Positions 1 through 64,000 of a stretch of 64,000 nt of DNA are shown here, one piece after another. The stretch is taken from positions 51,052 through 115,051 of the forward strand of contig DAHXNY010000001.1 in the NCBI GenBank assembly GCA_027365175.1, read 5' to 3'. The stretch's first letter is position 1, and every line of letters starts with the position of its first letter. This stretch comes from Candidatus Micrarchaeota archaeon (lineage in GTDB: Archaea; Micrarchaeota; Micrarchaeia; Micrarchaeales; CABMGC01). The notes under the pieces were generated by a model. That model saw only the letters and a list, made by a program, of their open reading frames with translations. It was not told the DNA's origin and made no database searches. The translations under genes were made by a program, and so were the position numbers.

Positions 1-43
1 ATAAGGTTTATTAATTTGGACTTTATCTTGGTATATTGTTGAT

Positions 44-259
44 ATGAACACTGCGATAGCTGAAAAGAGCGCTTATGAAGCAGGTGCGGCTGAAAAGGCG
101 ATTGCAGAAGGCCACGTTAGTAGAAGAGACCATGCATACGGAAAGGCGGTCAGGAAAGCGAGAGTATGGTCCAGCCTCGGCCAGCTGATTGAAGCGCAGA
201 AGAACGGAGCAATAAGACGTGAAGTGGTAAACTCTTTCTTCAGTGCCAAAAGGGATTGA
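44..259 (+). CDS. hypothetical small protein (71 aa)
   Basis: ATG-started ORF in the 284-nt gap before convergent metG. An A/T-rich TATA-like tttattaa lies at 7-14. No family recognised. The antisense ORF 73..351 is judged less likely. Confidence 0.35.
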   Translation: MNTAIAEKSAYEAGAAEKAIAEGHVSRRDHAYGKAVRKARVWSSLGQLIEAQKNGAIRREVVNSFFSAKRD

Positions 260-284
260 TCGTTAAGGCATATGCGGAAAGGTT

Positions 285-1736
285 TCAGTCTACTCTGATG
301 AATAGAGGGGAGCCTTTCTTCGGCAGATAGCCTATTTTTGAGAATCTGCAATCCTCCAGCCTGCCTAATGGTATTCCCAACTGTTTGCTTATTTTCTCTG
401 CAGTCTCAGGCATGAATGGAGAAATCAATATAGATATTACCCTGCATGCTTCCACCGAATTGTATAGAGCATTTGAGAGCGCCTCTCCCTCAAGCTCCCA
501 AGGCTTGGTATCGTTTATGTACTTGTTAGAGGCTTTTATGAACCTCCATACTGTTTCCAGGGCCTTGTAGGTATCATATCGGTCCATCTCCTCCTGGAAG
601 GTCTTTAGTTCGAGGCTCTTTTCGAGCTCCGGCCTTCCTTCCAGCTTGCCTCCGGACTTCTCAGTCATTGTGAGTACCCTGTATACAAGGTTGCCGAGGT
701 CCGAGGCAAGTTCATTGTTGTTTCTTGCTTTGAGCAGCTGCTCTGAAAAATCGCCATCGTCTCCTAAAGGCATCTCCCTCATGAGGAAGTACCTGAGTGC
801 GTCTACGGAATATTTGTCTACGAGCTCCAGAGGATCAGTAACGTTTCCAAGAGACTTGGACATCTTCCTTCCTTCAACGATATAATGCCCTGTCACCAGT
901 ACTGACTTTGGAGGCTTGAAGCCTGCGGACATGAGCATGGCTGGCCATATGACAGCATGGAACCACATTATGTCCTTGCCTACAATATGTATGTCTGCGG
1001 GCCAGTACTTCGGCTCGGAGTCCGGCCAGCCTAGAGCGGAGAGGTAATTGATAAGCGCATCTACCCACACGTATACCGTGTGCTTCTCGTTGAATGTGAA
1101 GGGTATCCCCCACTTTACTGAAGGTCTGGTCATGCTTAGGTCTTTAAGCCCTTCCTTAACCCTGTTAACTATCTCCAGGGTTCTCTTCCTTGGAAGTATG
1201 AAATCCGGATTTTCAGAATAGTACTCAAGGAGCCTGTCCTGGTATCTGGAGAGCCTGAAGTAGTAGGTCTCTTCCTTAAGCTTCTTTACCTCCCTTCCAC
1301 ATTCTGGGCATTTCCCATCTATAAGCTGTGATTCTGGAATGAAGGTCTCATCGGGAGTGCAGTACCAACCCTCGTATACCCCTTCATATATGTCTCCGTT
1401 GTCATGCATCAGCTTGACAAAGTGCCTGACAGCTTTTTCGTGGCGCAACTCTGTTGTCCTTATGAAATCGTTGTTTGATATGTTAAGCTTCTTCCATGCT
1501 TTCCGGAAGCTTTCCGAAAGCTGATCCACATGCTCCTGCGGAGAGAGACCATTCTCCTGAGCCTTCTTTGCCACCTTCTCCCCATGCTCATCAGTGCCTG
1601 TAAGGAAGAATGTGTCATCGCCTTTTAGCCTGTGCCACCTTGCCAGTACATCCGCTACGGTGACAGCGTACGCATGGCCTATATGCGGCTTCCCGTTCAG
1701 ATAGAATATTGGCGTGGTTACGTAGAATCTCGGCAT
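285..1736 (-). CDS. metG: methionyl-tRNA synthetase (short form)
   Basis: Class I signature PHIGHAY near the N-terminus, KMSKS motif (RKMSKSLGN) and a CPECG zinc knuckle. The overall MetRS pattern holds over 483 aa. Confidence 0.95.
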   Translation of the reverse strand: MPRFYVTTPIFYLNGKPHIGHAYAVTVADVLARWHRLKGDDTFFLTGTDEHGEKVAKKAQENGLSPQEHVDQLSESFRKAWKKLNISNNDFIRTTELRHEKAVRHFVKLMHDNGDIYEGVYEGWYCTPDETFIPESQLIDGKCPECGREVKKLKEETYYFRLSRYQDRLLEYYSENPDFILPRKRTLEIVNRVKEGLKDLSMTRPSVKWGIPFTFNEKHTVYVWVDALINYLSALGWPDSEPKYWPADIHIVGKDIMWFHAVIWPAMLMSAGFKPPKSVLVTGHYIVEGRKMSKSLGNVTDPLELVDKYSVDALRYFLMREMPLGDDGDFSEQLLKARNNNELASDLGNLVYRVLTMTEKSGGKLEGRPELEKSLELKTFQEEMDRYDTYKALETVWRFIKASNKYINDTKPWELEGEALSNALYNSVEACRVISILISPFMPETAEKISKQLGIPLGRLEDCRFSKIGYLPKKGSPLFIRVD

Positions 1737-1809
1737 GTTGATACGAATCTAATTATACACTCAGTTATAAAGCGTTTCCTTCGGAAAGAGCACTTTTTGC
1801 ACATATCGA

Positions 1810-1828
1810 TGAATAGTGGAACTGCACC
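1810..1828 (+). repeat. exact 19-mer TGAATAGTGGAACTGCACC (copy of 50640-50658) in the metG-mcm divergent intergenic region
   Basis: Identical 19 nt at both loci. It ends 64 nt upstream of the mcm ATG and lies upstream of a ttatataaaa TATA-like element. Confidence 0.8.
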
Positions 1829-1892
1829 GGTAAGCGTAGTTAGTTATATAAAATATCGACATTGAGTTATACTTAGTCAGGGGGCTGATTTT

Positions 1893-3950
1893 ATGGACGT
1901 TATAGAAAAGGAGCAGATAGAGGAGAAGTTCCTTGAGTTTTACAATTCCTATTATATTGACGGGATAAACGAACTGTATCTAGAGTATCCTGAGAGGAGG
2001 AGCATAGACATTGACATAGGCAACCTTGAGAAGTTCGATATTGACCTGGCTACAGAACTCGTAAATGATCCTGATTCGATTCTGCCTGTTGCAAATTCTG
2101 CACTCGCTAAGCTGAATCCGCATGAAAAGGCGAAGGAGCAGGCGCATGCAAGATTCTTCGGGTCTAGCATAGATGCGCCTTTGATACAGAATGTCGGTTC
2201 TGAGTACATAGGCCGTATGATAACCGTGGATTCTTTGGTTGTCAAGAGGTCTGAGATAATACCTAAGATAAGTTTCGCAACCTACAAGTGCATGTTCTGC
2301 GACACTGTAGTAAAGGAGCAGATAACGAAGGAGGAGGTTCCTGAAGTCTGCCCTCAGTGCAAGAGGAAGGCGCTGAAGCAGATAAACAAGGAGTCGGAAT
2401 TCATAAACATGCAGAGGATTGCAGTTCAGGACCCGCTTGAGAAGCTGAAGGGCTCTACTCCAACATGGCAGCTTGAGGTATGGCTTGCGGATGATCTTGT
2501 CAACACCGTTCTTCCTGGAGACAGGGTGGAGATAACGGGCGTTCTGAGGATAAGGCCCAGGCGCGCGTTCCGTGGAAAGGAGGATAAGCTGCTCTTCACT
2601 GTTTTCTTTGAAGCCAACGCGATAATACATAAACAGAAGGAGTTTGCAGAGCTTGACATAACGGATGATGATGAGAGGCAGATAATAGAGCTTTCAAAGG
2701 ACCCGAGGATATTTGAGAAGATTGCAGAATCCATAGCCCCTTCCATATACGGACATGATGATATAAAGAAGGCTCTTGCTCTCCAGCTGTTTGGGGGCAC
2801 TCCGGACAAGCAGCTGATAGACGGAGGAATGATAAGGAACGATATACACATATTGCTCATAGGAGATCCTGGAAGCGCGAAGACAAGACTGCTGCAGGCT
2901 GTGACTAGCCTTGTGCCTAAAGGAATATATGTCAGCGGAAAGTCTACAAGCGCTGCAGGACTCACCGCATCCGCAGAGCGTGATGAGTTCTCTGAAGGCG
3001 GCTGGACGCTCAAGGCAGGTGCTCTGGTATTAGGATCCGGGGGAGAGGTCAGCATAGACGAATTCGACAAGATAGGAGAGGATGACAAATCCGCTCTCCA
3101 CGAAGCCCTGGAATCACAGACGATAAGCGTTGCTAAGGCAGGAATAGTAGCAAGATTCTCTGCGAAGACTTCGGTGCTTGCTGCTGCGAACCCAAAGTAC
3201 GGAAGATTTGAGACTACGGCTTATCCCGTTGACCAGTTCAACATACCTGCGCCGCTCATGTCAAGATTCGACCTGATATTCCCGATAAAGGACGTTATGG
3301 ACGAGGAGCAGGACAAGAAGATAGCAAAGCATATACTCATGCAGCATGAAGTTGCGGGAAATTCAAATGCAGGCATAACGATTGCGTTTGATGAGCTTAA
3401 GAAACCGCCCATGGACCATGAAATTCTTAGAAAGTACATAGCTTATGCAAAGAGGCACGTAAAGCCGAGGCTGACTCCTGATGCGTCTGCAAGGATAGAG
3501 GATTTCTACATACAGCTTAGGTCCAGAGGTGCGAAACAGGGCACTACTCCGATAACTGCAAGGCAGATAGAGGGACTGATAAGGCTTGCAGAGGCAAGTG
3601 CAAAATCCAAGCTTATAGACACGGTATCTGATAAGGATGCAGAATTATCAATAAAGCTGTTTGATTATATGCTGAGCACATTGGGAGTCGATAGCGAGGG
3701 CAGGAGGGACATAGACGTCATAATGGGCATACCTAAGGAGAAGGTGGCGAAGATTGGAAAGCTCCTCAACGTTATAAAGAAGATTGATGCGGAGGAGAAC
3801 GGGGCAAGGATGGTAAGGATCCTTGAAGAGGCAGAGAAGGAAGGTATCGACCGTTCCACAACAACCAGATATATGGCAGAGCTTGAGCGTTCAGGGGATA
3901 TCTACTCTCCTAAACAGGGAGTATATAAGCTTGTAAAGCGTGAGGAGTAG
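1893..3950 (+). CDS. mcm: MCM replicative helicase
   Basis: Zn finger CMFCDT..CPQCKRK, Walker A GDPGSAKT, Walker B SIDEFDK, SRFD arginine-finger region and a C-terminal wHTH. 685 aa with no intein. Confidence 0.95.
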   Translation: MDVIEKEQIEEKFLEFYNSYYIDGINELYLEYPERRSIDIDIGNLEKFDIDLATELVNDPDSILPVANSALAKLNPHEKAKEQAHARFFGSSIDAPLIQNVGSEYIGRMITVDSLVVKRSEIIPKISFATYKCMFCDTVVKEQITKEEVPEVCPQCKRKALKQINKESEFINMQRIAVQDPLEKLKGSTPTWQLEVWLADDLVNTVLPGDRVEITGVLRIRPRRAFRGKEDKLLFTVFFEANAIIHKQKEFAELDITDDDERQIIELSKDPRIFEKIAESIAPSIYGHDDIKKALALQLFGGTPDKQLIDGGMIRNDIHILLIGDPGSAKTRLLQAVTSLVPKGIYVSGKSTSAAGLTASAERDEFSEGGWTLKAGALVLGSGGEVSIDEFDKIGEDDKSALHEALESQTISVAKAGIVARFSAKTSVLAAANPKYGRFETTAYPVDQFNIPAPLMSRFDLIFPIKDVMDEEQDKKIAKHILMQHEVAGNSNAGITIAFDELKKPPMDHEILRKYIAYAKRHVKPRLTPDASARIEDFYIQLRSRGAKQGTTPITARQIEGLIRLAEASAKSKLIDTVSDKDAELSIKLFDYMLSTLGVDSEGRRDIDVIMGIPKEKVAKIGKLLNVIKKIDAEENGARMVRILEEAEKEGIDRSTTTRYMAELERSGDIYSPKQGVYKLVKREE

Positions 3951-4011
3951 TGGTGTTTGACTGGAGAGAAGAATAGGTTATAGGCAGCTGATAGAGATCA
4001 TAACGCTCTTC

Positions 4012-5154
4012 ATGATAGTGCAGTTCTTCGGTCTCTTCATAGCAGTCTTTTCGCTCAATCCCGTGCAGACCGCTGTGATTTCAAGCAATACCAGCTCAGC
4101 CCTGAGCAGCCCTTATTTACAGGCAGCTTATGATGTAGTATCGATAGCAGTATTCACAATACTGATACTTGCAATACTACGGCTCTATAAGAACAAGGGT
4201 GCACTGCTCTTCAGGCTCGTCGAATCTTTCGCTGTTGGCTTCGGAACCATAGTTATGTTCTTCTTCATACTTACAACCATTTTCTACAATGTGAATGCCG
4301 TCTATACTGCTGCCGTTGCCGTATTGTTCGGTGCAATAGTGGTTATAGCAAAAAACAGAGTAAAGCATTTGAGGAATTTTGCTGCCCTCACTTCGAGCAT
4401 AGGCCTTGGGATAATAATAGGCAACTACGGCTTCGTTCTTGCATACGCCTTCATGTTCATAATGGCAATGTACGATTACATAGCCGTGTTTGTCACGAAG
4501 CACATGCTGGTCCTTGCGAAAGCTGCGTCTAATGAGAATCTCTCCCTGCTCATAGGCTCTTCCAATGTAGAGGTCGTGCCCAGGGCGCAGGCGGACAAGA
4601 AGATGCTTGCAGAGCTCAGGAATGAGGTTAAGAAGAATCAGATAAAGGATCCTATCATAAAGGAGGTGATAGACTCCGGAGAGATGCCTGTCCTGTCTCA
4701 GATACAGCTTGGTGCCGGCGACCTTACGCTTCCGCTCGTCATGTCGATTGGATTGTTTGTGTCTACAGCTTACTTCTCGGTCCCTGCCGGAAGCACAGCA
4801 ACAATAAACGTATACTACCTGCCTGTTGTTGCTGCTTTGGGGGCAGTTGCAGGGCTTATCTTTACAATGTGGCTCCTGAAAAGGTATTCGGTTGCGCTTC
4901 CTGCAATCCCGCCGCTCTTCGCAGTGATGAACTTTTTCATAGGGTTCGGAATGCTGGCTTACCCGAGGCCTGCAAATTTCCTGATAGGAATAGGCATACA
5001 TCAGGGTTCCCATATTGGCTATTATATGATAGCCGCGGGGATGATAGTCGTCGGCGCAGCCTTCCTGCTCCTCATGATGGTCACACTGGAAAGGAACAGG
5101 AATAGACAGAAGTCTGCTAAGACGTCAAAAGGCAAAACTAGACAAAAGTCTTAA
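4012..5154 (+). CDS. presenilin/signal-peptide-peptidase-like intramembrane aspartyl protease (A22 family homologue)
   Basis: Polytopic membrane protein. It has a YD motif (MAMYDYIAV) and a GxGD motif (LGAGDLTLP) separated by a charged loop, plus a PAL-like ALPAIPP near the C-terminus. Confidence 0.65.
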   Translation: MIVQFFGLFIAVFSLNPVQTAVISSNTSSALSSPYLQAAYDVVSIAVFTILILAILRLYKNKGALLFRLVESFAVGFGTIVMFFFILTTIFYNVNAVYTAAVAVLFGAIVVIAKNRVKHLRNFAALTSSIGLGIIIGNYGFVLAYAFMFIMAMYDYIAVFVTKHMLVLAKAASNENLSLLIGSSNVEVVPRAQADKKMLAELRNEVKKNQIKDPIIKEVIDSGEMPVLSQIQLGAGDLTLPLVMSIGLFVSTAYFSVPAGSTATINVYYLPVVAALGAVAGLIFTMWLLKRYSVALPAIPPLFAVMNFFIGFGMLAYPRPANFLIGIGIHQGSHIGYYMIAAGMIVVGAAFLLLMMVTLERNRNRQKSAKTSKGKTRQKS

Positions 5155-5308
5155 ATATCTGATTCTTATCTAGTGTTCTTTGTTTGTTATGAAAAGTTTT
5201 TGCAGAGATAGCCGTTACCTGTACGCTATGTGCAGGATTTTAGCTATATTTGCCTGAGATAAAAGCGGTTGCGCTTTTGTTTTGTAAAAATATGATTGAT
5301 TAGAGTAT

Positions 5309-6685
5309 GTGCCTGGTGTTTCATTGGAGAAACAATTAAAAGAGATTTATGAACGTTGTTTTGACAAACGTGGCGAGAATAGGTTAAAGATCTCCCTAGA
5401 TCTCCCCATAGTAAGAACGAATGCGTATCACTTTGGAGAAGCTGCAAGAATAATCGATATGACAAACCTGATAAGGGAGATAGGAGCGGACAGTTCGTGG
5501 AATGTGTCTCCGAAAGGCTTTTTTGCGTCTAAGAGTTTTGATGGCAAGGAGACAAAGGTAGGTTCCAACTTCAGGAGCAGCGTGCTTGAGGTAAAGTTGC
5601 CTTTGGCAGCGAATCTGCATGAGACTGAGAGAATGTTGGTAGATGTATGGAACCACATAGCCAAGACTTCTGAAACTGCAAAGGTAGCGGCATTGGCATA
5701 TGGGAGCCAGCCATTATCAAAGGCTGATGATGACCTGATAATAAGGAATTGCAAGAACCGCGTCCTTGCCAGTAAATTGAATGACAGATTCTGCTATCTG
5801 GGGTTGATTGCGTCGGAAAAGGTGCACGTGAGGACAAATACCGAGGAGATGCCGATAGTTAATAATGTCCTGAATTATTACTCACCGGCTATAATCTCGC
5901 TTACTGCAAATTCTTCCATAATAAAGGGCAGGGGAGTAGGCTTTGCCGATTATAGAGGCGTGGTTATGGATATGGTAGACTTCCACGGTAAGGAAAAGAG
6001 GAAGGCGAACGCGTCCCGAAGGGGAATAATGCAGCCGGTTGGAAGCGTTGAGGAGTATGTCGATATGATGCTCAATGTCACTCCTTTGTATACTGTCAGG
6101 CAGGGAAGGATAGTCTCATTCAATGGCATAGGAATGTTCAAAGAGTTCATAAACAACGGAAGTATAGATGTTGTATTCGTAGACAGCAATGAGAAGATAA
6201 AGACCTCTCCGATTATCTCGCCTGTTCCTGTTGATTTCTTTTACCACGAACGCACCTGCTGGACAGATGCAAGACCAAGAGGCATGCATGGAACTGTGGA
6301 ATTGAATTCGGTTAGCATGCAGAGTAGCATAAAGGAGATTATGGCAGTTGGTGCGCTGACTTTGGGGCTGGCTGCGAACTCCAAGGAGGCATGGGAAGAC
6401 ATACGCAGGTATGACAAGGGATATCTGAGCTCATTGAGAAGGGAGGCTATGGAAAAAGGGGTTTCGTTAGGCATGTCAGGTTGCAGAGGCGTGGCTACGC
6501 TTGAATCGGTAATGTTGGATTACGCAGGCAGGGGATTGGAGATGATTGGAGAGGATGCAGGATACCTAGAACCTCTGCGCAGGAACCTGGAAGAGGCGAA
6601 GAGCCCTGCCAGAAGGAGCCTCGACTATTTATCTAAGAATGGCATGAAGGCGTTCATAGAAGCTGTAAGGATCAAGGAGGAGTGA
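5309..6685 (+). CDS. glutamate-cysteine ligase family 2-like carboxylate-amine ligase (tentative)
   Basis: The central stretch EKVHVRT...SPAIISLTANSSIIKGRGVGFADYRG resembles the GCS2/YbdK pattern (HVHvg...P.llALsAnSPf..G.dtG..s.R). GTG start. The assignment is from memory of the family pattern only. Confidence 0.4.
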   Translation: MPGVSLEKQLKEIYERCFDKRGENRLKISLDLPIVRTNAYHFGEAARIIDMTNLIREIGADSSWNVSPKGFFASKSFDGKETKVGSNFRSSVLEVKLPLAANLHETERMLVDVWNHIAKTSETAKVAALAYGSQPLSKADDDLIIRNCKNRVLASKLNDRFCYLGLIASEKVHVRTNTEEMPIVNNVLNYYSPAIISLTANSSIIKGRGVGFADYRGVVMDMVDFHGKEKRKANASRRGIMQPVGSVEEYVDMMLNVTPLYTVRQGRIVSFNGIGMFKEFINNGSIDVVFVDSNEKIKTSPIISPVPVDFFYHERTCWTDARPRGMHGTVELNSVSMQSSIKEIMAVGALTLGLAANSKEAWEDIRRYDKGYLSSLRREAMEKGVSLGMSGCRGVATLESVMLDYAGRGLEMIGEDAGYLEPLRRNLEEAKSPARRSLDYLSKNGMKAFIEAVRIKEE

Positions 6686-7286
6686 GAAGGTGTGCAGGTA
6701 TAGCTGCTGCCCCTACGACTCCTGCCAGTACGCTTGCGGCAAAAAGGGCGAGCCAGAATAGTATGAGCAGTATCTCCCAGCCCATCCATACGTTTTTCTG
6801 CAGACCTGGAAGCCTGTCGACTATTAATGACACCGGGTAACCGAGTATGCCTGCTGCTCCGTAGAAGAAGTACATTGCAAAAAGTGCTATTGGTTCCTGT
6901 GTGAGGCCTATCCCGTATCCCTCTATACCGTAAGCTATGACTATCAATCCTATCATGAGGCTGAGGAAGCCTGCATATTCAAGCTTTGTCTTCAGCCTTA
7001 TCGCCAGTGAAAATGAGATGAGAAGTATGCTGAATGCTACAAGCGGGTCGTAGAAGAGGATATTGTAGCTTCCAGGGAGCGGCCATGTGAATTGGCCCCA
7101 TAGGCCTGTGATGAACATGAATGCGCCCAGAATAGCCAATGGAATGCTTGCACTGTCAAGGTATTCTGAGAAATCTTTGCGCTTCCTTTTGTATACGAAG
7201 TACATTGAGCTTATGGCATATAAGAGCATGAATCCTGCCATGCTTATCGCAAACAGCGAGAATGCAAGATTGTCTATGAACGCCAT
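6672..7286 (-). CDS. integral membrane protein, unknown function
   Basis: 204-aa ORF with about 6 hydrophobic helices. It overlaps the previous gene convergently by 14 nt. Confidence 0.6.
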   Translation of the reverse strand: MAFIDNLAFSLFAISMAGFMLLYAISSMYFVYKRKRKDFSEYLDSASIPLAILGAFMFITGLWGQFTWPLPGSYNILFYDPLVAFSILLISFSLAIRLKTKLEYAGFLSLMIGLIVIAYGIEGYGIGLTQEPIALFAMYFFYGAAGILGYPVSLIVDRLPGLQKNVWMGWEILLILFWLALFAASVLAGVVGAAAIPAHLLTPP

Positions 7287-7340
7287 GAGTTAAATTCATT
7301 TGCAAGATTTTTAAATGCTCATTAATTTATAACTTGGGAA

Positions 7341-8009
7341 TTATGGCATCTTCTTTCTGAAGACCTCTATGAATGTGCGGACATTCGTCAGATTGCCCTT
7401 TCCCAGGTATTCCTCGACTTTGGAGAGCTGGGTATCTGCCTTTTGATGCAGCTCACTCAGATCCGCTGCATTTATTCCTGTGACAGCTATCCCTTTTTTG
7501 GTTCCGGATATCCTTACCTTAGGCAGTTTGATGCAACCGCTTTCCATGACTCCTAAGATCACCGGGGCTACCCTGTCAGGAGGATGCTGCGCATTAAGCA
7601 GGTATCTTCTTCCGAAGTTCTTTGCCATGCTGTCATTATGCACGTCCACTGAGAGAGGATAAGGTATTGCTATCTTTCTCACGTATACGTTTTTCTCTAT
7701 GTTTTCCACCTTTCCCAGAATAAGGTCGCCAGTATCCGTGAAGTTGTCGTTGAAGTTGTAATAATCCGATTTTAGAGGGCAGATTCCGCTCACGTAGAAC
7801 CATGAATCTTTCAACTCTTCTTTGAGCTTTGCATGCTTGTCGATTTTCAGGAAGGCGTCCTGGTAGTTGATAAGATGCAGGCCTTTTTCCTGCATATGCG
7901 CTACAGCAGCCTTAAGATTCGCATGTATATTTGCTATGAAGATGCCTGTTCCGGCAAACTCCTTGAATTCTATGTTTGTTCCTTCATTTTTGTGTATGAG
8001 ATGTTCCAT
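7341..8009 (-). CDS. hypothetical protein, tandem paralog A (222 aa)
   Basis: Clear similarity to the next ORF: INYQDAFLKI..LKDSWFYVSG versus ITYKEALVNI..LKGTWFYIAN, and FGRRYLL..VAPVILGV versus SGRRFTI..VAPVILGI. No known domain recognised. Confidence 0.6.
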   Translation of the reverse strand: MEHLIHKNEGTNIEFKEFAGTGIFIANIHANLKAAVAHMQEKGLHLINYQDAFLKIDKHAKLKEELKDSWFYVSGICPLKSDYYNFNDNFTDTGDLILGKVENIEKNVYVRKIAIPYPLSVDVHNDSMAKNFGRRYLLNAQHPPDRVAPVILGVMESGCIKLPKVRISGTKKGIAVTGINAADLSELHQKADTQLSKVEEYLGKGNLTNVRTFIEVFRKKMP

Positions 8010-8058
8010 AAAGTCTGCCTTCTATTATTACTCTGATTGTATAGAACACACGGTGCGT

Positions 8059-8607
8059 TCAGGCCCTGACTATCTTCTTTATTGCATTCTGATTGCCTGA
8101 ATCTGCCTGTGCAAAAGCTGCATTTTCTCTTAGAGGCAATGTTACAGTGCTCCTTGGACGTATGCCCAGAATCACCGGTGCCACATATATCCCCGGCAGG
8201 CCTGCATCTATTGTGAAGCGTCTGCCGCTTTCCCTTGTATCCTCATCGTTATTTATTATTATTGAGAGTGGCTTTTCTCCGAACCATGCATACAGATTCC
8301 TCTCAGGATCGCGTGTGCCATGGGTAAGCTTACCGCGCTTGTTGAAAAAGTAATGATTTACAAGCCTGTGGCCTTCCGGATCGTTTGCTATGTAGAACCA
8401 CGTGCCTTTTAACTGCCCCAATAGATTAGAGTCCTGGCTTATGTTTACCAGAGCTTCCTTGTAGGTTATAGGGCGCAACTCTTTTTCCTTCAGAAGCTCC
8501 ATAGACATTTTATAATCCGAATTTGCATGCCCAAAAAGGACCACGGTATTTGCAGGTTCTGCGAAGTCTATGGAAAACGTATACATCGGCAGGGTTTTGA
8601 GTGCCAT
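8059..8607 (-). CDS. hypothetical protein, tandem paralog B (182 aa)
   Basis: Paralog of 7341..8009 (see the shared motifs there). It lacks the ~40-aa C-terminal tail of paralog A. Confidence 0.6.
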   Translation of the reverse strand: MALKTLPMYTFSIDFAEPANTVVLFGHANSDYKMSMELLKEKELRPITYKEALVNISQDSNLLGQLKGTWFYIANDPEGHRLVNHYFFNKRGKLTHGTRDPERNLYAWFGEKPLSIIINNDEDTRESGRRFTIDAGLPGIYVAPVILGIRPRSTVTLPLRENAAFAQADSGNQNAIKKIVRA

Positions 8608-8795
8608 AAAATCGTATCTGAATGGAATTATGATGATATAAAAGGCTTTTCTTCTGTATTAGACGAATGCGAAGGATTATTTATATTGAATGCCATAATA
8701 AGTTTTGCCCGTAACTGACCGTGGAAATGTTTGTGGAAAATTCGGATACGTGCTGGCAGTCAAGGAGTATGCCTTAACAGTTGATGGAAGAATGA

Positions 8796-8887
8796 TGGGC
8801 CCGAGGAGATTTGAACTCCTGACCTACGGCTAACTTAGGCTTGCGCCGTATAAGACCGCCGCTCTGACCAGGCTGAGCTACGAGCCC
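8796..8887 (-). tRNA. tRNA-Ile(UAU) with a 17-nt canonical (37/38) intron
   Basis: Hand-folded cloverleaf: acceptor GGGCTCG/CGGGCCC, D arm GCTC..GAGC, T arm AGGAG-TTCAAAT-CTCCT, anticodon loop CT-TAT-A|intron|A. The intron (8832-8848) forms a bulge-helix-bulge with central helix CTTA/TAAG, 3-nt bulges TAC and TTA, and an inner stem GGC-GCAA-GCC. The body is close to typical archaeal tRNA-Ile. No CCA is encoded. Confidence 0.85.
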
Positions 8888-8981
8888 ATGATTTATAGGG
8901 ATTAAGTTGCTTTATTTATATGAGTTTCTGTTTAACGGACTTATTTTATATAGCAGTTAATATAATATTATATGTGATTTT

Positions 8982-10283
8982 ATGGATCTTGGAGAAGGCC
9001 TTAGGAAAGCTATCGCAAAACTCAGCGGAGCTACCATAATAGACGCCAGGACCATACGCGAATTCAACAAGGAGCTTCAGCGCGCACTGATATCTTCAGA
9101 CGTGGAGCTCAACCTGGTGATGGCGCTTACCGGCAAGATAGAGAACGCGGCGCTTAAGGAGAAGCTCCCTGACGGGATAAGCCCTAAGGAGTACATAACC
9201 AACATGGTCTACGAGGAGCTTGTGAACCTCATGGGAAAGGATTACTCTCCTGAGATAAAGCCTAAGCGCATACTGCTCATGGGGATATACGGATCGGGTA
9301 AGACCACAACCACAGGAAAGCTTGCTAAATTCTATCAGGACAGAGGCCTGGGCGCAGGAGTAATATGCTGTGACATATCAAGGCCTGCCGCTTATGAGCA
9401 GCTGGAGAGCGTGGCCAAGCAGGCAGGAGTGGGATTCTACGGGATAAAGGGCGGAAAGGATGTAAAGGAGATTGTTAGCAAAGGATTGGAAGAGCTGAAG
9501 AACAAGAAGGTAATCATATGCGATTCTAGCGGAAGGAGCGGTATGGATGCGGAGATGATAACGGAGCTTAAGGAGATTGATGCCTCATTCAGGCCGGATG
9601 AAAGGTTCCTTGTGATAAATGCAGATATAGGACAGGTTGCAGGAAGGCAGGCGCGCGAGTTCGGCTCTGCCGTCGGAATAAACGGAGTGATAGTTACAAA
9701 GATGGATGGGTCTGGAAGAGGAGGGGGAGCACTCAGCGCTGTGAATGAATCCGGAGCCAAGGTAGCTTTCATAGGCACAGGAGAGAAACTTGCAGACCTG
9801 GAGCTTTATGATTCGAAGAAATTTGTCGGCAGGCTGCTGGGAATGCCTGACATAGAGTCGCTTATTGCAAAGGTAAACGAGGCGGCGAAGAGCGTCGGCG
9901 TGAAGGAGATGACTGATATAAACGAACTTAACTTTGACATGTTCTACCAGCAGTTAAAAGCGATGTCAAAGATGGGGCCCATGAAGAACGTATTGGGAAT
10001 GATGGGCCTTGCGGATGTTCCCAAGGAGATGGTAGAAGGAGGTGAGAGCAAGCTTAAGATTTACGAGTCTATAATAGGGTCTATGACAAAAGCGGAGAGG
10101 AACGATGAGAAATTGGTCAGGAATCCGGATAGGATAAGAAGAATCGCAAAAGGAAGCGGGAGGACGGAAAAGGACGTGAGAGGTTTGCTGAATGACTTCA
10201 ACAGGATGAAGAAGATTGCAGGACTTATGAAGAATGACAGGGCATTCAAGAAAAACTTCTCAAAATTTGCAGGAATGAAATGA
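8982..10283 (+). CDS. srp54: signal recognition particle protein SRP54
   Basis: GTPase motifs GIYGSGKTTT, DSSGR and TKMDG, plus a Met-rich M domain. SD GTGA lies 4 nt upstream of the ATG. Confidence 0.95.
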   Translation: MDLGEGLRKAIAKLSGATIIDARTIREFNKELQRALISSDVELNLVMALTGKIENAALKEKLPDGISPKEYITNMVYEELVNLMGKDYSPEIKPKRILLMGIYGSGKTTTTGKLAKFYQDRGLGAGVICCDISRPAAYEQLESVAKQAGVGFYGIKGGKDVKEIVSKGLEELKNKKVIICDSSGRSGMDAEMITELKEIDASFRPDERFLVINADIGQVAGRQAREFGSAVGINGVIVTKMDGSGRGGGALSAVNESGAKVAFIGTGEKLADLELYDSKKFVGRLLGMPDIESLIAKVNEAAKSVGVKEMTDINELNFDMFYQQLKAMSKMGPMKNVLGMMGLADVPKEMVEGGESKLKIYESIIGSMTKAERNDEKLVRNPDRIRRIAKGSGRTEKDVRGLLNDFNRMKKIAGLMKNDRAFKKNFSKFAGMK

Positions 10284-10348
10284 AAAAAGAAGAAAAGAAA
10301 AGAGATAAAGGATGAAAAAAAGAAAATGAAAAAAACTTCATCCTTAAA

Positions 10349-10414
10349 TTATCTCTTTCTCTTTGGCTTTGCTTTCTTGGCCTTTGACTTAGCCTTTTTC
10401 TTTGCTTTTGCCAT
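10349..10414 (-). CDS. candidate 21-aa lysine-rich micro-ORF (MAKAKKKAKSKAKKAKPKRKR)
   Basis: An ATG..TAA ORF below the ORF-track cutoff in the 248-nt gap after srp54. A/T-rich TATA-like sequence lies upstream on the minus strand. There is no homology support. Confidence 0.15.
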   Translation of the reverse strand: MAKAKKKAKSKAKKAKPKRKR

Positions 10415-10531
10415 TTTATTCACGGTATAAATGAAGTTAAGCATATATTTAAAAGATAATTTTAGTAATATTGAGTACGATAAAAGGTTTTTACGTCCGT
10501 AAAATGTTTTTATCTGAATACAAGTGATAAT

Positions 10532-11644
10532 TTGTCCGACAAAGAAGCTCTAAAGAAGAAACTTGAGGAGCTTGAGAAGGAGTACAGCGGAACCAAGTAT
10601 AATAAGGCAACAAACAAGCACCTTGGCATACTCAGGGCGAAGATATCCGACATTAAAGAGCAGATGGAAAAGAAGAGTGGGAAGAAAGGGCAGGGCTTCT
10701 CCATTAGGAAAAGCGGCAACGCGACCGTGTGCATGGTAGGGTTCCCTAACGCAGGCAAGTCTTCAACGCTGAACGCACTTACAGGAGTAGAGTCAAAGGT
10801 AGCAGGGTATGCTTTCACAACTCTGGACGTGATTCCGGGCAGCCTTGGTTACAAGGGCGCCACTATACAGATATTTGACCTGCCAGGGATAGTGGAGGAA
10901 GCACATGAAGGAAAAGGCAGAGGAAGGGAGATAATAAGCGTCATGCGCTCTGCGGACCTTATCTTGTTTGTCGTCGATATAAACGATTACAACGGGGTAT
11001 TCAAGCTCATTGAAGAGTTGAAACTCGGGAAGATAAGGGTCAATTCAAAAAAGCCTTTGATAAGAGTTGAGAAGAAACCTTCCGGAGGAGTTACTGTATC
11101 TTCTAGCTTTGGGAAGGTGCCGCCTCGTGAAAAAATACTCGATTCCCTTAACAGGCACAAGATATTCAATGCAAATGTTTACCTCAATGGGGACTGTTCA
11201 GAAGAAGAGTTTGAGGAGTTCCTTGATGGCCAGGTCATGTATCTGGATGCGGTGATTGCAGTAAACAAGATAGACCAGAAGACCGATGCCGATGTTAAAA
11301 GGGTTGTTGCTGAGGTGGAGAAGAAGAGCGGGATGCGCGCTGTGCCAATAAGCGCAGAGTATATGACAAATATAGACGTGCTTAAGGAAACCATCTTTGT
11401 CTCTTTAGGACTGATAAGAATTTACCTCAGGCCGAAGGGAGGAATTGCGGACTTTGAAAAACCTCTTGTCCTTGACCAAGGAAGCACGGTACTGGATGCT
11501 GCCAAAAAGCTGAATTCCAAAACCGCAAAAGATGCCGTTTGCGCTTATGTCACCGGACCCAGTGCAAAATTCAAGGCCCAGAGGATGGGGATAGAGCATG
11601 TACTCATGGATGGGGACATTGTCACTCTTGTCTATAGGAAATAG
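10532..11644 (+). CDS. DRG/Obg-family GTPase with C-terminal TGS domain
   Basis: G1 GFPNAGKSST, G3 DLPGI and G4 NKID motifs. The C-terminal TGS-like segment is IRIYLRP..GDIVTL. TTG start. Confidence 0.85.
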   Translation: MSDKEALKKKLEELEKEYSGTKYNKATNKHLGILRAKISDIKEQMEKKSGKKGQGFSIRKSGNATVCMVGFPNAGKSSTLNALTGVESKVAGYAFTTLDVIPGSLGYKGATIQIFDLPGIVEEAHEGKGRGREIISVMRSADLILFVVDINDYNGVFKLIEELKLGKIRVNSKKPLIRVEKKPSGGVTVSSSFGKVPPREKILDSLNRHKIFNANVYLNGDCSEEEFEEFLDGQVMYLDAVIAVNKIDQKTDADVKRVVAEVEKKSGMRAVPISAEYMTNIDVLKETIFVSLGLIRIYLRPKGGIADFEKPLVLDQGSTVLDAAKKLNSKTAKDAVCAYVTGPSAKFKAQRMGIEHVLMDGDIVTLVYRK

Positions 11645-11679
11645 TATACCAATAAATCCTTTTCTTAGGATAAATCATT

Positions 11680-12099
11680 ATGCCTATAAAGTATTGGGAG
11701 TATGAGGATGCGCCCCTCAAGGAGAAACTCAAGGACATAAGTGTTAAGCATGTCGCGAAGATATATTTTGAGAATGAGACCAAGGCCTACAGGTTCGCAC
11801 GTGCGCTTTACGAGGTCAAAGAGAGGAAGGAACTGCGGCTAAGAGACTGCCCCGACGATCTGCCACAGGCTACATGGAAGAGGTATCTTGATTATGGAGT
11901 CACTGTAGGGATACTGAAGCATGAATCAGGCATGTATAGCTTTACCGACAGGTATTCCAAGCCTTTGAGGAACATTGCAACATACATAGGAGAATGGATA
12001 AGCTCGGACAAGAAGGAGGATCTCGGAATCGTGTTTGCTAGCGCAAAGACTGGAAGGCAGGTGAAGCGTGGAGGAAGGAATGAGAGTGAAAAGAAGTAG
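11680..12099 (+). CDS. hypothetical protein (possible winged-helix fold, basic tail)
   Basis: 139-aa ORF 35 nt downstream of the DRG GTPase gene. No family recognised. Confidence 0.5.
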   Translation: MPIKYWEYEDAPLKEKLKDISVKHVAKIYFENETKAYRFARALYEVKERKELRLRDCPDDLPQATWKRYLDYGVTVGILKHESGMYSFTDRYSKPLRNIATYIGEWISSDKKEDLGIVFASAKTGRQVKRGGRNESEKK

Positions 12100-12101
12100 C
12101 T

Positions 12102-13541
12102 TCAGTTGACATAGTACCACAGGGTGCCGTACCTGCTATCCTCTATCTTCAACGAATAGTTATCCAGCAGCTTGTTCCTTATCACATCTGCTTCTTCGTA
12201 CTTCTTCTCCGTCCTTAATCTGTTCCGCTCTTCTATAAGCTTGCGCTCTTCGCCACCTATTGCCCGCTTGTACTTTCCATCCTCGAATATGCCTATGACT
12301 GAAGAGAGCTCGACCACCTTTGATACTGCGTTCTTCTTTGCTGCGCTGTTCAAGGTAGTATTGGTCTCTGCGATCTTCCTGAAATCCTCTATTGCAGAAT
12401 GGAGCTTGGTCAATGCAAGAGGAGTATTGAAATTGTCATTCATAGCTTCCGTGAATTCCTTTTCCAGGAATGCAGTTACTTCCTGCAGCTCACTGGCAGA
12501 GTCGTCATCTTCGGTTTCACCGGCGTTGTATAGCATGCTCATTGACGATCTTAGGAAGTTGAGCATGCTCGCCGTCTCTTCGAGAAGGCTTTCCCTGTAC
12601 TCCATGTCCTTGATATAGTGCGTCCTTGCGACCATCAGCCTTATCGTCTCCGGATCGTATTTCTCAAGTGCCTGCCTTATTGTAACGAAATTGTGCAGGC
12701 TTTTGGACATCTTGTCCTCGCCTACATTCATAGTGCCCGCATGTATCCAGTATCTTACGAATGGCTTAACCCCGAATGCTGCTTCCGCCTGTGCTATCTC
12801 ATTTGAATGGTGAGGGAAGATCAGCTCTCTCGCCCCTCCGTGTATATCGTATGTGGCTCCGAATATCGCGTGTGTCATTGCAGTATCTTCTATGTGCCAG
12901 CCTGGCCTGCCTTCGAACTCCTTTGATTTGCCATGCAGGTTGAGAGTTATCTTCCATGACGGCTCCCCGGGTTTTGCTGCCTTCCATAATGCAAAATCAT
13001 ATTCGTGCCTCTTGCCTGCCTTGGGTTCTATCCTGTGCTTTTCCAGCTCCTCAAGCTTCATTCCTGAAAGTTTGGTGTAGTCGGGGAACTTTGCAACATC
13101 GTAGTAGATGTCGCTGTCGAGTTCGTATGCATATCCCTTATCTATAAGGAGCTGTATCTGCAGCTTTATCTCATCCATGTAGTCATGGGATTTCAGATAC
13201 TTGTCCACATTCTTAGTGACTCCGAGCTTCTCCATATCTTCCATTAGGCGCTGCATATAGAGATTTGACAGCTCTTCGGGAGATACATTCCTTTCATGAG
13301 ACCTCCGGATTATCTTGTCATCTACATCGGTTATGCTTTGGATATAATTCACAGTATATCCTGAATGCCTCAGCCACCTGACTATTATGTCGTAATTTAT
13401 GTACGCCTTTGCATGCCCCAGGTGCGCATCGTCATATACGGTCTGGCCGCATACAAAGATATTTACCTTCCCGCTTGGAAATACAAGAAGGTCGTTGCTT
13501 CTCGTCAAGGTATTATACGCGGTTATTTTGTTTTCAGCCAT
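12102..13541 (-). CDS. cysS: cysteinyl-tRNA synthetase
   Basis: HIGH-type motif HLGHAKAY, KMSKS motif (DKMSKSLHN) and the class I CysRS pattern over 479 aa. Confidence 0.95.
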   Translation of the reverse strand: MAENKITAYNTLTRSNDLLVFPSGKVNIFVCGQTVYDDAHLGHAKAYINYDIIVRWLRHSGYTVNYIQSITDVDDKIIRRSHERNVSPEELSNLYMQRLMEDMEKLGVTKNVDKYLKSHDYMDEIKLQIQLLIDKGYAYELDSDIYYDVAKFPDYTKLSGMKLEELEKHRIEPKAGKRHEYDFALWKAAKPGEPSWKITLNLHGKSKEFEGRPGWHIEDTAMTHAIFGATYDIHGGARELIFPHHSNEIAQAEAAFGVKPFVRYWIHAGTMNVGEDKMSKSLHNFVTIRQALEKYDPETIRLMVARTHYIKDMEYRESLLEETASMLNFLRSSMSMLYNAGETEDDDSASELQEVTAFLEKEFTEAMNDNFNTPLALTKLHSAIEDFRKIAETNTTLNSAAKKNAVSKVVELSSVIGIFEDGKYKRAIGGEERKLIEERNRLRTEKKYEEADVIRNKLLDNYSLKIEDSRYGTLWYYVN

Positions 13542-13546
13542 TATTA

Positions 13547-14314
13547 TCAGCCGCTGCTAGAGAGGTTTGCGTTTACCAATATTCTCGGTGTCTGTACAGG
13601 AGACGAGCCGAGGTAGAAGTTTCCTGCACTTATATACGAGTACTTTGAGGATATTGAAGCTTCAAGATCCGAGACTATCCTTACGCTGGCATTCTGGCAT
13701 AGGAGAGGGTATAGGTTAATGCTGCCGTTCAGGTAAGTTGTAAAGTAGTTAGAGGTTATGGATGAGTTGAAGGTGTTGAAATATACTCTTTCGAATATAG
13801 AATTGCCAGATATTACTTCCAGGTAAAGTCCTTTGTTCTGCGCAGAGATTATTTTGAAGTTTAGATAAGGCTCGGTTACCAAGAATGGAGCTGACGTCAG
13901 GTTGCCTTGACCTGATACAAATCCCTGGAATGTCGAGGCTACGAAGGTGTTGTTGTACCCTGACCAAGGGGCCCCGTAGTAGTTGTGCTGCTTGTTCTGA
14001 TAAGTAAGATTGAGAGGTGCATTGCCAAAAGCCTTGCCGGTTACATTCCATCCCAAATAAGTGCCTGTGGAGAAATTGCCATTATAGATAGGTGTCACAG
14101 TAGGTGTTGGTGGAACACAGAACGTATATGCGCTTCTTCTGGTAGTGGTGGATGCTGATGATGTGGGTATTGAAGTTGAAGTTGTAGTCGAAGTAGAGGT
14201 CGTTGGAAGTATGTGTATTGCTGCTTTGCCACCTGTGCTTAAATTTAACAACACTGCTATTATTACAAGTATGACGAGAGCTCCTGCGTATATGGTTATT
14301 TTCTTTGTGTTCAT
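13547..14314 (-). CDS. membrane-anchored secreted protein with Ser/Thr linker and jelly-roll-like domain
   Basis: N-terminal TM anchor, then the linker TTSTSTTTSTSIPTSSASTTT. The domain begins NGNFSTGTYLGWNVTGKAFG, a pattern seen in LamG/CBM-like sandwiches. Many N-x-S/T sequons. Confidence 0.6.
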   Translation of the reverse strand: MNTKKITIYAGALVILVIIAVLLNLSTGGKAAIHILPTTSTSTTTSTSIPTSSASTTTRRSAYTFCVPPTPTVTPIYNGNFSTGTYLGWNVTGKAFGNAPLNLTYQNKQHNYYGAPWSGYNNTFVASTFQGFVSGQGNLTSAPFLVTEPYLNFKIISAQNKGLYLEVISGNSIFERVYFNTFNSSITSNYFTTYLNGSINLYPLLCQNASVRIVSDLEASISSKYSYISAGNFYLGSSPVQTPRILVNANLSSSG

Positions 14315-14472
14315 GTAGACATCTTAAGATAAAGATTTTAGTGTATATTTATAAATTATCCCTAATAAGCTTAATAGATATATTGTTTTCATTATTTGTT
14401 ATATTTTAAGTATAATTAGCATTGGTGCTCATTTTGGGAAGCATACCTAGAAAATGGAAAAAGAAAGGAAGA

Positions 14473-14547
14473 ATGCGCTGGAAATGGGTAAAGAAAAGAA
14501 GGAAAAGAATAAAGAGAGCGCAGAAGAGAAGGGTAGGAGACCTTTAA
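14473..14547 (+). CDS. rpl41e: ribosomal protein L41e (eL41), 24 aa
   Basis: This ORF is not in the track. It translates to [24 protein letters not shown], which matches the eL41 pattern M-R-x-K-W-x-K-K-R-x-R-R-L/I-K-R. Confidence 0.6.
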
Positions 14548-14549
14548 AG

Positions 14550-15140
14550 TTAGCTAAGCAGGGTTCTTGTCTGATATCTGCCTCTTTTCTTTATTTCGTC
14601 AAGTCTGGAGATCACCTTCAGGTACTCCTTTGAGACTGAGGCGTAGCCCTTCCTGGCATTTGCATAGGCAGCTTTGCTTATGGATCTTTCCAGCAGGAGC
14701 AGGTCCAGTGCCTTCTCCTCCTCGCTGTTGGAGAAATTGCCCAGGCCGAAGTCTATTATGTATGGACCGTCCTTCGTGAGCATAAGGTTTGCTGAGGTGA
14801 AATCCCCGTGGGTTATCCCTTGGGCATGCATATAACCTAGGAACCTGCCGATGGTGCGCATATCTTTTGCAGTAGGTTTTGAATCCTTAAGCAGCTTTCC
14901 CTCTATCTTCTGCATGAATATAGAGTATTTGCCTGTTGCAGCCACTCCTGGTACGGCTGCGCCTGCCTTTTTTGCCAAGACCATTAGCTTCGCTTCCCTC
15001 TTCGTTCTCCTCTCCCGGAGTTCTTCGTCTATTCTGGCTATGCGCCATGCCTTCCTGTTTCTTGCCTTTACAAGCAGGGGTTTGCCCGAAAGCCTTATCT
15101 CGAACATTACCGCTTCTGCACCCTCGCTCAGCCTTTCCAT
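14550..15140 (-). CDS. bud32: Bud32/PRPK-type KEOPS kinase
   Basis: Small RIO-like kinase with HGDFTSANLM and IIDFGL motifs. It overlaps kae1 by 13 nt. SD GGTGA lies 4 nt upstream of the ATG. Confidence 0.85.
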   Translation of the reverse strand: MERLSEGAEAVMFEIRLSGKPLLVKARNRKAWRIARIDEELRERRTKREAKLMVLAKKAGAAVPGVAATGKYSIFMQKIEGKLLKDSKPTAKDMRTIGRFLGYMHAQGITHGDFTSANLMLTKDGPYIIDFGLGNFSNSEEEKALDLLLLERSISKAAYANARKGYASVSKEYLKVISRLDEIKKRGRYQTRTLLS

Positions 15141-16099
15141 AGCTTCACCTCGTCAATCCTGTACCTCTGTTCTATATTGCATTCCTGCAGCTTCGCTTTT
15201 GTCCCGTGCGCAAGCATCTGCTCTGCTACAAGAGCTATCATCGCACCGTTGTCCGCATTGAAGGGGTCTTCAGCATATCCGAATCTTATGTGATGCTCCT
15301 CTGCCATCCCATTTAGCATGCGCTTCAGCCTTTTTGACTGTGCAACTCCTCCGCATACGCACAATTCCTTGGAGTTTGTCAGGAGCAGCGCACGCTCCGT
15401 GGCCTCTGTGAGCATAGCATATGCAGTCTCCTGCACCGAGAAGCATATGTCCTTATTGTCGTGCTTTCCTTTCATCTTTGAAGCGTGCGTCAGAATACCT
15501 GTAAATGAAAAATCCATTCCCTTAACAGTATAGGGCATGTCTATGTATCTGCCGTTCTCTGCAGTCTTTTCCACTGTTGATCCCCATGCAGGATATAATT
15601 CAAGAGACCTTGCAAGCGAATCGAGCATGTTGCCTATCCCTATGTCAAAGGTCTCTCCAAGTATTTTGTATCTGTCGCCGTATTTTTTTAATATCTGTGA
15701 GTTTCCACCGCTTACGTAAAGGGCCAGCGGATCCTTGAGTTTTGCCCTTTTCTTCGCTATCTCAATATGGCCTATCCCATGATTTACGGGGACTATTGGA
15801 ACATTAAGCTTTTTTGCAAGAGTCTTTGCGGAGAGCATGCCTACGTGCAGGCAGTGGCCTATCCCAGGCCCCTTGGTATAACCTATCCCGCTGATGTCCT
15901 TGAAGCTTATCCCTGCCTCCTGCAGTGCTTCTTGTATCACTCCTGCAGCGTTATTCAGATGCGTCTCTGCTACCTCTTTGGGTATCATGCCTTTGCCGCC
16001 TATCTTGTACATGGCCTTTGCATTTGCTATCACTCTTCCGTTATCGACTATACCTACGCCAAATGTATGGGCGCTGCTCTCTATTCCAAGTACTGCCAT
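15128..16099 (-). CDS. kae1: Kae1 tRNA N6-adenosine threonylcarbamoyltransferase
   Basis: Motifs LGIESSAHTFGVGIV and GPGIGHCLHVG. The ORF track begins at TTG 16135. I prefer ATG 16099 (MAVLGIESS), which matches the usual Kae1 N-terminus. Confidence 0.9.
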   Translation of the reverse strand: MAVLGIESSAHTFGVGIVDNGRVIANAKAMYKIGGKGMIPKEVAETHLNNAAGVIQEALQEAGISFKDISGIGYTKGPGIGHCLHVGMLSAKTLAKKLNVPIVPVNHGIGHIEIAKKRAKLKDPLALYVSGGNSQILKKYGDRYKILGETFDIGIGNMLDSLARSLELYPAWGSTVEKTAENGRYIDMPYTVKGMDFSFTGILTHASKMKGKHDNKDICFSVQETAYAMLTEATERALLLTNSKELCVCGGVAQSKRLKRMLNGMAEEHHIRFGYAEDPFNADNGAMIALVAEQMLAHGTKAKLQECNIEQRYRIDEVKLWKG

Positions 16100-16109
16100 T
16101 GAATCAGGA

Positions 16110-17225
16110 TTAATCGTGTAACATGAACGCTTCAAGCTTCTTCTCGAGCTTCTTCTTTGCCTCTCTGTGCTCCTTCATGAATTTGTTTATGCGCATAGAA
16201 AGATCCTTCTTGTGCTCTCCTGCAAGAAGGCTGCCGTCCCTTTCCCCTTCGAATATCGCATTTAGCTTCTTGTCTTCGGGCTCAAACATGTATTTGTAGT
16301 ATTGGCAGACTGCGCATTTGTCCGGGTTTCCGCCATGCTTCTTCTGCAGCTCTATTGTTGCCTGCTGTCCGGTTATCGCCTTGTTTACCTTCTTCACAAC
16401 TGTAGCTTCATCATCAGAGAGATATATCGTATCGTTAGGGTCGCTTGATGACATCTTCGGGTTCATTGAGAGCCCGGGCATGAACTTCGATACTAGAGAT
16501 GCAGGCTTGTAATAACCAAGTTTCGATATGGCATTCCTTGCTACCCTGAAGTGCACATCCTGATCAACCCCCATAGGTATCAGGCATGGCACATTCTTCT
16601 CTGCCTGCACCGACTTCAAGAATGCAGGTACTGCCTGGAATGATGTGTAGAATAGCGCGCCTATGTTTGTGTCATTGCCAAATCCGAACGCATCCTTTAT
16701 TATCGAGTAAGTTATGTACTTAGAGACACGGACTGCCTGCTTGTACAGGGTCTTTGCGTACTCGGTATCAAGGAATATCTGCGTCTTCCTGCTGTCGAAT
16801 CCCAAGGCAGCTATGTCCAGCGCATCCTCCATGGCAAGCGTATGCCCGTTATCTAGTGTGAATGCAGGATTGCGCTTGACAAGGAACTTCTCCTCGTCAG
16901 GTATCATTATGAGAACCTCGGCTCCGAATCTGTCCTGAAGCCATTTTGCCATCTGGAACTGCATTGTTTGCGCTATAGTCATTCCTCCCGAAGGAGCTAT
17001 GCCAGTATAAACGTAGAATTTGTCTCCTTTTTCATACTGGTCAAGAAGCCAGTTGATATCCCTTTCTGCAAAATATATGCCTCTCCGCAACATATAGTTG
17101 CTGCCCTTTGCCAGTCTCTCCAGTCTCTCTGTGGTTTCACTCGTTAGAGGCTTCAGCCCGAAATCAGTAATTACTTTGGTGTAGTCTATGTCTCCTTTGA
17201 CTTCGTATGGGTTTACGGTCTGCAT
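16110..17225 (-). CDS. trpS: tryptophanyl-tRNA synthetase (archaeal/eukaryotic type)
   Basis: Class Ic architecture with a YTGIAPSG region and KMSSS (a KMSKS variant). 371 aa. TyrRS is not fully excluded. Confidence 0.8.
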   Translation of the reverse strand: MQTVNPYEVKGDIDYTKVITDFGLKPLTSETTERLERLAKGSNYMLRRGIYFAERDINWLLDQYEKGDKFYVYTGIAPSGGMTIAQTMQFQMAKWLQDRFGAEVLIMIPDEEKFLVKRNPAFTLDNGHTLAMEDALDIAALGFDSRKTQIFLDTEYAKTLYKQAVRVSKYITYSIIKDAFGFGNDTNIGALFYTSFQAVPAFLKSVQAEKNVPCLIPMGVDQDVHFRVARNAISKLGYYKPASLVSKFMPGLSMNPKMSSSDPNDTIYLSDDEATVVKKVNKAITGQQATIELQKKHGGNPDKCAVCQYYKYMFEPEDKKLNAIFEGERDGSLLAGEHKKDLSMRINKFMKEHREAKKKLEKKLEAFMLHD

Positions 17226-17398
17226 AGATATACATAGTATAGATTATCTTATAATACATATTCTTACTTCAATTAAGAGATAGGTACGCTTCCTTGCTGC
17301 ATTTCCATAGTCTTCCGTTTCAGACATTATTTTTTGACAAAATGTTCCCTTATCTAATATTAGGTATTTGTCGTTGGTAATTCCTGAAATAGAAGATA

Positions 17399-17411
17399 GG
17401 TATTTAAATTA
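17399..17411 (+). promoter_or_regulatory. TATA-box-like element (ggtatttaaatta) upstream of the large surface-protein gene
   Basis: The element centre lies about 26 nt upstream of ATG 17431, consistent with a leaderless or near-leaderless archaeal transcript. Confidence 0.4.
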
Positions 17412-17430
17412 TGGTTTTTAGAGTATATAG

Positions 17431-20400
17431 ATGTCAAAATCCCATGCGGATAAGGATTCGGCGCGGTCCAAAAAACGTTCGAAGAAGGAGCAGATATCAT
17501 TAGAGTACATGATGATATTTGCATTCGCATTCCTTATAGTTGCGGTTGTTGTGGTCTATCTTTATGTCACAGGAGTGCACAATACCACTTATACTAATTC
17601 ATACTGCTATCTGACACCGGATATGCCCTGCCAGGGAATGTATGTGATAGGCAATTCCGTTTCTCCAACAAATGCAAAGGCATATGTGATATTTACTAAT
17701 GAAAAGGGCATCGGCATAAACGTTAGGCCTGGGTCTTTCTACTTCTACCCTAGTGCAAGCAATACAGTTTATTCTGGGGAGTGCATCCCCTCCAATGTAC
17801 CGCAGGGTGGTGTTGCCGTATGCAATGTTACTGTTAACAACTTGAACGGAGGATTATCTGCAGGAGAGCAGGTGAACCCTAAGTTCAATATCGCATACAG
17901 TGTTTGCAGCAATAATTATTGTAATGGATTGAGTGCAAATGCCCCTGTATTCAATACCACAGGCACAGGCACAACATATGTTGCAACCGGTGCCCCATCG
18001 CTGTATTATGTTACTGTAAAGAGTAGTAGCATAAACGTTACTGTGGATGGAGTGGAGTATGCACCAGGTTCAAAACTGGCAGTGTTTAAAGGGATAAGAT
18101 ACACTCTGTTCGGAGAGGTTCCTGCAGGTTATAATTTTGGTTCATGGACAGGCACAGGTGGAATCATTATTGTCTCTTCTAGTTCACAGACAACTGCGTT
18201 TACAGCTTCTGCAAATGGCACAGTATACGGAAGTAAGACAGCGATAACCTCTTCAACGTCTTCTACTTCTACAACATCGACAACTTCTAGCGTATTGTTT
18301 TATCAATTAAATGAGTATGCCAATCCTTCTGCAGAAGGGACGGTATCTCCGGGCACAGGAAGCTATCCTGCCGGTTCCTCAGTAACAATAAAGGCAACAC
18401 CTGACACAGGGTATCATTTTTTAGATTGGACGTGTTATGGCACGGGATGCTATTCTGGAACAAGCTCTTCTGCGACATTGACTATGGATACGGCTAGTAT
18501 CCAGGAGACGGCTAATTTTGCAATAAACAGTTACACATTTACAGAATCGGCAAATCCGTCTGCAGGAGGAACTGCGACTCCTGGGACCGGGACTTATAAT
18601 TACGGTTCTTCCGTAACACTTGGAGAGACTCCTAACGCAGGATACCATTTTGTTGACTGGACCTGCTCTGGAACCGGATGCTATTCTGGAACAAGCACTT
18701 CGCCAACCATCATAATAGAGGGTGCAATTACAGAGACGGCCAATTTCGCACTGGACTCATATACACTTACTACCGGAGCGAGCCCCTCCGGCAGCGGAAC
18801 AGTTTCCCCATCAAGCGGAAATTATAATTATGGATCGGCTGTAACCATATCTGAAACGCCAGTTGCATCCAACACCTTCACAGGATGGTCGTGCAGCGGG
18901 ACAGGCTGCTATTCAGGGACAGCAACATCAAACACCATAATAATCAAGAGTGATATGACCGAGACCGCAAGCTTCTCTCCTTACCAGCCTTTCACAGAAC
19001 TTGTCAATAACGCAGGTTATGGGACGGTATCTCCGGGATCAAATAGCGTACCTTACGGATCTGTAATAGATATAACCGAGGCTCCCACCACAGGGCACTA
19101 TTTCGTTAGCTGGACAGGAAGCGGGACAGGAAGCTACAGCGGAACTGCAACATCGGCGTATGTCACTGTGAATAACCCAATTACAGAGACGGCCAATTTC
19201 GCCGCGTATACATATGTGGTATCCACAGCAGTAAGCCCGTCAGGTTCAGGAAGCGCAACAGGAGGCGGAACTTATGACTATGGATCATCTGCAAGTTTAT
19301 CTGCTATAGCAAATTCAGGATATGCATTCTCCTCATGGTCATGCACAGGCACATGCCCTAGCGGCACCTCATCTACATCAAATCCATGGACGGTGACTGT
19401 AACAGGCACTGCAACCTATACTGCACAGTTTATAGATACATGTGGTGGTTCTGTATCGTATACAGTTCCTAATGGCATACCTTACACGGTGACAGTGCCT
19501 GCAGGTTGTACAACCGCAACTGTCACGCTCAATGGAGCCGGAGGAGGCGGAGGAGGAGATTCCACATTGATATATGAGACCGAGTCTACTGGAGGAAGCA
19601 CATTTTATTCTTGTGAGCCGTTTAGCACCAAATTTGTGACAGGCAGTGGTATGATAGATGTGCCTGGAGGCAGTGGTGGTAATGGGGCGAGTCTGTCAGG
19701 GAACATCGCAGTATCAGCTGGACAGGCATTATATGTATGGGTTGGTGGCGGAGGAGGCGGAGGATCTTCTGATCCGAATACCCAGCCTGCAAATGCAGCA
19801 GGTGGGGCAGGAGGGACTAATGGAGGAGGAGCAGGAGGAAGCGGCGTTACTGCTACAGAGGTCGCACCGTATGGATATTGCCCTTCAGGCGGAGCCGGAG
19901 GAGGCGGAGGGTTCTCTGCAATAGGAACCTCGACAACATCGGCAGGCTGGCTTGCTGCTGCCGGAGGAGGGGGAGGGGGAGGAGGTGCAGCATATCAAAG
20001 CGATCGGATAAATCCTGAAGGAGGAAGTGGCGGGGCAAGTGGAAATGGTGGAAGCAATGGATATACCACCGTAAGCGGAGAAGGCATTGGAGGAGGAGGC
20101 GCGACACTGTCTTCTGCAGGAAGTGGCGGGGCATACGGAGGTTCCCCAGGTTCATCGCTATCAGGAGGCGCAGGTTATACAGGATTTAATGTGCACACGG
20201 TTTCATGTTCTTCGTTCGCAAGCCAGGTGCCAGTTACAGGAGGAGGTAGCGGGGGTGGCGGAGGAGGCTACTATGGTGGTGGCGGAGGAGGAAGTAATAA
20301 TCAAAATACAAATCCATGCTCTACAGCGTCCGGAGGAGGAGGCGGAGGAGGATCTTCGTGGTGGTCAGGCTCTTTCATAGAGACAGGATATACTGCAAAT

Positions 20401-20514
20401 AGTATTGTAGGAGGAGCTACAGGTTGCTATTATGGAGGAGATTATCCACTTTCATGCGGTACCAGTGGCAATCCGGGCAACGATGGATCGGTTACAATCA
20501 CATGGTCGGGATGA
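17431..20514 (+). CDS. large cell-surface protein: class III (type IV pilin-like) signal peptide, pilin-like head, Ser/Thr linker, 5-6 InlB-B-type repeats, C-terminal glycine-rich (ALK/LTK GRD-like) domain
   Basis: The N-terminus is a basic stretch followed by QISLEYMMIFAFAFLIVAVVVV (DUF361-like QxSxEY plus a hydrophobic helix). Repeats have a 76-aa period and end in ETANFA. The C-terminal pattern is TVPAGCTTATVTLNGAGGGGGG..GQALYVWVGGGGGGG..GGGGGGYYGGGGGG. Confidence 0.85.
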   Translation: MSKSHADKDSARSKKRSKKEQISLEYMMIFAFAFLIVAVVVVYLYVTGVHNTTYTNSYCYLTPDMPCQGMYVIGNSVSPTNAKAYVIFTNEKGIGINVRPGSFYFYPSASNTVYSGECIPSNVPQGGVAVCNVTVNNLNGGLSAGEQVNPKFNIAYSVCSNNYCNGLSANAPVFNTTGTGTTYVATGAPSLYYVTVKSSSINVTVDGVEYAPGSKLAVFKGIRYTLFGEVPAGYNFGSWTGTGGIIIVSSSSQTTAFTASANGTVYGSKTAITSSTSSTSTTSTTSSVLFYQLNEYANPSAEGTVSPGTGSYPAGSSVTIKATPDTGYHFLDWTCYGTGCYSGTSSSATLTMDTASIQETANFAINSYTFTESANPSAGGTATPGTGTYNYGSSVTLGETPNAGYHFVDWTCSGTGCYSGTSTSPTIIIEGAITETANFALDSYTLTTGASPSGSGTVSPSSGNYNYGSAVTISETPVASNTFTGWSCSGTGCYSGTATSNTIIIKSDMTETASFSPYQPFTELVNNAGYGTVSPGSNSVPYGSVIDITEAPTTGHYFVSWTGSGTGSYSGTATSAYVTVNNPITETANFAAYTYVVSTAVSPSGSGSATGGGTYDYGSSASLSAIANSGYAFSSWSCTGTCPSGTSSTSNPWTVTVTGTATYTAQFIDTCGGSVSYTVPNGIPYTVTVPAGCTTATVTLNGAGGGGGGDSTLIYETESTGGSTFYSCEPFSTKFVTGSGMIDVPGGSGGNGASLSGNIAVSAGQALYVWVGGGGGGGSSDPNTQPANAAGGAGGTNGGGAGGSGVTATEVAPYGYCPSGGAGGGGGFSAIGTSTTSAGWLAAAGGGGGGGGAAYQSDRINPEGGSGGASGNGGSNGYTTVSGEGIGGGGATLSSAGSGGAYGGSPGSSLSGGAGYTGFNVHTVSCSSFASQVPVTGGGSGGGGGGYYGGGGGGSNNQNTNPCSTASGGGGGGGSSWWSGSFIETGYTANSIVGGATGCYYGGDYPLSCGTSGNPGNDGSVTITWSG
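18295..19431 (+). repeat. five tandem ~228-bp (76-aa) coding repeats inside the surface-protein gene
   Basis: The aa repeats are anchored by (A/S)NF(A/S) at residues 361, 437, 513 and 588 and AQF at 665. Shared core: ANPSxxGTxxPGTGxYxYGSSVT..TP..GYHFxxWTCxGTGCYSGT. A more degenerate copy precedes the Ser/Thr linker. Confidence 0.85.
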
Positions 20515-20701
20515 CTGGTCTTTGGTTCATGGCCCTTTCTGTTGACATTTACGTCATCAAAAACCACGTGTTGGCATGGCTTCGGACTCGGATTAATATT
20601 GTAGTTCGCATAACGTTAGCAAAGGCATATAAACCTTAGTATTCTATAAATAGCGGAAGTGTCTGTGCTAGTCCCTACTCTTTATCTTTATAGGTGTATG
20701 T

Positions 20702-20932
20702 TTGGCTGATAGAAGTGACCATGTTATTGTGCCCCCTCACAGATTAATGACTGATAAGGAGGCGAAAGAACTTCTGGAAGAGCTTGCCTTGAGGCCTGAG
20801 AACCTGCCTAAAATCCTTGAGAGCGATCCGCAGGTGAAGATACTTAACGGCAAGGTCGGGCAGATAATCAAGATAGACAGAACGGAGAACGGTATCAAGG
20901 TACCTTACTACAGGATAATTGTAGAAGGTTAA
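20702..20932 (+). CDS. rpoH: RNA polymerase subunit H (Rpb5 homologue)
   Basis: Motifs VPPHRLMTDKEAKELL and LPKILESDP..G.IIKI. TTG start. First gene of the RNAP operon. Confidence 0.9.
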   Translation: MADRSDHVIVPPHRLMTDKEAKELLEELALRPENLPKILESDPQVKILNGKVGQIIKIDRTENGIKVPYYRIIVEG

Positions 20933-20934
20933 TA

Positions 20935-22422
20935 GTGGTTTCTATGGATAGTGAAAGCGTTTTGTTGGAATCTTATTTGGACACTATGCCTCTGATACAG
21001 CACCAGCTGGAGAGCTTTAACAGATTTGTAAGCCAGGGCTTGCAGCGTGTTGTAGACAGGCAGAACGTAGTGCAGCCGAGCGTCGAGGGCTTTTCATTGA
21101 AGCTCGGGAACGTCAGGCTAGACAAGGCCTCCATAATAGAGGCGGACGGATCAAGGAGGCAGGTGATGCCGAATGAGGCCCGTCTGAGAAACCTCACGTA
21201 TTCTGCTCCTATATTCATAGAGGTAGTGCCAGTAATAAGGGGCATTGAGAAGAAAGCCTCTTTCGGAGAGGTCTTCATAGGAGAGCTGCCGATTATGGTA
21301 AGGAGTGATTTGTGTTACATAAAGACAATGTCAAAGCAGCAGCTGGTCGAAGAAGGAGAGGATTCGGATGATCCAGGAGGATATTTCATAATAAAGGGGG
21401 TTGAGCGCGTGCTTATAGGATTGGAGGATATAGCCCCGAACAGGATAATAACGACAAAGGGCAAGGGTGGAGACAAGGTAAACAGCGTTGTCTTCTCTAC
21501 AGCCCCTGGCTTCAGGGCAAGATGCGTCGTTTCAAGGAACCAGAATGGAGTCTACACGGTAGAATTCCCCACTATTTCCAAGAGCATCAATCTGATACTT
21601 CTCCTTAGGGCACTCGGGATGTCTGAAAAGGATCTTCTTAACAATGTATCAGACTCGCTTTCATTCAGGAACGACGTAATGTTGAACCTTGAGGTAAGCG
21701 ACTATAAGGAGATGACTCAGAACGAGGCCATATCGGAATTGGGAAGGATGGCAGCACCAGGGCAGGCTGCGGAATACCAATTATCAAGGGCAGAGACACA
21801 GATAAACAATTATCTCCTGCCACACATAGGAGAGACAGCAGAGGACAAATACAAGAAGGCAGAGTACCTTCTCACCATGGCGAGGAAGGCGACGATGGTC
21901 GGCAACAAACTTGCCAGAGAGGATGACAAGGACCATTATGCAAACAAGCGCGTAAAATTTGCAGGGGAGCTCATGGAGGATCTCTTCACCTATGCGTTCA
22001 GATTCTTTACAAAAGAGGTAAAGTACCAGATAGAGAGGACAAGCGCGCGTGGAAGGAAGCTGAGCATACAGTCGATAATAAACCCTGATACTATAACGGA
22101 GCGCATCTCCTACGCAATGGGAACGGGAACATGGGTTGCAGGCCAGACGGGAATATCCCAGGTTCTTGACCGCACGAACTTCTCAAGCGCTTACACTCAT
22201 CTGAGGAGAGTCAAATCTCCTCTTGCAAAGAAGCATCCGCACTTCAAGGCAAGAGAGGTGCATGGAACGCAGTGGGGCAAGATATGCCCTTCTGAGACCC
22301 CTGAAGGACAGGAAGTAGGGCTTACAAAGTATCTTGCACTAATGTCTAAGGTTACAGTAGGTGCAGAGGAGTCCTCTTTCGAGGACAAATTAGTAGGCCT
22401 TAAGAAAAAGGCAAATGAGTGA
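20935..22422 (+). CDS. rpoB2: RNA polymerase subunit B'' (N-terminal part of the split B subunit)
   Basis: Rpb2 N-terminal (protrusion/lobe/fork) pattern, for example ARLRNLTYSAP and GYFIIKGVERV. It ends 4 nt before the rpoB' ATG. Confidence 0.95.
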   Translation: MVSMDSESVLLESYLDTMPLIQHQLESFNRFVSQGLQRVVDRQNVVQPSVEGFSLKLGNVRLDKASIIEADGSRRQVMPNEARLRNLTYSAPIFIEVVPVIRGIEKKASFGEVFIGELPIMVRSDLCYIKTMSKQQLVEEGEDSDDPGGYFIIKGVERVLIGLEDIAPNRIITTKGKGGDKVNSVVFSTAPGFRARCVVSRNQNGVYTVEFPTISKSINLILLLRALGMSEKDLLNNVSDSLSFRNDVMLNLEVSDYKEMTQNEAISELGRMAAPGQAAEYQLSRAETQINNYLLPHIGETAEDKYKKAEYLLTMARKATMVGNKLAREDDKDHYANKRVKFAGELMEDLFTYAFRFFTKEVKYQIERTSARGRKLSIQSIINPDTITERISYAMGTGTWVAGQTGISQVLDRTNFSSAYTHLRRVKSPLAKKHPHFKAREVHGTQWGKICPSETPEGQEVGLTKYLALMSKVTVGAEESSFEDKLVGLKKKANE

Positions 22423-22426
22423 TATT

Positions 22427-24250
22427 ATGGCAAAGAACGCAATAACTCATGTTTACCTGAACGGAAGAGACATAGGGACCGTAGAGGATCCTCAGAAGTT
22501 CGTCAATGAGATAAGGAGTGCAAGAAGGACGGGAGTGATTTCGGGAGAGATCAACGTTGCACACTATGCAAAGCAGCATTACATCAACATAAACAGCGAC
22601 CGCGGAAGGGTAAGGAAGCCGTATGTAATAATAGAAGGCGGCAGGTCAAAGCTCACAAAGGAGGTAATAGAGAAGCTTAAGAGCAAGGAGATAAATTTCA
22701 ATTATCTGTTCAGGAACGGAATAGTAGAATACTTGGATGCTGAAGAGGAGGAGAATGCGCTCGTCGCCTTCAACGAAAGCGACATAACAGAGAGGCACAC
22801 CCATCTCGAAGTAGACATAGCGTCGATATTCGGATTCACAGTAGCTACTTCCCCTTATGCTGAGCACAACAGCATCGCAAGGCATGCCATGCTTTCAAAC
22901 TTCATAAAGCAGGCGCAGGGATTGTATGCGATTAACTTCAACCAGAGATTCGATTCAAGAAGCTATCTGCTCTTCTATCCGCAGGTTCCTATAGTCAATA
23001 CCGTTCCTTACAGGAAGACCAATATCCAGAAGCACCCTAGCGGCCAGAATTTTGTAGTGGCGCTTTCAACATATTATGGATACAACATGCAGGACGCAGT
23101 AGTCCTGAACAGGGCTGCCGTTGAGAGAGGGGCAGGAAGAAGCCTCTTCTACAAGACATACTCGGATGAAGAGAGAAGGTATCCAGGAGGGCAGAGAGAC
23201 AGACTGAAGGTCCCGCCTCCTACGGCAGAAGGATACATGGGAGAGCACTTCTATTCAAAGCTCAGCGACGACGGAATCATAGAGCCTGAGATGGACGTCC
23301 AGGAAGGGGATGTATTGATAGGCAAGGTATCCCCTCCTAGATTCCTTGAAGAGAGCATGGGACCTAGCGGAATAGAGGAGAAGGTAAGGGATGATTCAAC
23401 AGTACTTAAGACTGGGGAGACAGGGATTGTGGACAGTGTAATGATAACAGAGTCCCCTGGTGCAACCAAGCTAGTAAAAATAAGAGTGCGCGGCCTCAGG
23501 GTCCCTGAGAACGGAGATAAGTTTGCAAGCAGGCACGGACAGAAGGGAGTAACATCTCTGATAGTACCTCCTGAAGATATGCCATTCTCAGAATCAGGCA
23601 TAATACCTGATCTGCTGCTAAATCCACACAGCGTTCCCTCTAGAATGACGTTTGGCCACCTGCTTGAGGAGCTTGCAGGAAAGGCAGGAGCTGTAAGCGG
23701 AAGGACTATAGATGGCACAGCATTTGCGCAGGACGGTGTGGAAAGAATGGCAGAGTATGGCAGGATGCTTGAGGAGAATGGTTTTGACAAGTACGGAGAG
23801 GAGGAGATGTACGACGGCATAACAGGCATGAAGTTCAAGGCCAAGGTCTTCACAGGAGTCGTTTACTACAACAGGCTGTACCACATGGTAAGCAATAAGA
23901 TACAGGTAAGAAGCAGAGGAAAGGTACAGATACTGACGCACCAGCCTACAGAAGGAAAGGCAAGGCAGGGAGCGCTCAGATTCGGAGAGATGGAACGAGA
24001 TACGCTTATAGGGTATGGCGCAAGCCTTTTGCTGAAGGAGAGGCTGCTTGACCAGAGCGACAAGACAACAGTGCTCATATGCAGGCAGTGCGGCAACATC
24101 GGCTATTACGACCATATAAAGAGGGTGAATGTCTGCCCAATAGACAAGGGCTCCGACTTCGTTGACGTGGAGATAAGCTATGCATTCAAGGTATTGCTTG
24201 ACGAGATAAAGTCTCTGCACATAATGCCTAGAATGAAGGTAAATGAGTGA
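22427..24250 (+). CDS. rpoB1: RNA polymerase subunit B' (C-terminal part of the split B subunit)
   Basis: Rpb2 C-terminal pattern: GDKFASRHGQKG, PSRMTFG, RFGEMERD and the Zn ribbon CRQCG..CP. The ORF track start is 22415. ATG 22427 is preferred because it sits behind GAGTGA-N4. Confidence 0.95.
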   Translation: MAKNAITHVYLNGRDIGTVEDPQKFVNEIRSARRTGVISGEINVAHYAKQHYININSDRGRVRKPYVIIEGGRSKLTKEVIEKLKSKEINFNYLFRNGIVEYLDAEEEENALVAFNESDITERHTHLEVDIASIFGFTVATSPYAEHNSIARHAMLSNFIKQAQGLYAINFNQRFDSRSYLLFYPQVPIVNTVPYRKTNIQKHPSGQNFVVALSTYYGYNMQDAVVLNRAAVERGAGRSLFYKTYSDEERRYPGGQRDRLKVPPPTAEGYMGEHFYSKLSDDGIIEPEMDVQEGDVLIGKVSPPRFLEESMGPSGIEEKVRDDSTVLKTGETGIVDSVMITESPGATKLVKIRVRGLRVPENGDKFASRHGQKGVTSLIVPPEDMPFSESGIIPDLLLNPHSVPSRMTFGHLLEELAGKAGAVSGRTIDGTAFAQDGVERMAEYGRMLEENGFDKYGEEEMYDGITGMKFKAKVFTGVVYYNRLYHMVSNKIQVRSRGKVQILTHQPTEGKARQGALRFGEMERDTLIGYGASLLLKERLLDQSDKTTVLICRQCGNIGYYDHIKRVNVCPIDKGSDFVDVEISYAFKVLLDEIKSLHIMPRMKVNE

Positions 24251-24254
24251 TGCT

Positions 24255-26798
24255 ATGAAAACCGAGGTAATCAATTATATAAAATTCGGAGTGATGAACC
24301 CCGAGTATGTCAAGGCTCTTGGGGTAGTGAAGCTTACCGTTCCGGACACATATAATGAGGACGGATACCCTATAGACGGAGGGCTGCTTGACCAGCGCCT
24401 CGGTGTGATTGACCCTGGATTGATATGCAAGACCTGCGGAGCGCGTGCCAAGTCCTGCCCGGGACATTTTGGCAGGATAGAGCTCGTAAGGCCTGCGATA
24501 CACTCTGAATTCGGGAAGACCCTGTACATGATACTGCAATCGACATGCAGAAACTGCAACAGGCTGCTTCTGGACGATGAGAGCCTTGCAAAGTACAGGG
24601 GAGAGAAGCTTGACCCTGACAGCATAGCCGTTGAAGGAGAAGAGGGAGCTGTAGAGGTCAAGAGCGCGATGCTTAAGAGACTTAAGGACATAAAGAAGTG
24701 CGAGAGATGCGGCACTCAGAAGAAGAAGCTTAAGTTCTCGCTGCCAACATACTTCTACGTTGAAGATTACAAGCTTAAGCCTAATGAGATAAGAGATATG
24801 GTATCCAAGATAAGCAATGATGATCTTGAGATACTCGGCATAGATGCTGAGAATGCGAGGCCAGAATGGCTCATACTTGATATACTGCTCGTGCCTCCTG
24901 TAAATGTAAGGCCGTCTATCACTCTTGAGAGCGGAGAGAGGAGCGAGGACGAACTTACACACAAGCTCGTAGACATAATGAGGATAAACCAGAGGCTGGA
25001 ACAGAACCTCAATGCAGGCGCACCGCAGATAATAATAGACGATCTTTGGGAGCTCCTCCAGTATCACGTTACTACATACTTCAACAATGAGACATCGAAT
25101 ATTCCTCCTGCAAGGCACAGGAGTGGAAGGGCCCTTAAGACCCTTACCCAGAGACTGAAGGGCAAGGAGGGAAGATTCAGGTACAACCTCAGCGGAAAGC
25201 GTGTCAACTATTCAGCAAGAACCGTAATCAGCGTTGATCCAAATGTAGATATAGACGAGGTAGGGGTGCCGTTTGCCATAGCTTCCAAGCTTACCGTCCC
25301 GTTCTATGTGACCGAGTGGAACATAGAGCATGCAAAGAAGATGCTCATGTCGAATGATTATCCTGCTGTGCTGAATGTGATAAGCAAGGATGGCAAGAGA
25401 AAGCGCGTCATAGATACCAATAAGGAAGAGATAGAGAAGGAACTTTCTGCAGGAGACATAATGGAGAGGCAACTTGTCGATGGAGATATAGTGCTTTTCA
25501 ACAGGCAGCCTTCGCTTCACCGTATGTCGATCATGGCCCACAAGGCAAAGGTGCTTCCTGGAAAGACCTTCAGGATCAACCTCTGCGTAGCGGCACCTTA
25601 TAACGCAGACTTCGACGGAGACGAGATGAACCTGCACGTGCCGCAGACGCTTGAGGCAAGGGCGGAAGCAAAGATACTGATGATGTCATCACACCAGGTC
25701 TTCTCCCCTAAGGAAGGAGATGTGATAATAGGTACGGAGCAGGATGGAATAACAGGAGCGTATGAAATGACTGATGAGGATGCTTACGTTACAAAAGAGG
25801 AGGCCGTTTACCTTCTTTCAGTAGCAGGGATATATGACTTGCCAAAAGAGGGCAAGAACGGCATGTACAGGGCCAGAGATGTCTTCTCTATGCTCTTCCC
25901 TAAGGGACTGGACTTTGAAGCCGAGACCAAGAGAGGGCACATCAAGATAAAGGATGGCCAGCTTGTAGAGGGAAGGATGGACAATGGCACAATCGGAAGA
26001 GGCGGCAACAAGCTCTTCATGAAGATACGCACCGATTACGGATTCGAGGAGCTCAAGAAGTTCATATACAGCTCTGCAAAGATGGTAAACGCATATGTAA
26101 CCCTGATGGGCTTCAGTCTTGGAGTAAAGGAGTATGTGAATGATGAAAGGCTTGTAAGGGATAGGAAGCGCATGCTTGACGAGACCTTCGAGAAGATAAA
26201 TAAGCTCATAGCGGATTACAACGACGGAAAGCTTGAGGCACTCATAGGTTACACCCTGAAGAGCTCTCTGGAAAGGATGATAATAGCGGAATTGAACCTG
26301 GTGAGAGACAAAGCAGGAAAGGATATAATCAAGACAAAGGCAGATGACAAGGAGAAGAATACGGCTATGGACATGGTATCTTCAGGTGCGAGAGGAAACA
26401 TACTCAACGTAGTACAGATGATGATGTTCCTTGGACAGCAGGCAACAATATCAGGAGGCAGGATAAACCGTGGTTACGCCACAAGAAGAGCCCTGCCGCA
26501 CATACTTCCTGGAGATCTCTCCCCTAAGGGAAGAGGTTTTGTAACGACATCGTTCTACGGAGGCCTTGACCCTATAGATTTGTTCATGCATGCAGTAGGT
26601 TCAAGAGGTTCTGAGATATACAAGGCGTTGCTGACGGCAAGAAGTGGATATCTTTATAGGAGATTGTCCAACGCGCTGCAGGACTACTATGTAGATATAG
26701 ACTATAGCGTGAGGGACGCGAGCAACAACCTTATAGAGACGGAGTATGGAGGAGACAGGCTGGACCCTATGTACACGAAGGTAATTGAGGTAGAGTGA
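24255..26798 (+). CDS. rpoA1: RNA polymerase subunit A'
   Basis: Zn motifs CKTCG..CPGHFG and the catalytic [10 protein letters not shown]. The ORF track start is 24243. ATG 24255 is preferred because it sits behind GAGTGA-N4. Confidence 0.95.
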
Positions 26799-26802
26799 TA
26801 TT

Positions 26803-27849
26803 ATGGCAAAAGAGAGTTCGAAGGAGAAGTTTCTGGTACAGTTCGGCGAGGCAGTGGGCACAGTAGCTGCGCAGTCTCTTGGAGAGCCTGGCACTCAGAT
26901 GATTCTAAGAACCTTCCACTATGCAGGAGTAGAATCCACAATGTCCACATCAGGACTGCCAAGAATAGTGGAGCTCGTAGACGCAAAGAAGAAGCCGACT
27001 ACTCCGATAACCTATATCTACCTGAACAAGGACATATCGAAGAGCTTTGAGAAGGCTGATGAGATGATAAAGAAGATAAGCGAGGTCACCATGAACTCCG
27101 TGGTCAGGAGAGTGGATGAAAACTTCTCAAAGGGCAAGATAAGGTTGATAATGAGCTCTCAGGAAATGGAGGCTGCAAGGCTGACAACAAAGGCAGTAGC
27201 TTCTAAGATATCAAAGGACTTTGGTTTTGAGACCAAGGCGGAAGGAAGAATAATAGAGATAAAGATAGGCACGCGGGATCCGAAGAAGGTGCGCTCCGAG
27301 AGAGTAAGGATAATGAATTCGGTAATAAGCGGGATAGAAGGCGCAGGAAAGGTAATGCTAAGGCAGGACGAGAATACAAAGGAGTTCTATCTGATAGCTG
27401 CAGGAAGTGATATGGAGAGCATTGTTGACATACCGGGAGTCGATCCTACAAGGATAATGACGAATGATGTATTTTCAGTATATAGGCTGTTTGGAGTCGA
27501 AGCTGCAAGGAATGTGATAATACACGAGCTTGCAAAGACCCTTGATGAACAGAGGATAGGAGTCAACAGAAGGCATCTTGCGCTTATTGCGGACGCGATG
27601 ACTGCAAGAGGCAACATAAAGGGAGTCGGAAGGCACGGACTCAGCGGAGAGAAAGGATCGGTGCTGGCAAGGGCAGCATATGAAGAGACTGTAAAACACC
27701 TTGTCCATGCTGCAGTTTACGGGGAGATTGACCATATGAACGGGGTTACCGAGAATGTACTTATTGGGAAGCAGGTGCCTGTCGGAACCGGGACCGTGCA
27801 CCTTGCAATAAAGAAGGAGGATCTTTCCAAAGTTGGCAAAAAGAAATAG
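26803..27849 (+). CDS. rpoA2: RNA polymerase subunit A''
   Basis: Rpb1 C-terminal (trigger-loop region) pattern [24 protein letters not shown]4-ATG junction with rpoA'. Confidence 0.95.
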
Positions 27850-27908
27850 TCTTTTAAATTGTTTTATCTCTATAATCTGAATAAGTATACAAGAACAAGG
27901 TTTTAACT

Positions 27909-28133
27909 ATGCCGCAGGACAGACCCTTTGATCTACTGAACAAGTCGATAGGACAGCAAGTGATGATAAGGCTGAAGAATGGAACCGACATACGTGGAAA
28001 GGTCGTTTCATTCGATGCACACATGAACATCGTTATAGAGAATGCCGAAGAGGTAGATGATGGAGAACTCAAGGCAAGGTTGAATACCATACTATTAAGA
28101 GGAGGAAACATTCTCTTCATTTCCCCAGTGTAA
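27909..28133 (+). CDS. Sm-like archaeal protein (SmAP/LSm)
   Basis: Sm1/Sm2 pattern: V.IRLKNG.DIRG.VVSFDAHMNIVIENAEE...ILLRGGNILFISP. Confidence 0.9.
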   Translation: MPQDRPFDLLNKSIGQQVMIRLKNGTDIRGKVVSFDAHMNIVIENAEEVDDGELKARLNTILLRGGNILFISPV

Positions 28134-28150
28134 CATGACTTTATCCTTAT

Positions 28151-28252
28151 GGGCTCTTGGCGCAACGGTAGCGCGCCTGCATGGCATGCAGGAGGTTGCG
28201 GGTTCAAATGGCCTTTAGAGTTTCTATGGGCCTGCAAGTCCCGCAGAGTCCA
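28151..28252 (+). tRNA. tRNA-Ala(GGC) with a 30-nt non-canonical intron in the T-loop (59/60)
   Basis: Acceptor GGGCTCT/AGAGTCC with the G3:U70 Ala identity pair. D arm GCGC-AACGGTA-GCGC. Anticodon arm CCTGC-ATGGCAT-GCAGG. T stem GCGGG...CCCGC is interrupted after TTCAAA by 28209-28238. The BHB-like fold has outer helix = T stem, central TTCA/TGCA (one U-C mismatch), bulges AAT and AGT, and inner helix GGCC/GGCC. Confidence 0.85.
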
Positions 28253-28307
28253 TATCCTATTGCTATAATGCTAGTGCGCACCGCATGTAATAGTTTATTT
28301 AAGCATT

Positions 28308-28856
28308 TTGCTAATTAATATCATGCCAAGAGTAAGGAAAGGAGGTTTCATTTATAGGAATGCCGTCTATATTAAGAGCGTTGCCAGAATAATGTTTGGG
28401 TTTGTCTGGCTCATAGATGCTTATTTCAAGTTTCAGCCTGGTTTTGCACAGAATTTTTCTAATCTCATACAGGCGGGTGGGCAGGGACAGCCTGGCTGGC
28501 TGGCCCCTTGGTTTTCCTTCTGGGTTAACTTTACTTCAATGAATCCGGCTGCTTGGGGATATGTCATTGCTTTCTCCGAGCTTGCCGTAGCTATCTCCTT
28601 GATCTTCGGATTTATGCGCAGAATAGGATACTCGGGAGGATTTTTGCTTAGCTTGTTGATATGGAGCATTCCGGAAGGATTCGGAGGGCCTTATGGCTCT
28701 TCCTCAACAGATATAGGAACTGCAATAATATATGCCATCGTTTTCATCATGCTGATAGTCATAAATGCTGAACAGGGTACAAGCAAATACTCGGTAGATA
28801 GTTTTGTGGAAAAACGGGTTACGTGGTGGAAGAAGGTAGCGGAATTCAGCGCATAG
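28308..28856 (+). CDS. small integral membrane protein (DoxX-like, tentative)
   Basis: 182 aa with about 4 TM helices. The family assignment is weak. Confidence 0.5.
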   Translation: MLINIMPRVRKGGFIYRNAVYIKSVARIMFGFVWLIDAYFKFQPGFAQNFSNLIQAGGQGQPGWLAPWFSFWVNFTSMNPAAWGYVIAFSELAVAISLIFGFMRRIGYSGGFLLSLLIWSIPEGFGGPYGSSSTDIGTAIIYAIVFIMLIVINAEQGTSKYSVDSFVEKRVTWWKKVAEFSA

Positions 28857-28887
28857 CCTAAACTTACCGGATCTGTCCTCTTGCGTA

Positions 28888-30195
28888 TTACAGTTCCCTT
28901 AACGCATCTATAGGCTGCATCTTTGATGCGCGCCATGCAGGATATACTCCTGCTATTATGCTTACGAATACAGCTACAAAGAGTGCTTCTGCTATCAGTT
29001 CAGGAGTGAATACAGGCCAGTATGATAGGGAGGAAAGTCCCGAAGATGAACCTCCTGAAGAGGATGAAAATCCTAGTCCTGCACCTCCGCCTCTGCTTGC
29101 TGATGCGCTTCCCGGACGTGGCGCTGTGCTTGCGGTCGCGGTGCTGTTTGATGAAGACAAATGCTGCAAAGCAGATAGGCCATATGATGCTGATGCGCCT
29201 ACTATTATGCCGAGTATTCCGCCTAGAATGCCTATTATCAGCGCCTGCATCATGAATATGAGGAGTATGTGCCTGCTCCTGAAGCCCAGGGATTTCATTA
29301 TACCTATCTCGTGCGTCCTTTCATATACTGCTATCAGCATTACATTCATTATGCCTATTGCAGCTACGAGCAGCGATATCCCTGCAACCACTCCCAGGAA
29401 CAGGCTTATCGCCCCTATTATGCTGGATACCGTCTGAAGTATCTGCTGGGTTGTGGTCACGGTTGCACTGGTTCCGTATATGTTTGTTAGCAGATTTGAC
29501 AGTGGAGTAACGGCAGTTATGTTAGCCGCTTTGAGCAATATGACAGTGTAGCCCTGTTTGTGCAGTATGAGCTGCGCCTCCTGAAGTGAGACCAGCATTG
29601 CAGTATTGATATTGACGATAGAAGTGCTGGACTGCTGCATTATTCCGGTTACAGGCATCGAGTATGAGCCGCCGGATGGCCCTTGCAGTTTTATCGTTAC
29701 CGCCTGCCCTACCTTAACGTTCTGTGTGGCTCCTCCCAGGGAGGATGGAAAGGCTACACCATAACCTATTACAGAAGATGGTGTGGGAGTATCCTGGTAC
29801 ATAGAACCTTGGTACAGTGATGCTACGCCTGGAAGCTCAGTCGCCCCTTCTGCAGATATGCCTATGAAGGTGGCAGAAACATTCTGCCCGTTAGCATATA
29901 CATATGCAGATCCTATTACCAAAGGTATGACGGAGCTGATATTGGGCAGCGATGAAAGGCGGCCAACATCTGCTGCTGAAAATCCTGTTGATTTTGAGCT
30001 GCTCAGTATGATGGTAGTAGGGCCCAGGGAGCTTAAGGAGTTAGATATGCTTGAGCTTATTCCCTGTGTCTGTGATACGAGGGCTATTATCGCAGCTACC
30101 CCTATCATTACCATTACTATAGTCAACGCTGTCCTTACCTTCTTCTCCTTTAGGTCCTTATAGCTAAGCCAGAATATGTCCTTTACGTTCATCAA
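28888..30195 (-). CDS. ABC transporter permease, MacB/FtsX type
   Basis: N-terminal TM helix, a large extracytoplasmic domain and a C-terminal FtsX-like 3-TM bundle (ERTHEIGIMKSLGF). A Ser/Gly-rich insertion precedes the last helix. Confidence 0.85.
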   Translation of the reverse strand: MMNVKDIFWLSYKDLKEKKVRTALTIVMVMIGVAAIIALVSQTQGISSSISNSLSSLGPTTIILSSSKSTGFSAADVGRLSSLPNISSVIPLVIGSAYVYANGQNVSATFIGISAEGATELPGVASLYQGSMYQDTPTPSSVIGYGVAFPSSLGGATQNVKVGQAVTIKLQGPSGGSYSMPVTGIMQQSSTSIVNINTAMLVSLQEAQLILHKQGYTVILLKAANITAVTPLSNLLTNIYGTSATVTTTQQILQTVSSIIGAISLFLGVVAGISLLVAAIGIMNVMLIAVYERTHEIGIMKSLGFRSRHILLIFMMQALIIGILGGILGIIVGASASYGLSALQHLSSSNSTATASTAPRPGSASASRGGGAGLGFSSSSGGSSSGLSSLSYWPVFTPELIAEALFVAVFVSIIAGVYPAWRASKMQPIDALREL

Positions 30196-30206
30196 TCACG
30201 CACTCC

Positions 30207-31481
30207 TTATTTCCTGCTCCTCTTCCTCTCCCGATAATAGAGCCATGCAACAACTACCAGCGCTACGAACAGGATGAGCGCTATAAGACCGCTGCCGCTC
30301 GATTTTGCCTGCCTGGGCTGACCTGATGTCGAGGTGTTCAGAGCTGCCTGGGTTATGTTCACAGACACGTTCATCATGCTGGTCTGGTTCTGCCTTAAGC
30401 CGTTGAGGTAGTTTATCCTTATAGGTATGTTGTAGGTTCCTGGTTTCAAGTTTGAGCTGGAGATTAAAGTAACAGTTACAGGCGATTGCGTATCTGCGCC
30501 TATATCCCCTATATACACGGGGTTTGTCCCGTAAGAGCTGAAGCCCTTAGGCATAAGCACGTATGCGCTTGCTGCAGATGCTCCGGATGTCCCTATGTCA
30601 GTAAGAACAAAGGATATTGAGAATATGCTTCCCTGCGGCACTGTAGAAGGAGAGAGTGTTATTCCTGACGGCAACAGGTTTATGGCGCCTGTTGGTATGA
30701 TAGAGGTGCTGTTTAGCACCTGCTCAAGATCCGATCCTGAATAGAAGGTCGCAGTTATGTTTACAGGGAAGGATTCTATCGAGGCGTTCCTTGAAACGAA
30801 GACGCTTGCGTTTATCTTGGATTCGTTGCCAGGGCCCAGTGCTTTTATGTTGTACTCCTGGCTGCCTACAACCGCTCCGTCTATCGGTGGGAGAGACCAG
30901 TGAACGTTTATGTTTGAGATGCTGGAATTTCCATTATTCTTTAATCTTATGGTTATATTCTGTATTTCACCGGAAGTCAGGGTCTTCGGAGTCATGTTCA
31001 CAGTAAGCTGTGAAGGGCATTGAACAGCTATCAGAGAGAGGTTCCTCACCTCGCTGTCAGAATAGAGCTGCAGGTAGTAATAGGATATTGATACTGGCAC
31101 CGTATTGATCAGCGGTGCGCTCTGATTTACGAATACGTGCAGATATATTGTTGCTGAACCTAGAGAGGGTATGCTCCCTATGTAAGCCGTGCCGTTCCCT
31201 GCTGAAGCAAGGTACCTGGATGAACCAAGGCTAAGCGTCACTCCCTGCATTGCGGTCCCGGTAAGATTCTGTGTGCCTACTCCCAGGTAATTCGTCTTTG
31301 CATTGGTAACAGTTATCGGTATGTTGTTGATCTGGCCTTTGCACAGCAGTATAGGCTGCGACGTTACCTGGAAGTTTGGTGGCAGAGGTATTGGCGATGG
31401 CCCGTTTGTCCCTGCATAGACTATCCCCGTAGAGAGCACTGCAAACAGTGCGAATGTCATCATCACATTTGTCTTGTTCAT
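30207..31481 (-). CDS. secreted CARDB/S-layer-domain-like protein with C-terminal TM anchor
   Basis: Signal peptide [23 protein letters not shown], repeated beta-sandwich-like segments and a C-terminal anchor LIALILFVALVVVAWLYY plus basic tail. I place the start at ATG 31481, giving an ATGA overlap with the ATPase stop, rather than the ORF-track 31538. Confidence 0.75.
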   Translation of the reverse strand: MNKTNVMMTFALFAVLSTGIVYAGTNGPSPIPLPPNFQVTSQPILLCKGQINNIPITVTNAKTNYLGVGTQNLTGTAMQGVTLSLGSSRYLASAGNGTAYIGSIPSLGSATIYLHVFVNQSAPLINTVPVSISYYYLQLYSDSEVRNLSLIAVQCPSQLTVNMTPKTLTSGEIQNITIRLKNNGNSSISNINVHWSLPPIDGAVVGSQEYNIKALGPGNESKINASVFVSRNASIESFPVNITATFYSGSDLEQVLNSTSIIPTGAINLLPSGITLSPSTVPQGSIFSISFVLTDIGTSGASAASAYVLMPKGFSSYGTNPVYIGDIGADTQSPVTVTLISSSNLKPGTYNIPIRINYLNGLRQNQTSMMNVSVNITQAALNTSTSGQPRQAKSSGSGLIALILFVALVVVAWLYYRERKRSRK

Positions 31482-32206
31482 CTTATCACTTTTTCCTTCT
31501 CTAATTTTCCATCTCTTATATAGATGATTTTGTCGCAATAGCTCGTTATCTCGAGATTATGCGTTATCATTATTATAGTCACATTCCTGTCTTTGCATAC
31601 CTTTGCGAGCAGTTTGACCACGTTCTCTCCTGATTTAGTGTCTAGGTCTCCAGTAGGTTCGTCTGCAAGTATTAAAGAGGGATCGTTCACTAGAGCACGT
31701 GCTATTGCCACGCGCTGCTGCTCTCCACCGCTTAGCTTTGAAGGCGGCAGGTGCAACCTCTCTCCCAGTCCAAGGCCATCTAACAGTTCAGCTGATTTCC
31801 TGTATCTTTCTTTCTCAGGAACCTCTGTCGCGTTTGCAAGCAGAGGCAGGAAGACATTCTGCTGTGCAGTCAGCCCGTTTATCAGGTTGAATGCCTGGAA
31901 TACGAAGCCCATGTGCTTGTTCCTGAATACGGCAAGTTGTTCATCGTTCATCTTTGAGATATCTTCACCGTCTATGTATATGGCGCCTGCGGTGGGCCTG
32001 TCAACCGTGCCTATCAGGTTCATCAGTGTCGACTTTCCGCTGCCTGAAGGACCGACTATTGCTGCAAATTCTCCCCTCTTTACGGTAAATGATATCCCGA
32101 GTACTGCCTTTACCTCTACATCACCGCTTATGTAGGTCTTGTGTACATCCTCCACTCTGACAGCGATGTTGCCGGACTTGTTAGTGGATTGTGCCATTCG
32201 GATCAT
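31478..32206 (-). CDS. ABC transporter ATP-binding protein (MacB/LolD-like)
   Basis: Walker [10 protein letters not shown], signature LSGGEQQR and Walker [12 protein letters not shown]. Confidence 0.95.
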
Positions 32207-32288
32207 CCTTAGTGAATCGGACTTAGTTATAGGGATATTAGGCAGTATAGCCTATTATATACGGATACTTGATGCTTCGGTTTTGTAT

Positions 32289-33098
32289 TTATCCGAGGTT
32301 TGTGCTGTAGAACCTTAGCAGCATCTGCCATGCTTCTTCTGCTGCTTTCTTGTTGTAATGCTGTTCTCTTGTGTCATTGAAGAATGCGTGGTGAGCTCCT
32401 GGGAAGACCTTTATTGTGAATGGCTTCTTGTAATCCACAAGAGCCTTTACCAATTCATGTATTCCTGCATTTATCCTGCCGTCCTCTCCCCCATATAAAC
32501 CCATTACTGCTCCTTTCACCCCATTTATCTTTTCTATAGGGTTAGGATTTTCTCCGTAGAATATTACCGATGCATCAGTCTTGCCTGTGCACCCCAGGTT
32601 TATTGACATGCCTCCTCCGAAACAGAATCCTACGCTGCCTATCTTTTCACTGACATTTGGCAATGAATGCAGATAGTCTATTCCGCTTGACATATATTCC
32701 ACAAACAGATCCACAGGCCTGTTCATAAACAGTATCTGATTTACCTCAGTGACTGCCTTTTTCTCATCTTCTGGCAGCTTGGCAAGCTCGTCTGCCCTGT
32801 ACTGCTCGTCCCTCTGTTTGTCTACAGGTATGGACATCATGAACTTCATGGCGGCAGCTATGTTCTGGCTTGATAGAGAGGCTGACAGCTTTTTGCTTGA
32901 GAAGAGATGCGGTGCAAGGACAGTATAGCCCTCTGCCGCAAGCCTGTCTGCCACGTTCCTGGTATGGGCATCTAGGCCGAATATCTCGTGTATCATTATG
33001 ACTCCTGGATGCCTATCATTATCGGCAGGAGCTGCAAGATACGCTTCTACAGAGTCATCCTTAGTTTCATATTTCACGTTTTCAGATTTTGTTTTCAT
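32289..33098 (-). CDS. dienelactone hydrolase family protein
   Basis: Motif HEIFGL, nucleophile motif GFCFGG, and C-terminal histidines (GAHHAF, one likely catalytic). Confidence 0.8.
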   Translation of the reverse strand: MKTKSENVKYETKDDSVEAYLAAPADNDRHPGVIMIHEIFGLDAHTRNVADRLAAEGYTVLAPHLFSSKKLSASLSSQNIAAAMKFMMSIPVDKQRDEQYRADELAKLPEDEKKAVTEVNQILFMNRPVDLFVEYMSSGIDYLHSLPNVSEKIGSVGFCFGGGMSINLGCTGKTDASVIFYGENPNPIEKINGVKGAVMGLYGGEDGRINAGIHELVKALVDYKKPFTIKVFPGAHHAFFNDTREQHYNKKAAEEAWQMLLRFYSTNLG

Positions 33099-33112
33099 TC
33101 CATCACACGTTG

Positions 33113-34045
33113 TTAATATTGTATTTTTATTATGATCTTTCCCTTTGCCTTCCTGCTCTCGCTCAGTGCATGCGCTTCGCTTATTTTTTCCAAAGGCAAT
33201 TCCCTGTCAATGATAACCTTTAGCTTGCCGGAGTCTGCCAGCTTTGCCAGTTCCTCCATAGTCTTCCCATCTGAAGGCACAGAAAGGTATTTTGCGTCAA
33301 TCCCGTATTTATCCGCAGCAGCGTTGTCCGTCGGCCCTGTCAGACTTATTAGTTTGCCCCCTTTTTTCACAATCTTGTATGCTTTTGAGAGAGTCTCTCC
33401 GCCGACAGTATCCAGCAGTATATCCACATCGCTTACCTTTTCGCTGAAATCACCTTCCGCATAATCTATTGCTTCGTCCGCACCCATTGCCTTTAGTGTC
33501 CGCAGATTTGCCTTGGACGATGTGCCTATGACATATGCACCTAAGGTCTTTGCAATCTGTATGGCCATTATCCCTACTCCGCCAGATGCTCCCGTTATCA
33601 AGATCTTTTGTCCTTTCTTTACTCCTGTCATTTCAACCAGAACGCTCCATGCTGTTCCGGCAGCTACAGGCAGCCCTGCAGCCTCCCTTTCTGGCATGTT
33701 TTTCGGAGCGTGAGCTATGTTGCTCTCCTTTGCCAACGCGTATTCTGCATAACTGCCGTTGCTCCCGAAATTTGCCTTGCCGAATACAAGATCGCCTTTC
33801 TTGAACTTTGATACTGAAGAGCCTGCTTTCTCTACTGTTCCTATCATATCTGTTCCAAGAATTGCAGGGAATTTTAATGGCATGCCGTCCTTCATGTGCC
33901 CCGCCCTTACCTTGTAGTCAAAGGGATTAACACTGGCGTAATGAACCCTTACCAGCACCTCTGTGGCCCCTGGTTCTGGTATTGCAATGTCTTCCTGCCT
34001 AAAAACAGTGCTGTCCCCATATTCATGTATAACTGCAGCTTTCAT
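33113..34045 (-). CDS. NAD(P)H:quinone oxidoreductase / MDR-family alcohol dehydrogenase-like protein
   Basis: MKAAVIHEYG..LVRVHYASVNPFDYK and the Rossmann motif ITGASGGVG. Confidence 0.85.
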   Translation of the reverse strand: MKAAVIHEYGDSTVFRQEDIAIPEPGATEVLVRVHYASVNPFDYKVRAGHMKDGMPLKFPAILGTDMIGTVEKAGSSVSKFKKGDLVFGKANFGSNGSYAEYALAKESNIAHAPKNMPEREAAGLPVAAGTAWSVLVEMTGVKKGQKILITGASGGVGIMAIQIAKTLGAYVIGTSSKANLRTLKAMGADEAIDYAEGDFSEKVSDVDILLDTVGGETLSKAYKIVKKGGKLISLTGPTDNAAADKYGIDAKYLSVPSDGKTMEELAKLADSGKLKVIIDRELPLEKISEAHALSESRKAKGKIIIKIQY

Positions 34046-34126
34046 ATAATCATTTTATATTTAGGAATTAATAATTATAATAGTATAGGACATACTATTA
34101 ATACCTTTTAGCATATTGTTGTTTGC

Positions 34127-35854
34127 ATGGCCGCAGATTTGAATAAAGAAGAGTATGATTTGGAGGAGCGCAAGCGGGAGAGCAGGTACGGAAAGAATTA
34201 CAAATGGGTAGCGCTGTCAAATACGACGCTTGGAGTACTGATGGCTTCAATAGATTCATCTATACTGATAATATCCCTTCCTGCGATATTCAATGGCCTC
34301 GGAGTCAATCCGTTGACTCCCGGGAACATAACTCTGCTCCTGTGGCTGCTGCTAGGTTACATGATAATGTCGTCGGTCATAGTGGTTACCATAGGCCGAC
34401 TATCGGACATGTTCGGCAGGGTGAAGCTTTACAATCTTGGCTTTGCCATATTTGCGATAGGTTCTACCATACTATACGCGATAACTTACCTGTTTACAGG
34501 GACTACTGCTGTACTTTTGATGATAATCTTCAGACTTGTACAGGGTTTTGGAGGAGGATTCCTTTTTGCAAACGGCGCAGCTATAATAACAGATGCGTTT
34601 CCACATGGACAGAGAGGGACTGCCTTGGGGATAAACCAGATTGCGGGGATAATGGGCAGTCTTATAGGGCTCATAGTTGGAGGTATACTGTCTGCGATAG
34701 ACTGGCACCTCATATTCCTGATAAGTGTGCCCGTAGGCGTATTGGGAGCAGTGTGGTCTTACCTTGCACTTCATGAGATAGCAACAATAAGGAAAAATCA
34801 GAAGATTGACATTTTGGGCAATGTGACTTTTGCGTCCGCTTTGACGCTTATATTAATTTCAATGACCTACGGGCTTCTGCCATATGGGAGTAGCAATACT
34901 GGATGGTCTAGCCCTTATGTGCTGTCAGGAATAATTATAGGTATAGCGCTTCTTGTTGCGTTTGTCTTTATAGAGCTGAGGGCGAAGGACCCTATGTTCA
35001 ACCTTTATCTTTTCAAGATACGGGCTTTCTCTGCAGGAATACTTAGCCTGTTCCTTGCAGGGATAGCTAGAGGCGGACTTCAGTTTATGCTGATAATATG
35101 GCTGCAGGGCGTATGGCTTCCGCTTCACGGAGTGAGCTTTGTTAACACGCCACTTCAGGCGGGCATAGATATGATACCTTTGCTTATCGGGTTCCTGGCG
35201 ATGGGACCGATAGCCGGACATCTATCCGATAAATACGGGGCAAGAGTGTTTTCCACGCTTGGCATGGTGATAAATGTCATCGGATTTCTCCTTCTGATGA
35301 CTTTGCCCGTGAACTTCAACTACGCGGCATTTGCGCTCATAATATTCGTTTTGGGGTTAGGGCAGGGGATGTTTGCTGCACCAAACACCACCTCAGTCAT
35401 GAATGCCGTTCCTCCAGAACATAGAGGCATAACTGCGGGAATGAGAGCCACCTTCATGAATATGTCCTTCATGTTCAGCATTGTTATCTTTTTTGCACTG
35501 CTGGTAGTCGGGTTAGGAAACGCACTGCCCAGTTCCTTATACAATGGGTTGGTGGCACAGAGCGTTCCTGCAGCTACAGCACAGATAGTATCAAGGCTTC
35601 CTCCAACATCTGCACTGTTTGCTGCACTTCTTGGATACAATCCAATGCTGGTGCTACTTCCACAGAATTCTATAGCATCAATACCAAAAGCAAATCTTAC
35701 GACAATAACAGGCACTAAATTCTTCCCTAACCTTGTTTCAGTTCCTTTTGCCCAAGGGATACATGAGGTGCTGGTAGCGGCTGCGATAATGGCAGGAATA
35801 GCTGCGGTTGCGTCTGCGCTTAGGGGCAAACGTTACATATACGGAAGACAGTAG
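34127..35854 (+). CDS. MFS transporter, DHA2 (14-TMS drug:H+ antiporter-like)
   Basis: About 14 TM helices and MFS motif A, GRLSDMFGRVKLY. Confidence 0.85.
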   Translation: MAADLNKEEYDLEERKRESRYGKNYKWVALSNTTLGVLMASIDSSILIISLPAIFNGLGVNPLTPGNITLLLWLLLGYMIMSSVIVVTIGRLSDMFGRVKLYNLGFAIFAIGSTILYAITYLFTGTTAVLLMIIFRLVQGFGGGFLFANGAAIITDAFPHGQRGTALGINQIAGIMGSLIGLIVGGILSAIDWHLIFLISVPVGVLGAVWSYLALHEIATIRKNQKIDILGNVTFASALTLILISMTYGLLPYGSSNTGWSSPYVLSGIIIGIALLVAFVFIELRAKDPMFNLYLFKIRAFSAGILSLFLAGIARGGLQFMLIIWLQGVWLPLHGVSFVNTPLQAGIDMIPLLIGFLAMGPIAGHLSDKYGARVFSTLGMVINVIGFLLLMTLPVNFNYAAFALIIFVLGLGQGMFAAPNTTSVMNAVPPEHRGITAGMRATFMNMSFMFSIVIFFALLVVGLGNALPSSLYNGLVAQSVPAATAQIVSRLPPTSALFAALLGYNPMLVLLPQNSIASIPKANLTTITGTKFFPNLVSVPFAQGIHEVLVAAAIMAGIAAVASALRGKRYIYGRQ

Positions 35855-35883
35855 TATTTTCTTGCTTCGCATGCTTGGCAGGC

Positions 35884-36756
35884 TTACATTGCAAGCAGAT
35901 CGTTCTTGTTTTTGAACAGGCCGTGCCTGAAGAATGCATAGAATAGGAAGCATGTTATGCCGAAGGGTATGTATCCGATGTAGCCCTCTACAGGCATGGC
36001 AAAGATCTTGACATTGATTATAAGCGATGGCATTGTATATACCCATTGAGGGTATGCTTGATAGTTCCAGAACTCCCAGAAGAAGCCCATTATCAGCCCT
36101 GCGACGCTTGCCTGCAGTATAGTGCTTTTGATCCCGATGCTGGCCTTCTGCAGAAGGCTTGCTCTTCCTGTAATATAATTGAGAGGGTCGAGGAAGAGCC
36201 CTATGCCAGACCACATGAACAGAACGCCTACGGGCCCGAGCACTATTGGAGATAGCATTAGAACCAGTCCAATTGCCACCGGTAGTTTTGCGGAAAAGGC
36301 GTTTGCCGATTTGCTTTTGATGGCTCTTCTTGCGGAATCAAATCTTGTTCCCAGCTTAAGGGCCCTTACCAGTGTGAAGGTTTCCATTACTGCAGGCAGT
36401 ATGGTGATGAAGTCGAAGATGTGCACGTACCAAAGATAGTTTACATAATACCAGCTGTGGGTAAAAAAGTTGTAGAATTCGAATATAAGCCAGAAGGGGA
36501 GTGACAGCACAGCCATTGACAATATTTCCTTGGGATAAGAAGATATTAGGGACTTCCCTTTGATGTGATAAACCAAGCTGTCTGCAAGAAGTATGTAGCC
36601 AGTCCAGATTATGACTATGTACCAATCTGCAAATGGTTGCACAACATAGTGGAAATTAATCTCTGCAAGAAGGATAAGCAGCAGACCTAGATAACCATAC
36701 CATTTCAGCATAAATAAACCTTTGGAAGTGCAGAAGCCATATGTAACTGTTTGCAT
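35884..36756 (-). CDS. polytopic integral membrane protein, unknown function
   Basis: 290-aa ORF, aromatic-rich, with about 8 hydrophobic helices. No family recognised. Confidence 0.6.
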   Translation of the reverse strand: MQTVTYGFCTSKGLFMLKWYGYLGLLLILLAEINFHYVVQPFADWYIVIIWTGYILLADSLVYHIKGKSLISSYPKEILSMAVLSLPFWLIFEFYNFFTHSWYYVNYLWYVHIFDFITILPAVMETFTLVRALKLGTRFDSARRAIKSKSANAFSAKLPVAIGLVLMLSPIVLGPVGVLFMWSGIGLFLDPLNYITGRASLLQKASIGIKSTILQASVAGLIMGFFWEFWNYQAYPQWVYTMPSLIINVKIFAMPVEGYIGYIPFGITCFLFYAFFRHGLFKNKNDLLAM

Positions 36757-37026
36757 TTTGAAATAAATGCTTTTATTATTTGGTATCGGCGTGTTATTTT
36801 AACCTGTCTTTGATGTAGAAGGATATTTGCGGTTGTGTGAATTCTTATCGGTTAAGGAGTGGTGTAATTTTTATAATACTTTCTGAAAATTTGCTCTCTC
36901 TAGTTGCATTTGGGTCAGGTATATGGCGTGTTTGTTCGGTAAAAAAGTAACTTATATAATAATGACGCACAATATGGTTTATGCATTCTGATTCCAGAGT
37001 TCTATGGAAGAGATAGATGATGTAAA

Positions 37027-37590
37027 TTGAGCGGCATTTATTCTATGATACAGGGCTTTAATCTTGCAGCATACCAAGCGTCGCAGGTGATAGCAAGCCC
37101 GCTTCTATACCATATTATGTCATACGTAGTGGAAAGCTACCTGGTAGTGCTTCCGCTGATGGTGATTTATCTGATATATAAGAAGGATAGGAATGTCTTC
37201 GTATTTGCAGTTGCAGGGCTTGTACTGTATATCATAGGAGACATTATCAAGATGATTGTGCGTGAGCCTAGGCCGTGCAGCCTGCAGGGAACGCAGTACC
37301 TTCAGAGCTATTGCGATACAAATTACTCCTTCCCTTCAAATCATGCTACGGTACTGACAGGGCTGGCTCTTTTTATAAACTACAAATATCTGCGGATACT
37401 TTACATCCTTTGGGTCATACTCCTGCTGTTTGGCAAGTTGTTCCTTGCACAACATTATCTTACAGACCTGATAGCAGGAGTGATAATAAGCCTCATAGTT
37501 GCAAGGCTGCTGCAGGTCTACAGCAAGAGGATAAACGATGCGCTTGCAGGAATATTCAACAGGATATTCGGCAGGGTGTATAAGATTTGA
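37027..37590 (+). CDS. PAP2-family lipid phosphatase
   Basis: Motifs KxxxxxxRP (KMIVREPRP), PSxH (PSNH) and HxxxD (QHYLTD). TTG start. Confidence 0.8.
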   Translation: MSGIYSMIQGFNLAAYQASQVIASPLLYHIMSYVVESYLVVLPLMVIYLIYKKDRNVFVFAVAGLVLYIIGDIIKMIVREPRPCSLQGTQYLQSYCDTNYSFPSNHATVLTGLALFINYKYLRILYILWVILLLFGKLFLAQHYLTDLIAGVIISLIVARLLQVYSKRINDALAGIFNRIFGRVYKI

Positions 37591-37645
37591 GTCCATTGTA
37601 CAGTTGTTAAGGATCCTGGTCTGTCACTTATTACCGTATTTTGAT

Positions 37646-37666
37646 TGCTCCCATCGGGATTTGGAC
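37646..37666 (-). repeat. partial duplicate of the tRNA-Glu 3' end (att-like direct repeat)
   Basis: tgctcccatcgggatttgGac here versus tgctcccatcgggatttgAac at 39010-39030 (20/21 identical, same orientation). A weaker match (agggttg) continues after a gap. Confidence 0.7.
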
Positions 37667-37729
37667 TTTAGGGTTGCTTCGTGAATTGATTGCTTGCAAG
37701 GAATCGTATCGTTCTGGAATCCGCGTGCA

Positions 37730-38905
37730 TCACTCCAAATCAGAAAGCAGCTTTTTTATACTAACAAATTTTATATGACATCCAACTTCTTTTAAATCCG
37801 ATTCTTCCCCTTCCCAGAACACAATATATGCAGTCTTTGGATTGTAGGAATTTATGAACGCACGCATTCCCTTACTCAGAGTTCCGGGAGCTGCTTTTGT
37901 CTTTACTTCGATAGGTATCGCCCCGTCTCTTCCTTGTACTACAAAATCTACTTCTGCCCCTCCTTTCGTATGCCAGTACCTGACCTCCTTATCAGCCTTT
38001 ATAAGCTCCGATAGAACATAATTCTCAAAGAGCTTTCCCTTATTTTCATGGCTTACTTGAAACTCTTTCGCTATCACGTTCCTTATGCCCGTGTCGATAA
38101 AATATAACTTTGGTTGTTTTACTATCTCCTTTAGTTTATTTTTATAAAACGGGTGTATTCTGACTATGAGATAGCTTTTTTCCATCGCATCGAGGTATTT
38201 TTTGACTGATTGGAACGATATGCTTAATTCTTTGCAGATGCTGTCGTAGGATAAAATGTTGCCGATGCAGTGCGATAAGTAGATTGAAAGCCGCTCTAGG
38301 CTGTCTATATCGTCTATTTTAAACGTCCTGGCGATATCTTTTAATACCATGGTTTCATACAAATCTCTGAGGAGAGACTCCTTGCCGGAATTTTCTTTGG
38401 TCAGGACGACTTTTGGGTATCCGCCGTAGATCATGTGCTCTTCAATAAGACGATAAAGAATCTTCTTGGTTGTTTCTTTTTGCTCCTTCGCAGATAAGAA
38501 TTCGTTTAGGGAGAACTGAAAAAGTTTTATTACCGAAACTCTACCAACCAGCCATCCGAGCACATCTTTGCCCAACAGGATTTGGGATGAAGACGTGAGC
38601 CATATCTTTTCCCCCTTGTCTGCAAGGTACTTTAATTTCCTGCCTGGATCATTCCCGTATTGCACTTCGTCTAGTATAGTTGTGCGTTCAGCCGAAATAT
38701 ACTGGTTTTCGAACCTTTTTATGTCCGAATCAAAAAGCTCCTTTACATCGGGATCATCAAAGAACAGGTAGCGCGCCTTTGTTGCTTCTCCCTGTACCTT
38801 AAGGAATGTCGTTTTGCCTGCTTGCCTTGGCCCGACCACTGCCAAAATGGCATTTAGTTTGGATGCATTGATGAATTCCCTGGTTATTTTCCGTTCCACA
38901 TACAT
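37730..38905 (-). CDS. AAA ATPase fused to a DUF4143/PD-(D/E)xK nuclease-like domain (COG1373-type)
   Basis: Walker A GPRQAGKTT and a Walker B-like LFFDD. The C-terminal region GGAEVDFVV...IPIEVK is typical of the restriction-endonuclease fold. Confidence 0.8.
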   Translation of the reverse strand: MYVERKITREFINASKLNAILAVVGPRQAGKTTFLKVQGEATKARYLFFDDPDVKELFDSDIKRFENQYISAERTTILDEVQYGNDPGRKLKYLADKGEKIWLTSSSQILLGKDVLGWLVGRVSVIKLFQFSLNEFLSAKEQKETTKKILYRLIEEHMIYGGYPKVVLTKENSGKESLLRDLYETMVLKDIARTFKIDDIDSLERLSIYLSHCIGNILSYDSICKELSISFQSVKKYLDAMEKSYLIVRIHPFYKNKLKEIVKQPKLYFIDTGIRNVIAKEFQVSHENKGKLFENYVLSELIKADKEVRYWHTKGGAEVDFVVQGRDGAIPIEVKTKAAPGTLSKGMRAFINSYNPKTAYIVFWEGEESDLKEVGCHIKFVSIKKLLSDLE

Positions 38906-39009
38906 GATTATATTATAGCTCTAGCCATTTAAATATCTTTCTACTAAAATTAAACAATAGTTAAACTTTAGTACAACTATGATTGTACTCTGGTTCAGTA
39001 ATAGTAGAA

Positions 39010-39084
39010 TGCTCCCATCGGGATTTGAACCCGAGTTGCAGGGTTGAAAGCCCCGCGTCCTTGGCCGGACTAGACGATAGGAGC
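39010..39084 (-). tRNA. tRNA-Glu(UUC)
   Basis: Hand-folded: acceptor GCTCCTA/TGGGAGC, anticodon arm CGGGG-CTTTCAA-CCCTG, T arm TCGGG-TTCAAAT-CCCGA. 75 nt, no intron. Confidence 0.9.
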
Positions 39085-39138
39085 ATCTTTTATATCTTCC
39101 TGAAAAGTTATTTTAACCCTTGTTGATTATTAATAGTA

Positions 39139-39792
39139 GTGGTTCTTTTGATCGTATGTATAGAGGGAGTAGACGGCTCTGGGAAGAGCACGCAGGCGGA
39201 ACTGCTAGCAACGCGTTTCCGCTCTGAAGGTAAGAACGTCCTTCTCCTCTCTTATCCTGATTATGAATCCGATACTGGAAAGAAGATAAAAGAGTATCTG
39301 CACGGAACCGAACCCGTTGAGGTTAAGTCGCTGTTTAAGATGTATCTTGACGATATAGTAAAGGACGAGGATAAGATAAAGGAAGCGGATAAGAAAGGGA
39401 TTGTAATACTTAGCAGATACTATACCTCTACAATAGCATACCAGTGCGCACAAGGCTATAACTATAGTGAGGCAAAGCGCAAGGTTCTGAATTCAGGCTT
39501 GCCGGTGCCTGACATGATGGTGTATCTCGGGGTGTCTGCACAGGAATCCATGTACAGGAAGATGAAGGGCGGATTTGTGCTTGACAGGCATGAAAGGAAT
39601 GTGTTTTTAATTGAAGATGTTTTAAAGGTTTACCGGAGGGAGATGGAGGAGGAGTTTCCTGGGAATAAGAAATGGATTGCAATAAACGGTTCCAGAGGTA
39701 TTGAGGAGATTCAGAAGCAGATATGGGAAGAGGTATCCAAAGTTGCTGCTAAGAGTGAGAGTAAGGCCGCAGGGAAAAAATTAAGGACATGA
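39139..39792 (+). CDS. tmk: thymidylate kinase
   Basis: P-loop IEGVDGSGKST and a DRY-like SRYYTS. GTG start, or possibly the TTG a few codons in. Confidence 0.85.
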   Translation: MVLLIVCIEGVDGSGKSTQAELLATRFRSEGKNVLLLSYPDYESDTGKKIKEYLHGTEPVEVKSLFKMYLDDIVKDEDKIKEADKKGIVILSRYYTSTIAYQCAQGYNYSEAKRKVLNSGLPVPDMMVYLGVSAQESMYRKMKGGFVLDRHERNVFLIEDVLKVYRREMEEEFPGNKKWIAINGSRGIEEIQKQIWEEVSKVAAKSESKAAGKKLRT

Positions 39793-39806
39793 TATTTGGT
39801 GATTTT

Positions 39807-40346
39807 ATGATACTGTCAGACTACGATTTGGACAATATAATAAGGGCGAAGAGACTTGTGATAGACCCATTTGAAAAGGATACTATAAGGGAGAACGGAG
39901 TGGATTTGAGGCTGTCTGACGAGATAGCGGTTAGGAACCCGGAGCTGACTAAAGAGACGATATTCGACCCTACCAACGAGGAGCATGTGAAGAACGAGTA
40001 TGTGCTGAAGAAAGGCAAGGAGCTCATAATACCTGCACACTCGATGGTGCTGATGTCTACAAAGGAGTATCTCTCAATGCCGAACAACCTTATGGGTTTT
40101 GTGGAGATAAGGAGCACGTGGGCAAGACATGGTCTCTCCATGCCGCCTACGATAATAGATGCCGGATTCAGGGGAACGGTTACGCTTGAGGTGATAAACA
40201 ATGCACCTCACGCGATCCTTTTGAAACAGGATATGAGGTTTGCGCACGTCATATTTGCTACGACTCTGAATGAGGTTACAAATGCGTACAAAGGAAGTTA
40301 CCTGGAGCAGAGAGGCATAAAGTTTCCTAAGCCTATAAAGGAATAA
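39807..40346 (+). CDS. dcd: dCTP deaminase (dUTPase superfamily)
   Basis: Begins MILSDYDL..LVIDPF..NGVDLRL. ATG 39807 is preceded by GGTGA-N4. The ORF track start 39789 is less likely. Confidence 0.85.
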   Translation: MILSDYDLDNIIRAKRLVIDPFEKDTIRENGVDLRLSDEIAVRNPELTKETIFDPTNEEHVKNEYVLKKGKELIIPAHSMVLMSTKEYLSMPNNLMGFVEIRSTWARHGLSMPPTIIDAGFRGTVTLEVINNAPHAILLKQDMRFAHVIFATTLNEVTNAYKGSYLEQRGIKFPKPIKE

Positions 40347-40394
40347 AAAGTAAAATTAGAAATTAAAATAAAAAGGGGAAAAGAAATAATCAGT

Positions 40395-40673
40395 TTACCT
40401 GTAAAGGTCTTCCTGCTCTTCCCTTGTAGCATCGTTTGCGCTCTGCGAAGCAGATCCTACCAGAACCACGTCTCCGACGTTCTTTACGTTCTTGTAGAGT
40501 ATGCTCTTCTTCTTCAGTGCCGACTTTACGTCGCTCTTCAGATTCTTCCAAGGGGACATAAGAAGCCTGCTTACCTCTCCCTTTTCCAAGTCCAATATTA
40601 CGTCTTGAACCTCTCCAAGGTACTGCCCATTGTCGCTGTATATATCCATTCTGTATATTTCAGATATTCTCAT
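40395..40673 (-). CDS. PRC-barrel domain protein
   Basis: The pattern IYSDNGQYLGEVQDVILDLEKGEVSRLLM is typical of small archaeal PRC-barrel proteins. Confidence 0.7.
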   Translation of the reverse strand: MRISEIYRMDIYSDNGQYLGEVQDVILDLEKGEVSRLLMSPWKNLKSDVKSALKKKSILYKNVKNVGDVVLVGSASQSANDATREEQEDLYR

Positions 40674-40745
40674 CCAATCGCCTTGATATATAGAAAGGTA
40701 AAGAATTTATAAATCTTATTAGATTTCGGGGTTACTGGAAGCGTA

Positions 40746-41900
40746 TCATGGCTGCATCCAATCTATCTCATAATAGTCGTTTTTGCTGCCTTTAAGGCGA
40801 ATCTGCCTTACCTTGTAGTACGTGACTGCAGTCTCCCTATCGGCTATGGCAAGTATCAGCTCGAGGCCCTTCCTGCTTGCGCTCTTTATGGCTCCGGATA
40901 TCTCGCTCCCGCCTATGTGCTCATCCTCGCTGAGAGAGAGCATGGCATATCTTGGTGCTCCGTTGGACGGGTTCTCTGCCTCCCCTCCCCTCCTGTGATA
41001 CAGGATATAGTCTACAGCAATATTGTTCGCCCTTGCTGATCCTGGTATTGCGAGTATGAAGGTCTTCCTTACGGAATGCGCAACCCTTATCGCCCTTGCC
41101 CATTCCGATATAAGCATCTTGGCATCCTTTGGAAATACCTGTATGACATGCTTTGAGTGCGTCCATCCGTTCGTAGTGTTTGTAGGTTTTGCCCCGGGGA
41201 AATAGACCCTGAAGTGGGTGCCGAACTTGAACCCTGTCTTTATCACATAGCCCTTCTCCCTCCAGTCCTTGTATACCGAATAGAGTTTTAGGAAGTCTTT
41301 CCTTCCGGCATTCCCGTTGTCTATCAGCTCCGCACGCGTTGCGTTATTTATGTTTACTGTCCTGCTCTCTGTAAGGAATAATGCCTCGAATATATCTATC
41401 TTGTTTAGCTTTCCCCTCTCAGAGGCTTTGTATGAGCCGTATTGGCCTATCCAGTAATTGTCGTACAGCTCTTTTCCCTTTTCATTGTCCTTAAGTATTG
41501 TTATGAGGTCTGTCTTGAAGAAGGTGCCGCTTATCCCTATTGCCTTTATCTTTAGCTTTGACCCCGGATACTCCTTTATCTTTGCCTTTGCGCGTTTGGC
41601 ATATTTGAAATCAGGCTCCTTTATTATTAGCCCCCGGTCCCTCCAGTCCTTGTAAGTAAGATATCGGGCTATGAACTTGCGGTTGTTCCAGAACCTTGAG
41701 ATAGAGTCGTTGAATGAGATAATTTTGCCTGCTTTTGTGCACTCCGCGTTGCGCAGTTCCATTAGATAAAGCGCTTCCACATTTGAAAGGACAAGGGTCT
41801 TCTTTTCCTGCTTCCCGAAGAACCCTTTCTTCAGTATGTCCTTGGTGGATTGGTCCTTGACTGTGAATCTTCCGCCTGGAGAGCTATCGATCTTGAGCAT
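40746..41900 (-). CDS. endA: tRNA-splicing endonuclease, three-unit single-chain (epsilon2/ARMAN type)
   Basis: The EndA N-subdomain plus linker occurs twice (EALYLMELRNA..YLTYKDWRDRGLIIK and FEALFLTESR..YSVYKDWREKGYVIKTGFKFGTHFRVY). A catalytic HSKHVIQV follows, then a third C-terminal-like unit (RYAMLSLSE..RKGLELILAIADRETAVTYYKV). 384 aa. Confidence 0.8.
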   Translation of the reverse strand: MLKIDSSPGGRFTVKDQSTKDILKKGFFGKQEKKTLVLSNVEALYLMELRNAECTKAGKIISFNDSISRFWNNRKFIARYLTYKDWRDRGLIIKEPDFKYAKRAKAKIKEYPGSKLKIKAIGISGTFFKTDLITILKDNEKGKELYDNYWIGQYGSYKASERGKLNKIDIFEALFLTESRTVNINNATRAELIDNGNAGRKDFLKLYSVYKDWREKGYVIKTGFKFGTHFRVYFPGAKPTNTTNGWTHSKHVIQVFPKDAKMLISEWARAIRVAHSVRKTFILAIPGSARANNIAVDYILYHRRGGEAENPSNGAPRYAMLSLSEDEHIGGSEISGAIKSASRKGLELILAIADRETAVTYYKVRQIRLKGSKNDYYEIDWMQP

Positions 41901-41916
41901 CTATACACGGTAGCAT

Positions 41917-42993
41917 ATGCCCAATAAGATTTATGTGTATTTGCATGTATTAATATCATGTCTGGAGAGATTGATGGCTACCGGTGCGCTTGACCTGAAA
42001 ACGATACAGAAGATGCAGAAGGAGACGCAGTTCAGGGAGAGGATACGGAAGATGCGTTACAGTATCTTCTTGTTGATAGCGTTAAGTTTTGCGGTTTTCA
42101 TAGCCATAGCTGTGCTTGCGGTGTTGAATGAAGGGCTTGATGCCTTCGTTGGAAGCATACTGAGGATTGATTGGTGGTATTTCGGTGCAGCCCTGCTTGC
42201 GGTGTTTGCAAGTTATGCGATAAGGTTTCCTAAATGGCAGATGTATCTCAACCAACTCAAGGTAAGGCTGAACCTTAGGACGAGCTTCATGATATACATG
42301 TCGATGTACTCAATGGACATTACTCCGGGGAGATGGGGCAGGGCGGTTGTCGCATTCACGATAAACAGGATAACCGGAGCGAAATTTGGCAGGACCTTCC
42401 CTGCGATAGTGGCTGATAACTTTACGGATTTTCTTGGCTTTGTCATCGTAGCTGCAGTGGTGGTTTTCTTTGTCAATAAGTATGTATTGTTTTCTGTTAT
42501 TCTGATTGTGCTGATGCTGCTGCCATTCGTATTTCTTTATATGGAACGGCCTTTCAAGTACCTGAAATCAAAACTGGACAGGATAAAGAGGCTTGACAGC
42601 TTCTTCTCCGTAGGCCTGATGTATTTCAGGAGAAAGAGGATGCTTAGCAGGAATGCCTATATATTTTCGCTTATAGTCACGATACCTTCAGTGATACTTA
42701 TAGGCCTTGCGCTTTATTTTGTCATACTTGGGTTCGGGGTGCACCTTAGCCCAGCATATCTGCCTACTATAATATTCATTTACTGCTTCTCAACCATGCT
42801 TGGCATGGTTACAGGAGTTCCAGGCACATTGGGGGTTACTGATGCAGCATTGCTTACCTATCTTACTGCGATGCTTCCGATTGGCTTCGGTCTTGTGGCA
42901 GGTATAACCATAATGTTCAGGATAGCGACAATTTGGTTCGTGGAACTTCTGGGATTTGGCAGCCTTGTGCCGACATTCAAGTACTGGAAGTAG
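41917..42993 (+). CDS. membrane protein, flippase-like/LPG-synthase-TM (UPF0104) family (tentative)
   Basis: About 8 TM helices. The true start may be the internal Met (MATGALDL) at 41974. Confidence 0.5.
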   Translation: MPNKIYVYLHVLISCLERLMATGALDLKTIQKMQKETQFRERIRKMRYSIFLLIALSFAVFIAIAVLAVLNEGLDAFVGSILRIDWWYFGAALLAVFASYAIRFPKWQMYLNQLKVRLNLRTSFMIYMSMYSMDITPGRWGRAVVAFTINRITGAKFGRTFPAIVADNFTDFLGFVIVAAVVVFFVNKYVLFSVILIVLMLLPFVFLYMERPFKYLKSKLDRIKRLDSFFSVGLMYFRRKRMLSRNAYIFSLIVTIPSVILIGLALYFVILGFGVHLSPAYLPTIIFIYCFSTMLGMVTGVPGTLGVTDAALLTYLTAMLPIGFGLVAGITIMFRIATIWFVELLGFGSLVPTFKYWK

Positions 42994-43741
42994 AGTGGAT
43001 CTCTACAGCACGCTTCTCTGCAAAACTCATATCAGAAGGGATTGCAAGGCATGCAGACCGTATATTCCCGTTTTTTGGAAGCTCTGCTATCTCTCTTAAT
43101 GAAGCATATGCTATTCGCCGTTCCTTCCTCCCTATGTCTGCCATGAATACTGCCTTTGTGTCCTGATCCACTACTCCTTTTCCTGCTTCCAGGAGCGTAG
43201 GCATTGCTTCTGAAGCATCTATGGATACTCCCTTCTCCTCAGTGACGTCGAATAGGACAAGAGTGTGCTGCTTGTTCTCAAGGTTCTTCCTGATTACGTT
43301 TATGAAAGAGGTGGGTTTGTACTTTTCAGATACTCTTGGGATAGTGGCAGTAGGACCGAATTTATATATGTCAAGGCCGCTCTCCCCTATTGCTGCAGTG
43401 AATATCGATGCTGCATGGATTACAGACACGCCTGCTCCCTGTCTCTTGGCTTCCTCTATTATTATGTGATGGGTGGTTGCAACAAGGGGATCTCCTGGAA
43501 AGAGTATCGCTATGCTGCCTTCCTTTGCCGTTGAGATGGTATCCTTTACATGGTCCTCAAGGTCTGCCCTGCTTATCTTCCTTGGTTCTTTGCCCGCAAG
43601 CAGGGCTATTTCATTTATGTACTCTTGGGTTATGCTTGCAGTATAGCCTTCGTAGAGGATAGATGATGCCTTTCTTAGGCACTCTATGGCTTTTATCGAA
43701 AGGTCTCCTGAATCGAGGCCGAGGCCTATCATATAGAGCAT
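42977..43741 (-). CDS. dphB: diphthine synthase
   Basis: Begins MLYMIGLGL..DLSIKAIE, with GDPLVATTH. Tetrapyrrole-methylase fold pattern. Confidence 0.9.
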   Translation of the reverse strand: MLYMIGLGLDSGDLSIKAIECLRKASSILYEGYTASITQEYINEIALLAGKEPRKISRADLEDHVKDTISTAKEGSIAILFPGDPLVATTHHIIIEEAKRQGAGVSVIHAASIFTAAIGESGLDIYKFGPTATIPRVSEKYKPTSFINVIRKNLENKQHTLVLFDVTEEKGVSIDASEAMPTLLEAGKGVVDQDTKAVFMADIGRKERRIAYASLREIAELPKNGNIRSACLAIPSDMSFAEKRAVEIHSTSST

Positions 43742-43762
43742 GAAATCAACCGTTATGCAGAA

Positions 43763-44713
43763 TCATCCGGATATGCCGTTTGGAGTTATCTTTATGACTG
43801 CCTCTCCTTCAGGCATGCTTGGCGAGTCGACCAGCTTTACAATGCGCTTCTCCTCCTTTGACTTCCTCATGTATAGCCTTGTGGTTGCCGCATGGGCCAC
43901 TATATTGCCGCCTACAGGGGTCGTTGGGTCGCCAAATAGTATTCCCGGGTTGTCCATTACCTGATTCGTTATGTAGACTGCAAGGCCGTGGGTATCCGCT
44001 AGCTGCTGGAGCTTGTGGATGTGCTGGTTGAGCTTCTGCTGCCTCTCTCCTAGGGAACCTCTTCCCAGGTACTCTGCCCTGAACAGCGCCATGAGCGAGT
44101 CAACGATTATGAGCTTGATGTTCTTCTCCTTTATGAGTTTGTCTGCACGCTCTGCGGCAAGGACCTGCTGGTCTGAGGTATGCGCACGCACTACAAAGAT
44201 GTTCTCAAGGGTCTTCTGCGGGTCTAGGCCTGCATTCTTTGCAAGCGCCTCTATCCTCTCTGGCCTGAAGGTGCCTTCTGTGTCTATGAATAGGACGGTT
44301 CCGTCAAGGCCTCCTTCGGATACAGGAAGCTGGACGTTTACCGCTAGCTGGAAGCCGATCTGGGTCTTCCCTGCCGCGAACTTTCCATAAGCTTCGGTTA
44401 TAGCGCTGGTCTCAACTCCTCCGCCCAGCAGGTCATTCAGATCCTTGGCACCTGTTGTTATCTTGCCAAGTATCTTCCTCTTATCATAAATAGCAGAGCC
44501 GGTGTCGTATTCAAGGGTGGTGGCCTGCTTTGCAGCGTCTATGGCCTTCTTTGCATTCTCGACGCTAAGGTTTACAAGGTCTGAAAGTTCGTGAGGCGCC
44601 GCTGTAGCTATCTTCTCTATGCTGTCGTACCCAAGCTCCTTGAGCTTCTCCGAAATAGTAGGCCCTATGCCAGGAAGGTCGCCGAGATCCTTTATGCCTT
44701 TTTCCTTTGCCAT
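43763..44713 (-). CDS. radA: DNA repair and recombination protein RadA
   Basis: N-terminal HhH (LPGIGPTISEKL), Walker A GKFAAGKTQ and Walker B IKLIIVDS. Confidence 0.95.
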   Translation of the reverse strand: MAKEKGIKDLGDLPGIGPTISEKLKELGYDSIEKIATAAPHELSDLVNLSVENAKKAIDAAKQATTLEYDTGSAIYDKRKILGKITTGAKDLNDLLGGGVETSAITEAYGKFAAGKTQIGFQLAVNVQLPVSEGGLDGTVLFIDTEGTFRPERIEALAKNAGLDPQKTLENIFVVRAHTSDQQVLAAERADKLIKEKNIKLIIVDSLMALFRAEYLGRGSLGERQQKLNQHIHKLQQLADTHGLAVYITNQVMDNPGILFGDPTTPVGGNIVAHAATTRLYMRKSKEEKRIVKLVDSPSMPEGEAVIKITPNGISG

Positions 44714-44957
44714 ATAAACTCCCCAGATTTTTGTAGATAGGAAGCTGCTTATGCCCCGATATAACAGGGGATTAGCGTTCCCAATATTAAATAAGATACA
44801 TTAATATATAATAAGGAGTGTGTAAAAAAAGAAAAGATAGTTGAATATAGTAGGAAGAGGCCAGCAGCGTTTTCACGTGCTGGCAAGGCGACCAGTTACT
44901 CCTCCTCTGATAAAGAACTCGTACTGTAGAGCTCGTTTTAAAGATTTAAAAATCTTT

Positions 44958-44970
44958 CTGAATAGTGGAA
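44958..44970 (+). repeat. 13-nt partial copy (ctgaatagtggaa) of the 19-mer motif found at 1810 and 50640
   Basis: Exact 13-mer shared with 50639-50651. It lies between an atttaaaaat TATA-like element (44943-44952) and ATG 44979. Confidence 0.5.
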
Positions 44971-44978
44971 TAGAGTAT

Positions 44979-45638
44979 ATGGTGAACTTCCTTACCCTTG
45001 ATGGAAAGGCTGCGGTCCTTGCAGTGCTTATAGGTGTACTCATAGTGCTGTTCGGAGGGGCTTACGGCTTGTTCTTCCTTGCAGTAATAGTACTCTTCCT
45101 TGCCTTTTCCGCCATCGTTACTAATGTCGGCATAGGGATGAAGAAGAGGATAAAGGTGTATGAGGCCAAGAGAGGCTGGAAGAATGTTGTCGCAAACGGC
45201 ATAATACCTCTCGTAATAGTCATCCTTTACTGGCACTTCGGGAGCCTGGTGCCGGATCCGACAGTGTTTGTAGTGGCATATGTGGCAAGCGTGGCAGGAA
45301 CCACCGCTGACAAGTTCGCAAGCGAACTGGGAGTGCTTGGAGAAACGCCGGTATCCATAATCACGTTCAGGAAGGTGAAGAAAGGGGTATCTGGAGGAGT
45401 TACAGTCTTCGGTACGGTTTCAAGCCTCATAGGGGCCGCACTTATAGGATTCTCAGGCATGGCGATCGGTCTGCCTCCTGCCTATTTGGTAATAATAGCT
45501 GTTGCCGGGCTGCTCGGGTCTGTTGTAGACTCGGTTGCAGGCCATTTTGAGGAGAATGGAATAGGCAATAAGTATACCTCCAACATACTCTGCGCCATAG
45601 CGGCTGCGCTGATAGCTTATGCGGTCATCGCTTTGTGA
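44979..45638 (+). CDS. DUF92/TMEM19-family integral membrane protein
   Basis: Polytopic, with a GTTADKFASELG motif. I prefer ATG 44979 (MVNFLTLDG) to the ORF-track start 44841, which would read through a promoter-like region. Confidence 0.6.
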   Translation: MVNFLTLDGKAAVLAVLIGVLIVLFGGAYGLFFLAVIVLFLAFSAIVTNVGIGMKKRIKVYEAKRGWKNVVANGIIPLVIVILYWHFGSLVPDPTVFVVAYVASVAGTTADKFASELGVLGETPVSIITFRKVKKGVSGGVTVFGTVSSLIGAALIGFSGMAIGLPPAYLVIIAVAGLLGSVVDSVAGHFEENGIGNKYTSNILCAIAAALIAYAVIAL

Positions 45639-46536
45639 AGGTGAGCCAGTGCGCAAATTCGGGGTCTTTTCCCGATACTATCTCTGTGAACCTGTCCTGT
45701 ATGATCTTTGTAATAGGGCCAGGCTTTCCATTGCCTATCTTCATCTTGTCTACAGAGATTATAGGAGTTATCTCGGCTGCAGTCCCTGAAAAGAAAAGCT
45801 CGTCGGCTATGAAAAGCTCCTCCCTGTGTACAAGCCTCTCTTCCACAGTTAGGCCTGTGCTCTCTGCTATCTTCAGTACCGAATCCCTTGTTATTCCAAG
45901 CAGTATGTCGGACTCTTTTGAAGGAGTTAGCAGTTCATTGTCTTCTACAAGGAAGATGTTTTCTCCAGGCCCTTCTGCCACCCAGCCGTTTGTGGATAGC
46001 ATTATCGCCTCTTCGGCTCCTGAGTTCTTTGCTTCTTTTGAAGCCATTACCGATGTTGCATAATTGCCGCTCAGCTTTGCCTGCGGAGGCAGTATCTGCG
46101 AGTTTATCCTGTGCATGGATGAGATCTTGCAGGTTATGCCCTTGTCCTTGTCTCCGAAGTAGCTGCCGAACGGCACGGCTATTATGGCAACGCTTATCTT
46201 CTTCCCCTCGGTATCAAGGCCTATCTTCGGATCATTGTAGAATCCAAACGGGCGTATGTAGCATGATGCCAGCTTGTTCTTTTCCACTATCTCGATTATG
46301 GCTCTCTCCAGCTCCTTCTGGCTGCAAGGCAGATGCATTCCTGCAATCTTTGCCGACCTTACGAATCTTGCAGCGTGATCGTTTAACCTGAATACTGCAG
46401 GACCCTTTGCAGTAGGATATGCCCGTATGCCTTCGAATATGCCGCTCCCGTACTGAAGTGAATGCGTAGAGATAGGCACGACAGCCTTTTCCGAGTCTAT
46501 GAACCTTCCATCCAACCATACGTAACTTTTAGCCAT
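45625..46536 (-). CDS. ilvE: branched-chain amino acid aminotransferase (class IV)
   Basis: Fold-type IV pattern: WLDGRF..HSLQYGSGIFEGIRAY, and EAKNSGAEEAIML. ATG 46536 is preferred over TTG 46563 because a TATA-like atatttaaacc element sits only ~20 nt upstream of the TTG. Confidence 0.9.
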   Translation of the reverse strand: MAKSYVWLDGRFIDSEKAVVPISTHSLQYGSGIFEGIRAYPTAKGPAVFRLNDHAARFVRSAKIAGMHLPCSQKELERAIIEIVEKNKLASCYIRPFGFYNDPKIGLDTEGKKISVAIIAVPFGSYFGDKDKGITCKISSMHRINSQILPPQAKLSGNYATSVMASKEAKNSGAEEAIMLSTNGWVAEGPGENIFLVEDNELLTPSKESDILLGITRDSVLKIAESTGLTVEERLVHREELFIADELFFSGTAAEITPIISVDKMKIGNGKPGPITKIIQDRFTEIVSGKDPEFAHWLTFTKR

Positions 46537-46626
46537 AATACCATCTTTTCGATTAAGAACCAATTAATATTCTTGGTTCAGGTTTAAATATTTGTCCGCT
46601 TCAGTCAGTAATAGGGTTATGTTTTC

Positions 46627-48225
46627 ATGGCTGAATCAGGTTCAGGTTTGGGGGCAAGGGCGGCTGGCACCATATACCCTCTATTTATCGGAAATGCACT
46701 TGGCGTCTTGCTTGCAGCATTCAAGATAATAATAGCGACAAGACTGTTGGGAGCTGCACTGTTCGGTGTTTACGTATTCATAGTCAGCTATTATACCCTT
46801 ATAGGTAGCGTTACGGACTTCGGCATCTCCTCCTATTTCAAGAGGTATGTGGCTGAGTTAAACTACAAAAGGGATGGGAGGGGCATGCAGAAGGTGCTCT
46901 CTGCGGGTTTTGCTGCAGTAGCGCTAGTCAGTTTGCTACTTGCGCTGCTTGGAATTCTGCTGAGCGGATACGTGGCTTCGGTATTCGGGAGCACGATAGG
47001 AGTGGCGCAGCCGCTTCTTGAGCTAGGCTCACTGATACTCTTCTCGACCATAATGTATGGGGCTGTTGCAGGAATCCTCATAGGGCTCGGCAAGGGCGCC
47101 TATTTCTCAATAGCATATCTTGCATACATGGCATCGGATCTTGCAATCACGGCCTACACCCTGCTCAATGGTTATGGTGTTGTAGGAATACTGCTGGGTA
47201 CGCTCATAGGAAGCATTATAGGGCTTATAGTGGCGCTCTTCTACATAAACAGGTATCTATCGCAGTACATGGATTTCTGCCCGTGGTATCCGAAGGTGCC
47301 TGACATAAAAAAGGCGCTTGGGTTCTCATATCCGCTTGCCATCTATAACTTCTTTACAAACAGCTTACAGAATTTCTCAGTCATCCTTCTTGGCTTTTTT
47401 GTAAGCGAGACTGTGATAGGAAATTACGGAACTGCGCTGAAAGGGCTCTCCGTGCTCCTTGTATTCTATGGTTCCGTGGTCTCGGTGATGCTCCCTACAT
47501 TTGCAGAAGCTGCAAAGAAGAGCGTGAAGAGAGCCTATAGCGAAGGCGTCTTCAATGCCTCGGTCCTCTATTCGGTGTTTGTTACATTTCCAATCCTGCT
47601 CTTCTTCGCAGTATTCAGCAAGTCCCTGATATACATACTGATAGGGAGCAGCTATACGCTTGCACCGTTTTACCTGACACTGATAGCGATAGGGACGATC
47701 ATGGGGCTGGTAGGTTTCTTTTCAGGCTCTATGCTGATAGCAAGAGGGCTTACAAGGAAGATCCTGAAATATGGCGCGCTCTCCTCTCTTCTGCAGTTTG
47801 TTTCTATGCTGCTTATGGTACCTTACTTTGGAGTGGTAGGTGCAATAGTAGGGATATTCTTCATAGGAAGCATCGCTAACAGCACGTTCTTCACCCTTGC
47901 GGTTTCACGCATGCTGAAGATAAGGATTAATCTTGCTAAACTCGCCAGGCTATCCCTGGCAAATATAGGAGCTGCGATCCTGATGCTGGTTGCATTGCTT
48001 GCAACCCAGTCTATGGCAGTTGAGATAATAGCAGGGTTGGCCATACTGGTAATAGCATATCCTGCATTCGTAGTGATTTCAAGGGCCATGGATAGCAAGG
48101 AGATAGAATATTTCAGATCAAGCACCTCTTCGCTTGCCTTTGCAGGACCTATGATAGGAGCAGTATGTGGGTATATGGCGGCAATAGGAGAGAAAATAGG
48201 TATTGATGCGCCAGCCGGGATTTGA
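46627..48225 (+). CDS. oligosaccharide/polysaccharide flippase (MOP/Wzx-like)
   Basis: 532 aa with about 14 TM helices and MATE-like repeat organisation. The last 19 nt overlap the antisense tRNA-Gly. Confidence 0.7.
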   Translation: MAESGSGLGARAAGTIYPLFIGNALGVLLAAFKIIIATRLLGAALFGVYVFIVSYYTLIGSVTDFGISSYFKRYVAELNYKRDGRGMQKVLSAGFAAVALVSLLLALLGILLSGYVASVFGSTIGVAQPLLELGSLILFSTIMYGAVAGILIGLGKGAYFSIAYLAYMASDLAITAYTLLNGYGVVGILLGTLIGSIIGLIVALFYINRYLSQYMDFCPWYPKVPDIKKALGFSYPLAIYNFFTNSLQNFSVILLGFFVSETVIGNYGTALKGLSVLLVFYGSVVSVMLPTFAEAAKKSVKRAYSEGVFNASVLYSVFVTFPILLFFAVFSKSLIYILIGSSYTLAPFYLTLIAIGTIMGLVGFFSGSMLIARGLTRKILKYGALSSLLQFVSMLLMVPYFGVVGAIVGIFFIGSIANSTFFTLAVSRMLKIRINLAKLARLSLANIGAAILMLVALLATQSMAVEIIAGLAILVIAYPAFVVISRAMDSKEIEYFRSSTSSLAFAGPMIGAVCGYMAAIGEKIGIDAPAGI

Positions 48226-48280
48226 ACCCGGGTTATTGCCTTGGGAAGGCAAAGTCCTGGCCAGGCTAGACTACTGGCGC
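48207..48280 (-). tRNA. tRNA-Gly(CCC)
   Basis: Hand-folded: acceptor GCGCCAG/CTGGCGC, anticodon arm TTGCC-TTCCCAA-GGCAA, T arm CCGGG-TTCAAAT-CCCGG. 74 nt. Confidence 0.9.
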
Positions 48281-49033
48281 CTATCTAATATAAGGCATTC
48301 CTTCTGAAGGTTTTGATGGATCGCGTGTATCTATAGACTGCTCTATCTCCTTTATCACGCGCTCGGTCTCCTTTTTGAGTTTGTCCAGATTTTCAAGCTC
48401 TATCTTCGTGCCTATTATATTCTCCATTACGCGCAGGACGGCTCTGGCTGCGCTTGCGTCTATCTCTAGGAAGCCTGTCTCACCCATAAGGCATGCTGAA
48501 GGTATGCCATACTTCTGTGCGAAGACAGGTATGAGCCCTGCTGATCCCCATATAGTGCCTGTTATCTTCCCGAATATTACGCCATTCTTTTCCAGCTCCT
48601 TCCTCATGGTCTTGTCATTCGAAACAGCAAAGACCCTTGGAGATTCCGTATATTTGTTTGACGCGTTGTATCCGCCTATTGTATAGATGCGCGTTCCACC
48701 GAGTTTCTTGAAAAACTTGACTATCAGCTCATTTATCTCATACTGACCTTCCGATGATGGAGACTGCGTATCTCCAAGAAGTACCAGTATATCTTTTCCT
48801 TTTATGTTTTTGTGATAGAATCTGTTGCTTACGGCTCTGAAGCCTCCGCTCTTGAGCATCAGGACCTGGTGCAAAAAGTATGGAGAATAGAGAGTTGCGA
48901 ATCTCTCGGCCTTTATCGATTTCCTTATATGCTCCGCAGCAAGATTGCCGACGTTTCCTATGCCTGGCAGCCCTACTATAAGTATTGGATCCTTTAGCTT
49001 CTTTTTCTTGTAGTATATCTTGGTTTTGTCCAG
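48281..49033 (-). CDS. PAC2-family (proteasome assembly chaperone-like, COG1938) protein, apparent CTG start
   Basis: The ORF track gives only 48281..48874 (TTG). The same frame continues upstream as LDKTKIYYKKKKLKDPILIVGLPGIGNVGNLAAEHI, the hallmark PAC2 N-terminus. It contains no ATG/GTG/TTG back to an in-frame TGA. CTG 49033 sits behind GTGA-N4. Confidence 0.75.
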   Translation of the reverse strand: MDKTKIYYKKKKLKDPILIVGLPGIGNVGNLAAEHIRKSIKAERFATLYSPYFLHQVLMLKSGGFRAVSNRFYHKNIKGKDILVLLGDTQSPSSEGQYEINELIVKFFKKLGGTRIYTIGGYNASNKYTESPRVFAVSNDKTMRKELEKNGVIFGKITGTIWGSAGLIPVFAQKYGIPSACLMGETGFLEIDASAARAVLRVMENIIGTKIELENLDKLKKETERVIKEIEQSIDTRDPSKPSEGMPYIR

Positions 49034-49037
49034 GCAA

Positions 49038-49796
49038 TCACTTGTTCACTTTCTTAAACGCGTACTGTATCTCCGATGAATGCTTTTCCAATACCGCTTC
49101 GGCACTCTTTATCCTCGCTTCTGCCTTTGTGTAATCGGAATCTGTTGATGTCAGGGAGTAGTGCGGCGCTCCCAGGTATCTGGTTTCGTTGCCCATTGCA
49201 GCTATCTCCTTCAGGAGCGTCTTTATCAGCGCTATGCCTTTCTGGGGGTTTGTAACGTTCATCTCCAGATTGTATGAAACAGTATATGTTTTGGGTTTTA
49301 TGTTTTTCTTTGCTGCTTCATAGAATGCTTCCTTGAAGGTATTGTCGCCGCAAGCTGCAAGTGGATCCTTGTCTTCGTAAGCAAGAGTGAGCAATTCGTG
49401 GTAGGTTAGTATGTTCAGGGGTATCTTGCTTATTATCTCCTCTTTAGCATTCTCTTTCTTTGCGAGCTTTGCCGTGCTGTCGAATATCGCCTTTGCCCTT
49501 TTCTCGGCGCTGTAATCGTTTATCTTATCCTTCTTCTCCTTCTGGGTTACCTTTTTCAGTGAAATATCTACTGCATTCTTCGTCGGATCGATGAAGATTA
49601 CCTTTGCTACATCCTGCTGGCCTTCCCTTATGAATTCGTGTATGTTCTTTATCCATCCTGAAGATACTTCAGAGATGGGAAGATATGCATCAACACCATA
49701 CTCTTCGAGCTTGCAGTACGCACCGTGGGGGGTAACCTTTGTTATCTTTATTATTACGAACTCTCCCTGCACGGGAAGCTCTTTTTTTCTCAACAT
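49038..49796 (-). CDS. eif2a: translation initiation factor aIF-2 alpha subunit
   Basis: N-terminal S1 domain (LPVQGEFVIIKITKV..GAYCKLEEYG.DAYLPISEVS), then the helical and alpha-beta domains. Confidence 0.9.
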   Translation of the reverse strand: MLRKKELPVQGEFVIIKITKVTPHGAYCKLEEYGVDAYLPISEVSSGWIKNIHEFIREGQQDVAKVIFIDPTKNAVDISLKKVTQKEKKDKINDYSAEKRAKAIFDSTAKLAKKENAKEEIISKIPLNILTYHELLTLAYEDKDPLAACGDNTFKEAFYEAAKKNIKPKTYTVSYNLEMNVTNPQKGIALIKTLLKEIAAMGNETRYLGAPHYSLTSTDSDYTKAEARIKSAEAVLEKHSSEIQYAFKKVNK

Positions 49797-49800
49797 TTTA

Positions 49801-50082
49801 TCAGTGCTTTATCTCGATCTTCTTCTTCGTCCTCCTGCCGAACACCCTCTCTGTAGTTTTCTTGCATACAGTGCACTGCACCATTACCTTTTGCCTCTTC
49901 CCTAGTTTCTTAGGGTGTATTTTTGGCTCTACGCTGCCCACATAACCTTTAATTGCCCTATTGTGCCTCCTTGTACCAAGACTTAACCCGGACTGCGGCT
50001 TTTTGTTATATGGCTTCACAAGCTGTTTTGTATGCTTGCCGCAGAATTTGCAATACATATTCAATTCCTTGTCTATTTTCAT
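49801..50082 (-). CDS. rpl44e: ribosomal protein L44e (eL42)
   Basis: Motifs YCKFCGKHT and a second CTVCKK Zn-ribbon half. Basic, 93 aa. Confidence 0.9.
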   Translation of the reverse strand: MKIDKELNMYCKFCGKHTKQLVKPYNKKPQSGLSLGTRRHNRAIKGYVGSVEPKIHPKKLGKRQKVMVQCTVCKKTTERVFGRRTKKKIEIKH

Positions 50083-50090
50083 AAAATCAC

Positions 50091-50537
50091 TTAGCCTATT
50101 TTCTCTCCTATATTGTTTTCTATTATAAACATAACATCGTCATTGCTGTTTATATCTATTATCTCGTTTTTGTTGTATGGCCCTAGTTTTGTGCCAGTGT
50201 TTGTTATTATTTCTGGTACGTCCATATTTATCTTGATTTTGGTAGAATTTTGTATTTTACCTTTCTTCAAAACCGCTCTTATTTTAGAATATATCTCGTT
50301 TTCCTCATCAGCGACTTCGTTGCCTATCTGCTTGTCATATGCAATGTACATTAGTATTTTCTGGGTCCTTTTTTCTTTTAGAAAGCCTAGTGTGTTGGTG
50401 ATGTTTGTCTTTTCAACCTCATTTTTGGAGTTTCTGACCAGCTCTTCAGCTTCCTTATAAAAATCTTTTTTCATAGGGAGGAGTTTGCTTGTGTTCTTCT
50501 CTTTTTTATAAAAATCTATAAGATCTAAGTAATCCAT
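50091..50537 (-). CDS. GINS-family protein (Gins51/COG1711-like, tentative)
   Basis: The N-terminal helical A-domain pattern is LIDFYKKEK..LLPMKKDFYKEAEELV..KRTQKILMYIAY. The small C-terminal B-domain pattern is INMDVPEIITNTGTKLGPYNKNEIIDI..DVMFIIENNIGEKI. Confidence 0.55.
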   Translation of the reverse strand: MDYLDLIDFYKKEKNTSKLLPMKKDFYKEAEELVRNSKNEVEKTNITNTLGFLKEKRTQKILMYIAYDKQIGNEVADEENEIYSKIRAVLKKGKIQNSTKIKINMDVPEIITNTGTKLGPYNKNEIIDINSNDDVMFIIENNIGEKIG

Positions 50538-50549
50538 TTTTACACAACA

Positions 50550-50659
50550 GGGTTGAGTTCCACTAATATTTTATTTTTCTTTGCAAAATAAAAATAAATA
50601 CTAAAGCGTAATTTACTACTATATATTATATAAGTAACCTGAATAGTGGAACTGCACCC
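50550..50659. repeat. inverted 16-bp repeat (GGGTTGAGTTCCACTA / TAGTGGAACTGCACCC) flanking a 78-bp AT-rich spacer
   Basis: The arms match 14/16 after reverse-complementing. The spacer has 13 G/C in 78 nt by hand count. The right arm is embedded in a 19-mer that recurs exactly at 1810-1828. Confidence 0.8.
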
Positions 50660-50668
50660 TCTACTGTA

Positions 50669-50743
50669 TAGCGAGAGGTGGATTTGAACCACCGATCTCC
50701 GGGTTATGAGCCCGGCGGGCACTCCAGTCTACCCTACCTCGCT
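50669..50743 (-). tRNA. initiator tRNA-Met(CAU)
   Basis: Hand-folded with an A1:U72 acceptor end (AGCGAGG/TCTCGCT). The anticodon stem CCGGG/CCCGG carries three consecutive G:C pairs above the loop CTCATAA. T arm GGTGG-TTCAAAT-CCACC. Confidence 0.85.
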
Positions 50744-50776
50744 ACTGTAATATCAGAAGGACAAGATTACTTTACC

Positions 50777-51565
50777 TTACTTACTTTTTAAACCTTTTAT
50801 AAAAAGCTTGGCATTCTCCCTATCTACCATATCAAGCTTGCTTCCACAGTCTGAGCATTTAAAGCTATATTCCAGAGCAGAATCGAAAGGAAGCACTATC
50901 ATGTTGTTTTCATAGCATTTCTTGCACAAGAAGAAGTCATTGCAGTTCTCAGGGAGAACCGCCTCAGCAGCAACAGGTGCGTTCTTATGCATATTTGCAT
51001 ACTCGGAAAGCTTTTCAGCATCTATCCTCCATGTAAAAATGAGCCAGCCGCTATTGTCCTTAGTCACATCGTACTTGGTTATTCCATGGCCATTCATCAT
51101 GTTAAGCGCCCTCCTTACCTCATTTATCTTCATCTCAAGCTTCTCCGCAAGCTTCTCATCTGTCTGGGGCTTCTTATAAAGGATCTTAACTATATCCACA
51201 GACCTATCCCCTACTGTGGTGGTCAGATGCTCAGTGAAATAAGGATCAGTAAAAACCTCCTCAACAACCTTCATATCATGCTTTCTCTGCTCATGCTCCA
51301 AAACCTCAGCTTCCTTCTCCCTGCGCTCCTTCAGGCTCTCCTTAACAACAGCCTTGGGCATTATTTTGGCATTCTTGTGAACGTCCTTAACATTAACTAC
51401 TGCCTTCTTTACAGCGTGCTGCCCCTGTTGCGTTGAATGCACTACTGCCTTGTGCGGCTTTATGCGCAGATGCGCCTTATTTGCCTTCTTTGCAGTAGGC
51501 TTTGGATGAACCTTATTCTTAGAACTACTTCCTCTGTTTTTGTTTGGTTTTGGCATGAGGATCAC
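50777..51565 (-). CDS. tfe: transcription factor E (TFE alpha / TFIIE-alpha homologue) with ~100-aa basic N-terminal extension
   Basis: Winged helix (SVDIVKILYKKPQTDEKLAEKLEMKINEVRRALNMM..GWLIFTWRID) and a Zn ribbon (CKKC...CSDCGSKL). The start is GTG 51565 or ATG 51556. Confidence 0.8.
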   Translation of the reverse strand: MILMPKPNKNRGSSSKNKVHPKPTAKKANKAHLRIKPHKAVVHSTQQGQHAVKKAVVNVKDVHKNAKIMPKAVVKESLKERREKEAEVLEHEQRKHDMKVVEEVFTDPYFTEHLTTTVGDRSVDIVKILYKKPQTDEKLAEKLEMKINEVRRALNMMNGHGITKYDVTKDNSGWLIFTWRIDAEKLSEYANMHKNAPVAAEAVLPENCNDFFLCKKCYENNMIVLPFDSALEYSFKCSDCGSKLDMVDRENAKLFIKGLKSK

Positions 51566-51731
51566 TTTTGAGGGACAGGATAGTATTATACATGTCCTTC
51601 TATTTAAACATATTGCTTCAATCAGACCTAGAGCAGATCGCCTACACTAAAATATGCCTTTCCTGATATTTAAATACGATGGTCTTGCCTCTGGAGTCTA
51701 TAAGGCTCCGGCTAAGGAATACGCCATAATA

Positions 51732-51806
51732 TGGGCCCGGAGGGATTTGAACCCTCGACTTGCTGGTTAAGAGCCAGCCACTCTGACCAAACTGAGTTAC
51801 GGACCC
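51732..51806 (-). tRNA. tRNA-Lys(CUU)
   Basis: Hand-folded: acceptor GGGTCCG/CGGGCCC, anticodon arm GCTGG-CTCTTAA-CCAGC, T arm GAGGG-TTCAAAT-CCCTC. 75 nt. Confidence 0.9.
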
Positions 51807-52693
51807 GGTTGTCTTCTCTTCCTGGCTGCGCCAGCCATATTCATCATGATAAGGCTTGCAAGATGTGCGGTTATCCCCCCGGAATCATACCTGGGGTTCA
51901 GCTCCATCACATCAAAACCAAGATTTACGCTCTTTCCTATAGTAGAAGCAATATATAATATTTCCCTTGCTGCAAGACCGCCAGGCACCGGGGTGCCGAC
52001 TCCAGGAGCGAATGCAGGATCAACAGAGTCAAGGTCTATAGAGACATACACATTGTCTGTTATTATGCTTCTTGCATACTTCGAAACAGCAACTATCCCC
52101 TCCTCTATTATCCTGTCCATTCCAACAAACTTGATCCCTGCTTCTTCAACTACGGCCTTCTCCTCCCTCTCTATAGCACGAGCTCCTATTATCAGGCTCG
52201 AGCTAGGCTCAACATTCTCCAAAGCAAGAACATCATGCACCACCGAACCGTAATATCTTCCGGCAGAGCCTATGCTGTCAGGGTGCGCATCTATATATAC
52301 AAAACTCCACGAATCAACGCAAGAATCTATGCCCTTAAGTATGTCATAGGTTATCGAATGGTCTCCCCCTATGCAACCCACCACTCTCTTATCTAAAACC
52401 TGCCTCCTTGCAAAACCCGCCGTCCTTGCCTTCGAGATGTTCCCGGCATCATAACAATTAAGCGCACCCAAACCTAACCTGCTATACATGACAGATAAAC
52501 CATTTCCCCTCTTTACAGCATCGAATTTCACAGACGCTGCCCTTGCAGCAGCCGGGCCACCTGAACTTCCCCTCCTAGGCGCCCTTGAGCCTCTCTCACT
52601 CGCAACTCCAAATACGACAGTATCTGCATCTTTTTCACCAGGAGAGGTGCACCACGGGAAAACAAGTTTTCTGCCTTTTGCCAAAAATAACAC
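51797..52693 (-). CDS. speB: agmatinase/ureohydrolase (arginase family)
   Basis: Mn-binding motifs GGDHSITY, IDAHPD and SIDLDSVDPAFAPGVGTP. The 3' end overlaps tRNA-Lys by 10 nt on the same strand. Confidence 0.85.
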   Translation of the reverse strand: MLFLAKGRKLVFPWCTSPGEKDADTVVFGVASERGSRAPRRGSSGGPAAARAASVKFDAVKRGNGLSVMYSRLGLGALNCYDAGNISKARTAGFARRQVLDKRVVGCIGGDHSITYDILKGIDSCVDSWSFVYIDAHPDSIGSAGRYYGSVVHDVLALENVEPSSSLIIGARAIEREEKAVVEEAGIKFVGMDRIIEEGIVAVSKYARSIITDNVYVSIDLDSVDPAFAPGVGTPVPGGLAAREILYIASTIGKSVNLGFDVMELNPRYDSGGITAHLASLIMMNMAGAARKRRQPGP

Positions 52694-52862
52694 CTGTTAC
52701 AAAGTATGTACATAAAAGCATTATAAACACGCTATTTCTGCTCCAAAAACCGTTCCCAGAGAACGCTTTTAATAGTTAATGTGCAATAGTTATATGGATA
52801 AAAACAATTCTTAGTTACTACAATTTTAACCTCGGGAAAACAACTCTATAAACGCTGATAAA

Positions 52863-54767
52863 ATGGCTGACGAAACTTACGATGCTTCAAAGATAATTGT
52901 GCTTGAAGGAGCGCAGGGCATACGTAAGAGACCGTCGATGTATATAGGCTCAACAGGACCTTCCGGGATAATACACCTGCTGTACGAAGTTATGGATAAC
53001 GCGGTAGACGAATCCTCTGCAGGATACTGCAAAGACATAAAGATAAAACTGTACAAGCAGGACGGAGCAGACATAGCCGAGATATCTGACGACGGAAGGG
53101 GGATACCTGTAGGGATAATGGAAAAGTACGGAAAGAGCGCTCTCGAGGTCATAATGACAACACTGCACAAAGGGGCTAAATTCGAAAATGATGTTTACAA
53201 GGTATCTGGAGGACTCCATGGGGTGGGGCTTACCGTTGTAAACGCGTTGTCAGAATTCACAGAAGTCACGGTAAAAAGAAACGGTAACATATACAGGCAG
53301 ACCTTCAGCAGGGGGCTGCCAACATCAAAGCTCGAAGTTATAGGGGAGACCAAAGAGACAGGAACAACAGTAAAATTCAAGCCGGACCCGGAGATATTCA
53401 GCGTGAATACATTTGACATAGCGATGCTGAACGAAAGGTCCAGATACATCAGCTACACCAACGTCGGACTGCGTATCATAATAACGGATGAGCGCTTTGG
53501 GGACAAAGTGGAGGAGACCTATTATTCTGAAAACGGAATAATAGATTTTGTAGAGTATATAAACAGGGAAAGGTCTCCTATAACTTCTATAATATACGGC
53601 AAAACCACAGCAGATTCTACTACTGTAGAGTATGCGATGCAGTACACAGAATCATACGATGAAAAGATAGAATCCTTCGTAAACAGCATAAAAATGAATG
53701 AAGGAGGGACGCACCTTTCAGGCTTCCATGCAGCGTTGACAAGGGCAATAACGAATTATATAGACAAGAACAAGTCTCTCAACGCAAAGGCGAAGGTAAC
53801 CGGAGACGATGCAAAGGAAGGCCTTACTGCCATAGTCAGCATAAAGATGCAGAATCCGGAATTCGAGGGCCAGACCAAGGAAAAATTGGGAAACGTGAAG
53901 ATGAAGACCCTCGTAGAGACCTTTGCATACCAGAGCATTTCAAGGTATCTGGAGGAGCACCCTTCCGATGCCAAGTCAATAATAAGGAAGATAACTGAGG
54001 CAGCAAATGCGCGCGACGCTGCAAGGCGCGCACGCGAACTTGAGAGGAAGAAGAGCATATTCTCAAGCGCGGTTCTCCCTGGCAAGCTATCTGACTGCAT
54101 ACTCAGCGACCCTGAAAAGACCGAGCTCTTCATAGTAGAGGGAGAGAGCGCAGGAGGGTCGAGCAAGCAGGGAAGGGACAAGAACATACAGGCAATACTC
54201 CCATTAAGGGGAAAGATACTCAATGTAGAGAAGGCAAGCTACGAAAAGATATTCGATAACAAGGAGATAAAAACCATGATTACTGCCTTTGGCACAGGCA
54301 TAAACGAGACCTTCAATGCCGCAAACATACGCTACAAGAAGATAATAATAATGACCGATGCCGACGTTGACGGAAGCCACATAAGGACACTGCTGCTTAC
54401 GTTCTTTTACAGGTACATGCGCAAGATAATAGAACTCGGATACGTGTATGCTGCACAGCCCCCGCTCTATAGGATCGGGAAGGGCAAGGACGAATACTAC
54501 TGTTATAGCGATGAAGAGCTCAATGAGAAGCGCAAGGAGTACGGGGAGAACGTAGAGATACAGAGATACAAAGGACTCGGAGAGATGAACTACGAGCAGC
54601 TATGGGAAACAACCATGAACCCGAAGAACAGGAAGCTCAAGAAAATATCTATAGAAGACGGCCTTCATGCTGACGAACTCTTCACCATACTCATGGGCGC
54701 TGACGTAGCCAAGAGGAGGAGATATCTGCAGGAGCATGCAAAGGAGGTAAAAACACTTGACATATAG
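52863..54767 (+). CDS. gyrB: DNA gyrase subunit B
   Basis: GHKL ATPase motifs (LYEVMDNAVDE, GGLHGVG), Toprim motifs (EGESAGGS, IMTDADVDGSHI) and QRYKGLGEM. Confidence 0.95.
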   Translation: MADETYDASKIIVLEGAQGIRKRPSMYIGSTGPSGIIHLLYEVMDNAVDESSAGYCKDIKIKLYKQDGADIAEISDDGRGIPVGIMEKYGKSALEVIMTTLHKGAKFENDVYKVSGGLHGVGLTVVNALSEFTEVTVKRNGNIYRQTFSRGLPTSKLEVIGETKETGTTVKFKPDPEIFSVNTFDIAMLNERSRYISYTNVGLRIIITDERFGDKVEETYYSENGIIDFVEYINRERSPITSIIYGKTTADSTTVEYAMQYTESYDEKIESFVNSIKMNEGGTHLSGFHAALTRAITNYIDKNKSLNAKAKVTGDDAKEGLTAIVSIKMQNPEFEGQTKEKLGNVKMKTLVETFAYQSISRYLEEHPSDAKSIIRKITEAANARDAARRARELERKKSIFSSAVLPGKLSDCILSDPEKTELFIVEGESAGGSSKQGRDKNIQAILPLRGKILNVEKASYEKIFDNKEIKTMITAFGTGINETFNAANIRYKKIIIMTDADVDGSHIRTLLLTFFYRYMRKIIELGYVYAAQPPLYRIGKGKDEYYCYSDEELNEKRKEYGENVEIQRYKGLGEMNYEQLWETTMNPKNRKLKKISIEDGLHADELFTILMGADVAKRRRYLQEHAKEVKTLDI

Positions 54768-54774
54768 TGGGAGT

Positions 54775-57198
54775 ATGACCGAAGTACAAAACGTATTTTT
54801 AGAGGATGAGCTGCAAAGGAGCTACATAGACTACGCGATGAGCGTAATCATAGGCAGAGCCATCCCTGACGCCAGAGACGGACTCAAACCGGTGCAAAGA
54901 AGAATACTATACACAATGTACGGCCAGAAGAACTTCCACAACCTGCCTACAAAGAAGAGTGCCAGGATAACAGGAGACTGCATGGGTAGATATCACCCTC
55001 ACGGAGACATGGCGATATACGATGCTCTTGCAAGGATGACGCAGGACTTCTCCATGAGGTACATGCTAGCGGAAGGGCAGGGAAACTTCGGTTCTATAGA
55101 CGGGGATCCTCCGGCAGCAATGAGGTATACGGAGGTAAAGCTTACCAAGATCTCTGAGGATATGCTCGAGGACCTAGACAAAGAGACTGTGAACCTTGTC
55201 CCCAATTTCGACAACACTGAAAAGGAGCCTACAATACTGCCTTCAAAGATACCGAACCTGCTTGTCAACGGCGCAACCGGCATAGCAGTAGGCGTGGCAA
55301 CAAGCATTCCCCCTCACAACCTTGGGGAGGTATGCGAAGCTGTAATTTACCGCATAAAGAATAAGGAAAGCACACCGGAAGACATACTGAAGATAATAAA
55401 AGGCCCTGACTTCCCTACAGGTGGCATAGCTGTAATGTCAGCAAACGCGCTAAACGGATATAAGTACGGCAGAGGCCAGGTATCTGTAAAGGCAAAGGCG
55501 GAAATAGATGACGAACTCCACAAAATAATAATCACCGAAATACCTTACAACCTCAACAAATCCTCCTTGATAGAGGGAATAGTAAACATAGTGAAGGACA
55601 AAAAAACCGAAGACATAAAGGACATAAGGGACGAGACCGACAAGAGCGGCATACGTATTGTCATAGACCTGAAAAACGGTGCGTCAGGGGAATCGGTACT
55701 CAACACCCTCTACAGGCACACCCAGCTGCAGACAACAATGCCGATAATAAATCTTGCAGTGATAGATACTGCCCTCAAGAACCTGAACATAGTCGACATG
55801 CTCGACGCGTTCATCAACCACCGCAGGGAAGTAATACTTAGAAGATCAAAGTACGAGCGCGAAGTCGCTGCAAACAGGCTGCACATAGTGGAGGGCCTGC
55901 TAATAGCAATAACCAACATAGACGACGTAATTAAGCTGATAAAAAGCAGCGACGAAGTCTCCGGAGCAAGGAAGAAGCTCGTAAAGGATTACGCCCTGTC
56001 AGAGAAGCAGGCAACTGCGATACTTGACATGAAACTCAGCAGGCTTACCCATCTTGAAAACAACTCGCTGGACAGGGAGAAGACCGAACTGCAGGGCAAG
56101 GTCAAATACTACAACGAAGTAATAGATAGCAGCGAAAAAATAGACGGGATAATAATACAAGAAACCGAGAAGGCGATAAAGGACTATGCAGACAAAAGAA
56201 GGACTGAGATAGTATACTCGGACGAGTCCGCGGACATAACTGAGGAAGACATGATCACAGACGAAGAGATAACGGTGATAAGGACAAAGACAGGATATGT
56301 CAAGAGGCTGAACAAGGAGAACTACAGGGAGCAGGCGAGGGGAGGAAAGGGGATCATATCGATAAACCTGAAAGAGGGAGACTATGTCAACCAGATACTC
56401 CGCTGCAATAATAAGGACTTCATACTCTGCATAACAAGCACCGGAAGGGCATACTGGCTAAAAGCATACAAAATACCCGAAACAGGAAGATATTCAGAAG
56501 GCAAATCGATAGTAAATCTGATACACGCAGAAGAAGAGAAGATAGTCTCAATGATACCTATACGCAATTTCGAAGCATCGACAATGGCGTTCATAACTGC
56601 AAGAGGCACTGCGAAGAGGATGAGCGCAAGGCTGTTTGCACGGCCAAGATCCAACGGAGTGCGTGCTATAAAACTGGCAGCGGGAGACGAGATTGTAGAC
56701 GCGATATGCTACTCTGCCAAGAAATACCTGTTAATCTCCACAAAGAAAGGCAAAATAATCAAGTTCGAAGAGCAGAGCATGAGGACAATAGGAAGGACAG
56801 GTATGGGGGTCAGAGGAATAAAGCTCAGGCAGGACGACAGAGTAACGAATATAATAGCCGCAAGTGAGTTCGGAAGCGTCTTCACAGTCACTGAGAAGGG
56901 ATACGGCAAGATCACCGAGATAACCAGGTACAGGACGCAGAACAGGGGAGGAAAGGGGATCATAAACCTGAAGGTTTCAGAAAAGACCGGGGATGTATCA
57001 AAGACACTATACATGTCACACGAGCAGCAGGCGATACTGATAAATTCAAAGGGAGTGAGCATAACGATACCCACTTCATCTATCAGGGTAACCGGAAGGG
57101 CAGCGTCAGGGGTCAGGCTGATGAAGGTTGAACAAGGGACAAAGATAATAGACTGCATCATACTTAACGAGGAGCAGCAAAAACCCGCAGAGGTTTAA
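54775..57198 (+). CDS. gyrA: DNA gyrase subunit A
   Basis: Motifs [19 protein letters not shown] and AAMRYTE (catalytic Tyr), plus a C-terminal beta-pinwheel repeat region. ATG 54775 is preferred. The ORF track start is TTG 54757. Confidence 0.95.
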
Positions 57199-59945
57199 CC
57201 GTTCCAAAACTTCCTGTTCTTTATGAATTTCTTCTGTTCCTCAAGTACGTCGACAAAGAACTCCTTGTAATCCCTCCTGAGCATCCGCAGCACTCTTGCA
57301 GCAGTATCAACTCCTATTCCATATACCGACAACGCGATTACCGCACGGTTCCCGTACTCCGTTATCAATCCTGCCTCTTTTACAATGCTCGTGTATATCT
57401 TTGCGTCTCCCCTGTTTAACGCCTTGCCCCCGATACGCTTGTTTATCACTGCAGCCTTCTCATCCTCATATATCACCACCATCGGGCTTCCGCACTTCCT
57501 GCACTTTATGCTCTTGTCACTGTCAAAATCCATCTTCTCTTCAAACGCGTAGCTGCAGAAACTGCAGAGCATGAGCAGGCTCTCCTTAGAGAGCTTCTCC
57601 TTAAGCCTCTCCACCGCATCCTCCTTGCCAAATTCAGGAGAAAGAAGTTCGGAATAACTATATGCAGACTGTATTATCTCCCTGGTAAGCGGCGAACCTG
57701 TTGAATACCGGAGCTCAATTTTTATTTCGCCTGCCTTCAGTCCACGCGCAAATTCCCTGACTGATTCTATGTCAAAATAATTTTTTCCGAGCTCTCTTGC
57801 CACCTCCTCCATCACAACCGAACCGTCATAGAAATTCATCACTCTGTCTATGGCCCCTCTCCCGGTCTTCGCCCCCTTGTCTATTATCCCGAAAAGAGTG
57901 GCGATCTTGACAAACCTGTACCTGAAAAGGTCAGAGCCGCGTATAACATCAAGAGAGTCAAGCCTTTCCATATGCGCTATCTCCAGTATTGCCTTTTTGA
58001 CATCCGGTTTCCTGAAATTAAGGCCAAATTCCAGCACAATTGCATAAGGTGTCGCCTTCGCAGTAACGCGCCCCCCCGAAGAGTAGGAACAGACATACGA
58101 GAGAAGACGCGCGAGCAGCTCGTTGCCAAGTTTTCCCAGAGCAACATACACAATCGCATAATCTTCCAATTCCTCAACTATGATCCTAGTACTGCTGGGG
58201 ACAAAGAAGGAGCGCTGCTTCTCTATGAATGTTTCAGCTCTGATCATTGCATGAGGATCGAAGAAAACAGATCTCTTGCCAAGCCCATTTTCAATAAATG
58301 CGTATGCCTTTTCCGCAGTCTCTTTAGAGACAGGTATGTCCTCTCCTTCCCAATCGGGAATAGTCGCCTCCACCCTCTCCCCAGGCTCAACAAATATCGT
58401 ACCTTCATCAATGCTTACCACTCTCCACGGCATGCCCTTGCTTATGAAGTATGACCCCTCATCTATGTTGGAATAGACAAATTTCTCGTCAAGATAGGAT
58501 ATGATCCGGTTGGTCACAGCATTTTTTACAGGGAAACGCGACACCTCAGGTATGACGCTTATATTCTTATAGAAATACTTTCTTGACCTCCTGCCTATCG
58601 ATATCTTGCCGTCTCTAACATTGATTATGCCTATGCTCTCAGCAAAAGAGACTATCTGCTGGAACTTTTCCATCTTGAGCTTTCTGAAGTTCGCCGATCC
58701 GCTTATTATCCCGAACGCAGTTGCATATTCTATCTCACCGTATTCAAGTGCCATGCCACCCAGTTGGTTGACCAAAACATCATACGGGCTCTCCTCTATG
58801 CCGCTCCTCTCAAAACTGCCTGCCAAGGCATTGTCCAGGATGGCTGCGGCTTCAAGTGCCTCAAGGTTTTCCGAGACTATTATACTTCCTTTAGATACCT
58901 TGCCAACGCTGTGCCCTCCTCTACCTATGCGCTGTATCAAGCGAGTGGCTCTTCTAGGAGAGCCGTACTGTATGACAAAGTCAACCTTTCCTATATCAAT
59001 TCCAAGCTCAAGCGAACTGGTCGCTACTATCGCTTTGAACCTTCCCTCCTTGAATCCAGATTCAGTCGCAATCCTCTCCTCCTTCTCTATGGAGCCGTGG
59101 TGAACGCTCAAAGGGCCGAATCCCGTCTTCTTGTCAAGATAGAGGAGCTTCCTCCCAAGCGCCTCAACTGCCTGCCTGGTATTAGCAAACACTATCGTGG
59201 CGTCGGATTCCTTTATCAAAGATGCAATGCGGTATATCCTTGCTGCAGCAGCTTCATCTATGCTGAAGAACTCCTTTATCTCTTCAGAGTCTTTCGCTCT
59301 TTCAGGCATCTCTATCTTTATGTCAAACGTCTTTTCAGTATCAGATCCTATGACAACATACTTCCTTTCAGAAAAGATAAACCTGCACGCCTCGTCAACA
59401 TTGCCTATTGTAGCGCTTATCCCTATCCTCTGGAATCCTGGTGCAAGCGCCTCCAGCCTCTCCAGGGCCACGGAGAGCTGCGCCCCTCTCTTATTGTAGT
59501 ATAATTCATGCAGCTCATCAACCACAACAACCTTTACATTCTTCAGAGAATCCCTAAGCCTTTTAGAGAGGAAGAGGTTCTGCAGGGTTTCCGGAGTAGT
59601 TACAAGTATTCTCGGTGGCTCTTCAGCCTGCTCCCTCCTCTCTTTCAAAGAGGTATCTCCGTGCCTTACTGCCATCGTCACTCCGGATGCTGTGGATAGA
59701 GAGGTGAGCCTTTTCAGCAGATCCCTATTAAGCGATTTAAGAGGCGTTATATACAAAGCAAATATCCCGTTCTCATGTGCCTGCGCCATCTTTAGCATCG
59801 GAAGGAAGACTGCCTCTGTCTTCCCGCTTCCAGTAGGCGCAGCTATGATGCAGTTCCTTTTTCCTTCTATTTCCTTGAAAGACCTTTCCTGGATCTGGGT
59901 AAACGTCCCATACTTATCCAGAAAAAGTGAGAATGGATCCATCAT
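57195..59945 (-). CDS. lhr: Lhr-type large ATP-dependent helicase (DEAD/DEAH box, SF2)
   Basis: Motif I APTGSGKTEA, motif II VVVDELHE, SAT, and a helicase C region (QRIGRGGH). A C-terminal extension carries CSFC..CRKCG Zn-ribbon-like cysteines. Confidence 0.85.
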   Translation of the reverse strand: MMDPFSLFLDKYGTFTQIQERSFKEIEGKRNCIIAAPTGSGKTEAVFLPMLKMAQAHENGIFALYITPLKSLNRDLLKRLTSLSTASGVTMAVRHGDTSLKERREQAEEPPRILVTTPETLQNLFLSKRLRDSLKNVKVVVVDELHELYYNKRGAQLSVALERLEALAPGFQRIGISATIGNVDEACRFIFSERKYVVIGSDTEKTFDIKIEMPERAKDSEEIKEFFSIDEAAAARIYRIASLIKESDATIVFANTRQAVEALGRKLLYLDKKTGFGPLSVHHGSIEKEERIATESGFKEGRFKAIVATSSLELGIDIGKVDFVIQYGSPRRATRLIQRIGRGGHSVGKVSKGSIIVSENLEALEAAAILDNALAGSFERSGIEESPYDVLVNQLGGMALEYGEIEYATAFGIISGSANFRKLKMEKFQQIVSFAESIGIINVRDGKISIGRRSRKYFYKNISVIPEVSRFPVKNAVTNRIISYLDEKFVYSNIDEGSYFISKGMPWRVVSIDEGTIFVEPGERVEATIPDWEGEDIPVSKETAEKAYAFIENGLGKRSVFFDPHAMIRAETFIEKQRSFFVPSSTRIIVEELEDYAIVYVALGKLGNELLARLLSYVCSYSSGGRVTAKATPYAIVLEFGLNFRKPDVKKAILEIAHMERLDSLDVIRGSDLFRYRFVKIATLFGIIDKGAKTGRGAIDRVMNFYDGSVVMEEVARELGKNYFDIESVREFARGLKAGEIKIELRYSTGSPLTREIIQSAYSYSELLSPEFGKEDAVERLKEKLSKESLLMLCSFCSYAFEEKMDFDSDKSIKCRKCGSPMVVIYEDEKAAVINKRIGGKALNRGDAKIYTSIVKEAGLITEYGNRAVIALSVYGIGVDTAARVLRMLRRDYKEFFVDVLEEQKKFIKNRKFWNG

Positions 59946-59949
59946 AAGA

Positions 59950-61587
59950 TTAGACTACATATGCGCTTCCGTTAGCCTGGAGCCTTGTCCTGTTAAGGGT
60001 ATAATTGAGCGTAAGGCCCAGGTACAGGTTGAACGGCACTCCGTATATCTTTGTGCCGTTGTAATAGGCGCATCCTATGCTGAGGTTTGCAGCCTGCTTG
60101 GCCTCCAACGTATAGTTTACTCTTGTGAAGAGCAGCGAGGGAGCTTCCGCAAAGCAGCTCCCGGCAGTCAAGGCGACTGTATTATTGTAATTGTTTATCA
60201 CACGGAAGTGCAATGTGCTGTTTGAAAATGCTACGTCTGTGCAGTTGAACCCTTCTACAAAACCACACACACTCTGTATTCCGGGCAGGAAGACAAGGGA
60301 CTTGGCGCTGCTATTGTAAAACGAAGCATGTATCAGCTCTATGGCCTCAGGTACCGTTTCCAATAACCTGGAGGTGCTTGAAAGCGAGTAGTCGGTATAG
60401 TTGATTCCTCCAACATACGCGCGTGTAGAAATAAGGGAGTAATTACCTATCTTGCCAGAGGCCTGAAGATCATATGATGAACAGTAAGATATGCCAGATA
60501 TATTGTAAATTGCACCATAGCATACTAGCAACGGACTGGTAAGGTTTGTAGATATCTGTATGTAATGTACGCTATTGTTCATCTCCAGAAGCTCTCCATG
60601 GCTGAAAACATTGCCGACAAAACCCGAATAGTTGCCTATCACAGTAGCATTAGATGCGAGAGAGTCGTTCCTGAACTTCATATTCTGCATCACTGGTGTG
60701 TAATATGACGCAGGAGGGTGCTCCAATACGCGCGTGCAGTTTTCAGTACCGTTTGTACCTATAATTTTTATCCATCCACCGCTATACCAGCTGCACATTG
60801 TTGATATGTTGCTGAGCTTTACGAAGGTAATCTGCGTTCCATTGTAAGTGAAGTTATGGTGTGCAAGACCTTTGTACCCTGCAGCATATACAAAAGCCGA
60901 AGGTTCAAGATAGCCCTTTAGCCATATGGAAGAGATCGCGTTATTTCCTGAATATTCTCCGTTAGAGTACGCCATCTCGTTTATGTAAGCACCTGCAATG
61001 CTTGTAATCGGATACAGGAAGGTATTCAAAGCGCTGATATTGGAGAAAACCATCGGTGAGGAAGAGAAGTTTGTGTAGAAGAAGGAATCTGTAACAACTC
61101 CTGAGCTTTTCAGATTCACATAAGACCCTGAAACAAGCCCATTTCTTGCCATGTATGAATAAGGGGCAGAAGACTCGCTGTTGCTTACTACGAAGCTTGC
61201 ATTCGACTGTGCCTGCGCCCTGTCAGATATGCTGATGACTCTTCCAGGGTCTGCAACCACAGAGACGTTGTATGTGCCTGCCTTTGCTGGAGTGTAATTG
61301 AAAGGTATGACGGCAGCCTTTCCCACAGGTATGTCAAGTTTGTATGTGTTCTTCAGGCTTCCGTTCATGTAAAGCCCGAAATCAAGATTTGATATAGAAG
61401 AACTGCCTGTATTCGTAACGACTATAGGTATTGCCACATTCTGGTAAGGGTAAATATTCTTATTGAGCATGGTCTTGTTGAAAGATACCGTTAACTGATA
61501 GGACGCAGTGTAATAGAACCTGTAGTACAGTGCAGCTCCTGCAATTATCACGAAAATCGCAATCCATATGTATATCTCGTTCTTCAT
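59950..61587 (-). CDS. membrane-anchored, sequon-dense surface glycoprotein candidate (N-terminal CARDB-like domain)
   Basis: N-terminal TM anchor and a CARDB-like segment (VAIPIVVTNTGSSSISNLDF..YNVSVVADPG). By eye there are about 30 N-x-S/T sequons in 545 aa. Confidence 0.7.
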   Translation of the reverse strand: MKNEIYIWIAIFVIIAGAALYYRFYYTASYQLTVSFNKTMLNKNIYPYQNVAIPIVVTNTGSSSISNLDFGLYMNGSLKNTYKLDIPVGKAAVIPFNYTPAKAGTYNVSVVADPGRVISISDRAQAQSNASFVVSNSESSAPYSYMARNGLVSGSYVNLKSSGVVTDSFFYTNFSSSPMVFSNISALNTFLYPITSIAGAYINEMAYSNGEYSGNNAISSIWLKGYLEPSAFVYAAGYKGLAHHNFTYNGTQITFVKLSNISTMCSWYSGGWIKIIGTNGTENCTRVLEHPPASYYTPVMQNMKFRNDSLASNATVIGNYSGFVGNVFSHGELLEMNNSVHYIQISTNLTSPLLVCYGAIYNISGISYCSSYDLQASGKIGNYSLISTRAYVGGINYTDYSLSSTSRLLETVPEAIELIHASFYNSSAKSLVFLPGIQSVCGFVEGFNCTDVAFSNSTLHFRVINNYNNTVALTAGSCFAEAPSLLFTRVNYTLEAKQAANLSIGCAYYNGTKIYGVPFNLYLGLTLNYTLNRTRLQANGSAYVV

Positions 61588-61602
61588 AGAAAAAGCACCA
61601 CT

Positions 61603-62085
61603 TCAATTCTTGCTGCTTATCTCCTTTAACACTTCTTTTATGTTGCTGAATACATCTTTATAATAACTCTCAAAAATATTGAAGTTCCAAGGTTCATGGG
61701 CCATTCCCGGCGCCGAAGCGCTTCTCTTAAAGTAAAAGCGTCCATCAGAATTGTCCACAAGCCCCATCTTCTTCATGCGGAGCAGGTGGTATCTGAGTGT
61801 CTTCTCGTTCATCGGCTCCCACTTGCTGCTTATGTAATCAAGAAGCTCGGGCACTTTCGGATCATGTTTCTTGTTAAACTGGAAGTTGAGCATTGCGTCA
61901 AGTACGGCTAAGGCTGAGAGTCTGGACTCTCCAGGGTTTATTATGCCCAAAGAGAGGGCAAGCCATCTGAGCGCAGAGCGTTTCGTCTCAAGCACCTCCT
62001 TGGTCAGCCTCATCTTCCTGAGTGTAAGCTCCCCTTCTATAAGACTGCTTTCATTAAGTTCCAAAGAATCTCCTGCTACAAACAA
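61603..62085 (-). CDS. hypothetical protein with probable winged-helix DNA-binding domain
   Basis: The C-terminal pattern EKTLRYHLLRMKKMGLVDNSDGRFYF resembles a wHTH recognition helix plus wing. It lies 15 nt upstream of the glycoprotein gene. Confidence 0.55.
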   Translation of the reverse strand: MFVAGDSLELNESSLIEGELTLRKMRLTKEVLETKRSALRWLALSLGIINPGESRLSALAVLDAMLNFQFNKKHDPKVPELLDYISSKWEPMNEKTLRYHLLRMKKMGLVDNSDGRFYFKRSASAPGMAHEPWNFNIFESYYKDVFSNIKEVLKEISSKN

Positions 62086-62156
62086 TAAGGATTATAGATA
62101 ATATCTTATATAATTTTGCTACGATTCAATATTACTCATTTTAACAGGGTGAAAAC

Positions 62157-62507
62157 ATGGAACCACAAAGCAACCAGCAAAAAGAGATAGAGAAGCTTGC
62201 AAAGGACTACCAGGTCGCACAGGAGCAGCTTCGACTAGTCACGCTGCAGCTAGAGCAGCTCAGGGCCCAGAAGGCAGAGCTTGACGGTGCAAAGGAGCAG
62301 CTAGAGAAGGCTACGGGCAAGACCTACTCCACTATAGGGGGGATAATGGTAGAGACTGACAAGACAAAGGCACTGGAAGACGTAAAGGACAGGGCAGAAC
62401 TCACCCAGGCAAGGCTGCAGTCGATAAACAAGCAGTATACCGAGCTGAGAGCAAAGGAGAAGGATCTGAACGCCAAGATAGCTGACATATACAAGGGCAG
62501 CCAGTAA
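62157..62507 (+). CDS. pfdB: prefoldin beta subunit
   Basis: 116 aa. Two coiled-coil segments flank a beta-hairpin core (KTYSTIGGIMVETDK). SD GGGTGA lies 4 nt upstream of the ATG. Confidence 0.75.
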   Translation: MEPQSNQQKEIEKLAKDYQVAQEQLRLVTLQLEQLRAQKAELDGAKEQLEKATGKTYSTIGGIMVETDKTKALEDVKDRAELTQARLQSINKQYTELRAKEKDLNAKIADIYKGSQ

Positions 62508-62526
62508 TTCTTACACGGGTGAGCCG

Positions 62527-63036
62527 CTGAAATACTACGATATTGTCAATACAGAAGCAAGCGAACAGCTCTCAAAAAGGCTTGGGTTCACCAAACTGCT
62601 CGTATGCGGACATGAGGTGGACATTAAGGCAGCAGCGCAGTCCTACCCAAAAAAAACAATAGCAACCGGGACGAACGAAGGCCTTCTTGCGAAATCACTG
62701 AAGGACAGAAATACCATAGGTGTACTGCCCACAAGCATGCCTTCAAAGAAGCTGATAGCGATGCTTTCGGAACACGACAAAACCCTATTCGTAAATGTAA
62801 ACACCGTAATCACTGCAGATCCGAAGCAGCAGCAGAAGCTGATATACCTGTATCGAAAAACAATGCACTACTGCAAGCAATTCAGGGTTAACGTCTGCCC
62901 TGTGACATTGGCGGGATCCGAGCATGAGCTTCTTTCAGCAAAACAGCTCATTGTACTGATAAAATTTCTCGGCTTCACCGGTGACGAGAAAAAAGCTCTA
63001 AGCACGCTGGGTTTTCTACATGGCAAAACGAATTAA
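62527..63036 (+). CDS. rnp3: RNase P protein component 3 (Rpp30), apparent CTG start
   Basis: The ORF track starts at GTG 62617. The same frame upstream reads KYYDIVNTEASEQLSKRLGFTKLLVCGHE, an Rpp30-like N-terminus (compare MKFFDMHV types). It contains no ATG/GTG/TTG back to TAG 62479. CTG 62527 sits behind GGGTGA-N4. The C-terminal part matches the Rpp30 pattern (KQFRVNVCPVTLAGSEHELLSAKQL). Confidence 0.7.
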   Translation: MKYYDIVNTEASEQLSKRLGFTKLLVCGHEVDIKAAAQSYPKKTIATGTNEGLLAKSLKDRNTIGVLPTSMPSKKLIAMLSEHDKTLFVNVNTVITADPKQQQKLIYLYRKTMHYCKQFRVNVCPVTLAGSEHELLSAKQLIVLIKFLGFTGDEKKALSTLGFLHGKTN

Positions 63037-63334
63037 GAACAGATACATACTGGCAGAGACCTCTTCGGCTCTTGATTTCAATGACCTTGCTACTCAACGA
63101 TCCCTTGAAGCGGGCATCATGCAAATCCTAGGGACGATGGGTTATTCCTATTCAAATCCGAAGATAATGCTTGCAGCAGGCAGGCAGTTCATTCTAAGGA
63201 TACAGCGAAGCTCCGAAGACAGCATAATCCTTGCCCTGTCATTCATAAAAAATGTAAACGGAAAAGCGACAGGGATATACACTACCAAAACTTCAGGAAC
63301 TATCAAGTCCCTAAAAGAAGCACTAATCAAATAG
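63020..63334 (+). CDS. rnp2: RNase P protein component 2 (Pop5)
   Basis: Motifs RYILAE and a GTIKSLKE ending. Size and position directly after Rpp30 also fit. Confidence 0.75.
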   Translation: MAKRIKNRYILAETSSALDFNDLATQRSLEAGIMQILGTMGYSYSNPKIMLAAGRQFILRIQRSSEDSIILALSFIKNVNGKATGIYTTKTSGTIKSLKEALIK

Positions 63335-63712
63335 CTTTCTCCTAGCGTCGCGCATATCTATGTCGTTAAACAACCTGCGTGCATTCTCATTGTTTAATGT
63401 TCCTCCTACAAAAACCTCTCTCACATCCCCATTTGCATACTTATGCTGCCTATATGCTGACAACCCATAAGCGCAGGCCGTATTCTGTTTCAATAAAGAA
63501 CCATCTTTATCATGCCCTTCTTTCGTAACTCTTATTATCAAATCCCCACCTGAGTCAGGGACAGTGGCGCGATATGCCGTCAAAAACGTAAAACCATTAT
63601 CCATGCTCCACGAAGTTACTGGCACCTTCCTGGCCAGATTTACCACCTGCTGTTCATCCAACATACTTTTCATTGCATTTGCCATACTCTCACCTGCCAA
63701 ATAACCGCACAT
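63323..63712 (-). CDS. hypothetical protein (129 aa)
   Basis: ORF only, with no family recognised. It overlaps the pop5 end convergently by 12 nt. Confidence 0.45.
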   Translation of the reverse strand: MCGYLAGESMANAMKSMLDEQQVVNLARKVPVTSWSMDNGFTFLTAYRATVPDSGGDLIIRVTKEGHDKDGSLLKQNTACAYGLSAYRQHKYANGDVREVFVGGTLNNENARRLFNDIDMRDARRKLFD

Positions 63713-63716
63713 TCTG

Positions 63717-63989
63717 TCATATCTTCCTACGTGTACCTAGGAAATCCCTGATACCAGTTACTGCTTCTGTCTGCACCAGTTCCCTATTTACCCTTATCAA
63801 TTCAACAAATTTTGCATCTCTCCCATTCTTCCACTCTACTATACTGTCGCGAACATTGCATATCGCCTTGCTATGGGATTCTCCTATAGGATACCCATCA
63901 ACCCAAGCCTGCGCGAAACGCTTCTGTGCCTGTCTTGCAAGAGGGCTTCCAGGCATTCTATCCGAGCACCCGGAAATTTCAACATGCAC
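63717..63989 (-). CDS. hypothetical protein, possibly 5'-truncated by the window edge
   Basis: The frame is open to the window end upstream of the GTG at 63989. No family recognised. Confidence 0.4.
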   Translation of the reverse strand: MHVEISGCSDRMPGSPLARQAQKRFAQAWVDGYPIGESHSKAICNVRDSIVEWKNGRDAKFVELIRVNRELVQTEAVTGIRDFLGTRRKI

Positions 63990-64000
63990 CTCGTTTCCGC

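Follow-up and report, generated by a model that had tools for sequence, protein, structure and literature searches.

A 19-mer, TGAATAGTGGAACTGCACC, occurs twice without a mismatch in the window (the whole stretch of 64 kb analysed here, from a metagenome contig of Micrarchaeota, a DPANN phylum of tiny archaea), at 1810-1828 and 50640-50658, both on the plus strand, and sequence comparison indicates that it is a genuine cis-element shared by mcm and gins and conserved across Micrarchaeota. The best explanation of this box and its further copies may be that they are ORB-type sites for Orc1/Cdc6; the pair of boxes at gins would then be a candidate origin, and the copy at mcm a promoter-proximal regulatory site. 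We put the chances of this reading at about even. From the sequence we infer Orc1 as the binder, origin firing at the gins module and the direction of the transcriptional effect.

The identical pair had been pointed out in an earlier note on this DNA, with an expectation by chance below 0.1. This observation is confirmed. With up to three mismatches allowed on both strands, the two sites are still the only matches in the window, and 100 dinucleotide-preserving shuffles of the window gave a mean of 0.01, none of the 100 having two matches. The earlier note missed the origin-like architecture described below, since it had not seen a third, partial and inverted copy at 50551-50569. The minus strand of this copy reads ATATTAGTGGAACTCAACC, agrees with the 19-mer at 14 of 19 positions and includes an exact 10-mer core, TAGTGGAACT, which is found three times in the window, each time between genes. 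A fourth exact copy, this one of the 11-mer core GAATAGTGGAA, lies at 44960-44970 on the plus strand. When the window was scanned with a matrix of the box, seven matches scored at least 15, against 0.55 in shuffles. No dyad is present within the conserved core, GAATAGTGGAA[C/G]T, which is found in both orientations.

The first copy is located upstream of mcm, with the following neighbours:

285-1736, minus strand: metS, divergent from mcm
1775-1787, no strand assigned: the dyad TTTCC-TTC-GGAAA, 22 nt upstream of the mcm box
1810-1828, plus strand: mcm-proximal box, the ORB-like 19-mer, with the core GAATAGTGGAA at 1811-1821
1844-1853, plus strand: TATA-like element of the mcm promoter, TTATATAAAA
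1893-3950, plus strand: mcm, gene of the replicative helicase, 685 aa, identified by Pfam

The mcm product has the full set of Pfam domains, namely MCM_N, MCM_OB, MCM (4.5e-86), MCM_lid and MCM_C (the C-terminal winged helix), and the 19-mer ends 64 nt before the ATG at 1893, so that both the identity of the gene and the geometry given for its promoter hold. In 11 related genomes the exact 11-mer core is found 81-100 nt upstream of the mcm ATG, in either orientation, the most distant of these genomes having 45% MCM identity. The 413 kb of related DNA contain 11 exact matches to the core, all of them at this -81 to -100 position. Alignment of seven close relatives (alignment A3) gives the core as an invariant island, 5' of which the sequence diverges, and a second block, TTATATAAAATA, covering the TATA region of mcm, is likewise invariant in the seven and stands at a constant distance from the core. 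The distance from box to TATA element is constant within each clade, always with the box upstream. Between clades the box turns round relative to mcm but stays in place, so that it probably acts on DNA, as an asymmetric site. A protein on this single box, upstream of TATA, could make the recruitment of TBP/TFB easier or harder. The activator-type position that had been proposed fits at mcm, at a fixed distance upstream of TATA, but not at gins, where one copy lies downstream of a TATA-like element.

The dyad had been proposed as a companion of the box. It is absent in L005, L006 and L007, all three of which keep the box (alignment A3), and occurs as TTTTC...GAAAA in L004 and L025 and as a version with one mismatch in L048. 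It adjoins a TTTATAA TATA-like element and lies at the BRE/TATA of the divergent metS promoter. Perfect 5-bp dyads with a loop of 3 nt are expected about 60 times by chance in 64 kb (64000/4^5). As a part of the conserved element, the dyad is ruled out by alignment A3.

The second and third copies form a compact module between an initiator-type tRNA gene and gins:

50091-50537, minus strand: gins, GINS family, 148 aa, assigned from weak profile matches and synteny
50551-50569, minus strand: box 2, the inverted copy ATATTAGTGGAACTCAACC, with 13 nt between its end and the gins ATG
50570-50639, no strand assigned: AT-rich spacer of 70 nt, about 84% A+T, a candidate duplex-unwinding element
50640-50658, plus strand: box 1, the second exact 19-mer, pointing away from gins
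50668-50744, minus strand: tRNA-Met (CAT), found by ARAGORN and Rfam

That the ORF at 50091-50537 encodes a GINS protein is supported, weakly by any one method. Its precomputed Pfam match to GINS23_N is weak, its NCBIfam Gins23 match (1.5e-5) is under the curated cut-off, and the family profile matches the GINS chains 9moj_C, 3anw_A and 7yil_A of the PDB at 2-4e-4. The ORF is the first gene of a gins-L44e-eIF2alpha-PAC2 cluster, whose synteny is kept in relatives. An association of Gins15 with LSIN has been published (PMC2643942), and the position directly upstream of L44e-eIF2alpha corresponds to it, which supports the GINS identity. The GINS-like gene of the earlier note is therefore probably what it was taken for. 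The neighbouring tRNA-Met has initiator-type features in its sequence, namely A1:U72 and GGG/CCC in the anticodon stem, and it flanks the module in every lineage examined, including those of alignment A1 and L065-L070.

The module is conserved as a whole. The order tRNA-Met, box, AT-rich spacer, inverted box and gins is kept in nine lineages with GINS identity of at least 35%, and the two boxes are 85-95 nt apart from centre to centre (88-89 nt in six of the nine). In these nine lineages the spacer, counted from the TTCCACTATT-type to the ATAGTGGAA-type core match, measures 71-81 nt and contains 76-83% A+T, and its sequence is unrelated between distant lineages. Both boxes are conserved in the six relatives of alignment A1. 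Box 1 is also kept in the distant lineages L065, L067, L068 and L070, and box 2 in distant lineages as well; in a genome whose GINS is only 35% identical, box 2 is an identical 18-mer, and Orc1 is 71% identical. The distance from the tRNA gene to the box varies among lineages (11-28 nt), and so does that to the gins ATG. A matrix built from the gins-site boxes alone was run against 31 Micrarchaeota genomes, and in 19 of them it has a significant match within 140 nt upstream of mcm, which agrees with the earlier proposal that one cis-element links the two genes.

The independent conservation of both sites in many genomes, with mcm and gins on different contigs, bears on the notion that the repeat is a chance match, a relic of duplication or mobile DNA (attL/attR at a tRNA gene) or a dispersed repeat. 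One copy does abut a tRNA gene, a classic integration target, and mcm genes often occur on integrated elements of archaea. Yet the 48.8-kb interval between the copies contains core housekeeping genes (RNA polymerase subunits, SRP54, aminoacyl-tRNA synthetases, radA, eIF2alpha and L44e) and five further tRNA genes, with no integrase. It is core chromosome, and an integrated element with att repeats at tRNA-Met is ruled out. A dispersed repeat is ruled out as well, since the window carries only the copies listed here. In public metagenomes the exact 18-mer is found at 15 loci. Two of these belong to a single relative, where they are orthologous to the mcm and gins sites; the other 13 have no similarity to the window, and most of them resemble coding sequence of unrelated organisms. 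Together with the chance expectation of 0.01, the comparative data refute this explanation, which we consider hardly credible.

Another explanation places the function of the box in RNA, as a small RNA, a trailer or processing signal of the tRNA, or a 5'-UTR structure of the mcm and gins transcripts. Box 1 begins 9 nt past the 3' end of tRNA-Met as called by ARAGORN (50668), box 2 may lie in the 5' leader of gins, and 10 nt of complementarity between the two boxes could let them pair in an RNA spanning both. The variable distance between tRNA and box is against such a role, and so is the inversion of the box relative to mcm between clades with its position kept. Moreover, the mcm box is upstream of the TATA element and is probably not transcribed with mcm. 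Besides the tRNA, no Rfam family came near its gathering score, even at E<=1. We regard a role at the RNA level as very improbable.

The reading of the box as an ORB starts from its right half. The box core and the 13-bp mini-ORB of Pyrococcus, TTCCAGTGGAACT (PMC1904270), have AGTGGAACT in common, and the box has AGTGGAA in common with the euryarchaeal ORB consensus, GTTCCAGTGGAAAC-AAA----GGGGG (PMC1868953). Over the right half, AGTGGAAC(T), the box is identical to both. The left half is different. The TTCC motif of the mini-ORB, said to be perfectly conserved in Pyrococcus (PMC1904270), is replaced by GAAT in all Micrarchaeota copies. The G-string that follows the core in the euryarchaeal consensus is absent from three copies in the window, which have GCACC or CAACC there instead. 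In the distant lineages a GGGGT stands 4 nt after GGAA in box 1 of L065, box 2 of L067, boxes 1 and 2 of L068 and box 1 of L070, so that three of the four (L065, L068 and L070, not L067) have it in box 1. In MG-II ORBs the G-string is about 5 nt after the core, against 4 nt in the Micrarchaeota boxes. Two MG-II genomes have bona fide ORBs with G-strings 70-130 nt upstream of the mcm start, a position comparable to that of the box. Each ORB is reported to bind one Orc1-1 monomer with a defined polarity (PMC12141716). The 19-mer could accordingly be a lineage-specific form of ORB, an asymmetric site for a monomer of Orc1/Cdc6. Single mini-ORBs of Pyrococcus bind Cdc6 weakly, and scattered copies are unoccupied in vivo (PMC1904270), which weakens the case for the solitary boxes at mcm and DUF92 as Orc1 targets.

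A suitable binder appears to be encoded nearby. The contig of the window also carries an orc1/cdc6 gene of 401 aa (L072, 18524-19729), some 20 kb away from the gins module. It lies 6.7 kb past the window's right-hand end, and its product has the domains AAA+, Cdc6_lid and WHD_Cdc6. Among solved structures the product comes closest to Orc1-1 of Sulfolobus in its ORB-bound form (2QBY_A, 2.3e-66) and to ORC1 of Aeropyrum (2V1U_A, 2.5e-57), with Orc1-3 and ORC2 well behind. The genome of the window encodes an Orc1/Cdc6 of the initiator type (Orc1-1 type). Across its best 120 matches, Orc1 is 68-99% identical. In the genome of L070/L073 the gene is about 27 kb from the gins module. It shares an operon with a parA-like gene, in the genome of the window too. 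The window and 60 related loci contain no orc1.

The gins module has an origin-type layout, conserved in nine lineages, with two inverted boxes on either side of an AT-rich spacer. Such boxes, about 89 bp apart, would be a minimal ORB-DUE-ORB architecture. The spacer also includes TATA-like elements of the gins promoter on the minus strand, at 50620-50633 and about 50566-50578, and one box of the module lies downstream of a TATA-like element, in a repressor-type position. Since the candidate origin overlaps the gins promoter, its occupancy by an initiator would also gate transcription of gins. Base composition is a weak discriminator here. The spacer is part of a 75-nt stretch that ranks second in the window for A+T content, among top promoter-type stretches of 80-87% A+T; its A+T content is high but shared by some other promoter regions. 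Over the 64 kb, GC skew tracks the coding strand and shows no sign of an origin, and the module has minus-strand genes on either side. An archaeal origin is expected directly beside its initiator gene, orc1/cdc6 or whiP; for every characterised one such a neighbour was reported (PMC4010727). One Orc1-1-type gene was seen, and the gins module is not adjacent to it, its neighbours being tRNA-Met and gins. No box was found in the stretch of about 10 kb between the end of the window and orc1, and the 10 kb on either side of orc1 in the L070/L073 genome contain no box, ORB-like repeat or repeat-flanked AT-rich stretch.

Further copies of the box are found at other genes. The fourth exact core of the window is placed as follows:

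44960-44970, plus strand: fourth exact 11-mer core, in the divergent intergenic region of radA and DUF92

A TATA-like element, TTTAAAAAT, precedes it, and a gene for a DUF92/TIGR00297 membrane protein probably starts after it, at 44979. This is a repressor-type position, and the single box would act there from between TATA and start codon. L068 (TAATAGTGGAAAT) and L070 (AAATAGCGGAAT) have a box at the same position and in the same orientation. An extra box in L020 is 75 nt upstream of an unrelated ORF of 151 aa, with a TATA element in between; the ORF is unannotated and gave no functional clue. A weaker copy is present upstream of rpoH. Among the DNA scanned, no box was found at polB (L065), gyrB or tmk/dcd, in the radA-proximal part, or at the gene of an SSB-like OB-fold protein. 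Within the DNA scanned, the replication genes with a box are mcm and gins; the orc1 operon, polB, gyrB and tmk/dcd lack it, and DUF92 has one.

This distribution brings in the main rival to the ORB reading. The box may serve as operator for a dedicated, sequence-specific transcription factor that is not Orc1/Cdc6. Its small regulon would comprise mcm, the gins-L44e-eIF2alpha operon, DUF92 and perhaps the rpoH-rpoB operon, and the two inverted boxes at gins would then be a double operator, for example for looping or cooperative repression, instead of an origin. Every copy is promoter-proximal and at a fixed distance from TATA, upstream of it at mcm and between TATA and ATG at box 2 of gins and at DUF92 (in three lineages), and such fixed distances fit an ordinary factor as well as they fit Orc1. 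The extra box of L020, the weaker rpoH copy, the separation of the gins module from orc1, the missing TTCC half and the poor performance of solitary Pyrococcus mini-ORBs as Cdc6 sites all point the same way. Dimeric archaeal regulators, however, favour palindromes, and an asymmetric site without dyad symmetry that works in either orientation would be unusual for them. A dedicated factor also leaves the G-string of the distant lineages and the MG-II ORB at mcm as coincidences, and a conserved spacing of 88-89 bp around an AT-rich, sequence-drifting spacer fits an origin better than a promoter. None of the box sites has a candidate regulator gene in synteny with it. We consider a dedicated factor a serious possibility, though on balance an unlikely one.

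If the boxes are ORB-type sites, the logic would resemble that of DnaA boxes, with one initiator that marks the origin and tunes expression of the helicase components to be loaded there. The earlier note had offered co-regulation or shared initiator binding as its interpretation, which is partly supported: ORB likeness, the G-string, the inverted pair and the Orc1-1-type gene favour the initiator, and both ideas are drawn from sequence. A more far-reaching model is that Micrarchaeota have their origin at the ORB-DUE-ORB of about 88-89 bp next to the initiator tRNA and gins, away from orc1, and that their single Orc1-1-type initiator is also a transcription factor for mcm and gins through solitary boxes, as a counterpart of the DnaA regulon. 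We propose this model tentatively and think it rather doubtful as a whole. The canonical ORBs at a comparable mcm position in MG-II suggest that a link from Orc1 to mcm could be old or recurrent in Archaea; if this parallel holds, control of mcm transcription by the initiator may be common to archaea in general and have been overlooked.

Micrarchaeota and other DPANN organisms are mostly uncultured, and to our knowledge nothing has been established experimentally on their origins or on the control of their cell-cycle genes. A literature search returned nothing on replication origins or cell-cycle gene control of DPANN/Micrarchaeota and no report of an ORB upstream of mcm. The element offers a concrete, sequence-defined candidate for the Micrarchaeota origin. 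A candidate origin at gins breaks the rule of an origin next to orc1 that origin predictors use. The boxes also suggest a simple, testable circuit, in which an initiator-type recognition box stands in the promoters of the helicase (mcm) and of its activator (gins).

Among known systems, the ORB and mini-ORB of Sulfolobus, Pyrococcus and Haloferax are like the box in being short and asymmetric and in having AGTGGAA(C) in common with it, and the likeness includes inverted copies around an AT-rich stretch and an Orc1-1-type protein encoded in the same genome. Unlike them, the Micrarchaeota box has GAAT in place of the left TTCC, and copies in the window have GCACC in place of the G-string; the candidate origin has only two copies, and conserved solitary copies stand at the mcm and DUF92 promoters. 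The closest parallel to the layout of the gins module is ORB2-DUE-ORB3 of Sulfolobus oriC1: in both, two inverted boxes stand on either side of an AT-rich region in a conserved geometry, and the arrangement extends over the promoter of a neighbouring gene. The differences are that the neighbours of the gins module are gins and the initiator tRNA, with orc1 20-27 kb away, and that no third box or ucm-like motif was identified at the module.

For roles away from the site of unwinding, there are archaeal and bacterial precedents. Sulfolobus Orc1-2 reportedly recognises a different short motif, ANTTTC. This non-initiator paralogue is described as a global regulator of the DNA-damage response (PMC9738581), and Pyrococcus has a cluster of ORBs inside the dp1 gene, next to oriC (PMC1904270). 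Both are precedents for roles of Orc1-family proteins or ORBs at or near replication and repair genes, and unlike the dp1 cluster the Micrarchaeota box is a single, promoter-proximal copy. In bacteria, DnaA boxes also occur outside oriC, where DnaA is a transcription factor for dnaA, nrdAB and other genes. The protein family is another one, Orc1/Cdc6 (AAA+ with a winged helix) in place of DnaA, and the regulon seen in Micrarchaeota is very small; the likeness is that the candidate origin and the replication-gene promoters have the same initiator-type box, a pattern suggesting that initiation is coupled to the expression of replisome parts.

The 19-mer TGAATAGTGGAACTGCACC, reported in the earlier note as an exact pair, does occur exactly at two sites on the plus strand, and these are its only sites in the window when up to three mismatches are allowed. 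Shuffled sequences gave a mean of 0.01 matches, and two matches appeared in no shuffle. The geometry described for the mcm side was also right: the 19-mer lies 64 nt from the mcm ATG (1893), with the TATA-like element TTATATAAAA at 1844-1853 and the dyad TTTCC-TTC-GGAAA at 1775-1787. Two further copies of this box had been overlooked.

1810-1828, plus strand, exact 19-mer upstream of mcm
50640-50658, plus strand, exact 19-mer (box 1 of the gins site)
50551-50569, minus strand, inverted partial copy reading ATATTAGTGGAACTCAACC, with 14 of 19 positions and an exact 10-mer core (box 2)
44960-44970, fourth copy, exact for the 11-mer core GAATAGTGGAA

A scan of the JGI metagenome collection for an exact 18-mer gave 15 loci. 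Just two of these come from relatives, namely from one assembly, in which they sit at the mcm and gins sites orthologous to those of the window; a dispersed repeat was rejected on this basis. The window belongs to a 271,788-bp JGI metagenome contig and is assigned to Candidatus Micrarchaeota (DPANN), with MCM 45-98% identical in 30 related loci from metagenome-assembled genomes. It carries metS (divergent from mcm), SRP54, several aminoacyl-tRNA synthetases, an rpoH-B''-B'-A'-A'' operon, radA, tmk/dcd, gyrBA and six tRNA genes, and is ordinary core chromosome. Because of this content, the two 19-mers were excluded as att sites of an element integrated at a tRNA gene. An origin of the repeated box by chance or from a mobile element is effectively excluded.

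Repeats of another kind, tandem and direct, at 18.3-20.4 kb are accounted for by a predicted surface protein of 1027 aa (17431-20514) that carries five Flg_new_2 (InlB B-repeat-like) domains and has a long C-terminal stretch that is Gly-rich and of low complexity. Elsewhere, a gene for a 391-aa AAA_14 + DUF4143 ATPase (37730-38905, minus strand) adjoins tRNA-Glu, and a tRNA-like fragment at 37645-37673 is similar to tRNA 3' halves (repeat family D5); gene and fragment may be the remnant of an integration event.

Sequence comparison shows that the box at mcm is conserved as a cis-element. Five related loci (L004, L005, L006, L007 and L025) have the exact 11-mer core 81-100 nt 5' of the mcm ATG and oriented as in the window; five others (L008, L010, L014, L028 and L029) have it at the same position but inverted, and L012 has it with one mismatch. 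Throughout 413 kb of related DNA, every exact core match is at this mcm-upstream position; by chance alone, about 0.2 matches would be expected in all of that DNA. When seven close relatives are aligned, the promoter blocks that do not vary include the core of the box, the TATA element, which follows it at an unchanging distance, and the ribosome-binding/start region. When a matrix trained on gins-site boxes only was scanned over the 140 nt upstream of mcm, a significant best match was obtained in 19 of 31 genomes, and in about a dozen of these it tops the entire locus. Since the orientation is reversed between clades while the position is constant, the box is an asymmetric site acting on DNA and not part of an RNA, and an explanation at the RNA level is effectively excluded. 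The dyad, which the earlier note set beside the box, lies in upstream DNA that has diverged in L005, L006 and L007. It is kept among the closest relatives only, with both arms changed together in L004 and L025 (TTTTC...GAAAA), and belongs to the metS promoter side, outside the conserved element.

The second 19-mer begins 9 nt past a tRNA-Met gene, counted from the 3' end that ARAGORN assigns.

50668-50744, minus strand, tRNA-Met with A1:U72 and three G:C pairs at the anticodon-stem base

By these pairs it is the initiator tRNA, and tRNA-Met stands beside the box pair in all nine lineages examined. The same 19-mer precedes a 148-aa ORF, after which come L44e, eIF2alpha and PAC2. This ORF has weak Pfam and NCBIfam GINS matches, its family profile matches solved GINS structures at 2-4e-4, and its position agrees with the published association of Gins15 with L44E-S27E-aIF2alpha-Nop10 (PMC2643942); on these grounds it is a GINS family member. 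The order TFE, tRNA-Met(CAT), box 1, AT-rich spacer, inverted box 2, gins is kept in six close relatives and also in four distant lineages (GINS 35-44% identical). The box centres are 85-95 nt apart (88-89 nt in six of nine lineages), and the spacer of 71-81 nt is 76-83% A+T, with unrelated sequence between distant lineages; the distances of the boxes to the tRNA and to the ATG are variable. Box 2 is just downstream of a TATA-like element, and in the distant genome L070 (GINS 35% identical) it is the identical 18-mer GAATAGTGGAACTGCACC.

At 44960-44970 the core has a TATA-like element on one side and, on the other, the probable start (44979) of a DUF92/TIGR00297 gene, an arrangement also present in L070 and another comparison locus, L068. 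Two other sites precede genes.

20648-20665, weaker match AAATAGCGGAAGTG (AAATAGCGGAAGTGTCTG), matrix score 16.4, followed after about 25 nt by a TATA-like element and lying 40-75 nt (start-codon dependent) upstream of rpoH, head of the RNA polymerase operon
1442-1457 of comparison locus L020, extra strong box GAATAGCGGAAGTGAG, 75 nt upstream of a 151-aa ORF, with a TATA-like element between

The latter ORF, acidic and unannotated, has no Pfam match and no homologue among the related loci examined. Two more matrix matches fall within coding sequence, in rpoA' (26281) and rpoA'' (26963). In the DNA examined, polB, gyrB, tmk/dcd and the orc1 operon have no box in front of them.

Between DUF92 and radA there is also a conserved hairpin, at 44851-44910 of the window (minus-strand sense, reading towards radA), about 13040-13100 of L068 and about 13065-13125 of L070. 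Its asymmetric loop, TA(T)ACTGGTCGCCTT, does not vary. Of the 18 pairs predicted by RNAalifold, three have compensatory changes, and in L068 a TATA-like element lies about 27 nt upstream of the hairpin. The hairpin has no Rfam match. It probably represents a small RNA not yet described, or else a leader element of radA.

The orc1/cdc6 gene is outside the window, to its right, and about 20 kb separate it from the gins module (about 27 kb in the L070 genome). It is the second gene of a pair with a parA/minD-like ATPase gene.

L072 (contig beyond the window) 18524-20351, window-equivalent about 70.7-72.5 kb, parA-like/orc1 pair
L073 (same genome as L070) 9202-11230, parA-like/orc1 pair

The pair, with a 4-nt overlap or a 4-nt gap, is conserved in these two very distant Micrarchaeota. 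Orc1 (401 aa; AAA+, Cdc6_lid and WHD_Cdc6 domains) has as its nearest solved structures Sulfolobus Orc1-1 (2QBY_A, 2.3e-66) and Aeropyrum ORC1 (2V1U_A, 2.5e-57), both initiators bound to origin recognition boxes (ORBs), with Orc1-3 and ORC2 far behind. It is unusually conserved: identity is 68-99% among the best 120 matches, and within the AAA+ part, residues 101-200 are 80-88% identical. The 10 kb on either side of orc1 in the L070 genome contain no box, no ORB-like repeat and no repeat-flanked AT-rich region, and the 10 kb from the window end to orc1 contain no box; thus, a canonical orc1-adjacent origin is not evident in the regions scanned, where nothing but the gins module looks like an origin.

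The best-supported reading, which may be right and may equally be wrong, is that the 19-mer serves as a Micrarchaeota version of the ORB and that the Orc1-1-type initiator recognises it. The box core shares AGTGGAACT with the 13-bp Pyrococcus mini-ORB TTCCAGTGGAACT (PMC1904270), and AGTGGAA with the euryarchaeal ORB consensus GTTCCAGTGGAAAC-AAA----GGGGG, a core mini-ORB plus G-string (PMC1868953). Boxes of distant Micrarchaeota have GGGGT four nucleotides after GGAA (e.g. GAATAGCGGAATTGTGGGGTGT, GATTAGTGGACATGTGGGGTAT and GAATAGTGGCAATCTGGGGTGA), whereas the window copies, unlike G-string ORBs, have GCACC or CAACC in its place. In Sulfolobus, each ORB takes one Orc1-1 monomer with defined polarity, and inverted ORB2 and ORB3 around an AT-rich unwinding element are both essential (PMC12141716), an architecture that the gins module shares. 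Two outgroup MG-II (Poseidoniales-type) loci from the mcm search have textbook ORBs with a G-string, CTCCAGTGGAAATCAAGGGGT and ACTTCCAGTGGAAGAAGGGGGGT, 70-130 nt upstream of the mcm start.

L035 5811-5831, MG-II ORB
L036 5755-5772 and 5807-5829, MG-II ORBs

Next to them lie a PCC-domain gene and a hydrolase, with no orc1 within 6 kb, which suggests that an ORB-mcm association exists beyond Micrarchaeota.

The main rival is that a transcription factor dedicated to the box controls a small regulon through it. This would fit the promoter-proximal box positions, the distance of orc1 from the gins module, the absence of the TTCC half-site of the mini-ORB, and the finding in Pyrococcus that solitary mini-ORBs are bound weakly (PMC1904270). 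It is the less likely reading, and under it the G-string, the similar MG-II sites and the conserved 88-89 bp spacing, kept around an AT-rich spacer whose sequence drifts, would be coincidences. If the 19-mer is an ORB, the inverted pair at tRNAi-Met and gins, which overlaps the gins promoter as well, would be a candidate chromosomal origin, and the solitary boxes would be putative regulatory sites, upstream of TATA at mcm and downstream of it at DUF92. We infer Orc1 binding, origin firing and transcriptional effects of the boxes alike.

In the literature searched, no description of such a Micrarchaeota box or gins-site origin arrangement was found. ORBs are well known, as are origins in which two of them enclose an AT-rich duplex-unwinding element. 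What is new here is a putative phylum-wide ORB-type variant in DPANN archaea, the location of the box pair at the initiator tRNA and gins, not at orc1, and the conserved solitary boxes in promoters of CMG helicase genes.

Follow-up and report, generated by a model that had tools for sequence, protein, structure and literature searches.

The 64,000-nt window analyzed here (contig DAHXNY010000001.1, positions 51,052 to 115,051 of the forward strand) contains a gene for a tRNA-Ile whose UAU anticodon is encoded in the genome. This gene very probably provides the functional AUA-decoding tRNA-Ile of a Micrarchaeota (ARMAN-type, DPANN) archaeon, in which it would replace tRNA-Ile2(CAU) and TiaS. Archaea usually read AUA with tRNA-Ile2(CAU), in which C34 is converted to agm2C (agmatidine) by TiaS.

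The pre-tRNA-Ile(UAU) gene lies on the minus strand (8887..8796), is 92 nt long and encodes no CCA. Exon 1 (8887..8849), assigned by hand reading and the Rfam alignment, comprises tRNA positions 1-37 and includes the anticodon U34-A35-U36 (TAT, 8852..8850), on which ARAGORN, Rfam and hand reading agree. A 17-nt intron, CGGCGCAAGCCUAAGUU (8848..8832), found by hand reading and by its bulge-helix-bulge (BHB) minimum free energy (MFE) fold, is inserted at 37/38 and followed by exon 2 (8831..8796, positions 38-73), the last base of which is the discriminator A73. Read as the reverse complement, the gene runs GGGCUCG UA GCUC AGCCUGGUCA GAGC G GCGGU CUUAUA, then the intron CGGCGCAAGCCUAAGUU, then A GCCGU AGGUC AGGAG UUCAAAU CUCCU CGGGCCC A. 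ARAGORN reported a tRNA-Ile(tat) at 8794-8888, and Rfam model RF00005 matched 8887..8796 over the full model (1-71) at 57.4 bits (gathering score 29; E 9e-10), with an 18-nt insert after CUUAUA in the alignment. The two programs and the hand reading were concordant on the tRNA-Ile(UAU) gene, and the MFE structure of the spliced 75-nt RNA is an exact cloverleaf. An earlier sequence-only reading had given the positions of the tRNA and its intron and the details of the BHB, all of which proved correct by ARAGORN, Rfam and the MFE fold; the minus strand had been left unstated. The same three lines of evidence support its claim of a genomically encoded UAU anticodon on an archaeal tRNA-Ile-type body with a canonical BHB intron at 37/38.

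The anticodon arm and the intron, folded together, give the MFE structure (((((((((...(((....)))))))...))))), in which a 5-bp helix h, a UUA bulge, a 4-bp central helix H (CUUA/UAAG), a UAC bulge and an inner helix h' (GGC/GCC, closed by a GCAA loop) are arranged as hBHBh'. The splice sites fall past the second base of each 3-nt bulge (UA/C and UU/A, the slash marking the cut). The fold therefore has the features of the archaeal canonical BHB, namely the hBHBh' arrangement, the 4-bp helix and the cuts at 37/38. Shuffled introns matched both H (4/4) and h' (at least 3 bp) in only 102 of 200,000 cases (0.05%); the BHB of the window intron is beyond chance. U34 and A35 pair with the intron in the central helix, and T-A-T at positions 34-36 is the only register compatible with the BHB. 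When the full precursor was folded, its MFE structure had a 3x3 internal loop in place of the BHB, with the anticodon stem displaced by 3 nt. We rejected this register as an artefact of global folding because the isolated arm folds as a BHB and because covariation backs the cloverleaf register.

Isoleucine identity, as defined by work in E. coli and yeast, depends on the set A73, A37, A38, C4:G69 and U12:A23. All of these elements (5/5) are present in the window gene, and the tRNA body fits the Ile-type pattern used in the genome-contig scan described below. The anticodon and these identity elements together point to an isoleucine tRNA. Upstream of the gene, a TATA-like box, TATAAATA (8913..8920, minus strand), was recognized by sequence reading at -33 to -26 from the mature 5' end, within the intergenic region common to the gene and the divergent SRP54 gene. 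A comparison of the regions upstream of the six window tRNAs revealed no conserved promoter motif; the AT-rich, TATA-like strings seen there lie at variable distances. Therefore, the assignment of this box as the putative archaeal promoter of the tRNA gene is tentative.

To place the gene among its relatives, genome contigs were scanned with a pattern combining the Ile-type body and CTTATA, which returned at least 120 genes, at least 51 of them archaeal and at least 69 bacterial. The archaeal genomes are mostly DPANN, and the groups among the matches listed are Micrarchaeota, Woesearchaeota, Iainarchaeota, Aenigmarchaeota, Pacearchaeota, Undinarchaeota, Altiarchaeota and Nanoarchaeia. The bacterial genomes are mostly CPR/Patescibacteria, with some Ignavibacteria, and hosts among the matches listed include Peribacteria, Saccharibacteria, Doudnabacteria, Magasanikbacteria and others. 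Given these counts, genomically encoded tRNA-Ile(UAU) is common in reduced-genome lineages. The sequence-only reading had named Nanoarchaeum and Korarchaeum as lineages with such a tRNA, which the literature confirms (PMC6000648, PMC8450103), but its statement that only a few lineages have one is outdated, considering the 2011 report on ARMAN-2, -4 and -5 (PMC3239211) and the match of at least 51 archaeal genomes in our scan.

Introns vary widely among these genes. Among the matches listed, 12 of the 51 archaeal genes have no intron, 22 carry a single insert at 37/38, 15 carry a second intron in the T loop besides the one at 37/38, and 2 were left unclassified for introns within the stretch examined. 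The central helix is fully paired (4/4) in 15 of the 22 single-insert genes listed and paired at 3/4 positions in 6. We also observed a second insert of 13-100 nt, directly following UUCAAA of the T loop, in L029, L087, L118, L116, L080, L043, L053, L054, L112, L038, L039, L044 and L064. From their sequences, the DPANN tRNA-Ile(UAU) genes with a T-loop insert look like two-intron pre-tRNAs. Such a DPANN-style two-intron tRNA-Ile(UAU) was seen in L015, L029 and L087, three MAGs named 'uncultured Methanosarcinales archaeon', and the L087 gene hardly differs, over the stretch retrieved, from the one in the Woesearchaeota MAG L118. These three labels look doubtful.

The exons of the window gene are 100% identical to those of a Micrarchaeaceae MAG locus (L121, 4892-4991), the closest ortholog with a 25-nt intron among the matches listed, and the two introns (17 nt in the window, 25 nt in L121) are unrelated. 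The introns of L046 and L063 measure 13 nt and 15 nt, respectively. The intron-less orthologs L069, L105, L010 and L100 have an anticodon arm, GGUCUUAUAAGCC, identical to that of the window gene, and the close relatives L013, L023 and L034 share this arm and also lack an intron. In the intron-less orthologs, CUUAUAA is read directly in the loop. From the comparison of L121, L069, L105, L046 and L063 with the window, turnover of the intron is rapid while the tRNA itself stays unchanged.

Furthermore, we aligned 31 archaeal mature tRNA-Ile(UAU) sequences from among the matches listed. In this alignment, 99.8% of the stem cells are paired and nine pairs are changed on both sides, and a covariation score as high as that of the alignment came up in none of 500 shuffles. 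With the 3' partners displaced by 1-3 columns, pairing fell to 22-51%. The search pattern prescribed the 5' strand of the acceptor, the D arm and CUUAUA; the covariation arises in parts that it left free, namely the anticodon stem, the T stem and acceptor pairs 5-7. This covariation, together with exons identical to those of L121 around an unrelated intron, demonstrates purifying selection on the mature tRNA.

These comparisons bear on the possibility that splicing occurs at other positions and leaves a mature anticodon other than UAU, to which we assign next to no probability. Such a reading could draw on ARAGORN, which gives other anticodons for the orthologs L032, L046, L120, L063, L079 and L071. 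However, ARAGORN and Infernal both call UAU for the window gene, and the geometry of its BHB places both cuts at 37/38. CUUAUAA, moreover, stands in the loop of intron-less orthologs, and the same loop emerges after BHB-guided intron removal in all resolved orthologs. The sequence-only reading had held that a different cloverleaf register, placing another triplet at 34-36, would overturn its assignment; UAU is the only BHB-compatible register and covariation backs the cloverleaf. ARAGORN labeled intron-bearing orthologs (the six above plus L026, L055, L058 and L088) as Ser(tga), Thr(tgt), Leu(taa) and Ala(tgc). The wrong anticodons arise because the intron is misplaced, and this misplacement is a likely cause of annotation errors in DPANN MAGs; spliced as the BHB directs, all ten orthologs yield CUUAUAA.

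The window has a G+C content of 44-48%. In a BLASTN search against the loci retrieved by the tRNA pattern scan, it matched Micrarchaeota MAGs at 67-73% DNA identity over kilobases, and the divergent arrangement of tRNA-Ile(UAU) and SRP54 is kept in L120, L032, L046, L063 and L069. Since the matches are to Micrarchaeota MAGs and the tRNA splicing endonuclease EndA encoded in the window is 56% identical to that of ARMAN-2, the host, judged by these similarities, is a Micrarchaeon (ARMAN-2-like, DPANN) related to but distinct from ARMAN-2. Elsewhere in the window, a 1027-aa protein (17431-20514, plus strand) contains five divergent InlB B-repeat (Flg_new_2) domains and probably serves this episymbiont at its surface or in adhesion. 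An arginase-family protein (51797-52693, minus strand), possibly an agmatinase, adjoins a tRNA-Lys gene, and the arginase-family gene is followed by bacterial-type DNA gyrase B and A genes (52863-57198, plus strand).

We next consider the components of the usual archaeal system. The only CAU tRNA detected in the roughly 80 kb covered by the window and its flanks of about 16 kb, out of a genome of about 1 Mb, lies at 50743..50669 on the minus strand (ARAGORN and Rfam alignment), and no tRNA-Ile2(CAU) was found in this DNA. This CAU tRNA has A1:U72 and the anticodon stem pairs G29G30G31:C39C40C41; A1:U72 and the three G:C pairs identify it as initiator-type and not as tRNA-Ile2(CAU). A permissive Rfam scan of the window (E of at most 1) returned no extra tRNA-like match except an intron-interrupted tRNA-Ala (28151-28252). 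The TiaS Pfam domain was detected neither in about 48 scanned window ORFs nor, according to precomputed Pfam annotation, in the SRP54, GTPase and CysRS genes of the tRNA neighborhood or the genes of the flanks of about 16 kb. A literature search on TiaS in DPANN returned nothing relevant. In the genomes of ARMAN-2, -4 and -5, tRNA-Ile(UAU) is present and TiaS and tRNA-Ile(CAU) are both missing, as reported in 2011 (PMC3239211). By analogy with these published genomes, TiaS and tRNA-Ile2(CAU) would also be missing from the window host beyond the 80 kb or so inspected. The window tRNA would share the task of the canonical system, which is to read AUA and not AUG, but would do so with a genomic T at position 34 instead of a C34 converted to agm2C, no TiaS having been found in the roughly 80 kb.

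Counting AUA codons had been proposed by the sequence-only reading as a check. Of the 18,847 codons in 49 window ORFs, 1170 (6.2%, or 62 per 1000) are AUA, more than for any other codon; AUA supplies 76% of the Ile codons, and none of these ORFs lacks it. With AUA as the most used codon, the tRNA-Ile(UAU) gene is clearly needed. AUA also makes up 63-80% of Ile codons in the Micrarchaeaceae-like loci L013, L034, L046, L100, L105 and L121. The bias goes beyond a simple base-composition effect, since it is seen even at loci of 55-58% G+C. Among the loci of the matches listed, the median share of AUA among Ile codons is 17% in bacteria versus about 50% in archaea.

TiaS and a tRNA-Ile2(CAU) could in principle be encoded elsewhere, with the UAU gene redundant, dispensable or decaying into a pseudogene. 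The inspected DNA, about 80 kb of the genome, leaves room for such genes, and yet we give this alternative very little probability. The exons are fully conserved with L121 though the intron has been wholly replaced, compensatory covariation is strong across the 31 archaeal orthologs, synteny with SRP54 is kept across Micrarchaeota, AUA is the top codon, and the sister ARMAN genomes have neither TiaS nor tRNA-Ile(CAU) (PMC3239211). A functional tRNA-Ile(UAU) in place of tRNA-Ile2(CAU) and TiaS is the reading we retain.

The window also encodes enzymes that may act on this tRNA. An epsilon2-type (three-unit) EndA of 384 aa is encoded at 40746..41900 on the minus strand and carries the Pfam domains tRNA_int_endo_N and tRNA_int_endo. 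Over residues 8-384 it is 56% identical to the EndA of Candidatus Micrarchaeum acidiphilum ARMAN-2 (PDB 4FZ2; E 2.3e-148), and the Tyr-Lys pair of the ARMAN-specific loop is kept at chain positions 160-161. From these similarities, EndA is the enzyme expected to excise the tRNA-Ile(UAU) intron. Two further genes on the minus strand adjoin each other, with slightly overlapping ORFs, and encode Kae1/TsaD (15128-16135; Pfam TsaD, E 9.5e-70) and a small RIO/Bud32-like kinase (14550-15140; RIO1/kinase matches). Kae1/TsaD and Bud32 form the KEOPS core, which makes t6A37 on ANN-decoding tRNAs (U36-A37). With U36-A37, the window tRNA-Ile(UAU) is, on the basis of established t6A biology, an expected substrate of KEOPS.

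A second intron-bearing tRNA gene was observed in the window. The gene for tRNA-Ala(GGC), with G3:U70 and a T-loop intron of about 30 nt, lies at 28151-28252 on the plus strand (ARAGORN and Rfam). Its intron is non-canonical, occupies about 28209-28238 at position 59/60 and forms a GGCC/GGCC hairpin. ARAGORN mis-folded this gene as 28151-28224, the true 3' end (UCCCGC AGAGUCC A) being downstream of its call, and Rfam scored it at 28.7 bits, just below the gathering score. A non-canonical intron fits the broad specificity of an epsilon2 endonuclease.

We propose the following pathway for the tRNA-Ile(UAU). Transcription may start under the direction of the TATA-like box at -33 to -26 and would yield the 92-nt precursor, whose anticodon arm and 17-nt intron are predicted to form the strict bulge-helix-bulge. 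The epsilon2 EndA, encoded 32 kb away in the window, would cut this BHB at 37/38, after which the exons would be ligated and CCA added. KEOPS would form t6A37, IleRS would charge the 75-nt tRNA, and the U34-A35-U36 anticodon would read AUA in place of tRNA-Ile2(CAU) and TiaS.

In yeast, pre-tRNA-Ile(UAU) is pseudouridylated by Pus1, and the formation of Psi34 and Psi36 in eukaryotes is intron-dependent. The eukaryotic cytosolic tRNA-Ile(UAU) resembles the window tRNA in its UAU anticodon and 37/38 intron but differs in its intron-dependent Psi-A-Psi anticodon, whereas relatives of the window gene dispense with the intron. A eukaryote-like, intron-dependent modification of U34 and/or U36 (e.g. 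pseudouridine) that blocks AUG reading would be compatible with the recurrence of a 37/38 intron in Korarchaeum (PMC6000648), in ARMAN-2 and in most DPANN orthologs among the matches listed, and with the pairing of U34 and A35 with the intron in the central BHB helix. In contrast, L069, L105, L010, L100, L013, L023 and L034 have the same anticodon arm and no intron, intron length and sequence turn over freely, and neither a pseudouridine synthase nor a guide RNA turned up near the gene. Unmodified U34 is, furthermore, enough in Mycoplasma mobile. Because close orthologs lack the intron, an intron-dependent modification is unlikely to be essential, and we accord this explanation little probability.

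The risk that U34 misreads AUG, raised by the sequence-only reading, is real. In Haloferax, U34 mutants of tRNA-Ile acquired cnm5U and bound codons in the order AUA>AUG>AUU, and the haloarchaeal IleRS charged a U34 mutant tRNA-Ile poorly (PMC3895270). We assume that IleRS is adapted to the UAU tRNA in the window host. The further claim that a specific U34 modification is implied was too strong, as U34 is unmodified in the tRNA-Ile(UAU) of M. mobile (PMC3575796), and both this tRNA and a B. subtilis suppressor tRNA with unmodified U34 are reported to decode AUA with no significant misreading of AUG (PMC3895270, discussion). Since unmodified U34 suffices in these two cases, a dedicated U34 modification in the window tRNA is possible but not implied. 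It is conceivable, although we consider it doubtful, that Micrarchaeal U34 carries an uncharacterised modification or a eukaryote-like pseudouridine, or that a novel co-evolution of tRNA, IleRS and ribosome is involved, such that AUA is read without Ile being inserted at AUG.

The closest known system is that of the ARMAN archaea, which belong to the same phylum-level lineage and whose tRNA-Ile(UAU) has the same anticodon (PMC3239211, 2011; Hirata et al. 2012, PMC3488258; PMC12397907, 2025), likewise with a 37/38 intron in a strict hBHBh' structure; the three-unit epsilon2 endonuclease that processes the ARMAN intron has an ortholog in the window. ARMAN-2 differs from the window host in being another species (EndA 56% identity) and in the length of its intron (25 nt vs 17 nt). 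Korarchaeum cryptofilum and Nanoarchaeum equitans ('tRNA-Ile3(UAU)') also have a genomic UAU that replaces tRNA-Ile2(CAU) (PMC6000648; PMC8450103), and the Korarchaeum gene likewise bears an intron (PMC6000648), but these lineages are unrelated to the window host and were compared by description only. The Korarchaeum tRNA was reported to derive from the organism's own tRNA-Ile(GAU) (PMC6000648; PMC8450103). The tRNA-Ile2(UAU) of M. mobile also uses UAU for AUA and has t6A37, in an organism without a C34-modifying enzyme (Taniguchi et al. 2013, PMC3575796). Unlike the window gene, it is bacterial, has no intron and is paired with a bacterial-type IleRS with specific adaptations (PMC3575796), and AUA is not known as a dominant codon in M. 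mobile.

UAU-based AUA reading has been known for ARMAN/Micrarchaeota since 2011, and the window gene is an ordinary ortholog in another Micrarchaeon. Splicing of the ARMAN kind has already been characterized biochemically in the same lineage, and the gene matters little beyond its correct annotation. U34 chemistry and the discrimination between AUA and AUG likewise constitute an already known question that is not newly raised by the window gene. The window does, by analogy with the ARMAN genomes as regards the absence of TiaS, add what would be a further Micrarchaeum-like genome with UAU-based, TiaS-free AUA reading, and it holds the two partners of ARMAN splicing as already known, the substrate (the BHB intron) and the enzyme (the epsilon2 EndA). 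With AUA as the top codon, the problem of keeping an archaeal U34 off AUG is a pressing one for this lineage. If the doubtful case of a special U34 chemistry or co-evolution were true, no natural test case would be stronger than this lineage for a U34 telling A from G in a split AUN box.

Follow-up and report, generated by a model that had tools for sequence, protein, structure and literature searches.

The window analysed here, a stretch of 64,000 nucleotides, contains the gene for a large, modular, pilin-like protein whose features are collected in Table 1. The 1027-residue open reading frame delimited in the sequence-only reading is real, and all motifs quoted there were found at the places given. 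TrpRS and the rpoH-B''-B'-A'-A'' operon flank the gene on either side, and it lies among housekeeping genes, outside any pilus locus. The TATA-like ATTTAAAT upstream of the start codon could be an archaeal promoter, in which case the transcript may be leaderless or short-leadered. The closest loci belong to Ca. Micrarchaeota MAGs and the source organism is a Micrarchaeote, a member of the DPANN archaea, in keeping with the ultrasmall, host-associated archaeon that had been proposed from the letters alone. A scan of 10 window ORFs revealed neither a prepilin peptidase nor a pilus ATPase, and neither was apparent in the remaining ORFs of the window; pilus genes are also absent from the paralogue loci L001, L003 and L009. 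The product of positions 4012-5154 is a presenilin/SPP-type protease and does not belong to A24. Two further types of surface protein, with CARDB and NPCBM_assoc domains, are encoded in the window.

Table 1. Features of the gene and its surroundings, in positions of the window
Feature	Residues	Positions	Strand	Basis and remarks
TATA-like element ATTTAAAT		17402..17409	+	~25 nt 5' of ATG; read from sequence
Full gene, modular pilin-like surface protein (putative)	1-1027	17431..20514	+	ORF listing, translation; 1027 aa
Basic leader (...SKKRSKKE)	1-20	17431..17490	+	ends at putative prepilin-peptidase site; Lys -2, Glu -1
Putative mature N-terminus Q21-I-S-L-E25-Y and hydrophobic helix	21-46	17491..17568	+	class III / type IV pilin-like signature
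Globular head	47-190	17569..18000	+	six Cys, three N-glycosylation sequons
β-rich region	191-270	18001..18240	+	GYNFGSWTGTGG relic; weak partial repeat-HMM matches
Ser/Thr linker	273-287	18247..18291	+	unbroken Ser/Thr run; 5' recombination/deletion boundary of cassette
Passenger cassette (repeats, GRD, 3' flank), 2.3 kb		18291..20590	+	absent from short alleles of sister lineages; blastn
InlB-B repeat 1	291-366	18301..18528	+	CxxxxC pair 335/340
InlB-B repeat 2	368-442	18532..18756	+	Cys 412/417
InlB-B repeat 3	444-518	18760..18984	+	Cys 488/493
InlB-B repeat 4	519-593	18985..19209	+	without Cys pair
InlB-B repeat 5	596-667	19216..19431	+	more divergent (i-E 8e-12); Cys 638/642
ALK/LTK-type TNF-like and glycine-rich domain (GRD)	670-1027	19438..20511	+	profile searches, predicted structure
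MacB/FtsX-type permease		28888-30195	-	nearest ABC-type component; ~8 kb downstream of gene, past RNA polymerase operon

The leader holds seven Lys or Arg residues, including Lys19 at position -2, and runs into QISLEY (Gln at +1, Glu at +5) and the hydrophobic stretch MMIFAFAFLIVAVVVVYLYV; with the Cys-containing head that follows, these are the hallmarks of archaeal pilin-like proteins (PF04021, UPF0333). A match to PF04021, which we take to be the former DUF361 and which the sequence-only reading had named as a check, was seen but remained below the gathering cut-off of 23.7 bits (14.5 bits with the whole protein, 16.7 bits with the N-terminal 290 aa), and the matter was settled by the head family. 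A profile derived from 107 distant relatives aligned end to end with residues 18-46 (E=4e-4), and among 501 window ORFs this one was its sole match, the next best having E=2.7. The arrangement of [KR]-x before the putative cleavage site and Q-x-x-x-E after it, followed by a hydrophobic helix, was present in 122 of the 123 family sequences examined, with K or R at -2 in 116 of 122, and a precomputed PF04021 match exists for the close homologue P0012. The proposal of an archaeal class III signal is thus borne out by a family-wide signature and the distant-relative profile, in spite of the sub-threshold PF04021 score.

The earlier caveat that position -1 is Glu rather than Gly or Ala was right: Glu20 departs from the small residue (Gly/Ala) expected there. 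The FlaFind rule for the cleavage site asks for G or A at -1, and cleavage may therefore fail in this protein. Across the family (n=122) this position is occupied by G in 38, A in 32 and S in 30 members (G/A/S together 100), L in 11 and E in 8, with Glu recurring in close Micrarchaeota relatives only (n=8, from two head subfamilies). It is possible, though we would not bet on it, that Glu at -1 keeps the prepilin peptidase from cutting and that the uncleaved signal serves as an anchor in the cytoplasmic membrane, yielding a type II membrane protein that projects its stalk and GRD through the envelope as an adhesin unrelated to pili. The conservation of this residue in eight relatives across two head subfamilies suggests a function rather than a lesion; the position of the gene outside a pilus locus and the length of the linker with five repeats, sufficient for a membrane spacer, also agree with such an anchor. 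However, the remaining pilin signature is intact (Lys -2, Gln +1, Glu +5 and the helix), the syntenic orthologues P0010, P0011 and P0012 have the canonical Gly at -1 (KKGQASLEY in P0011), and the occurrence of Ser or Leu in 41 of 122 family members suggests a permissive peptidase.

Micrarchaeota possess two type IV pilus systems along with a FlaK-like peptidase (PMC5498576), and for large proteins with class III signals a role as tip adhesin or minor pilin has been proposed (PMC4858521). The same idea of a tip adhesin or minor pilin, put forward for predicted pilus-associated adhesins (Makarova, Koonin & Albers 2016), fits here too. From archaeal pilin-like proteins the present one differs by Glu at -1, the lack of a pilus locus and a 740-aa passenger grafted via the Ser/Thr linker. 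Sulfolobus sugar-binding proteins likewise use a class III signal. Non-pilin surface proteins of archaea are also among the users of such signals (PMC4858521), and a bindosome-type solute- or substrate-binding protein for nutrient capture might be envisaged. We consider this very unlikely: no solute-binding-protein domain was found in the protein, the MacB/FtsX-type permease, closest of the ABC-type components, is encoded beyond the RNA polymerase operon and not next to the gene, and the architecture is that of a stalk with a distal domain.

Downstream of the helix lies the cysteine-rich head (Cys 59, 67, 118, 131, 159 and 164) which, like the unbroken Ser/Thr linker, had been correctly recognized from the sequence. 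In an alignment of heads (A2), C59, C67, C118, C131 and C159 are invariant, and all five N-x-S/T sequons fall in residues 51-264. The head region matches no Pfam family; a search with it recovered 185 homologues, for the most part small proteins from DPANN or Marsarchaeota, including one labelled UPF0333 and one with PF04021, and elsewhere the same head is joined to the adhesion-type domains Big_1 and LamG. The β-rich region that follows is kept in short alleles of the gene.

Five or six InlB-B repeats had been claimed. Five of them stand, with a PF18998 match of 164.6 bits against a cut-off of 23.6 (E=5e-49) that our own HMM resolved into five tandem copies of ~75 aa (i-E 4e-43 to 8e-12); TIGR02543 fell narrowly under its cut-off (20.0 versus 20.95). 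The sixth does not: residues ~190-270, scanned alone, gave no PF18998 match and retain only the GYNFGSWTGTGG relic, so that the region 191-270 is at most a degenerate InlB-B-like copy. As in bacterial InlB B-repeat proteins (PF18998/TIGR02543), the repeats apparently form a spacer between an anchor and a distal domain, and bacteria also pair PF18998 with a GRD (P0196); the present protein is set apart from these by its archaeal origin and by the CxxxxC pair in four of the five repeats. Streptococcus sanguinis PilB/PilC and CofB of ETEC are modular type IV pilins with grafted C-terminal modules (vWA or lectin). The protein described here resembles them in joining a pilin N-terminal module to a bulky module that would fit only at the tip or surface of a filament, and differs from them in belonging to another domain of life, in its passenger of InlB-B repeats and GRD, and in being known from sequence.

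Gly makes up 32% of the C-terminal 358 residues, which include 12 Gly-rich segments, each 5-10 residues long, and every string quoted from them in the earlier description is present. The assignment of this region to a PF12810/ALK-LTK-like GRD did not hold as a direct match: neither the full protein nor the isolated C-terminus matched PF12810 at E≤10 (cut-off 24.5 bits), and a phmmer search of the PDB with the GRD gave no match, while the paralogue P0002 reached 17.9 bits in an alignment to positions 27-241 of the 243-position profile. The assignment was upheld by transitive profiles and by a confident structural model. A profile of the query GRD (A1) detected 27 matches among 1.84e9 representatives, 21 of them long; 12 of the 21 are PF12810 proteins above the cut-off, over the same residues (best 2.3e-43). 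A wider profile (A4) matched ALK structures with E=1e-8 and LTK with 3e-6 over positions 12-297 of 304, a step that is transitive because A4 includes PF12810 members. Relatives of the GRD are found in bacterial surface proteins together with Ig, cadherin, DUF11 and LamG domains.

A rival reading treats the C-terminal third as a disordered Gly/Ser tail of low complexity that resembles ALK through a compositional artefact, a reading fed by the missing direct PF12810 and PDB sequence matches, very large HMMER bias corrections and a poor first AF2 model. We regard it as largely refuted and exceedingly improbable. In a composition control the GRD profile scored 36-95 bits on its matches, whereas on the same targets reversed or column-shuffled profiles of identical composition gave no score or one of no more than 5 bits. 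The conserved non-Gly blocks VPxG, VTPGETLYV.VGG, GYYGGGGG and VTITW are collinear with those of PF12810 proteins, the confident model obtained with a deep alignment matches only ALK/LTK and phage GRDs, and ω of the domain is about 0.09, which points to purifying selection.

This AF2 model has a pLDDT of 83.1, a pTM of 0.85 and 11 predicted β-strands, and DSSP leaves its Gly-rich segments unassigned. All 23 Foldseek matches in the PDB at E≤1e-3 were TG domains of ALK/LTK or the tail tip of phage Bxb1, with a probability of 1.0 but TM-scores to ALK/LTK of just 0.34-0.46. The comparison of the C-terminal model with the ALK GRD suggested by the sequence-only reading thus came out in its favor, ALK/LTK being the top matches. 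Chain Q of 9D93, which we take to be Bxb1 gp33 on the strength of its description in the literature, was matched with E=1.5e-5, and BFVD contributed 99 phage matches with TM-scores up to 0.5-0.6, minor tail proteins and tail fibres among them. At the level of fold, the GRD is predicted to be a TNF-like β-sandwich with a glycine-rich bundle.

With the ALK/LTK TG supradomain (PF12810; PDB 7LRZ, 7N00, 7NWZ, 7NX0/1) the query shares the collinear blocks and, as predicted, the β-sandwich, and its 12 Gly-rich segments compare with 14 pGII helices in ALK. It differs in lineage-specific Cys-containing insertions at roughly GRD positions 41-76 and 322-347, inside which positions 53-68, 328-333 and 341-343 are modelled at pLDDT <50, and in having no kinase, EGF module or cytokine ligand, its context being that of a prokaryotic surface protein. 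The polyglycine-rich or 'brush' domains of phages (Bxb1 gp33 in 9D93, the cyanophage Pam3 fibre 7YFW, S16 gp38), which are regarded as antireceptors, resemble it in fold class by Foldseek, in their distal placement on an elongated, host-contacting protein and in rapid, modular evolution; here, by contrast, the GRD sits on an archaeal pilin-type anchor and there is no virion. We know of no prokaryotic GRD with a known ligand.

Comparison of alleles set the repeats and the GRD apart as a passenger cassette (Table 1). In one short allele (L004) homology with the window stops at 18290 (blastn), while in another (L008) both ends of the cassette are kept, 18341-20358 is missing and a stop occurs at codon 289. 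Close relatives have lost the repeats and the tip twice, independently, an observation that is new here, as is the fast divergence of the tip. The stalk and tip are not essential, because these relatives manage without the passenger. The fusion, earlier called unusual, is rare but not unique: P0129 combines signal, head, Ig, InlB-B and GRD, and P0001-3 consist of signal, head and GRD. The GRD diverges with a dN of 0.168, as against 0.007-0.017 in the adjoining RNA polymerase genes (10-24x faster), and a dS of about 2.0 as against 0.6. With ω <1 throughout, the values carry no sign of pervasive diversifying selection; the GRD tip has probably been exchanged through recombination.

These alleles also bear on an unlikely alternative, namely that the product is a structural protein of the envelope or biofilm matrix, either associated with an S-layer or matrix-forming, and lacks a specific ligand on the host. 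Micrarchaeota have several large, strain-specific surface proteins (PMC5498576), the CARDB and NPCBM_assoc proteins are encoded in the same window, and glycine-rich PPII bundles may be purely structural. Yet close relatives drop the passenger while keeping the head, unlike what would be expected of a core envelope component, and in phage fibres as in bacterial adhesin-like proteins the relatives of the GRD are placed distally.

Our preferred reading, to which we assign a probability of about 0.6, is that the gene product is a modular type IV pilin-like surface adhesin of a Micrarchaeote, likely serving as a dispensable host-attachment factor. The basic leader and hydrophobic helix of the class III (prepilin-type) signal would direct the protein to the membrane, where a FlaK/PibD-type peptidase may cut before Gln21, and the helix would either make it a minor or tip pilin, held at the tip of a type IV pilus, or keep it in the membrane. 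The head, presumably disulfide-bonded and probably glycosylated, would be the counterpart of the pilin globular domain. Beyond it, the Ser/Thr linker and five InlB-B repeats would form an extended stalk. This would display the distal TNF-like/polyglycine domain, with the ALK/LTK fold that human ALK and the tail tips of phages also possess, and the domain would be the end that binds a ligand, with attachment to a host cell or biofilm matrix as the likely use. The stalk and tip act as a cassette that is dispensable and repeatedly lost, its tip probably swapped by recombination. A bolder extension of this adhesin reading, which we offer tentatively and with more doubt than confidence, is that the GRD plays in archaea the part of a phage antireceptor: as the tip of a pilin-anchored protein it would bind host membranes or glycans and so set which wall-less Thermoplasmatales host a Micrarchaeote attaches to. 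Loss, gain or recombinational replacement of the 2.3-kb cassette would then tune the host range, much as in phage tail fibres, and Glu at -1 would reflect either a prepilin peptidase whose specificity has changed in this lineage or a move to anchoring in the membrane.

Host recognition and attachment by DPANN archaea are largely unknown and the candidate proteins mostly hypothetical; this gene is a concrete, testable candidate, which joins a defined stalk to a pilin-type anchor and has a distal fold that serves phages in host recognition and vertebrates in a cytokine receptor. Archaeal GRD proteins are probably under-annotated, because the Pfam PF12810 model misses an entire archaeal GRD subfamily, and the history of the ALK/LTK glycine-rich domain gains an archaeal, pilin-linked context. 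Long, truncated and deleted natural alleles at the same locus in close relatives make comparison possible, and the attachment hypothesis is directly testable because co-cultures of Micrarchaeota with Thermoplasmatales exist.

The gene under study is a single ORF of the window, and all motifs and modules named in the sequence-only reading were recovered in its translation. It lies between a divergently transcribed TrpRS gene and the rpoH-B''-B'-A'-A'' operon, with a candidate TATA-like element, ATTTAAAT, about 25 nt 5' of the ATG. An exact-sequence look-up of the 1027-aa protein found no record. Its five N-x-S/T sequons all fall within residues 51–264; repeats of about 75 aa each lie C-terminal of a pure Ser/Thr run, and glycine makes up 32% of the final 358 residues, which correspond to the glycine-rich domain (GRD).

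Features of the pilin-like surface protein and of the surrounding window
Feature	Residues	Window positions	Strand	Remarks
Pilin-like surface protein		17431–20514	+	1027 aa
Basic leader	1–20		+	then QISLEY and hydrophobic run MMIFAFAFLIVAVVVVYLYV; Glu at -1
Residue at -1	20	17488–17490	+	Glu
Head cysteines (n=6)	59, 67, 118, 131, 159, 164			from translation
Ser/Thr run	273–287			from translation
InlB-B repeats (five)	291–366, 368–442, 444–518, 519–593, 596–667			HMM built from obvious copies
GRD	670–1027	19438–20511	+
Cassette		18291–20590		repeats, GRD and 3' flank
GxGD protease		4012–5154	+	380 aa, multi-pass membrane protein
tRNA-Ile		8794–8888	-	ARAGORN; anticodon TAT; 95 nt
Protein lacking a Pfam family		13547–14314	-	255 aa; N-terminal transmembrane helix, then Ser/Thr-rich linker
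RNA polymerase B'' and B'		20935–24250		split subunit B
Spurious antisense ORF		27854–28237	-	overlaps tRNA-Ala(GGC) gene, 28151–28224 (+)
MacB/FtsX-type permease		28888–30195	-	adjoins the next gene
Predicted surface protein		30207–31538	-	N-x-S/T sequon-rich; NPCBM_assoc/CARDB-type adhesion domains
Gyrase B and A		52863–57198		judged by eye
Predicted surface protein		59950–61587	-	N-x-S/T sequon-rich; NPCBM_assoc/CARDB-type adhesion domains

Among the surrounding features, the split of RNA polymerase subunit B was confirmed by precomputed Pfam domains on relatives, in which an LSM protein gene is called just downstream of rpoA'' and a 255-aa gene is called at the position syntenic to that of the window (L004, a relative's locus, 6089–6856), the likeness being one of position and length. 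The length of the tRNA-Ile(TAT) gene suggests that it contains an intron; archaea seldom carry isoleucine tRNAs with a UAU anticodon.

The N-terminus had been read as an archaeal class III (DUF361) signal. PF04021 (Class_IIIsignal; formerly DUF361) stayed below threshold (14.5–16.7 bits against a cut-off of 23.7), but the signature itself held at the level of the family. A profile of the signal and head (residues 47–190) drew in 185 proteins, mostly of 140–330 aa and mainly from Micr-, Woese-, Nano- and Parvarchaeota and Marsarchaeota, one of them labelled UPF0333 and one with PF04021. The pattern [KR]-x/Q-[AS]-A-[ML]-E-[FY] (slash, putative cleavage site), followed by a hydrophobic helix, is seen in 122 of 123 family sequences, and position -2 is K or R in 116 members. 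Furthermore, a profile made from 107 distant members only aligned end-to-end with residues 18–46 (E=4e-4), its sole significant match among 501 stop-to-stop ORFs of the window (runner-up E=2.7). The family-wide motif and the specificity of this profile for the ORF argue that, as judged from sequence, the class III, pilin-like signature is real.

Position -1 is occupied in the family by Gly (38), Ala (32), Ser (30), Leu (11, in other DPANN members) and Glu (8). The Glu-bearing homologues, P0001, P0002, P0005, P0006, P0008, P0009, P0013 and P0015, which share this residue with the window protein, are all close Micrarchaeota relatives spread over two head subfamilies, and the canonical Gly is retained in the syntenic orthologues P0010, P0011 and P0012. 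Glu or Leu at this position hints at either a peptidase of unusual specificity or uncleaved anchors. The main rival to our interpretation takes the latter course, with the N-terminus remaining as an uncleaved membrane anchor owing to the Glu and the adhesin role kept; set beside the conservation of the motif, we hold this to be possible, if on the unlikely side. Neither a prepilin peptidase nor a pilus ATPase was found in ten scanned window ORFs, and none was apparent among the other predicted window proteins. One candidate peptidase with a GxGD motif was rejected, as its YD and GAGD motifs and PF06550 match (E=5e-13) identify it as an aspartyl protease of the presenilin/signal-peptide-peptidase family and not an A24 prepilin peptidase. 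For the micrarchaeote Mia14, Golyshina et al. (PMC5498576) report a pair of type IV pilus systems and a single FlaK-like peptidase, common to many Micrarchaea, and large class-III-signal proteins were earlier proposed to be tip adhesins or minor pilins (Makarova, Koonin and Albers, PMC4858521).

The repeats were readily recovered by PF18998 (divergent InlB B-repeat; 164.6 bits, E=5e-49 on the protein), with TIGR02543 scoring slightly under its cut-off. Five of the "five or six" copies originally counted were delineated by our own HMM, four of them with a CxxxxC pair. The sixth was rejected as a robust copy: residues 185–290 scanned alone gave no PF18998 match, leaving five robust repeats and at most a degenerate relic.

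The assignment of the GRD to the ALK/LTK-type family PF12810 failed as a direct HMM check and succeeded by profile homology. PF12810 gave no match at E<=10 with either the full-length protein or its C-terminus alone, direct Pfam and NCBIfam scans of the C-terminus were likewise negative, and PDB sequence searches with the GRD (phmmer; a 4-sequence profile) recovered low-complexity noise but no ALK. A word-indexed homologue search returned just three matches because poly-Gly words saturate its prefilter. The GRD is, however, common to the close homologues P0001–3, and P0002 shows a sub-threshold PF12810 match over positions 27–241 of the 243 in that profile. Searched exhaustively by HMMER with the 4-sequence profile, 1.84 billion representatives yielded 27 significant matches; PF12810 exceeds its curated cut-off in 12 of the 21 long ones (best 2.3e-43), at coincident coordinates. 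The aligned sequences keep all canonical blocks in order: VPxG, GAxGG, VTPGETLYV.VGG, NGGG.GG, GGGGG.S.I, VAGGGGGG, GGGGAT.SAGG.GG, GGGGGGGYYGGGGGG, GGGGGGSS and VTITW. Glycine-rich regions could resemble each other as a compositional artefact, an explanation to which we give hardly any credence: the profile scores 36–95 bits in the forward direction, and its reversed or column-shuffled versions score nothing, or no more than 5 bits, when run against these proteins, so the signal depends on residue order. When the query and its relatives were combined, the top eight PDB matches of the profile were ALK (7LRZ, 7MZY, 7NWZ, 7N00, 7MZW, 7NX3 and 7LS0; E 1e-8 to 3e-7) and LTK (7NX0; E=3e-6), spanning positions 12–297 of 304, a match that is transitive in that the profile includes PF12810 members.

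The proposed comparison with the ALK GRD by structure prediction was borne out. An AF2 model from a 4-sequence alignment was discarded (pLDDT 36), while a 70-sequence GRD alignment gave a confident one (pLDDT 83.1, pTM 0.85) with 11 beta-strands and Gly runs free of DSSP assignment. All 23 Foldseek matches in the PDB at E<=1e-3 were the ALK/LTK TG domain (human, invertebrate) or the tail tip of mycobacteriophage Bxb1 (9D93 chains Qa/Qb), the next being the cyanophage Pam3 fibre at E of about 0.1. TM-scores are modest (0.34–0.46), so that the predicted model would share a fold class with ALK/LTK rather than superpose closely. By sequence count the query GRD has 12 Gly-rich segments, as against 14 pGII helices in ALK. 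A BFVD search gave 99 significant matches, among them structural virion, tail-fibre and minor-tail proteins of phages (TM up to 0.5–0.6). According to published accounts, ALK/LTK, the S16 gp38 adhesin, the Pam3 fibre and the "brush" domains of Bxb1 gp33 contain glycine-rich PPII bundles, the phage forms being regarded as antireceptors. PF12810 misses both this GRD and that of P0129, a homologue of 890 aa, though profile and fold clearly mark the two as homologous to the family; their archaeal GRD subfamily probably escapes routine annotation.

The fusion of these modules had been called unusual; it is rare, but not an isolated case. A GRD profile scan of GTDB species genomes found two loci, both in Ca. 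Micrarchaeota MAGs. P0129 combines signal, head, Big_1, two InlB-B repeats and GRD, its YTANF/CGGSVSYT junction being identical to that of the query, and in other homologues the head is joined to Big_1 or LamG. Bacterial GRDs accompany Ig, cadherin, DUF11, IPT and LamG domains, and once PF18998. With these related fusions, the architecture is a rare one within a modular system. Two Micrarchaeota contigs bear tandem paralogues with signal, head, S/T linker and GRD, but not the repeats (L001, 1–963 and 1043–2770; L003, 7791–9221 and 10001–10297). A second GRD subtype in these arrays ends in GEVIISWN, versus the VTITWSG type of the query, pointing to a small, diversifying paralogue family.

The locus is polymorphic. 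In the syntenic orthologue (L002) the gene is cut by a contig end, and the RNA polymerase operon lies 3' of it as in the window. In a sister lineage (P0011; L004, L006, L007) the syntenic gene codes for just 289 aa, comprising signal, head, relic domain (residues 191–270) and linker, and then stops. DNA homology between this allele and the window stops at 18290, within the S/T linker, and starts again at 20591, so a 2.3-kb cassette is absent; its occurrence on at least 24 contigs makes an assembly artefact unlikely. In the closest head relative (L008, 91% identity), codon 289 of the gene is a stop and window 18341–20358 is missing; the start of repeat 1 persists, out of frame, and the last ~50 GRD residues are encoded by an ORF of 68 aa. 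An artefact is improbable here too, if less securely so on a single contig: the deletion has one end within repeat 1 and the other within the GRD, rather than falling between repeats, and the stop codon is separate. Absence in the one allele and remnants in the other mark the long form as ancestral, its passenger having been lost at least twice independently. At the same site L005 carries, between a short pilin-like gene and rpoH, a 7.3-kb island (10855–18216) with genes for Vsr, a DNA cytosine methylase, a DDE transposase with a SWIM domain and a GmrSD/HNH protein. The position just 3' of the S/T linker resembles a hotspot for integration or variation.

Divergence was compared between the window and L002, a different species with RNA polymerase genes ~90% identical in nucleotides. 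RNA polymerase subunits show 97–99% aa identity (dN 0.007–0.017, dS 0.60–0.65, omega 0.01–0.03), the repeats 88–89% (0.074, 0.75 and 0.10) and the GRD 76.5% (0.168, about 2.0 and 0.09), the GRD tip thus evolving 10–24 times faster than the polymerase genes at non-synonymous sites. Omega of 0.09–0.16 across all modules of the gene gives no support for pervasive positive or diversifying selection. The synonymous divergence of the GRD, threefold above its flanks, suggests recombinational replacement, although Gly codons saturate and low-complexity regions align ambiguously; we attribute its fast divergence to relaxed constraint and, probably, recombination.

Taken together, we favor, with a probability of roughly 0.6, a modular type IV pilin-like surface protein, in which a pilin-type anchor and head would bear the S/T linker and a stalk of five repeats that would present the distal ALK/LTK-fold GRD as the binding end. 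The domain architecture, its homologies, the predicted fold, the micrarchaeote origin and the cassette polymorphism are established here; surface display, cleavage, incorporation into a pilus, a ligand for the GRD and a role in adhesion would follow from them by inference. A purely structural or matrix protein seems to us quite improbable, and a bindosome-like role more so. Each module is already known, as are pilins with grafted modules; our literature search found no published fusion that joins a pilin-type head from archaea with InlB-B repeats and a GRD, and nothing linking Micrarchaeota pilins to PF12810. The cassette polymorphism and its dynamics are new here. Tentatively, and against what we consider the odds, the GRD might be a phage-antireceptor-like determinant of host attachment, in which case loss, gain and exchange of the cassette may tune host range.

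Follow-up and report, generated by a model that had tools for sequence, protein, structure and literature searches.

Rare near-cognate initiation codons are found in bacteria, the AUU of infC being an example, and translation table 11 permits CUG, AUU, AUC, and AUA. Initiation at CUG is weak in E. coli, where it reaches about 1-2% of that at AUG (bioRxiv 10.1101/063800). Evolutionary switches from AUG to CUG are extremely rare (2 of 61,358 reconstructed AUG starts), and non-AUG starts tend to be accompanied by stronger or more conserved Shine-Dalgarno motifs (PMC5622118). For archaea, AUG, GUG, and UUG are the only start codons given in a review of translation initiation, in which CUG is unmentioned (PMC7531240), and we found no literature report of a CUG start in Micrarchaeota. 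Reinitiation at non-canonical codons has been described for the eukaryotic channel protein Shaker Kv, where scanning is of the Kozak type (PMC4648390). In prokaryotes, termination-reinitiation coupling has been studied for co-directional genes with stop and start codons a few nucleotides apart (Huber et al., 2019, PMC6728339; PMC10666635), and such short distances are required for coupling in Haloferax volcanii and E. coli (PMC10666635).

Here we analyze a gene for a PAC2/PbaB-like proteasome assembly chaperone which is encoded on the minus strand of a 64,000 nt stretch of DNA from a Candidatus Micrarchaeota archaeon (hereafter "the window"). The explanation which accounts best for the comparative data, and which we consider highly likely to be correct, is that this gene would start at the CTG at 49033-49031, with CUG serving as a near-cognate initiation codon after a switch that would be ancestral to a clade of close relatives. 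The features which are relevant to this reading are collected in Table 1.

Table 1. Features at the junction between the genes for aIF2-alpha and PAC2. Positions are those of the window.
Feature	Position	Strand	Remarks
PAC2/PbaB-like proteasome assembly chaperone gene, redefined	48281..49033	-	250 codons, from CTG to stop TAG 48283-48281
CTG, proposed initiation codon (CUG)	49031..49033	-	aligned with ATG/GTG of orthologues; invariant in the close clade
In-frame TGA, closes the PAC2 frame upstream	49046..49048	-	read from the sequence
TTG (Leu54), first canonical start codon in the PAC2 frame, internal	48872..48874	-	codon variable among relatives
Out-of-frame TTG, alternative start of the first-pass annotation	49035..49037	-	not conserved
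aIF2-alpha gene (translation initiation factor aIF2 alpha subunit, 252 aa), upstream partner	49038..49796	-	Pfam EIF_2_alpha and S1 domains
TGA, stop codon of aIF2-alpha	49038..49040	-	4 nt 5' of the CTG; read from the sequence
GTGAT, Shine-Dalgarno-like	49037..49041	-	3 nt 5' of the CTG, overlaps the aIF2-alpha stop; invariant in seven lineages; layout recurrent in the window
11-nt block AACAAGTGATT	49036..49046	-	last two aIF2-alpha codons, stop, and two non-coding bases; identical in seven lineages

The locus resembles the bacterial near-cognate starts (infC AUU and others) in that a single conserved gene would have a start other than AUG, GUG, or UUG with a good Shine-Dalgarno motif upstream. 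It differs from these in belonging to an archaeon (DPANN, Micrarchaeota) with an initiation machinery based on aIF1, aIF1A, and aIF2. A further trait of the infC system is its autoregulation by IF3. With the coupled gene pairs it shares the co-directional arrangement, the spacing of stop and start by few nucleotides, and the location of the motif inside the 3' end of the upstream gene. The pairs which have been studied use canonical starts, mostly in ATGA or TGATG overlaps, whereas the PAC2 start would be CUG. With eukaryotic CUG initiation it has in common the near-cognate CUG itself and the delivery of the initiator tRNA by a factor of the e/aIF2 type. In eukaryotes, the CUG is reached by scanning and recognized in its Kozak context, whereas PAC2 has a Shine-Dalgarno-like motif in a polycistronic operon.

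On the minus strand, the PAC2 frame reads TGA (49048-49046) ACA AGT GAT TGC CTG (49033-49031) GAC AAA ACC AAG ATA TAC TAC and onward, and its translation upstream of TTG 48874-48872 is LDKTKIYYKKKKLKDPILIVGLPGIGNVGNLAAEHIRKSIKAERFATLYSPYF. The native junction in the window is AACAAGTGATTGC-CTG, and the sequence which follows TGATTGC-CTG at the 5' end of PAC2 is GACAAAACC. Reading of the frame bears out the statement of the first-pass annotation that it is free of ATG, GTG, and TTG between the upstream TGA and TTG 48874, a stretch of 57 sense codons; the TGA itself had been placed at 49047-49045, one base off its actual position. Among the codons between this TGA and the CTG (ACA, AGT, GAT, and TGC), none is a near-cognate start codon. 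No significant RNA structure was detected around the start (80 nt, minimum free energy -6.8 kcal/mol, z = 0.01).

The 53 codons upstream of TTG 48874, which had been taken for genuine PAC2 coding sequence from the outset, are indeed real coding sequence because profile PF09754 (PAC2) is covered more fully, and with a higher score, by the CTG-started protein. Residues 18-230 of the latter match profile positions 1-214 of 215 with 137.3 bits (cut-off 25.8), while the TTG-started form matches only positions 55-214, with 90.3 bits. Profile positions 1-54, which include the segment GLPGIGNVG, are thus encoded upstream of TTG 48874. In the AlphaFold model (mean pLDDT 87.5), residues 5-49 form three strands (5-8, 17-21, and 43-49) and a helix (25-40) with pLDDT 87-97, and these elements are equally missing from the TTG-started form. 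The protein matches PbaB (PF0014) from Pyrococcus furiosus (PDB 3VR0, E=3.4e-40, residues 4-232) and PbaA from the same species (PDB 3WZ2, E=1.1e-14). The score against the equivalog model TIGR00162 is 197.1 bits, a marginal miss of the curated NCBIfam cut-off of 200, and the protein is therefore assigned to PAC2 at the family level only. The likeness to PbaB and PbaA, to PF09754, and to TIGR00162 is one of protein family, with a full PAC2 domain; it bears on the identity of the protein and not on the start-codon anomaly.

The CTG is the positional homologue of the ATG and GTG starts of the orthologues. At the column of the CTG, 14 outgroup loci which were read as DNA (48-60% identity) have ATG (12 loci) or GTG (2 loci), and in a 30-sequence protein alignment the corresponding residue is M1 in 28 of 29 orthologues and V1 in one. 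The CTG is present at that column in the lineage of the window and in six related lineages with 79-97% protein identity (L018, 97%; L019/L001, 95%; L020, 92%; L021, 89%; L009, 87%; L007/L022, 79%). Clade sampling comprised 23 contigs from many NCBI, ENA, and Logan assemblies, and TGA-N4-CTG is read in every one of these. A search of metagenome contigs for further clade members by the junction pattern returned chance matches and L043 (= L007) only. The organisms of this clade are uncultured and are known only from metagenome-assembled genomes, which come from samples of the acid-mine-drainage type (among these the samples of ERZ27237xxx, SRR7268657, and GCA_027333905.1). A PAC2 frame of 250-251 codons is present in all relatives. 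The alignment of orthologues, which had been put forward as a means to distinguish between CTG, ATG, and a different frame, gives CTG in the close clade and ATG or GTG in the outgroups. With canonical starts in 14 of 14 outgroup loci and an invariant CTG in the clade, the comparison supports the proposal of the first-pass annotation that initiation would occur at the CTG behind the GTGA motif.

Three members of the clade deserve individual mention. The window's own strain was assembled independently as L017 (Logan), where ttgcCTG recurs without change, and a sequencing error is accordingly very unlikely. L020 has a TGA in frame immediately before the CTG (GAT TGA CTG), and the CTG is its first sense codon; the N-terminus of PAC2 can therefore come neither from an in-frame start further upstream nor from a fusion in this lineage. 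In L021, the codon immediately before the CTG is an in-frame TTG (tttgCTG), and PAC2 of this lineage could start there; that TTG abuts GTGAT, with zero spacer.

The coding frame, and purifying selection on it, begin at codon 2. For codons 2-53, dN/dS is 0.01-0.05 at dS values from 0.7 to saturation. Codons 2-5 change in the manner of coding sequence (AAA/AAG, ACC/ACA/ACG, GAC to GAA with D to E, and one K to T), and residues 2-5 of the clade agree with x-K-T-K/T of the outgroups. The codon for Leu54 (TTG 48874) varies among relatives (TTG/CTC/CTT/CTG). Codon 1 is the sole one of 15 conserved Leu columns with an invariant codon across six lineages (internal Leu columns, 0 of 14). When all conserved columns with four- or six-fold degenerate amino acids are considered, the codon is invariant in 5 of 89, codon 1 among these. 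Invariance of the CTG by chance is thus only moderately unlikely, with about 5% of comparable synonymous sites being invariant as well.

An overlapping gene in the frame of TTG 49037 (ORF 48738..49037, 99 aa) was also considered and was rejected because in each of the two alternative frames all computable dN/dS values exceed 1.6.

Together with the CTG, the GTGAT block is conserved at the nucleotide level. The pattern AACAAGTGATT-NN-CTGGA is invariant across the clade, with positions 49035-49034 being variable, and at the 3' end of the aIF2-alpha gene the invariant third-codon positions (2 of 20) both fall within the 11-nt block. GTGAT is complementary to the 3' end of archaeal 16S rRNA (AUCAC). 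When the 16S rRNA 3' end was sought in the window with Rfam, only tRNAs were found, and the pairing of GTGAT with the anti-Shine-Dalgarno sequence is putative. The GTGA-ttgc that the first-pass annotation described ahead of the CTG is present, consisting of GTGAT (49041-49037) and the spacer tgc. Its further observation that a (G)GTGA-N4-start geometry recurs in the window holds in the form GTGAT-N3-start, which is found before at least nine other genes (starts at 8982, 10532, 22427, 24255, 26803, 31481, 33098, 39807, and 50082). The related CTGAT-N3-ATG precedes four starts (1893, 16099, 49796, and 52863). ATG is the commonest triplet three bases past GTGAT in the window (8 of 94 sites, compared to a background of 1.8%), and GTGAT-N3-ATG is the most frequent ribosome-binding layout there, GTGAT-N3-ATG/TTG being recurrent. 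GTGAT-N3-CTG at PAC2 has the spacing which is usual for ribosome binding in this organism. Apart from PAC2, no long reading frame in the window has a [GC]TGAT-N3-CTG at its 5' end. A second gene with a start-less 5' domain was sought by comparing eight stop-to-stop translations from the window to Pfam; six of these contained 27-86 codons in a row that were free of starts, and no domain reached into a start-less part.

The gene order L44e, aIF2-alpha, PAC2 is kept in relatives. Every clade member has 4 nt between the aIF2-alpha stop and the PAC2 start, and for the 14 outgroup loci this distance ranges from -8 to +17 nt (21 loci in total). Being co-directional with a gap of +4 nt, aIF2-alpha and PAC2 lie within the distance that allows termination-reinitiation coupling, and a coupling of PAC2 translation to aIF2-alpha termination is probable. 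We propose that in the ancestor of this small Micrarchaeota clade the PAC2 start changed from ATG or GTG to CTG and would have been kept ever since. Initiation at the CUG is probably enabled by the Shine-Dalgarno-like GUGAU at the preferred 3-nt spacing. This motif is embedded in the end of aIF2-alpha (last codon and UGA stop), and ribosomes which end translation of aIF2-alpha 4 nt upstream could re-initiate locally at the CUG. Ribosomes would truly initiate on the CUG of PAC2, with the Shine-Dalgarno motif and coupling probably both contributing. The standard CAU initiator tRNA is presumably used, which would place Met as residue 1, and the weak CUG would set PAC2 output low relative to that of aIF2-alpha.

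No alternative usable start or frame was found for PAC2. The first-pass annotation had offered TTG 49037 as an alternative start, on the assumption that a sequencing or assembly error had inserted one nucleotide into the CC at 49034-49033. One C fewer would indeed bring M-LDKTKIYY into frame, but same-frame relatives lack this TTG (TTT in L007/L022, TTC in L009), the independent assembly L017 is identical, and the TGA-N4-CTG common to all 23 clade contigs comes from many samples. The alternative is thereby refuted, and we consider an insertion of this kind extremely improbable. A start codon for PAC2 would be unnecessary if ribosomes passed the aIF2-alpha stop (AAG-UGA), by readthrough or by a programmed +1 frameshift, and so produced an aIF2-alpha-PAC2 fusion. 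This would agree with the PAC2 frame being +1 relative to aIF2-alpha, with the invariance of AACAAGTGATT around the stop, and with the lack of a stop codon in the window between the shift site and the CTG. In L020, however, a +1 shift at AAG-UGA terminates after one codon, and the "linker" codons vary freely (TGC/TTC/TCG/TTG/TGA). Moreover, AAG cannot re-pair in the +1 frame (AGU), and the outgroups have an ATG or GTG of their own exactly at the position of the CTG, with frame and distance relative to the aIF2-alpha stop being varied. Neither a +1 frame that is open in all members nor a slippery P-site codon, as expected for prfB-like frameshifting, is found, and a fusion is very improbable.

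It might also be argued that translation begins within the gene, at a canonical codon (TTG 48874, the ATG at codon 59, or similar) and that the 53 upstream codons are an untranslated relic, given that TTG 48874 is the first canonical start and that public gene calls in the clade are 192, 203, 231, and 234 aa long. The called starts, however, differ by lineage (codons 18, 20, 48, and 59), none of these being conserved as a start, and such a protein would lose profile positions 1-54 with GLPGIGNVG as well as the three strands and helix 1. The low dN/dS of codons 2-53 at saturated dS speaks against a relic and, together with the confidently modeled structure of residues 5-49, excludes a protein that truly begins at the internal TTG, which the first-pass annotation had named as a finding that would overturn the CTG start. 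We hardly give credence to an internal start. Less improbable, if still distinctly unlikely, is a start at another near-cognate codon just 3' of the CTG (AAG at codon 3 or 5, ATA/ATC at codon 6), with the CTG being untranslated or conserved by chance. ATA or ATC, which is near-cognate as well, is present at codon 6 in all lineages, but codons 2-5 evolve as coding sequence and match the outgroup residues, GTGAT is 18 nt away from codon 6 as opposed to the N3-N4 spacing elsewhere in the window, and it is the CTG itself which is aligned and invariant. Loss of the canonical start is a common route to inactivation, and the gene might accordingly be viewed as a recently inactivated pseudogene. This has next to no probability when confronted with a full frame of 250-251 codons which is intact in seven lineages at saturated synonymous sites, with strong purifying selection, and with the conservation of the upstream ribosome-binding block.

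Under initiation at the CTG, the CUG start may have been selected as a control device rather than being merely tolerated. We regard this as a tentative and rather unlikely extension. PAC2 would then be made mainly by ribosomes just off the UGA of aIF2-alpha because the CUG would be too weak for efficient independent initiation. If this were true, PAC2 would be produced in a small, fixed proportion to aIF2-alpha, and its level might respond to the stringency of start-codon selection (aIF1/aIF2 levels). The arrangement would parallel, in an archaeon, the logic of the infC AUU and would represent an evolutionarily conserved archaeal CUG start, whereas the review cited above lists AUG, GUG, and UUG only (PMC7531240).

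For annotation, the public gene calls for the PAC2 protein of the clade are all too short compared to the 250-251 aa found here. The truncated calls lack GLPGIGNVG together with as many as three strands of the core, and gene callers which are limited to ATG, GTG, and TTG will keep making this error. The junction AACAAGUGAUU-NN-CUG is a natural, ready-made test sequence for start-codon stringency and termination-reinitiation in archaeal systems. Rare near-cognate starts are already known in bacteria and eukaryotes, and the PAC2 case extends this picture and does not change it. It would provide a comparative case which suggests that archaeal initiation of the aIF2 type, which is eukaryote-like, can tolerate a CUG start over long evolutionary time.

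In the window, the gene for translation initiation factor aIF2-alpha ends with ...AAG AAA GTG AAC AAG TGA (minus strand), followed by TTGC and then by CTG (49033-49031). The frame of the PAC2 gene, which codes for a PAC2/PbaB-like proteasome assembly chaperone, reads TGA (49048-49046) ACA AGT GAT TGC CTG GAC AAA ACC AAG ATA TAC TAC. The first-pass annotation had stated that this frame has no canonical start between the in-frame stop and TTG 48874. Rereading it, we also found no ATG, GTG, or TTG in this stretch; the position assigned to the stop was off by one base, while all other parts of that observation were correct.

The start-less stretch is genuine coding sequence. Begun at CTG, the protein (250 aa) covers positions 1-214 of the Pfam PAC2 profile (137.3 bits), compared to positions 55-214 only for the TTG-started form (90.3 bits). 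Its TIGR00162 score is 197.1 bits, slightly below the cut-off of 200, and its alignment with the solved structure of PbaB (3VR0) begins at residue 4 (E=3.4e-40). In an AlphaFold model (mean pLDDT 87.5), the disputed segment forms strands (5-8, 17-21, 43-49) and a helix (25-40) with pLDDT 87-97. At the opposite end, the C-terminal tripeptide Y-I-R (48284-48292, minus strand) is the same in 30/30 aligned orthologues and is reminiscent of C-terminal proteasome-docking motifs; the tail before it is disordered in the model (pLDDT <50 for residues 237-250).

A protein search with PAC2 returned about 1,500 relatives, the majority from Micrarchaeota (DPANN archaea). Distant orthologues (up to 62% identity) open with M-x-x-T-K-I-Y-Y-K-K and the window protein with L-D-K-T-K-I-Y-Y-K-K; the CTG-encoded position therefore pairs, gap-free, with Met-1 of the orthologues. 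Residue 1 in a 30-sequence alignment is M in 28 orthologues and V in one. Gene callers met the same difficulty in the window's relatives. All public PAC2 calls for the clade (the window lineage and six related lineages with CTG) are N-terminally truncated, each beginning at its own different internal GTG, ATG, or TTG: the three nearest database proteins, P0001, P0002, and P0003, have 231, 234, and 203 aa, and that of L017 has 192 aa, versus 250-251.

The DNA of relatives was examined at the loci encoding the three closest proteins and in species representatives from a genome collection. The gene order L44e, aIF2-alpha, PAC2 is present in every one of these loci. CTG was found on 23 contigs in total (NCBI, ENA, and Logan assemblies; many samples), and the junction in L017, assembled independently from the window's own strain, shows no difference from that of the window. 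The orthologue alignment proposed in the first-pass annotation yields CTG in the clade and, at the aligned position, ATG (12/14) or GTG (2/14) in the 14 more distant outgroup loci (48-60% identity). By parsimony, this reflects a single change from ATG/GTG to CTG at the base of the clade. In L020 (1488-1503, DAHUYR010000041.1), the spacer is TTGA, whose TGA is in frame and abuts CTG; the PAC2 frame here thus opens with CTG itself as its first sense codon. In L021 (1443-1460, JAKAUU010000034.1), the spacer is TTTG, and its last three bases form an in-frame TTG that abuts CTG (GTGAT-TTG-CTG). A canonical start could be emerging here beside CUG, though without a spacer after GTGAT; the near-identical L009 lineage has TCG at this place.

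Features of the window and PAC2 junctions in related lineages (percentages are protein identity to the window)
Feature	Coordinates	Strand	Remarks
aIF2-alpha gene	49796-49038	minus	Pfam S1 and EIF_2_alpha
tRNA-Gly(CCC)	48280-48207	minus	first base directly follows PAC2 stop TAG (48283-48281), zero spacer
tRNA-Met(CAU)	50669-50743	minus	between TFE-like gene and GINS gene
tRNA-Ile, anticodon TAT	8794-8888	minus	95 nt; ARAGORN
GTGAT-N3-ATG/TTG starts	8982, 10532, 22427, 24255, 26803, 31481, 33098, 39807, 50082		
CTGAT-N3-ATG starts	1893, 16099, 49796, 52863		
Variants with N4 or N2 spacing	13541, 51556, 30192		
Junction, window			AAC AAG TGA ttgc CTG
Junction, L018 (97%)			AAC AAG TGA ttgc CTG
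Junction, L019 / L001-006 (95%)			AAC AAG TGA ttgc CTG
Junction, L020 (92%)			AAC AAG TGA ttga CTG
Junction, L021 (89%)			AAC AAG TGA tttg CTG
Junction, L009-016 (87%)			AAC AAG TGA ttcg CTG
Junction, L007 / L022 (79%)			AAC AAG TGA tttc CTG

Of 15 columns in which Leu is conserved across six lineages, codon 1 alone has one codon in all six (internal columns: 0/14). Among 89 conserved columns whose amino acid has four- or six-fold codon degeneracy, 5 have an invariant codon, codon 1 being among the five; chance retention of CTG thus has a probability of about 5%. We take the invariance as a suggestive, not decisive, sign of constraint on codon 1. The sequence around CTG tells more than codon 1 alone. 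The block AACAAGTGATT (49046-49036) is identical in all seven lineages, and only 2 of 20 third-codon positions at the 3' end of aIF2-alpha are invariant, both inside it. After two variable bases, CTGGA is again invariant, a pattern consistent with a start codon preceded by a ribosome-binding site.

A [G/C]TGAT-N3-start codon arrangement precedes many long ORFs in the window. ATG is the most frequent triplet three bases past GTGAT (8/94 sites; background 1.8%). The PAC2 junction, GTGAT-tgc-CTG, has exactly the GTGAT-N3-start geometry of other window genes; the motif-then-start geometry noted on first pass recurs across the window. GUGAU is complementary to the AUCAC that archaeal 16S rRNA carries close to its 3' end; the 16S gene is outside the window. 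The organism's ribosome-binding motif has (G/C)TGAT as its centre and a constant spacing of 3 nt (e.g., 8982, 22427, 24255, 26803, 50082), and its counterpart in the 16S 3' end would be GAUCA, not the classic GGAGG. At several operon junctions, the upstream gene's TGA stop is part of the motif (e.g., aaaTGAGTGATattATG at 22427, aaaTGAGTGATgctATG at 24255). The 80 nt around the PAC2 start hold no significant secondary structure (z = 0.01). Two other long frames in the window, 40347-40712 (+) and 62482-63036 (+), have start-less 5' stretches of 86 and 45 codons with neither a Pfam match nor SD-N3-CTG; probably, these frames do not represent genes or just have a later start. The former is overlapped by an opposite-strand ATG-started ORF (40395-40673).

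The alternative raised on first pass, a start at TTG 49037 combined with a 1-nt insertion (an extra C), is refuted, as relatives read TTT or TTC there and retain the same PAC2 frame. Fusion to aIF2-alpha by +1 frameshifting or readthrough was rejected as well: in L020, a shift at AAG-UGA would end after one codon, and both possible linker codons vary freely among relatives. An internal start, including the internal TTG, or a pseudogene is contradicted by purifying selection on codons 2-53 (pairwise dN/dS 0.01-0.05, dS 0.7 to saturation; dN/dS >1.6 in both alternative frames wherever computable) and by a frame of 250-251 codons that is intact in all lineages. Translation might instead begin at another near-cognate codon slightly downstream, AAG (codon 3 or 5) or ATA/ATC (codon 6). 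We consider this improbable, since codons 2-5 show the evolution of coding sequence and agree with the N-terminus of the outgroups, and the ribosome-binding motif is positioned for CTG, not codon 6. CUG initiation, the main reading on first pass, is supported: CTG is positionally homologous to canonical starts and is conserved, the codons after it are under purifying selection, and other starts and frames are excluded. Judged from sequence comparison, PAC2 translation very likely starts at CUG (CTG 49033-49031); initiation at this codon itself and the identity of residue 1 are what we infer.

Two features typical of archaeal initiators, A1:U72 pairing and a GGG/CCC closure of the anticodon stem, are seen in the tRNA-Met(CAU). 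The initiator anticodon is therefore the normal CAU, and reading CUG as a start would require a mismatch at the first position. The PAC2 mRNA and tRNA-Gly(CCC) are probably co-transcribed, so that processing of the tRNA 5' end would cleave the transcript where the coding sequence ends. The gene called next in L001 lies 77 nt past PAC2, which leaves room in which the same tRNA could fit. The tRNA-Ile(TAT) probably carries an intron; a UAU isoleucine tRNA is unusual, as a modified CAU tRNA reads AUA in most archaea.

The distance from the aIF2-alpha stop to the PAC2 start is -8 to +17 nt in 21/21 loci (mostly -8 to +4), which makes the tight linkage ancestral. Termination-reinitiation requires such overlaps or very short gaps, as shown in Haloferax volcanii and E. 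coli; in the former, it is down 40-60% at 13-14 nt and nearly lost past about 20 nt (PMC10666635). The 4-nt gap is compatible with reinitiation, which may help the weak CUG start; motif and coupling would each have a share in initiation. CUG initiation in E. coli reaches about 1-2% of AUG (bioRxiv 10.1101/063800). AUG-to-CUG switches are very rare (2/61,358 reconstructed AUG starts), and Shine-Dalgarno motifs tend to be stronger or more conserved at non-AUG starts (PMC5622118). The start codons named in a review of archaeal initiation are AUG, GUG, and UUG only (PMC7531240). In ribosome profiling of Haloferax volcanii, near-cognate codons accounted for some 30% of putative alternative initiation sites; these cases were set aside (PMC7261190). 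A literature search for start codons in Micrarchaeota found no report.

The proposed PAC2 CUG start is of a rare but already known kind, well supported and here in an archaeal lineage. The Shine-Dalgarno-like motif that accompanies it also contains a stop codon. While it establishes no new principle, it can serve annotation and offers a natural test of archaeal start-codon stringency.
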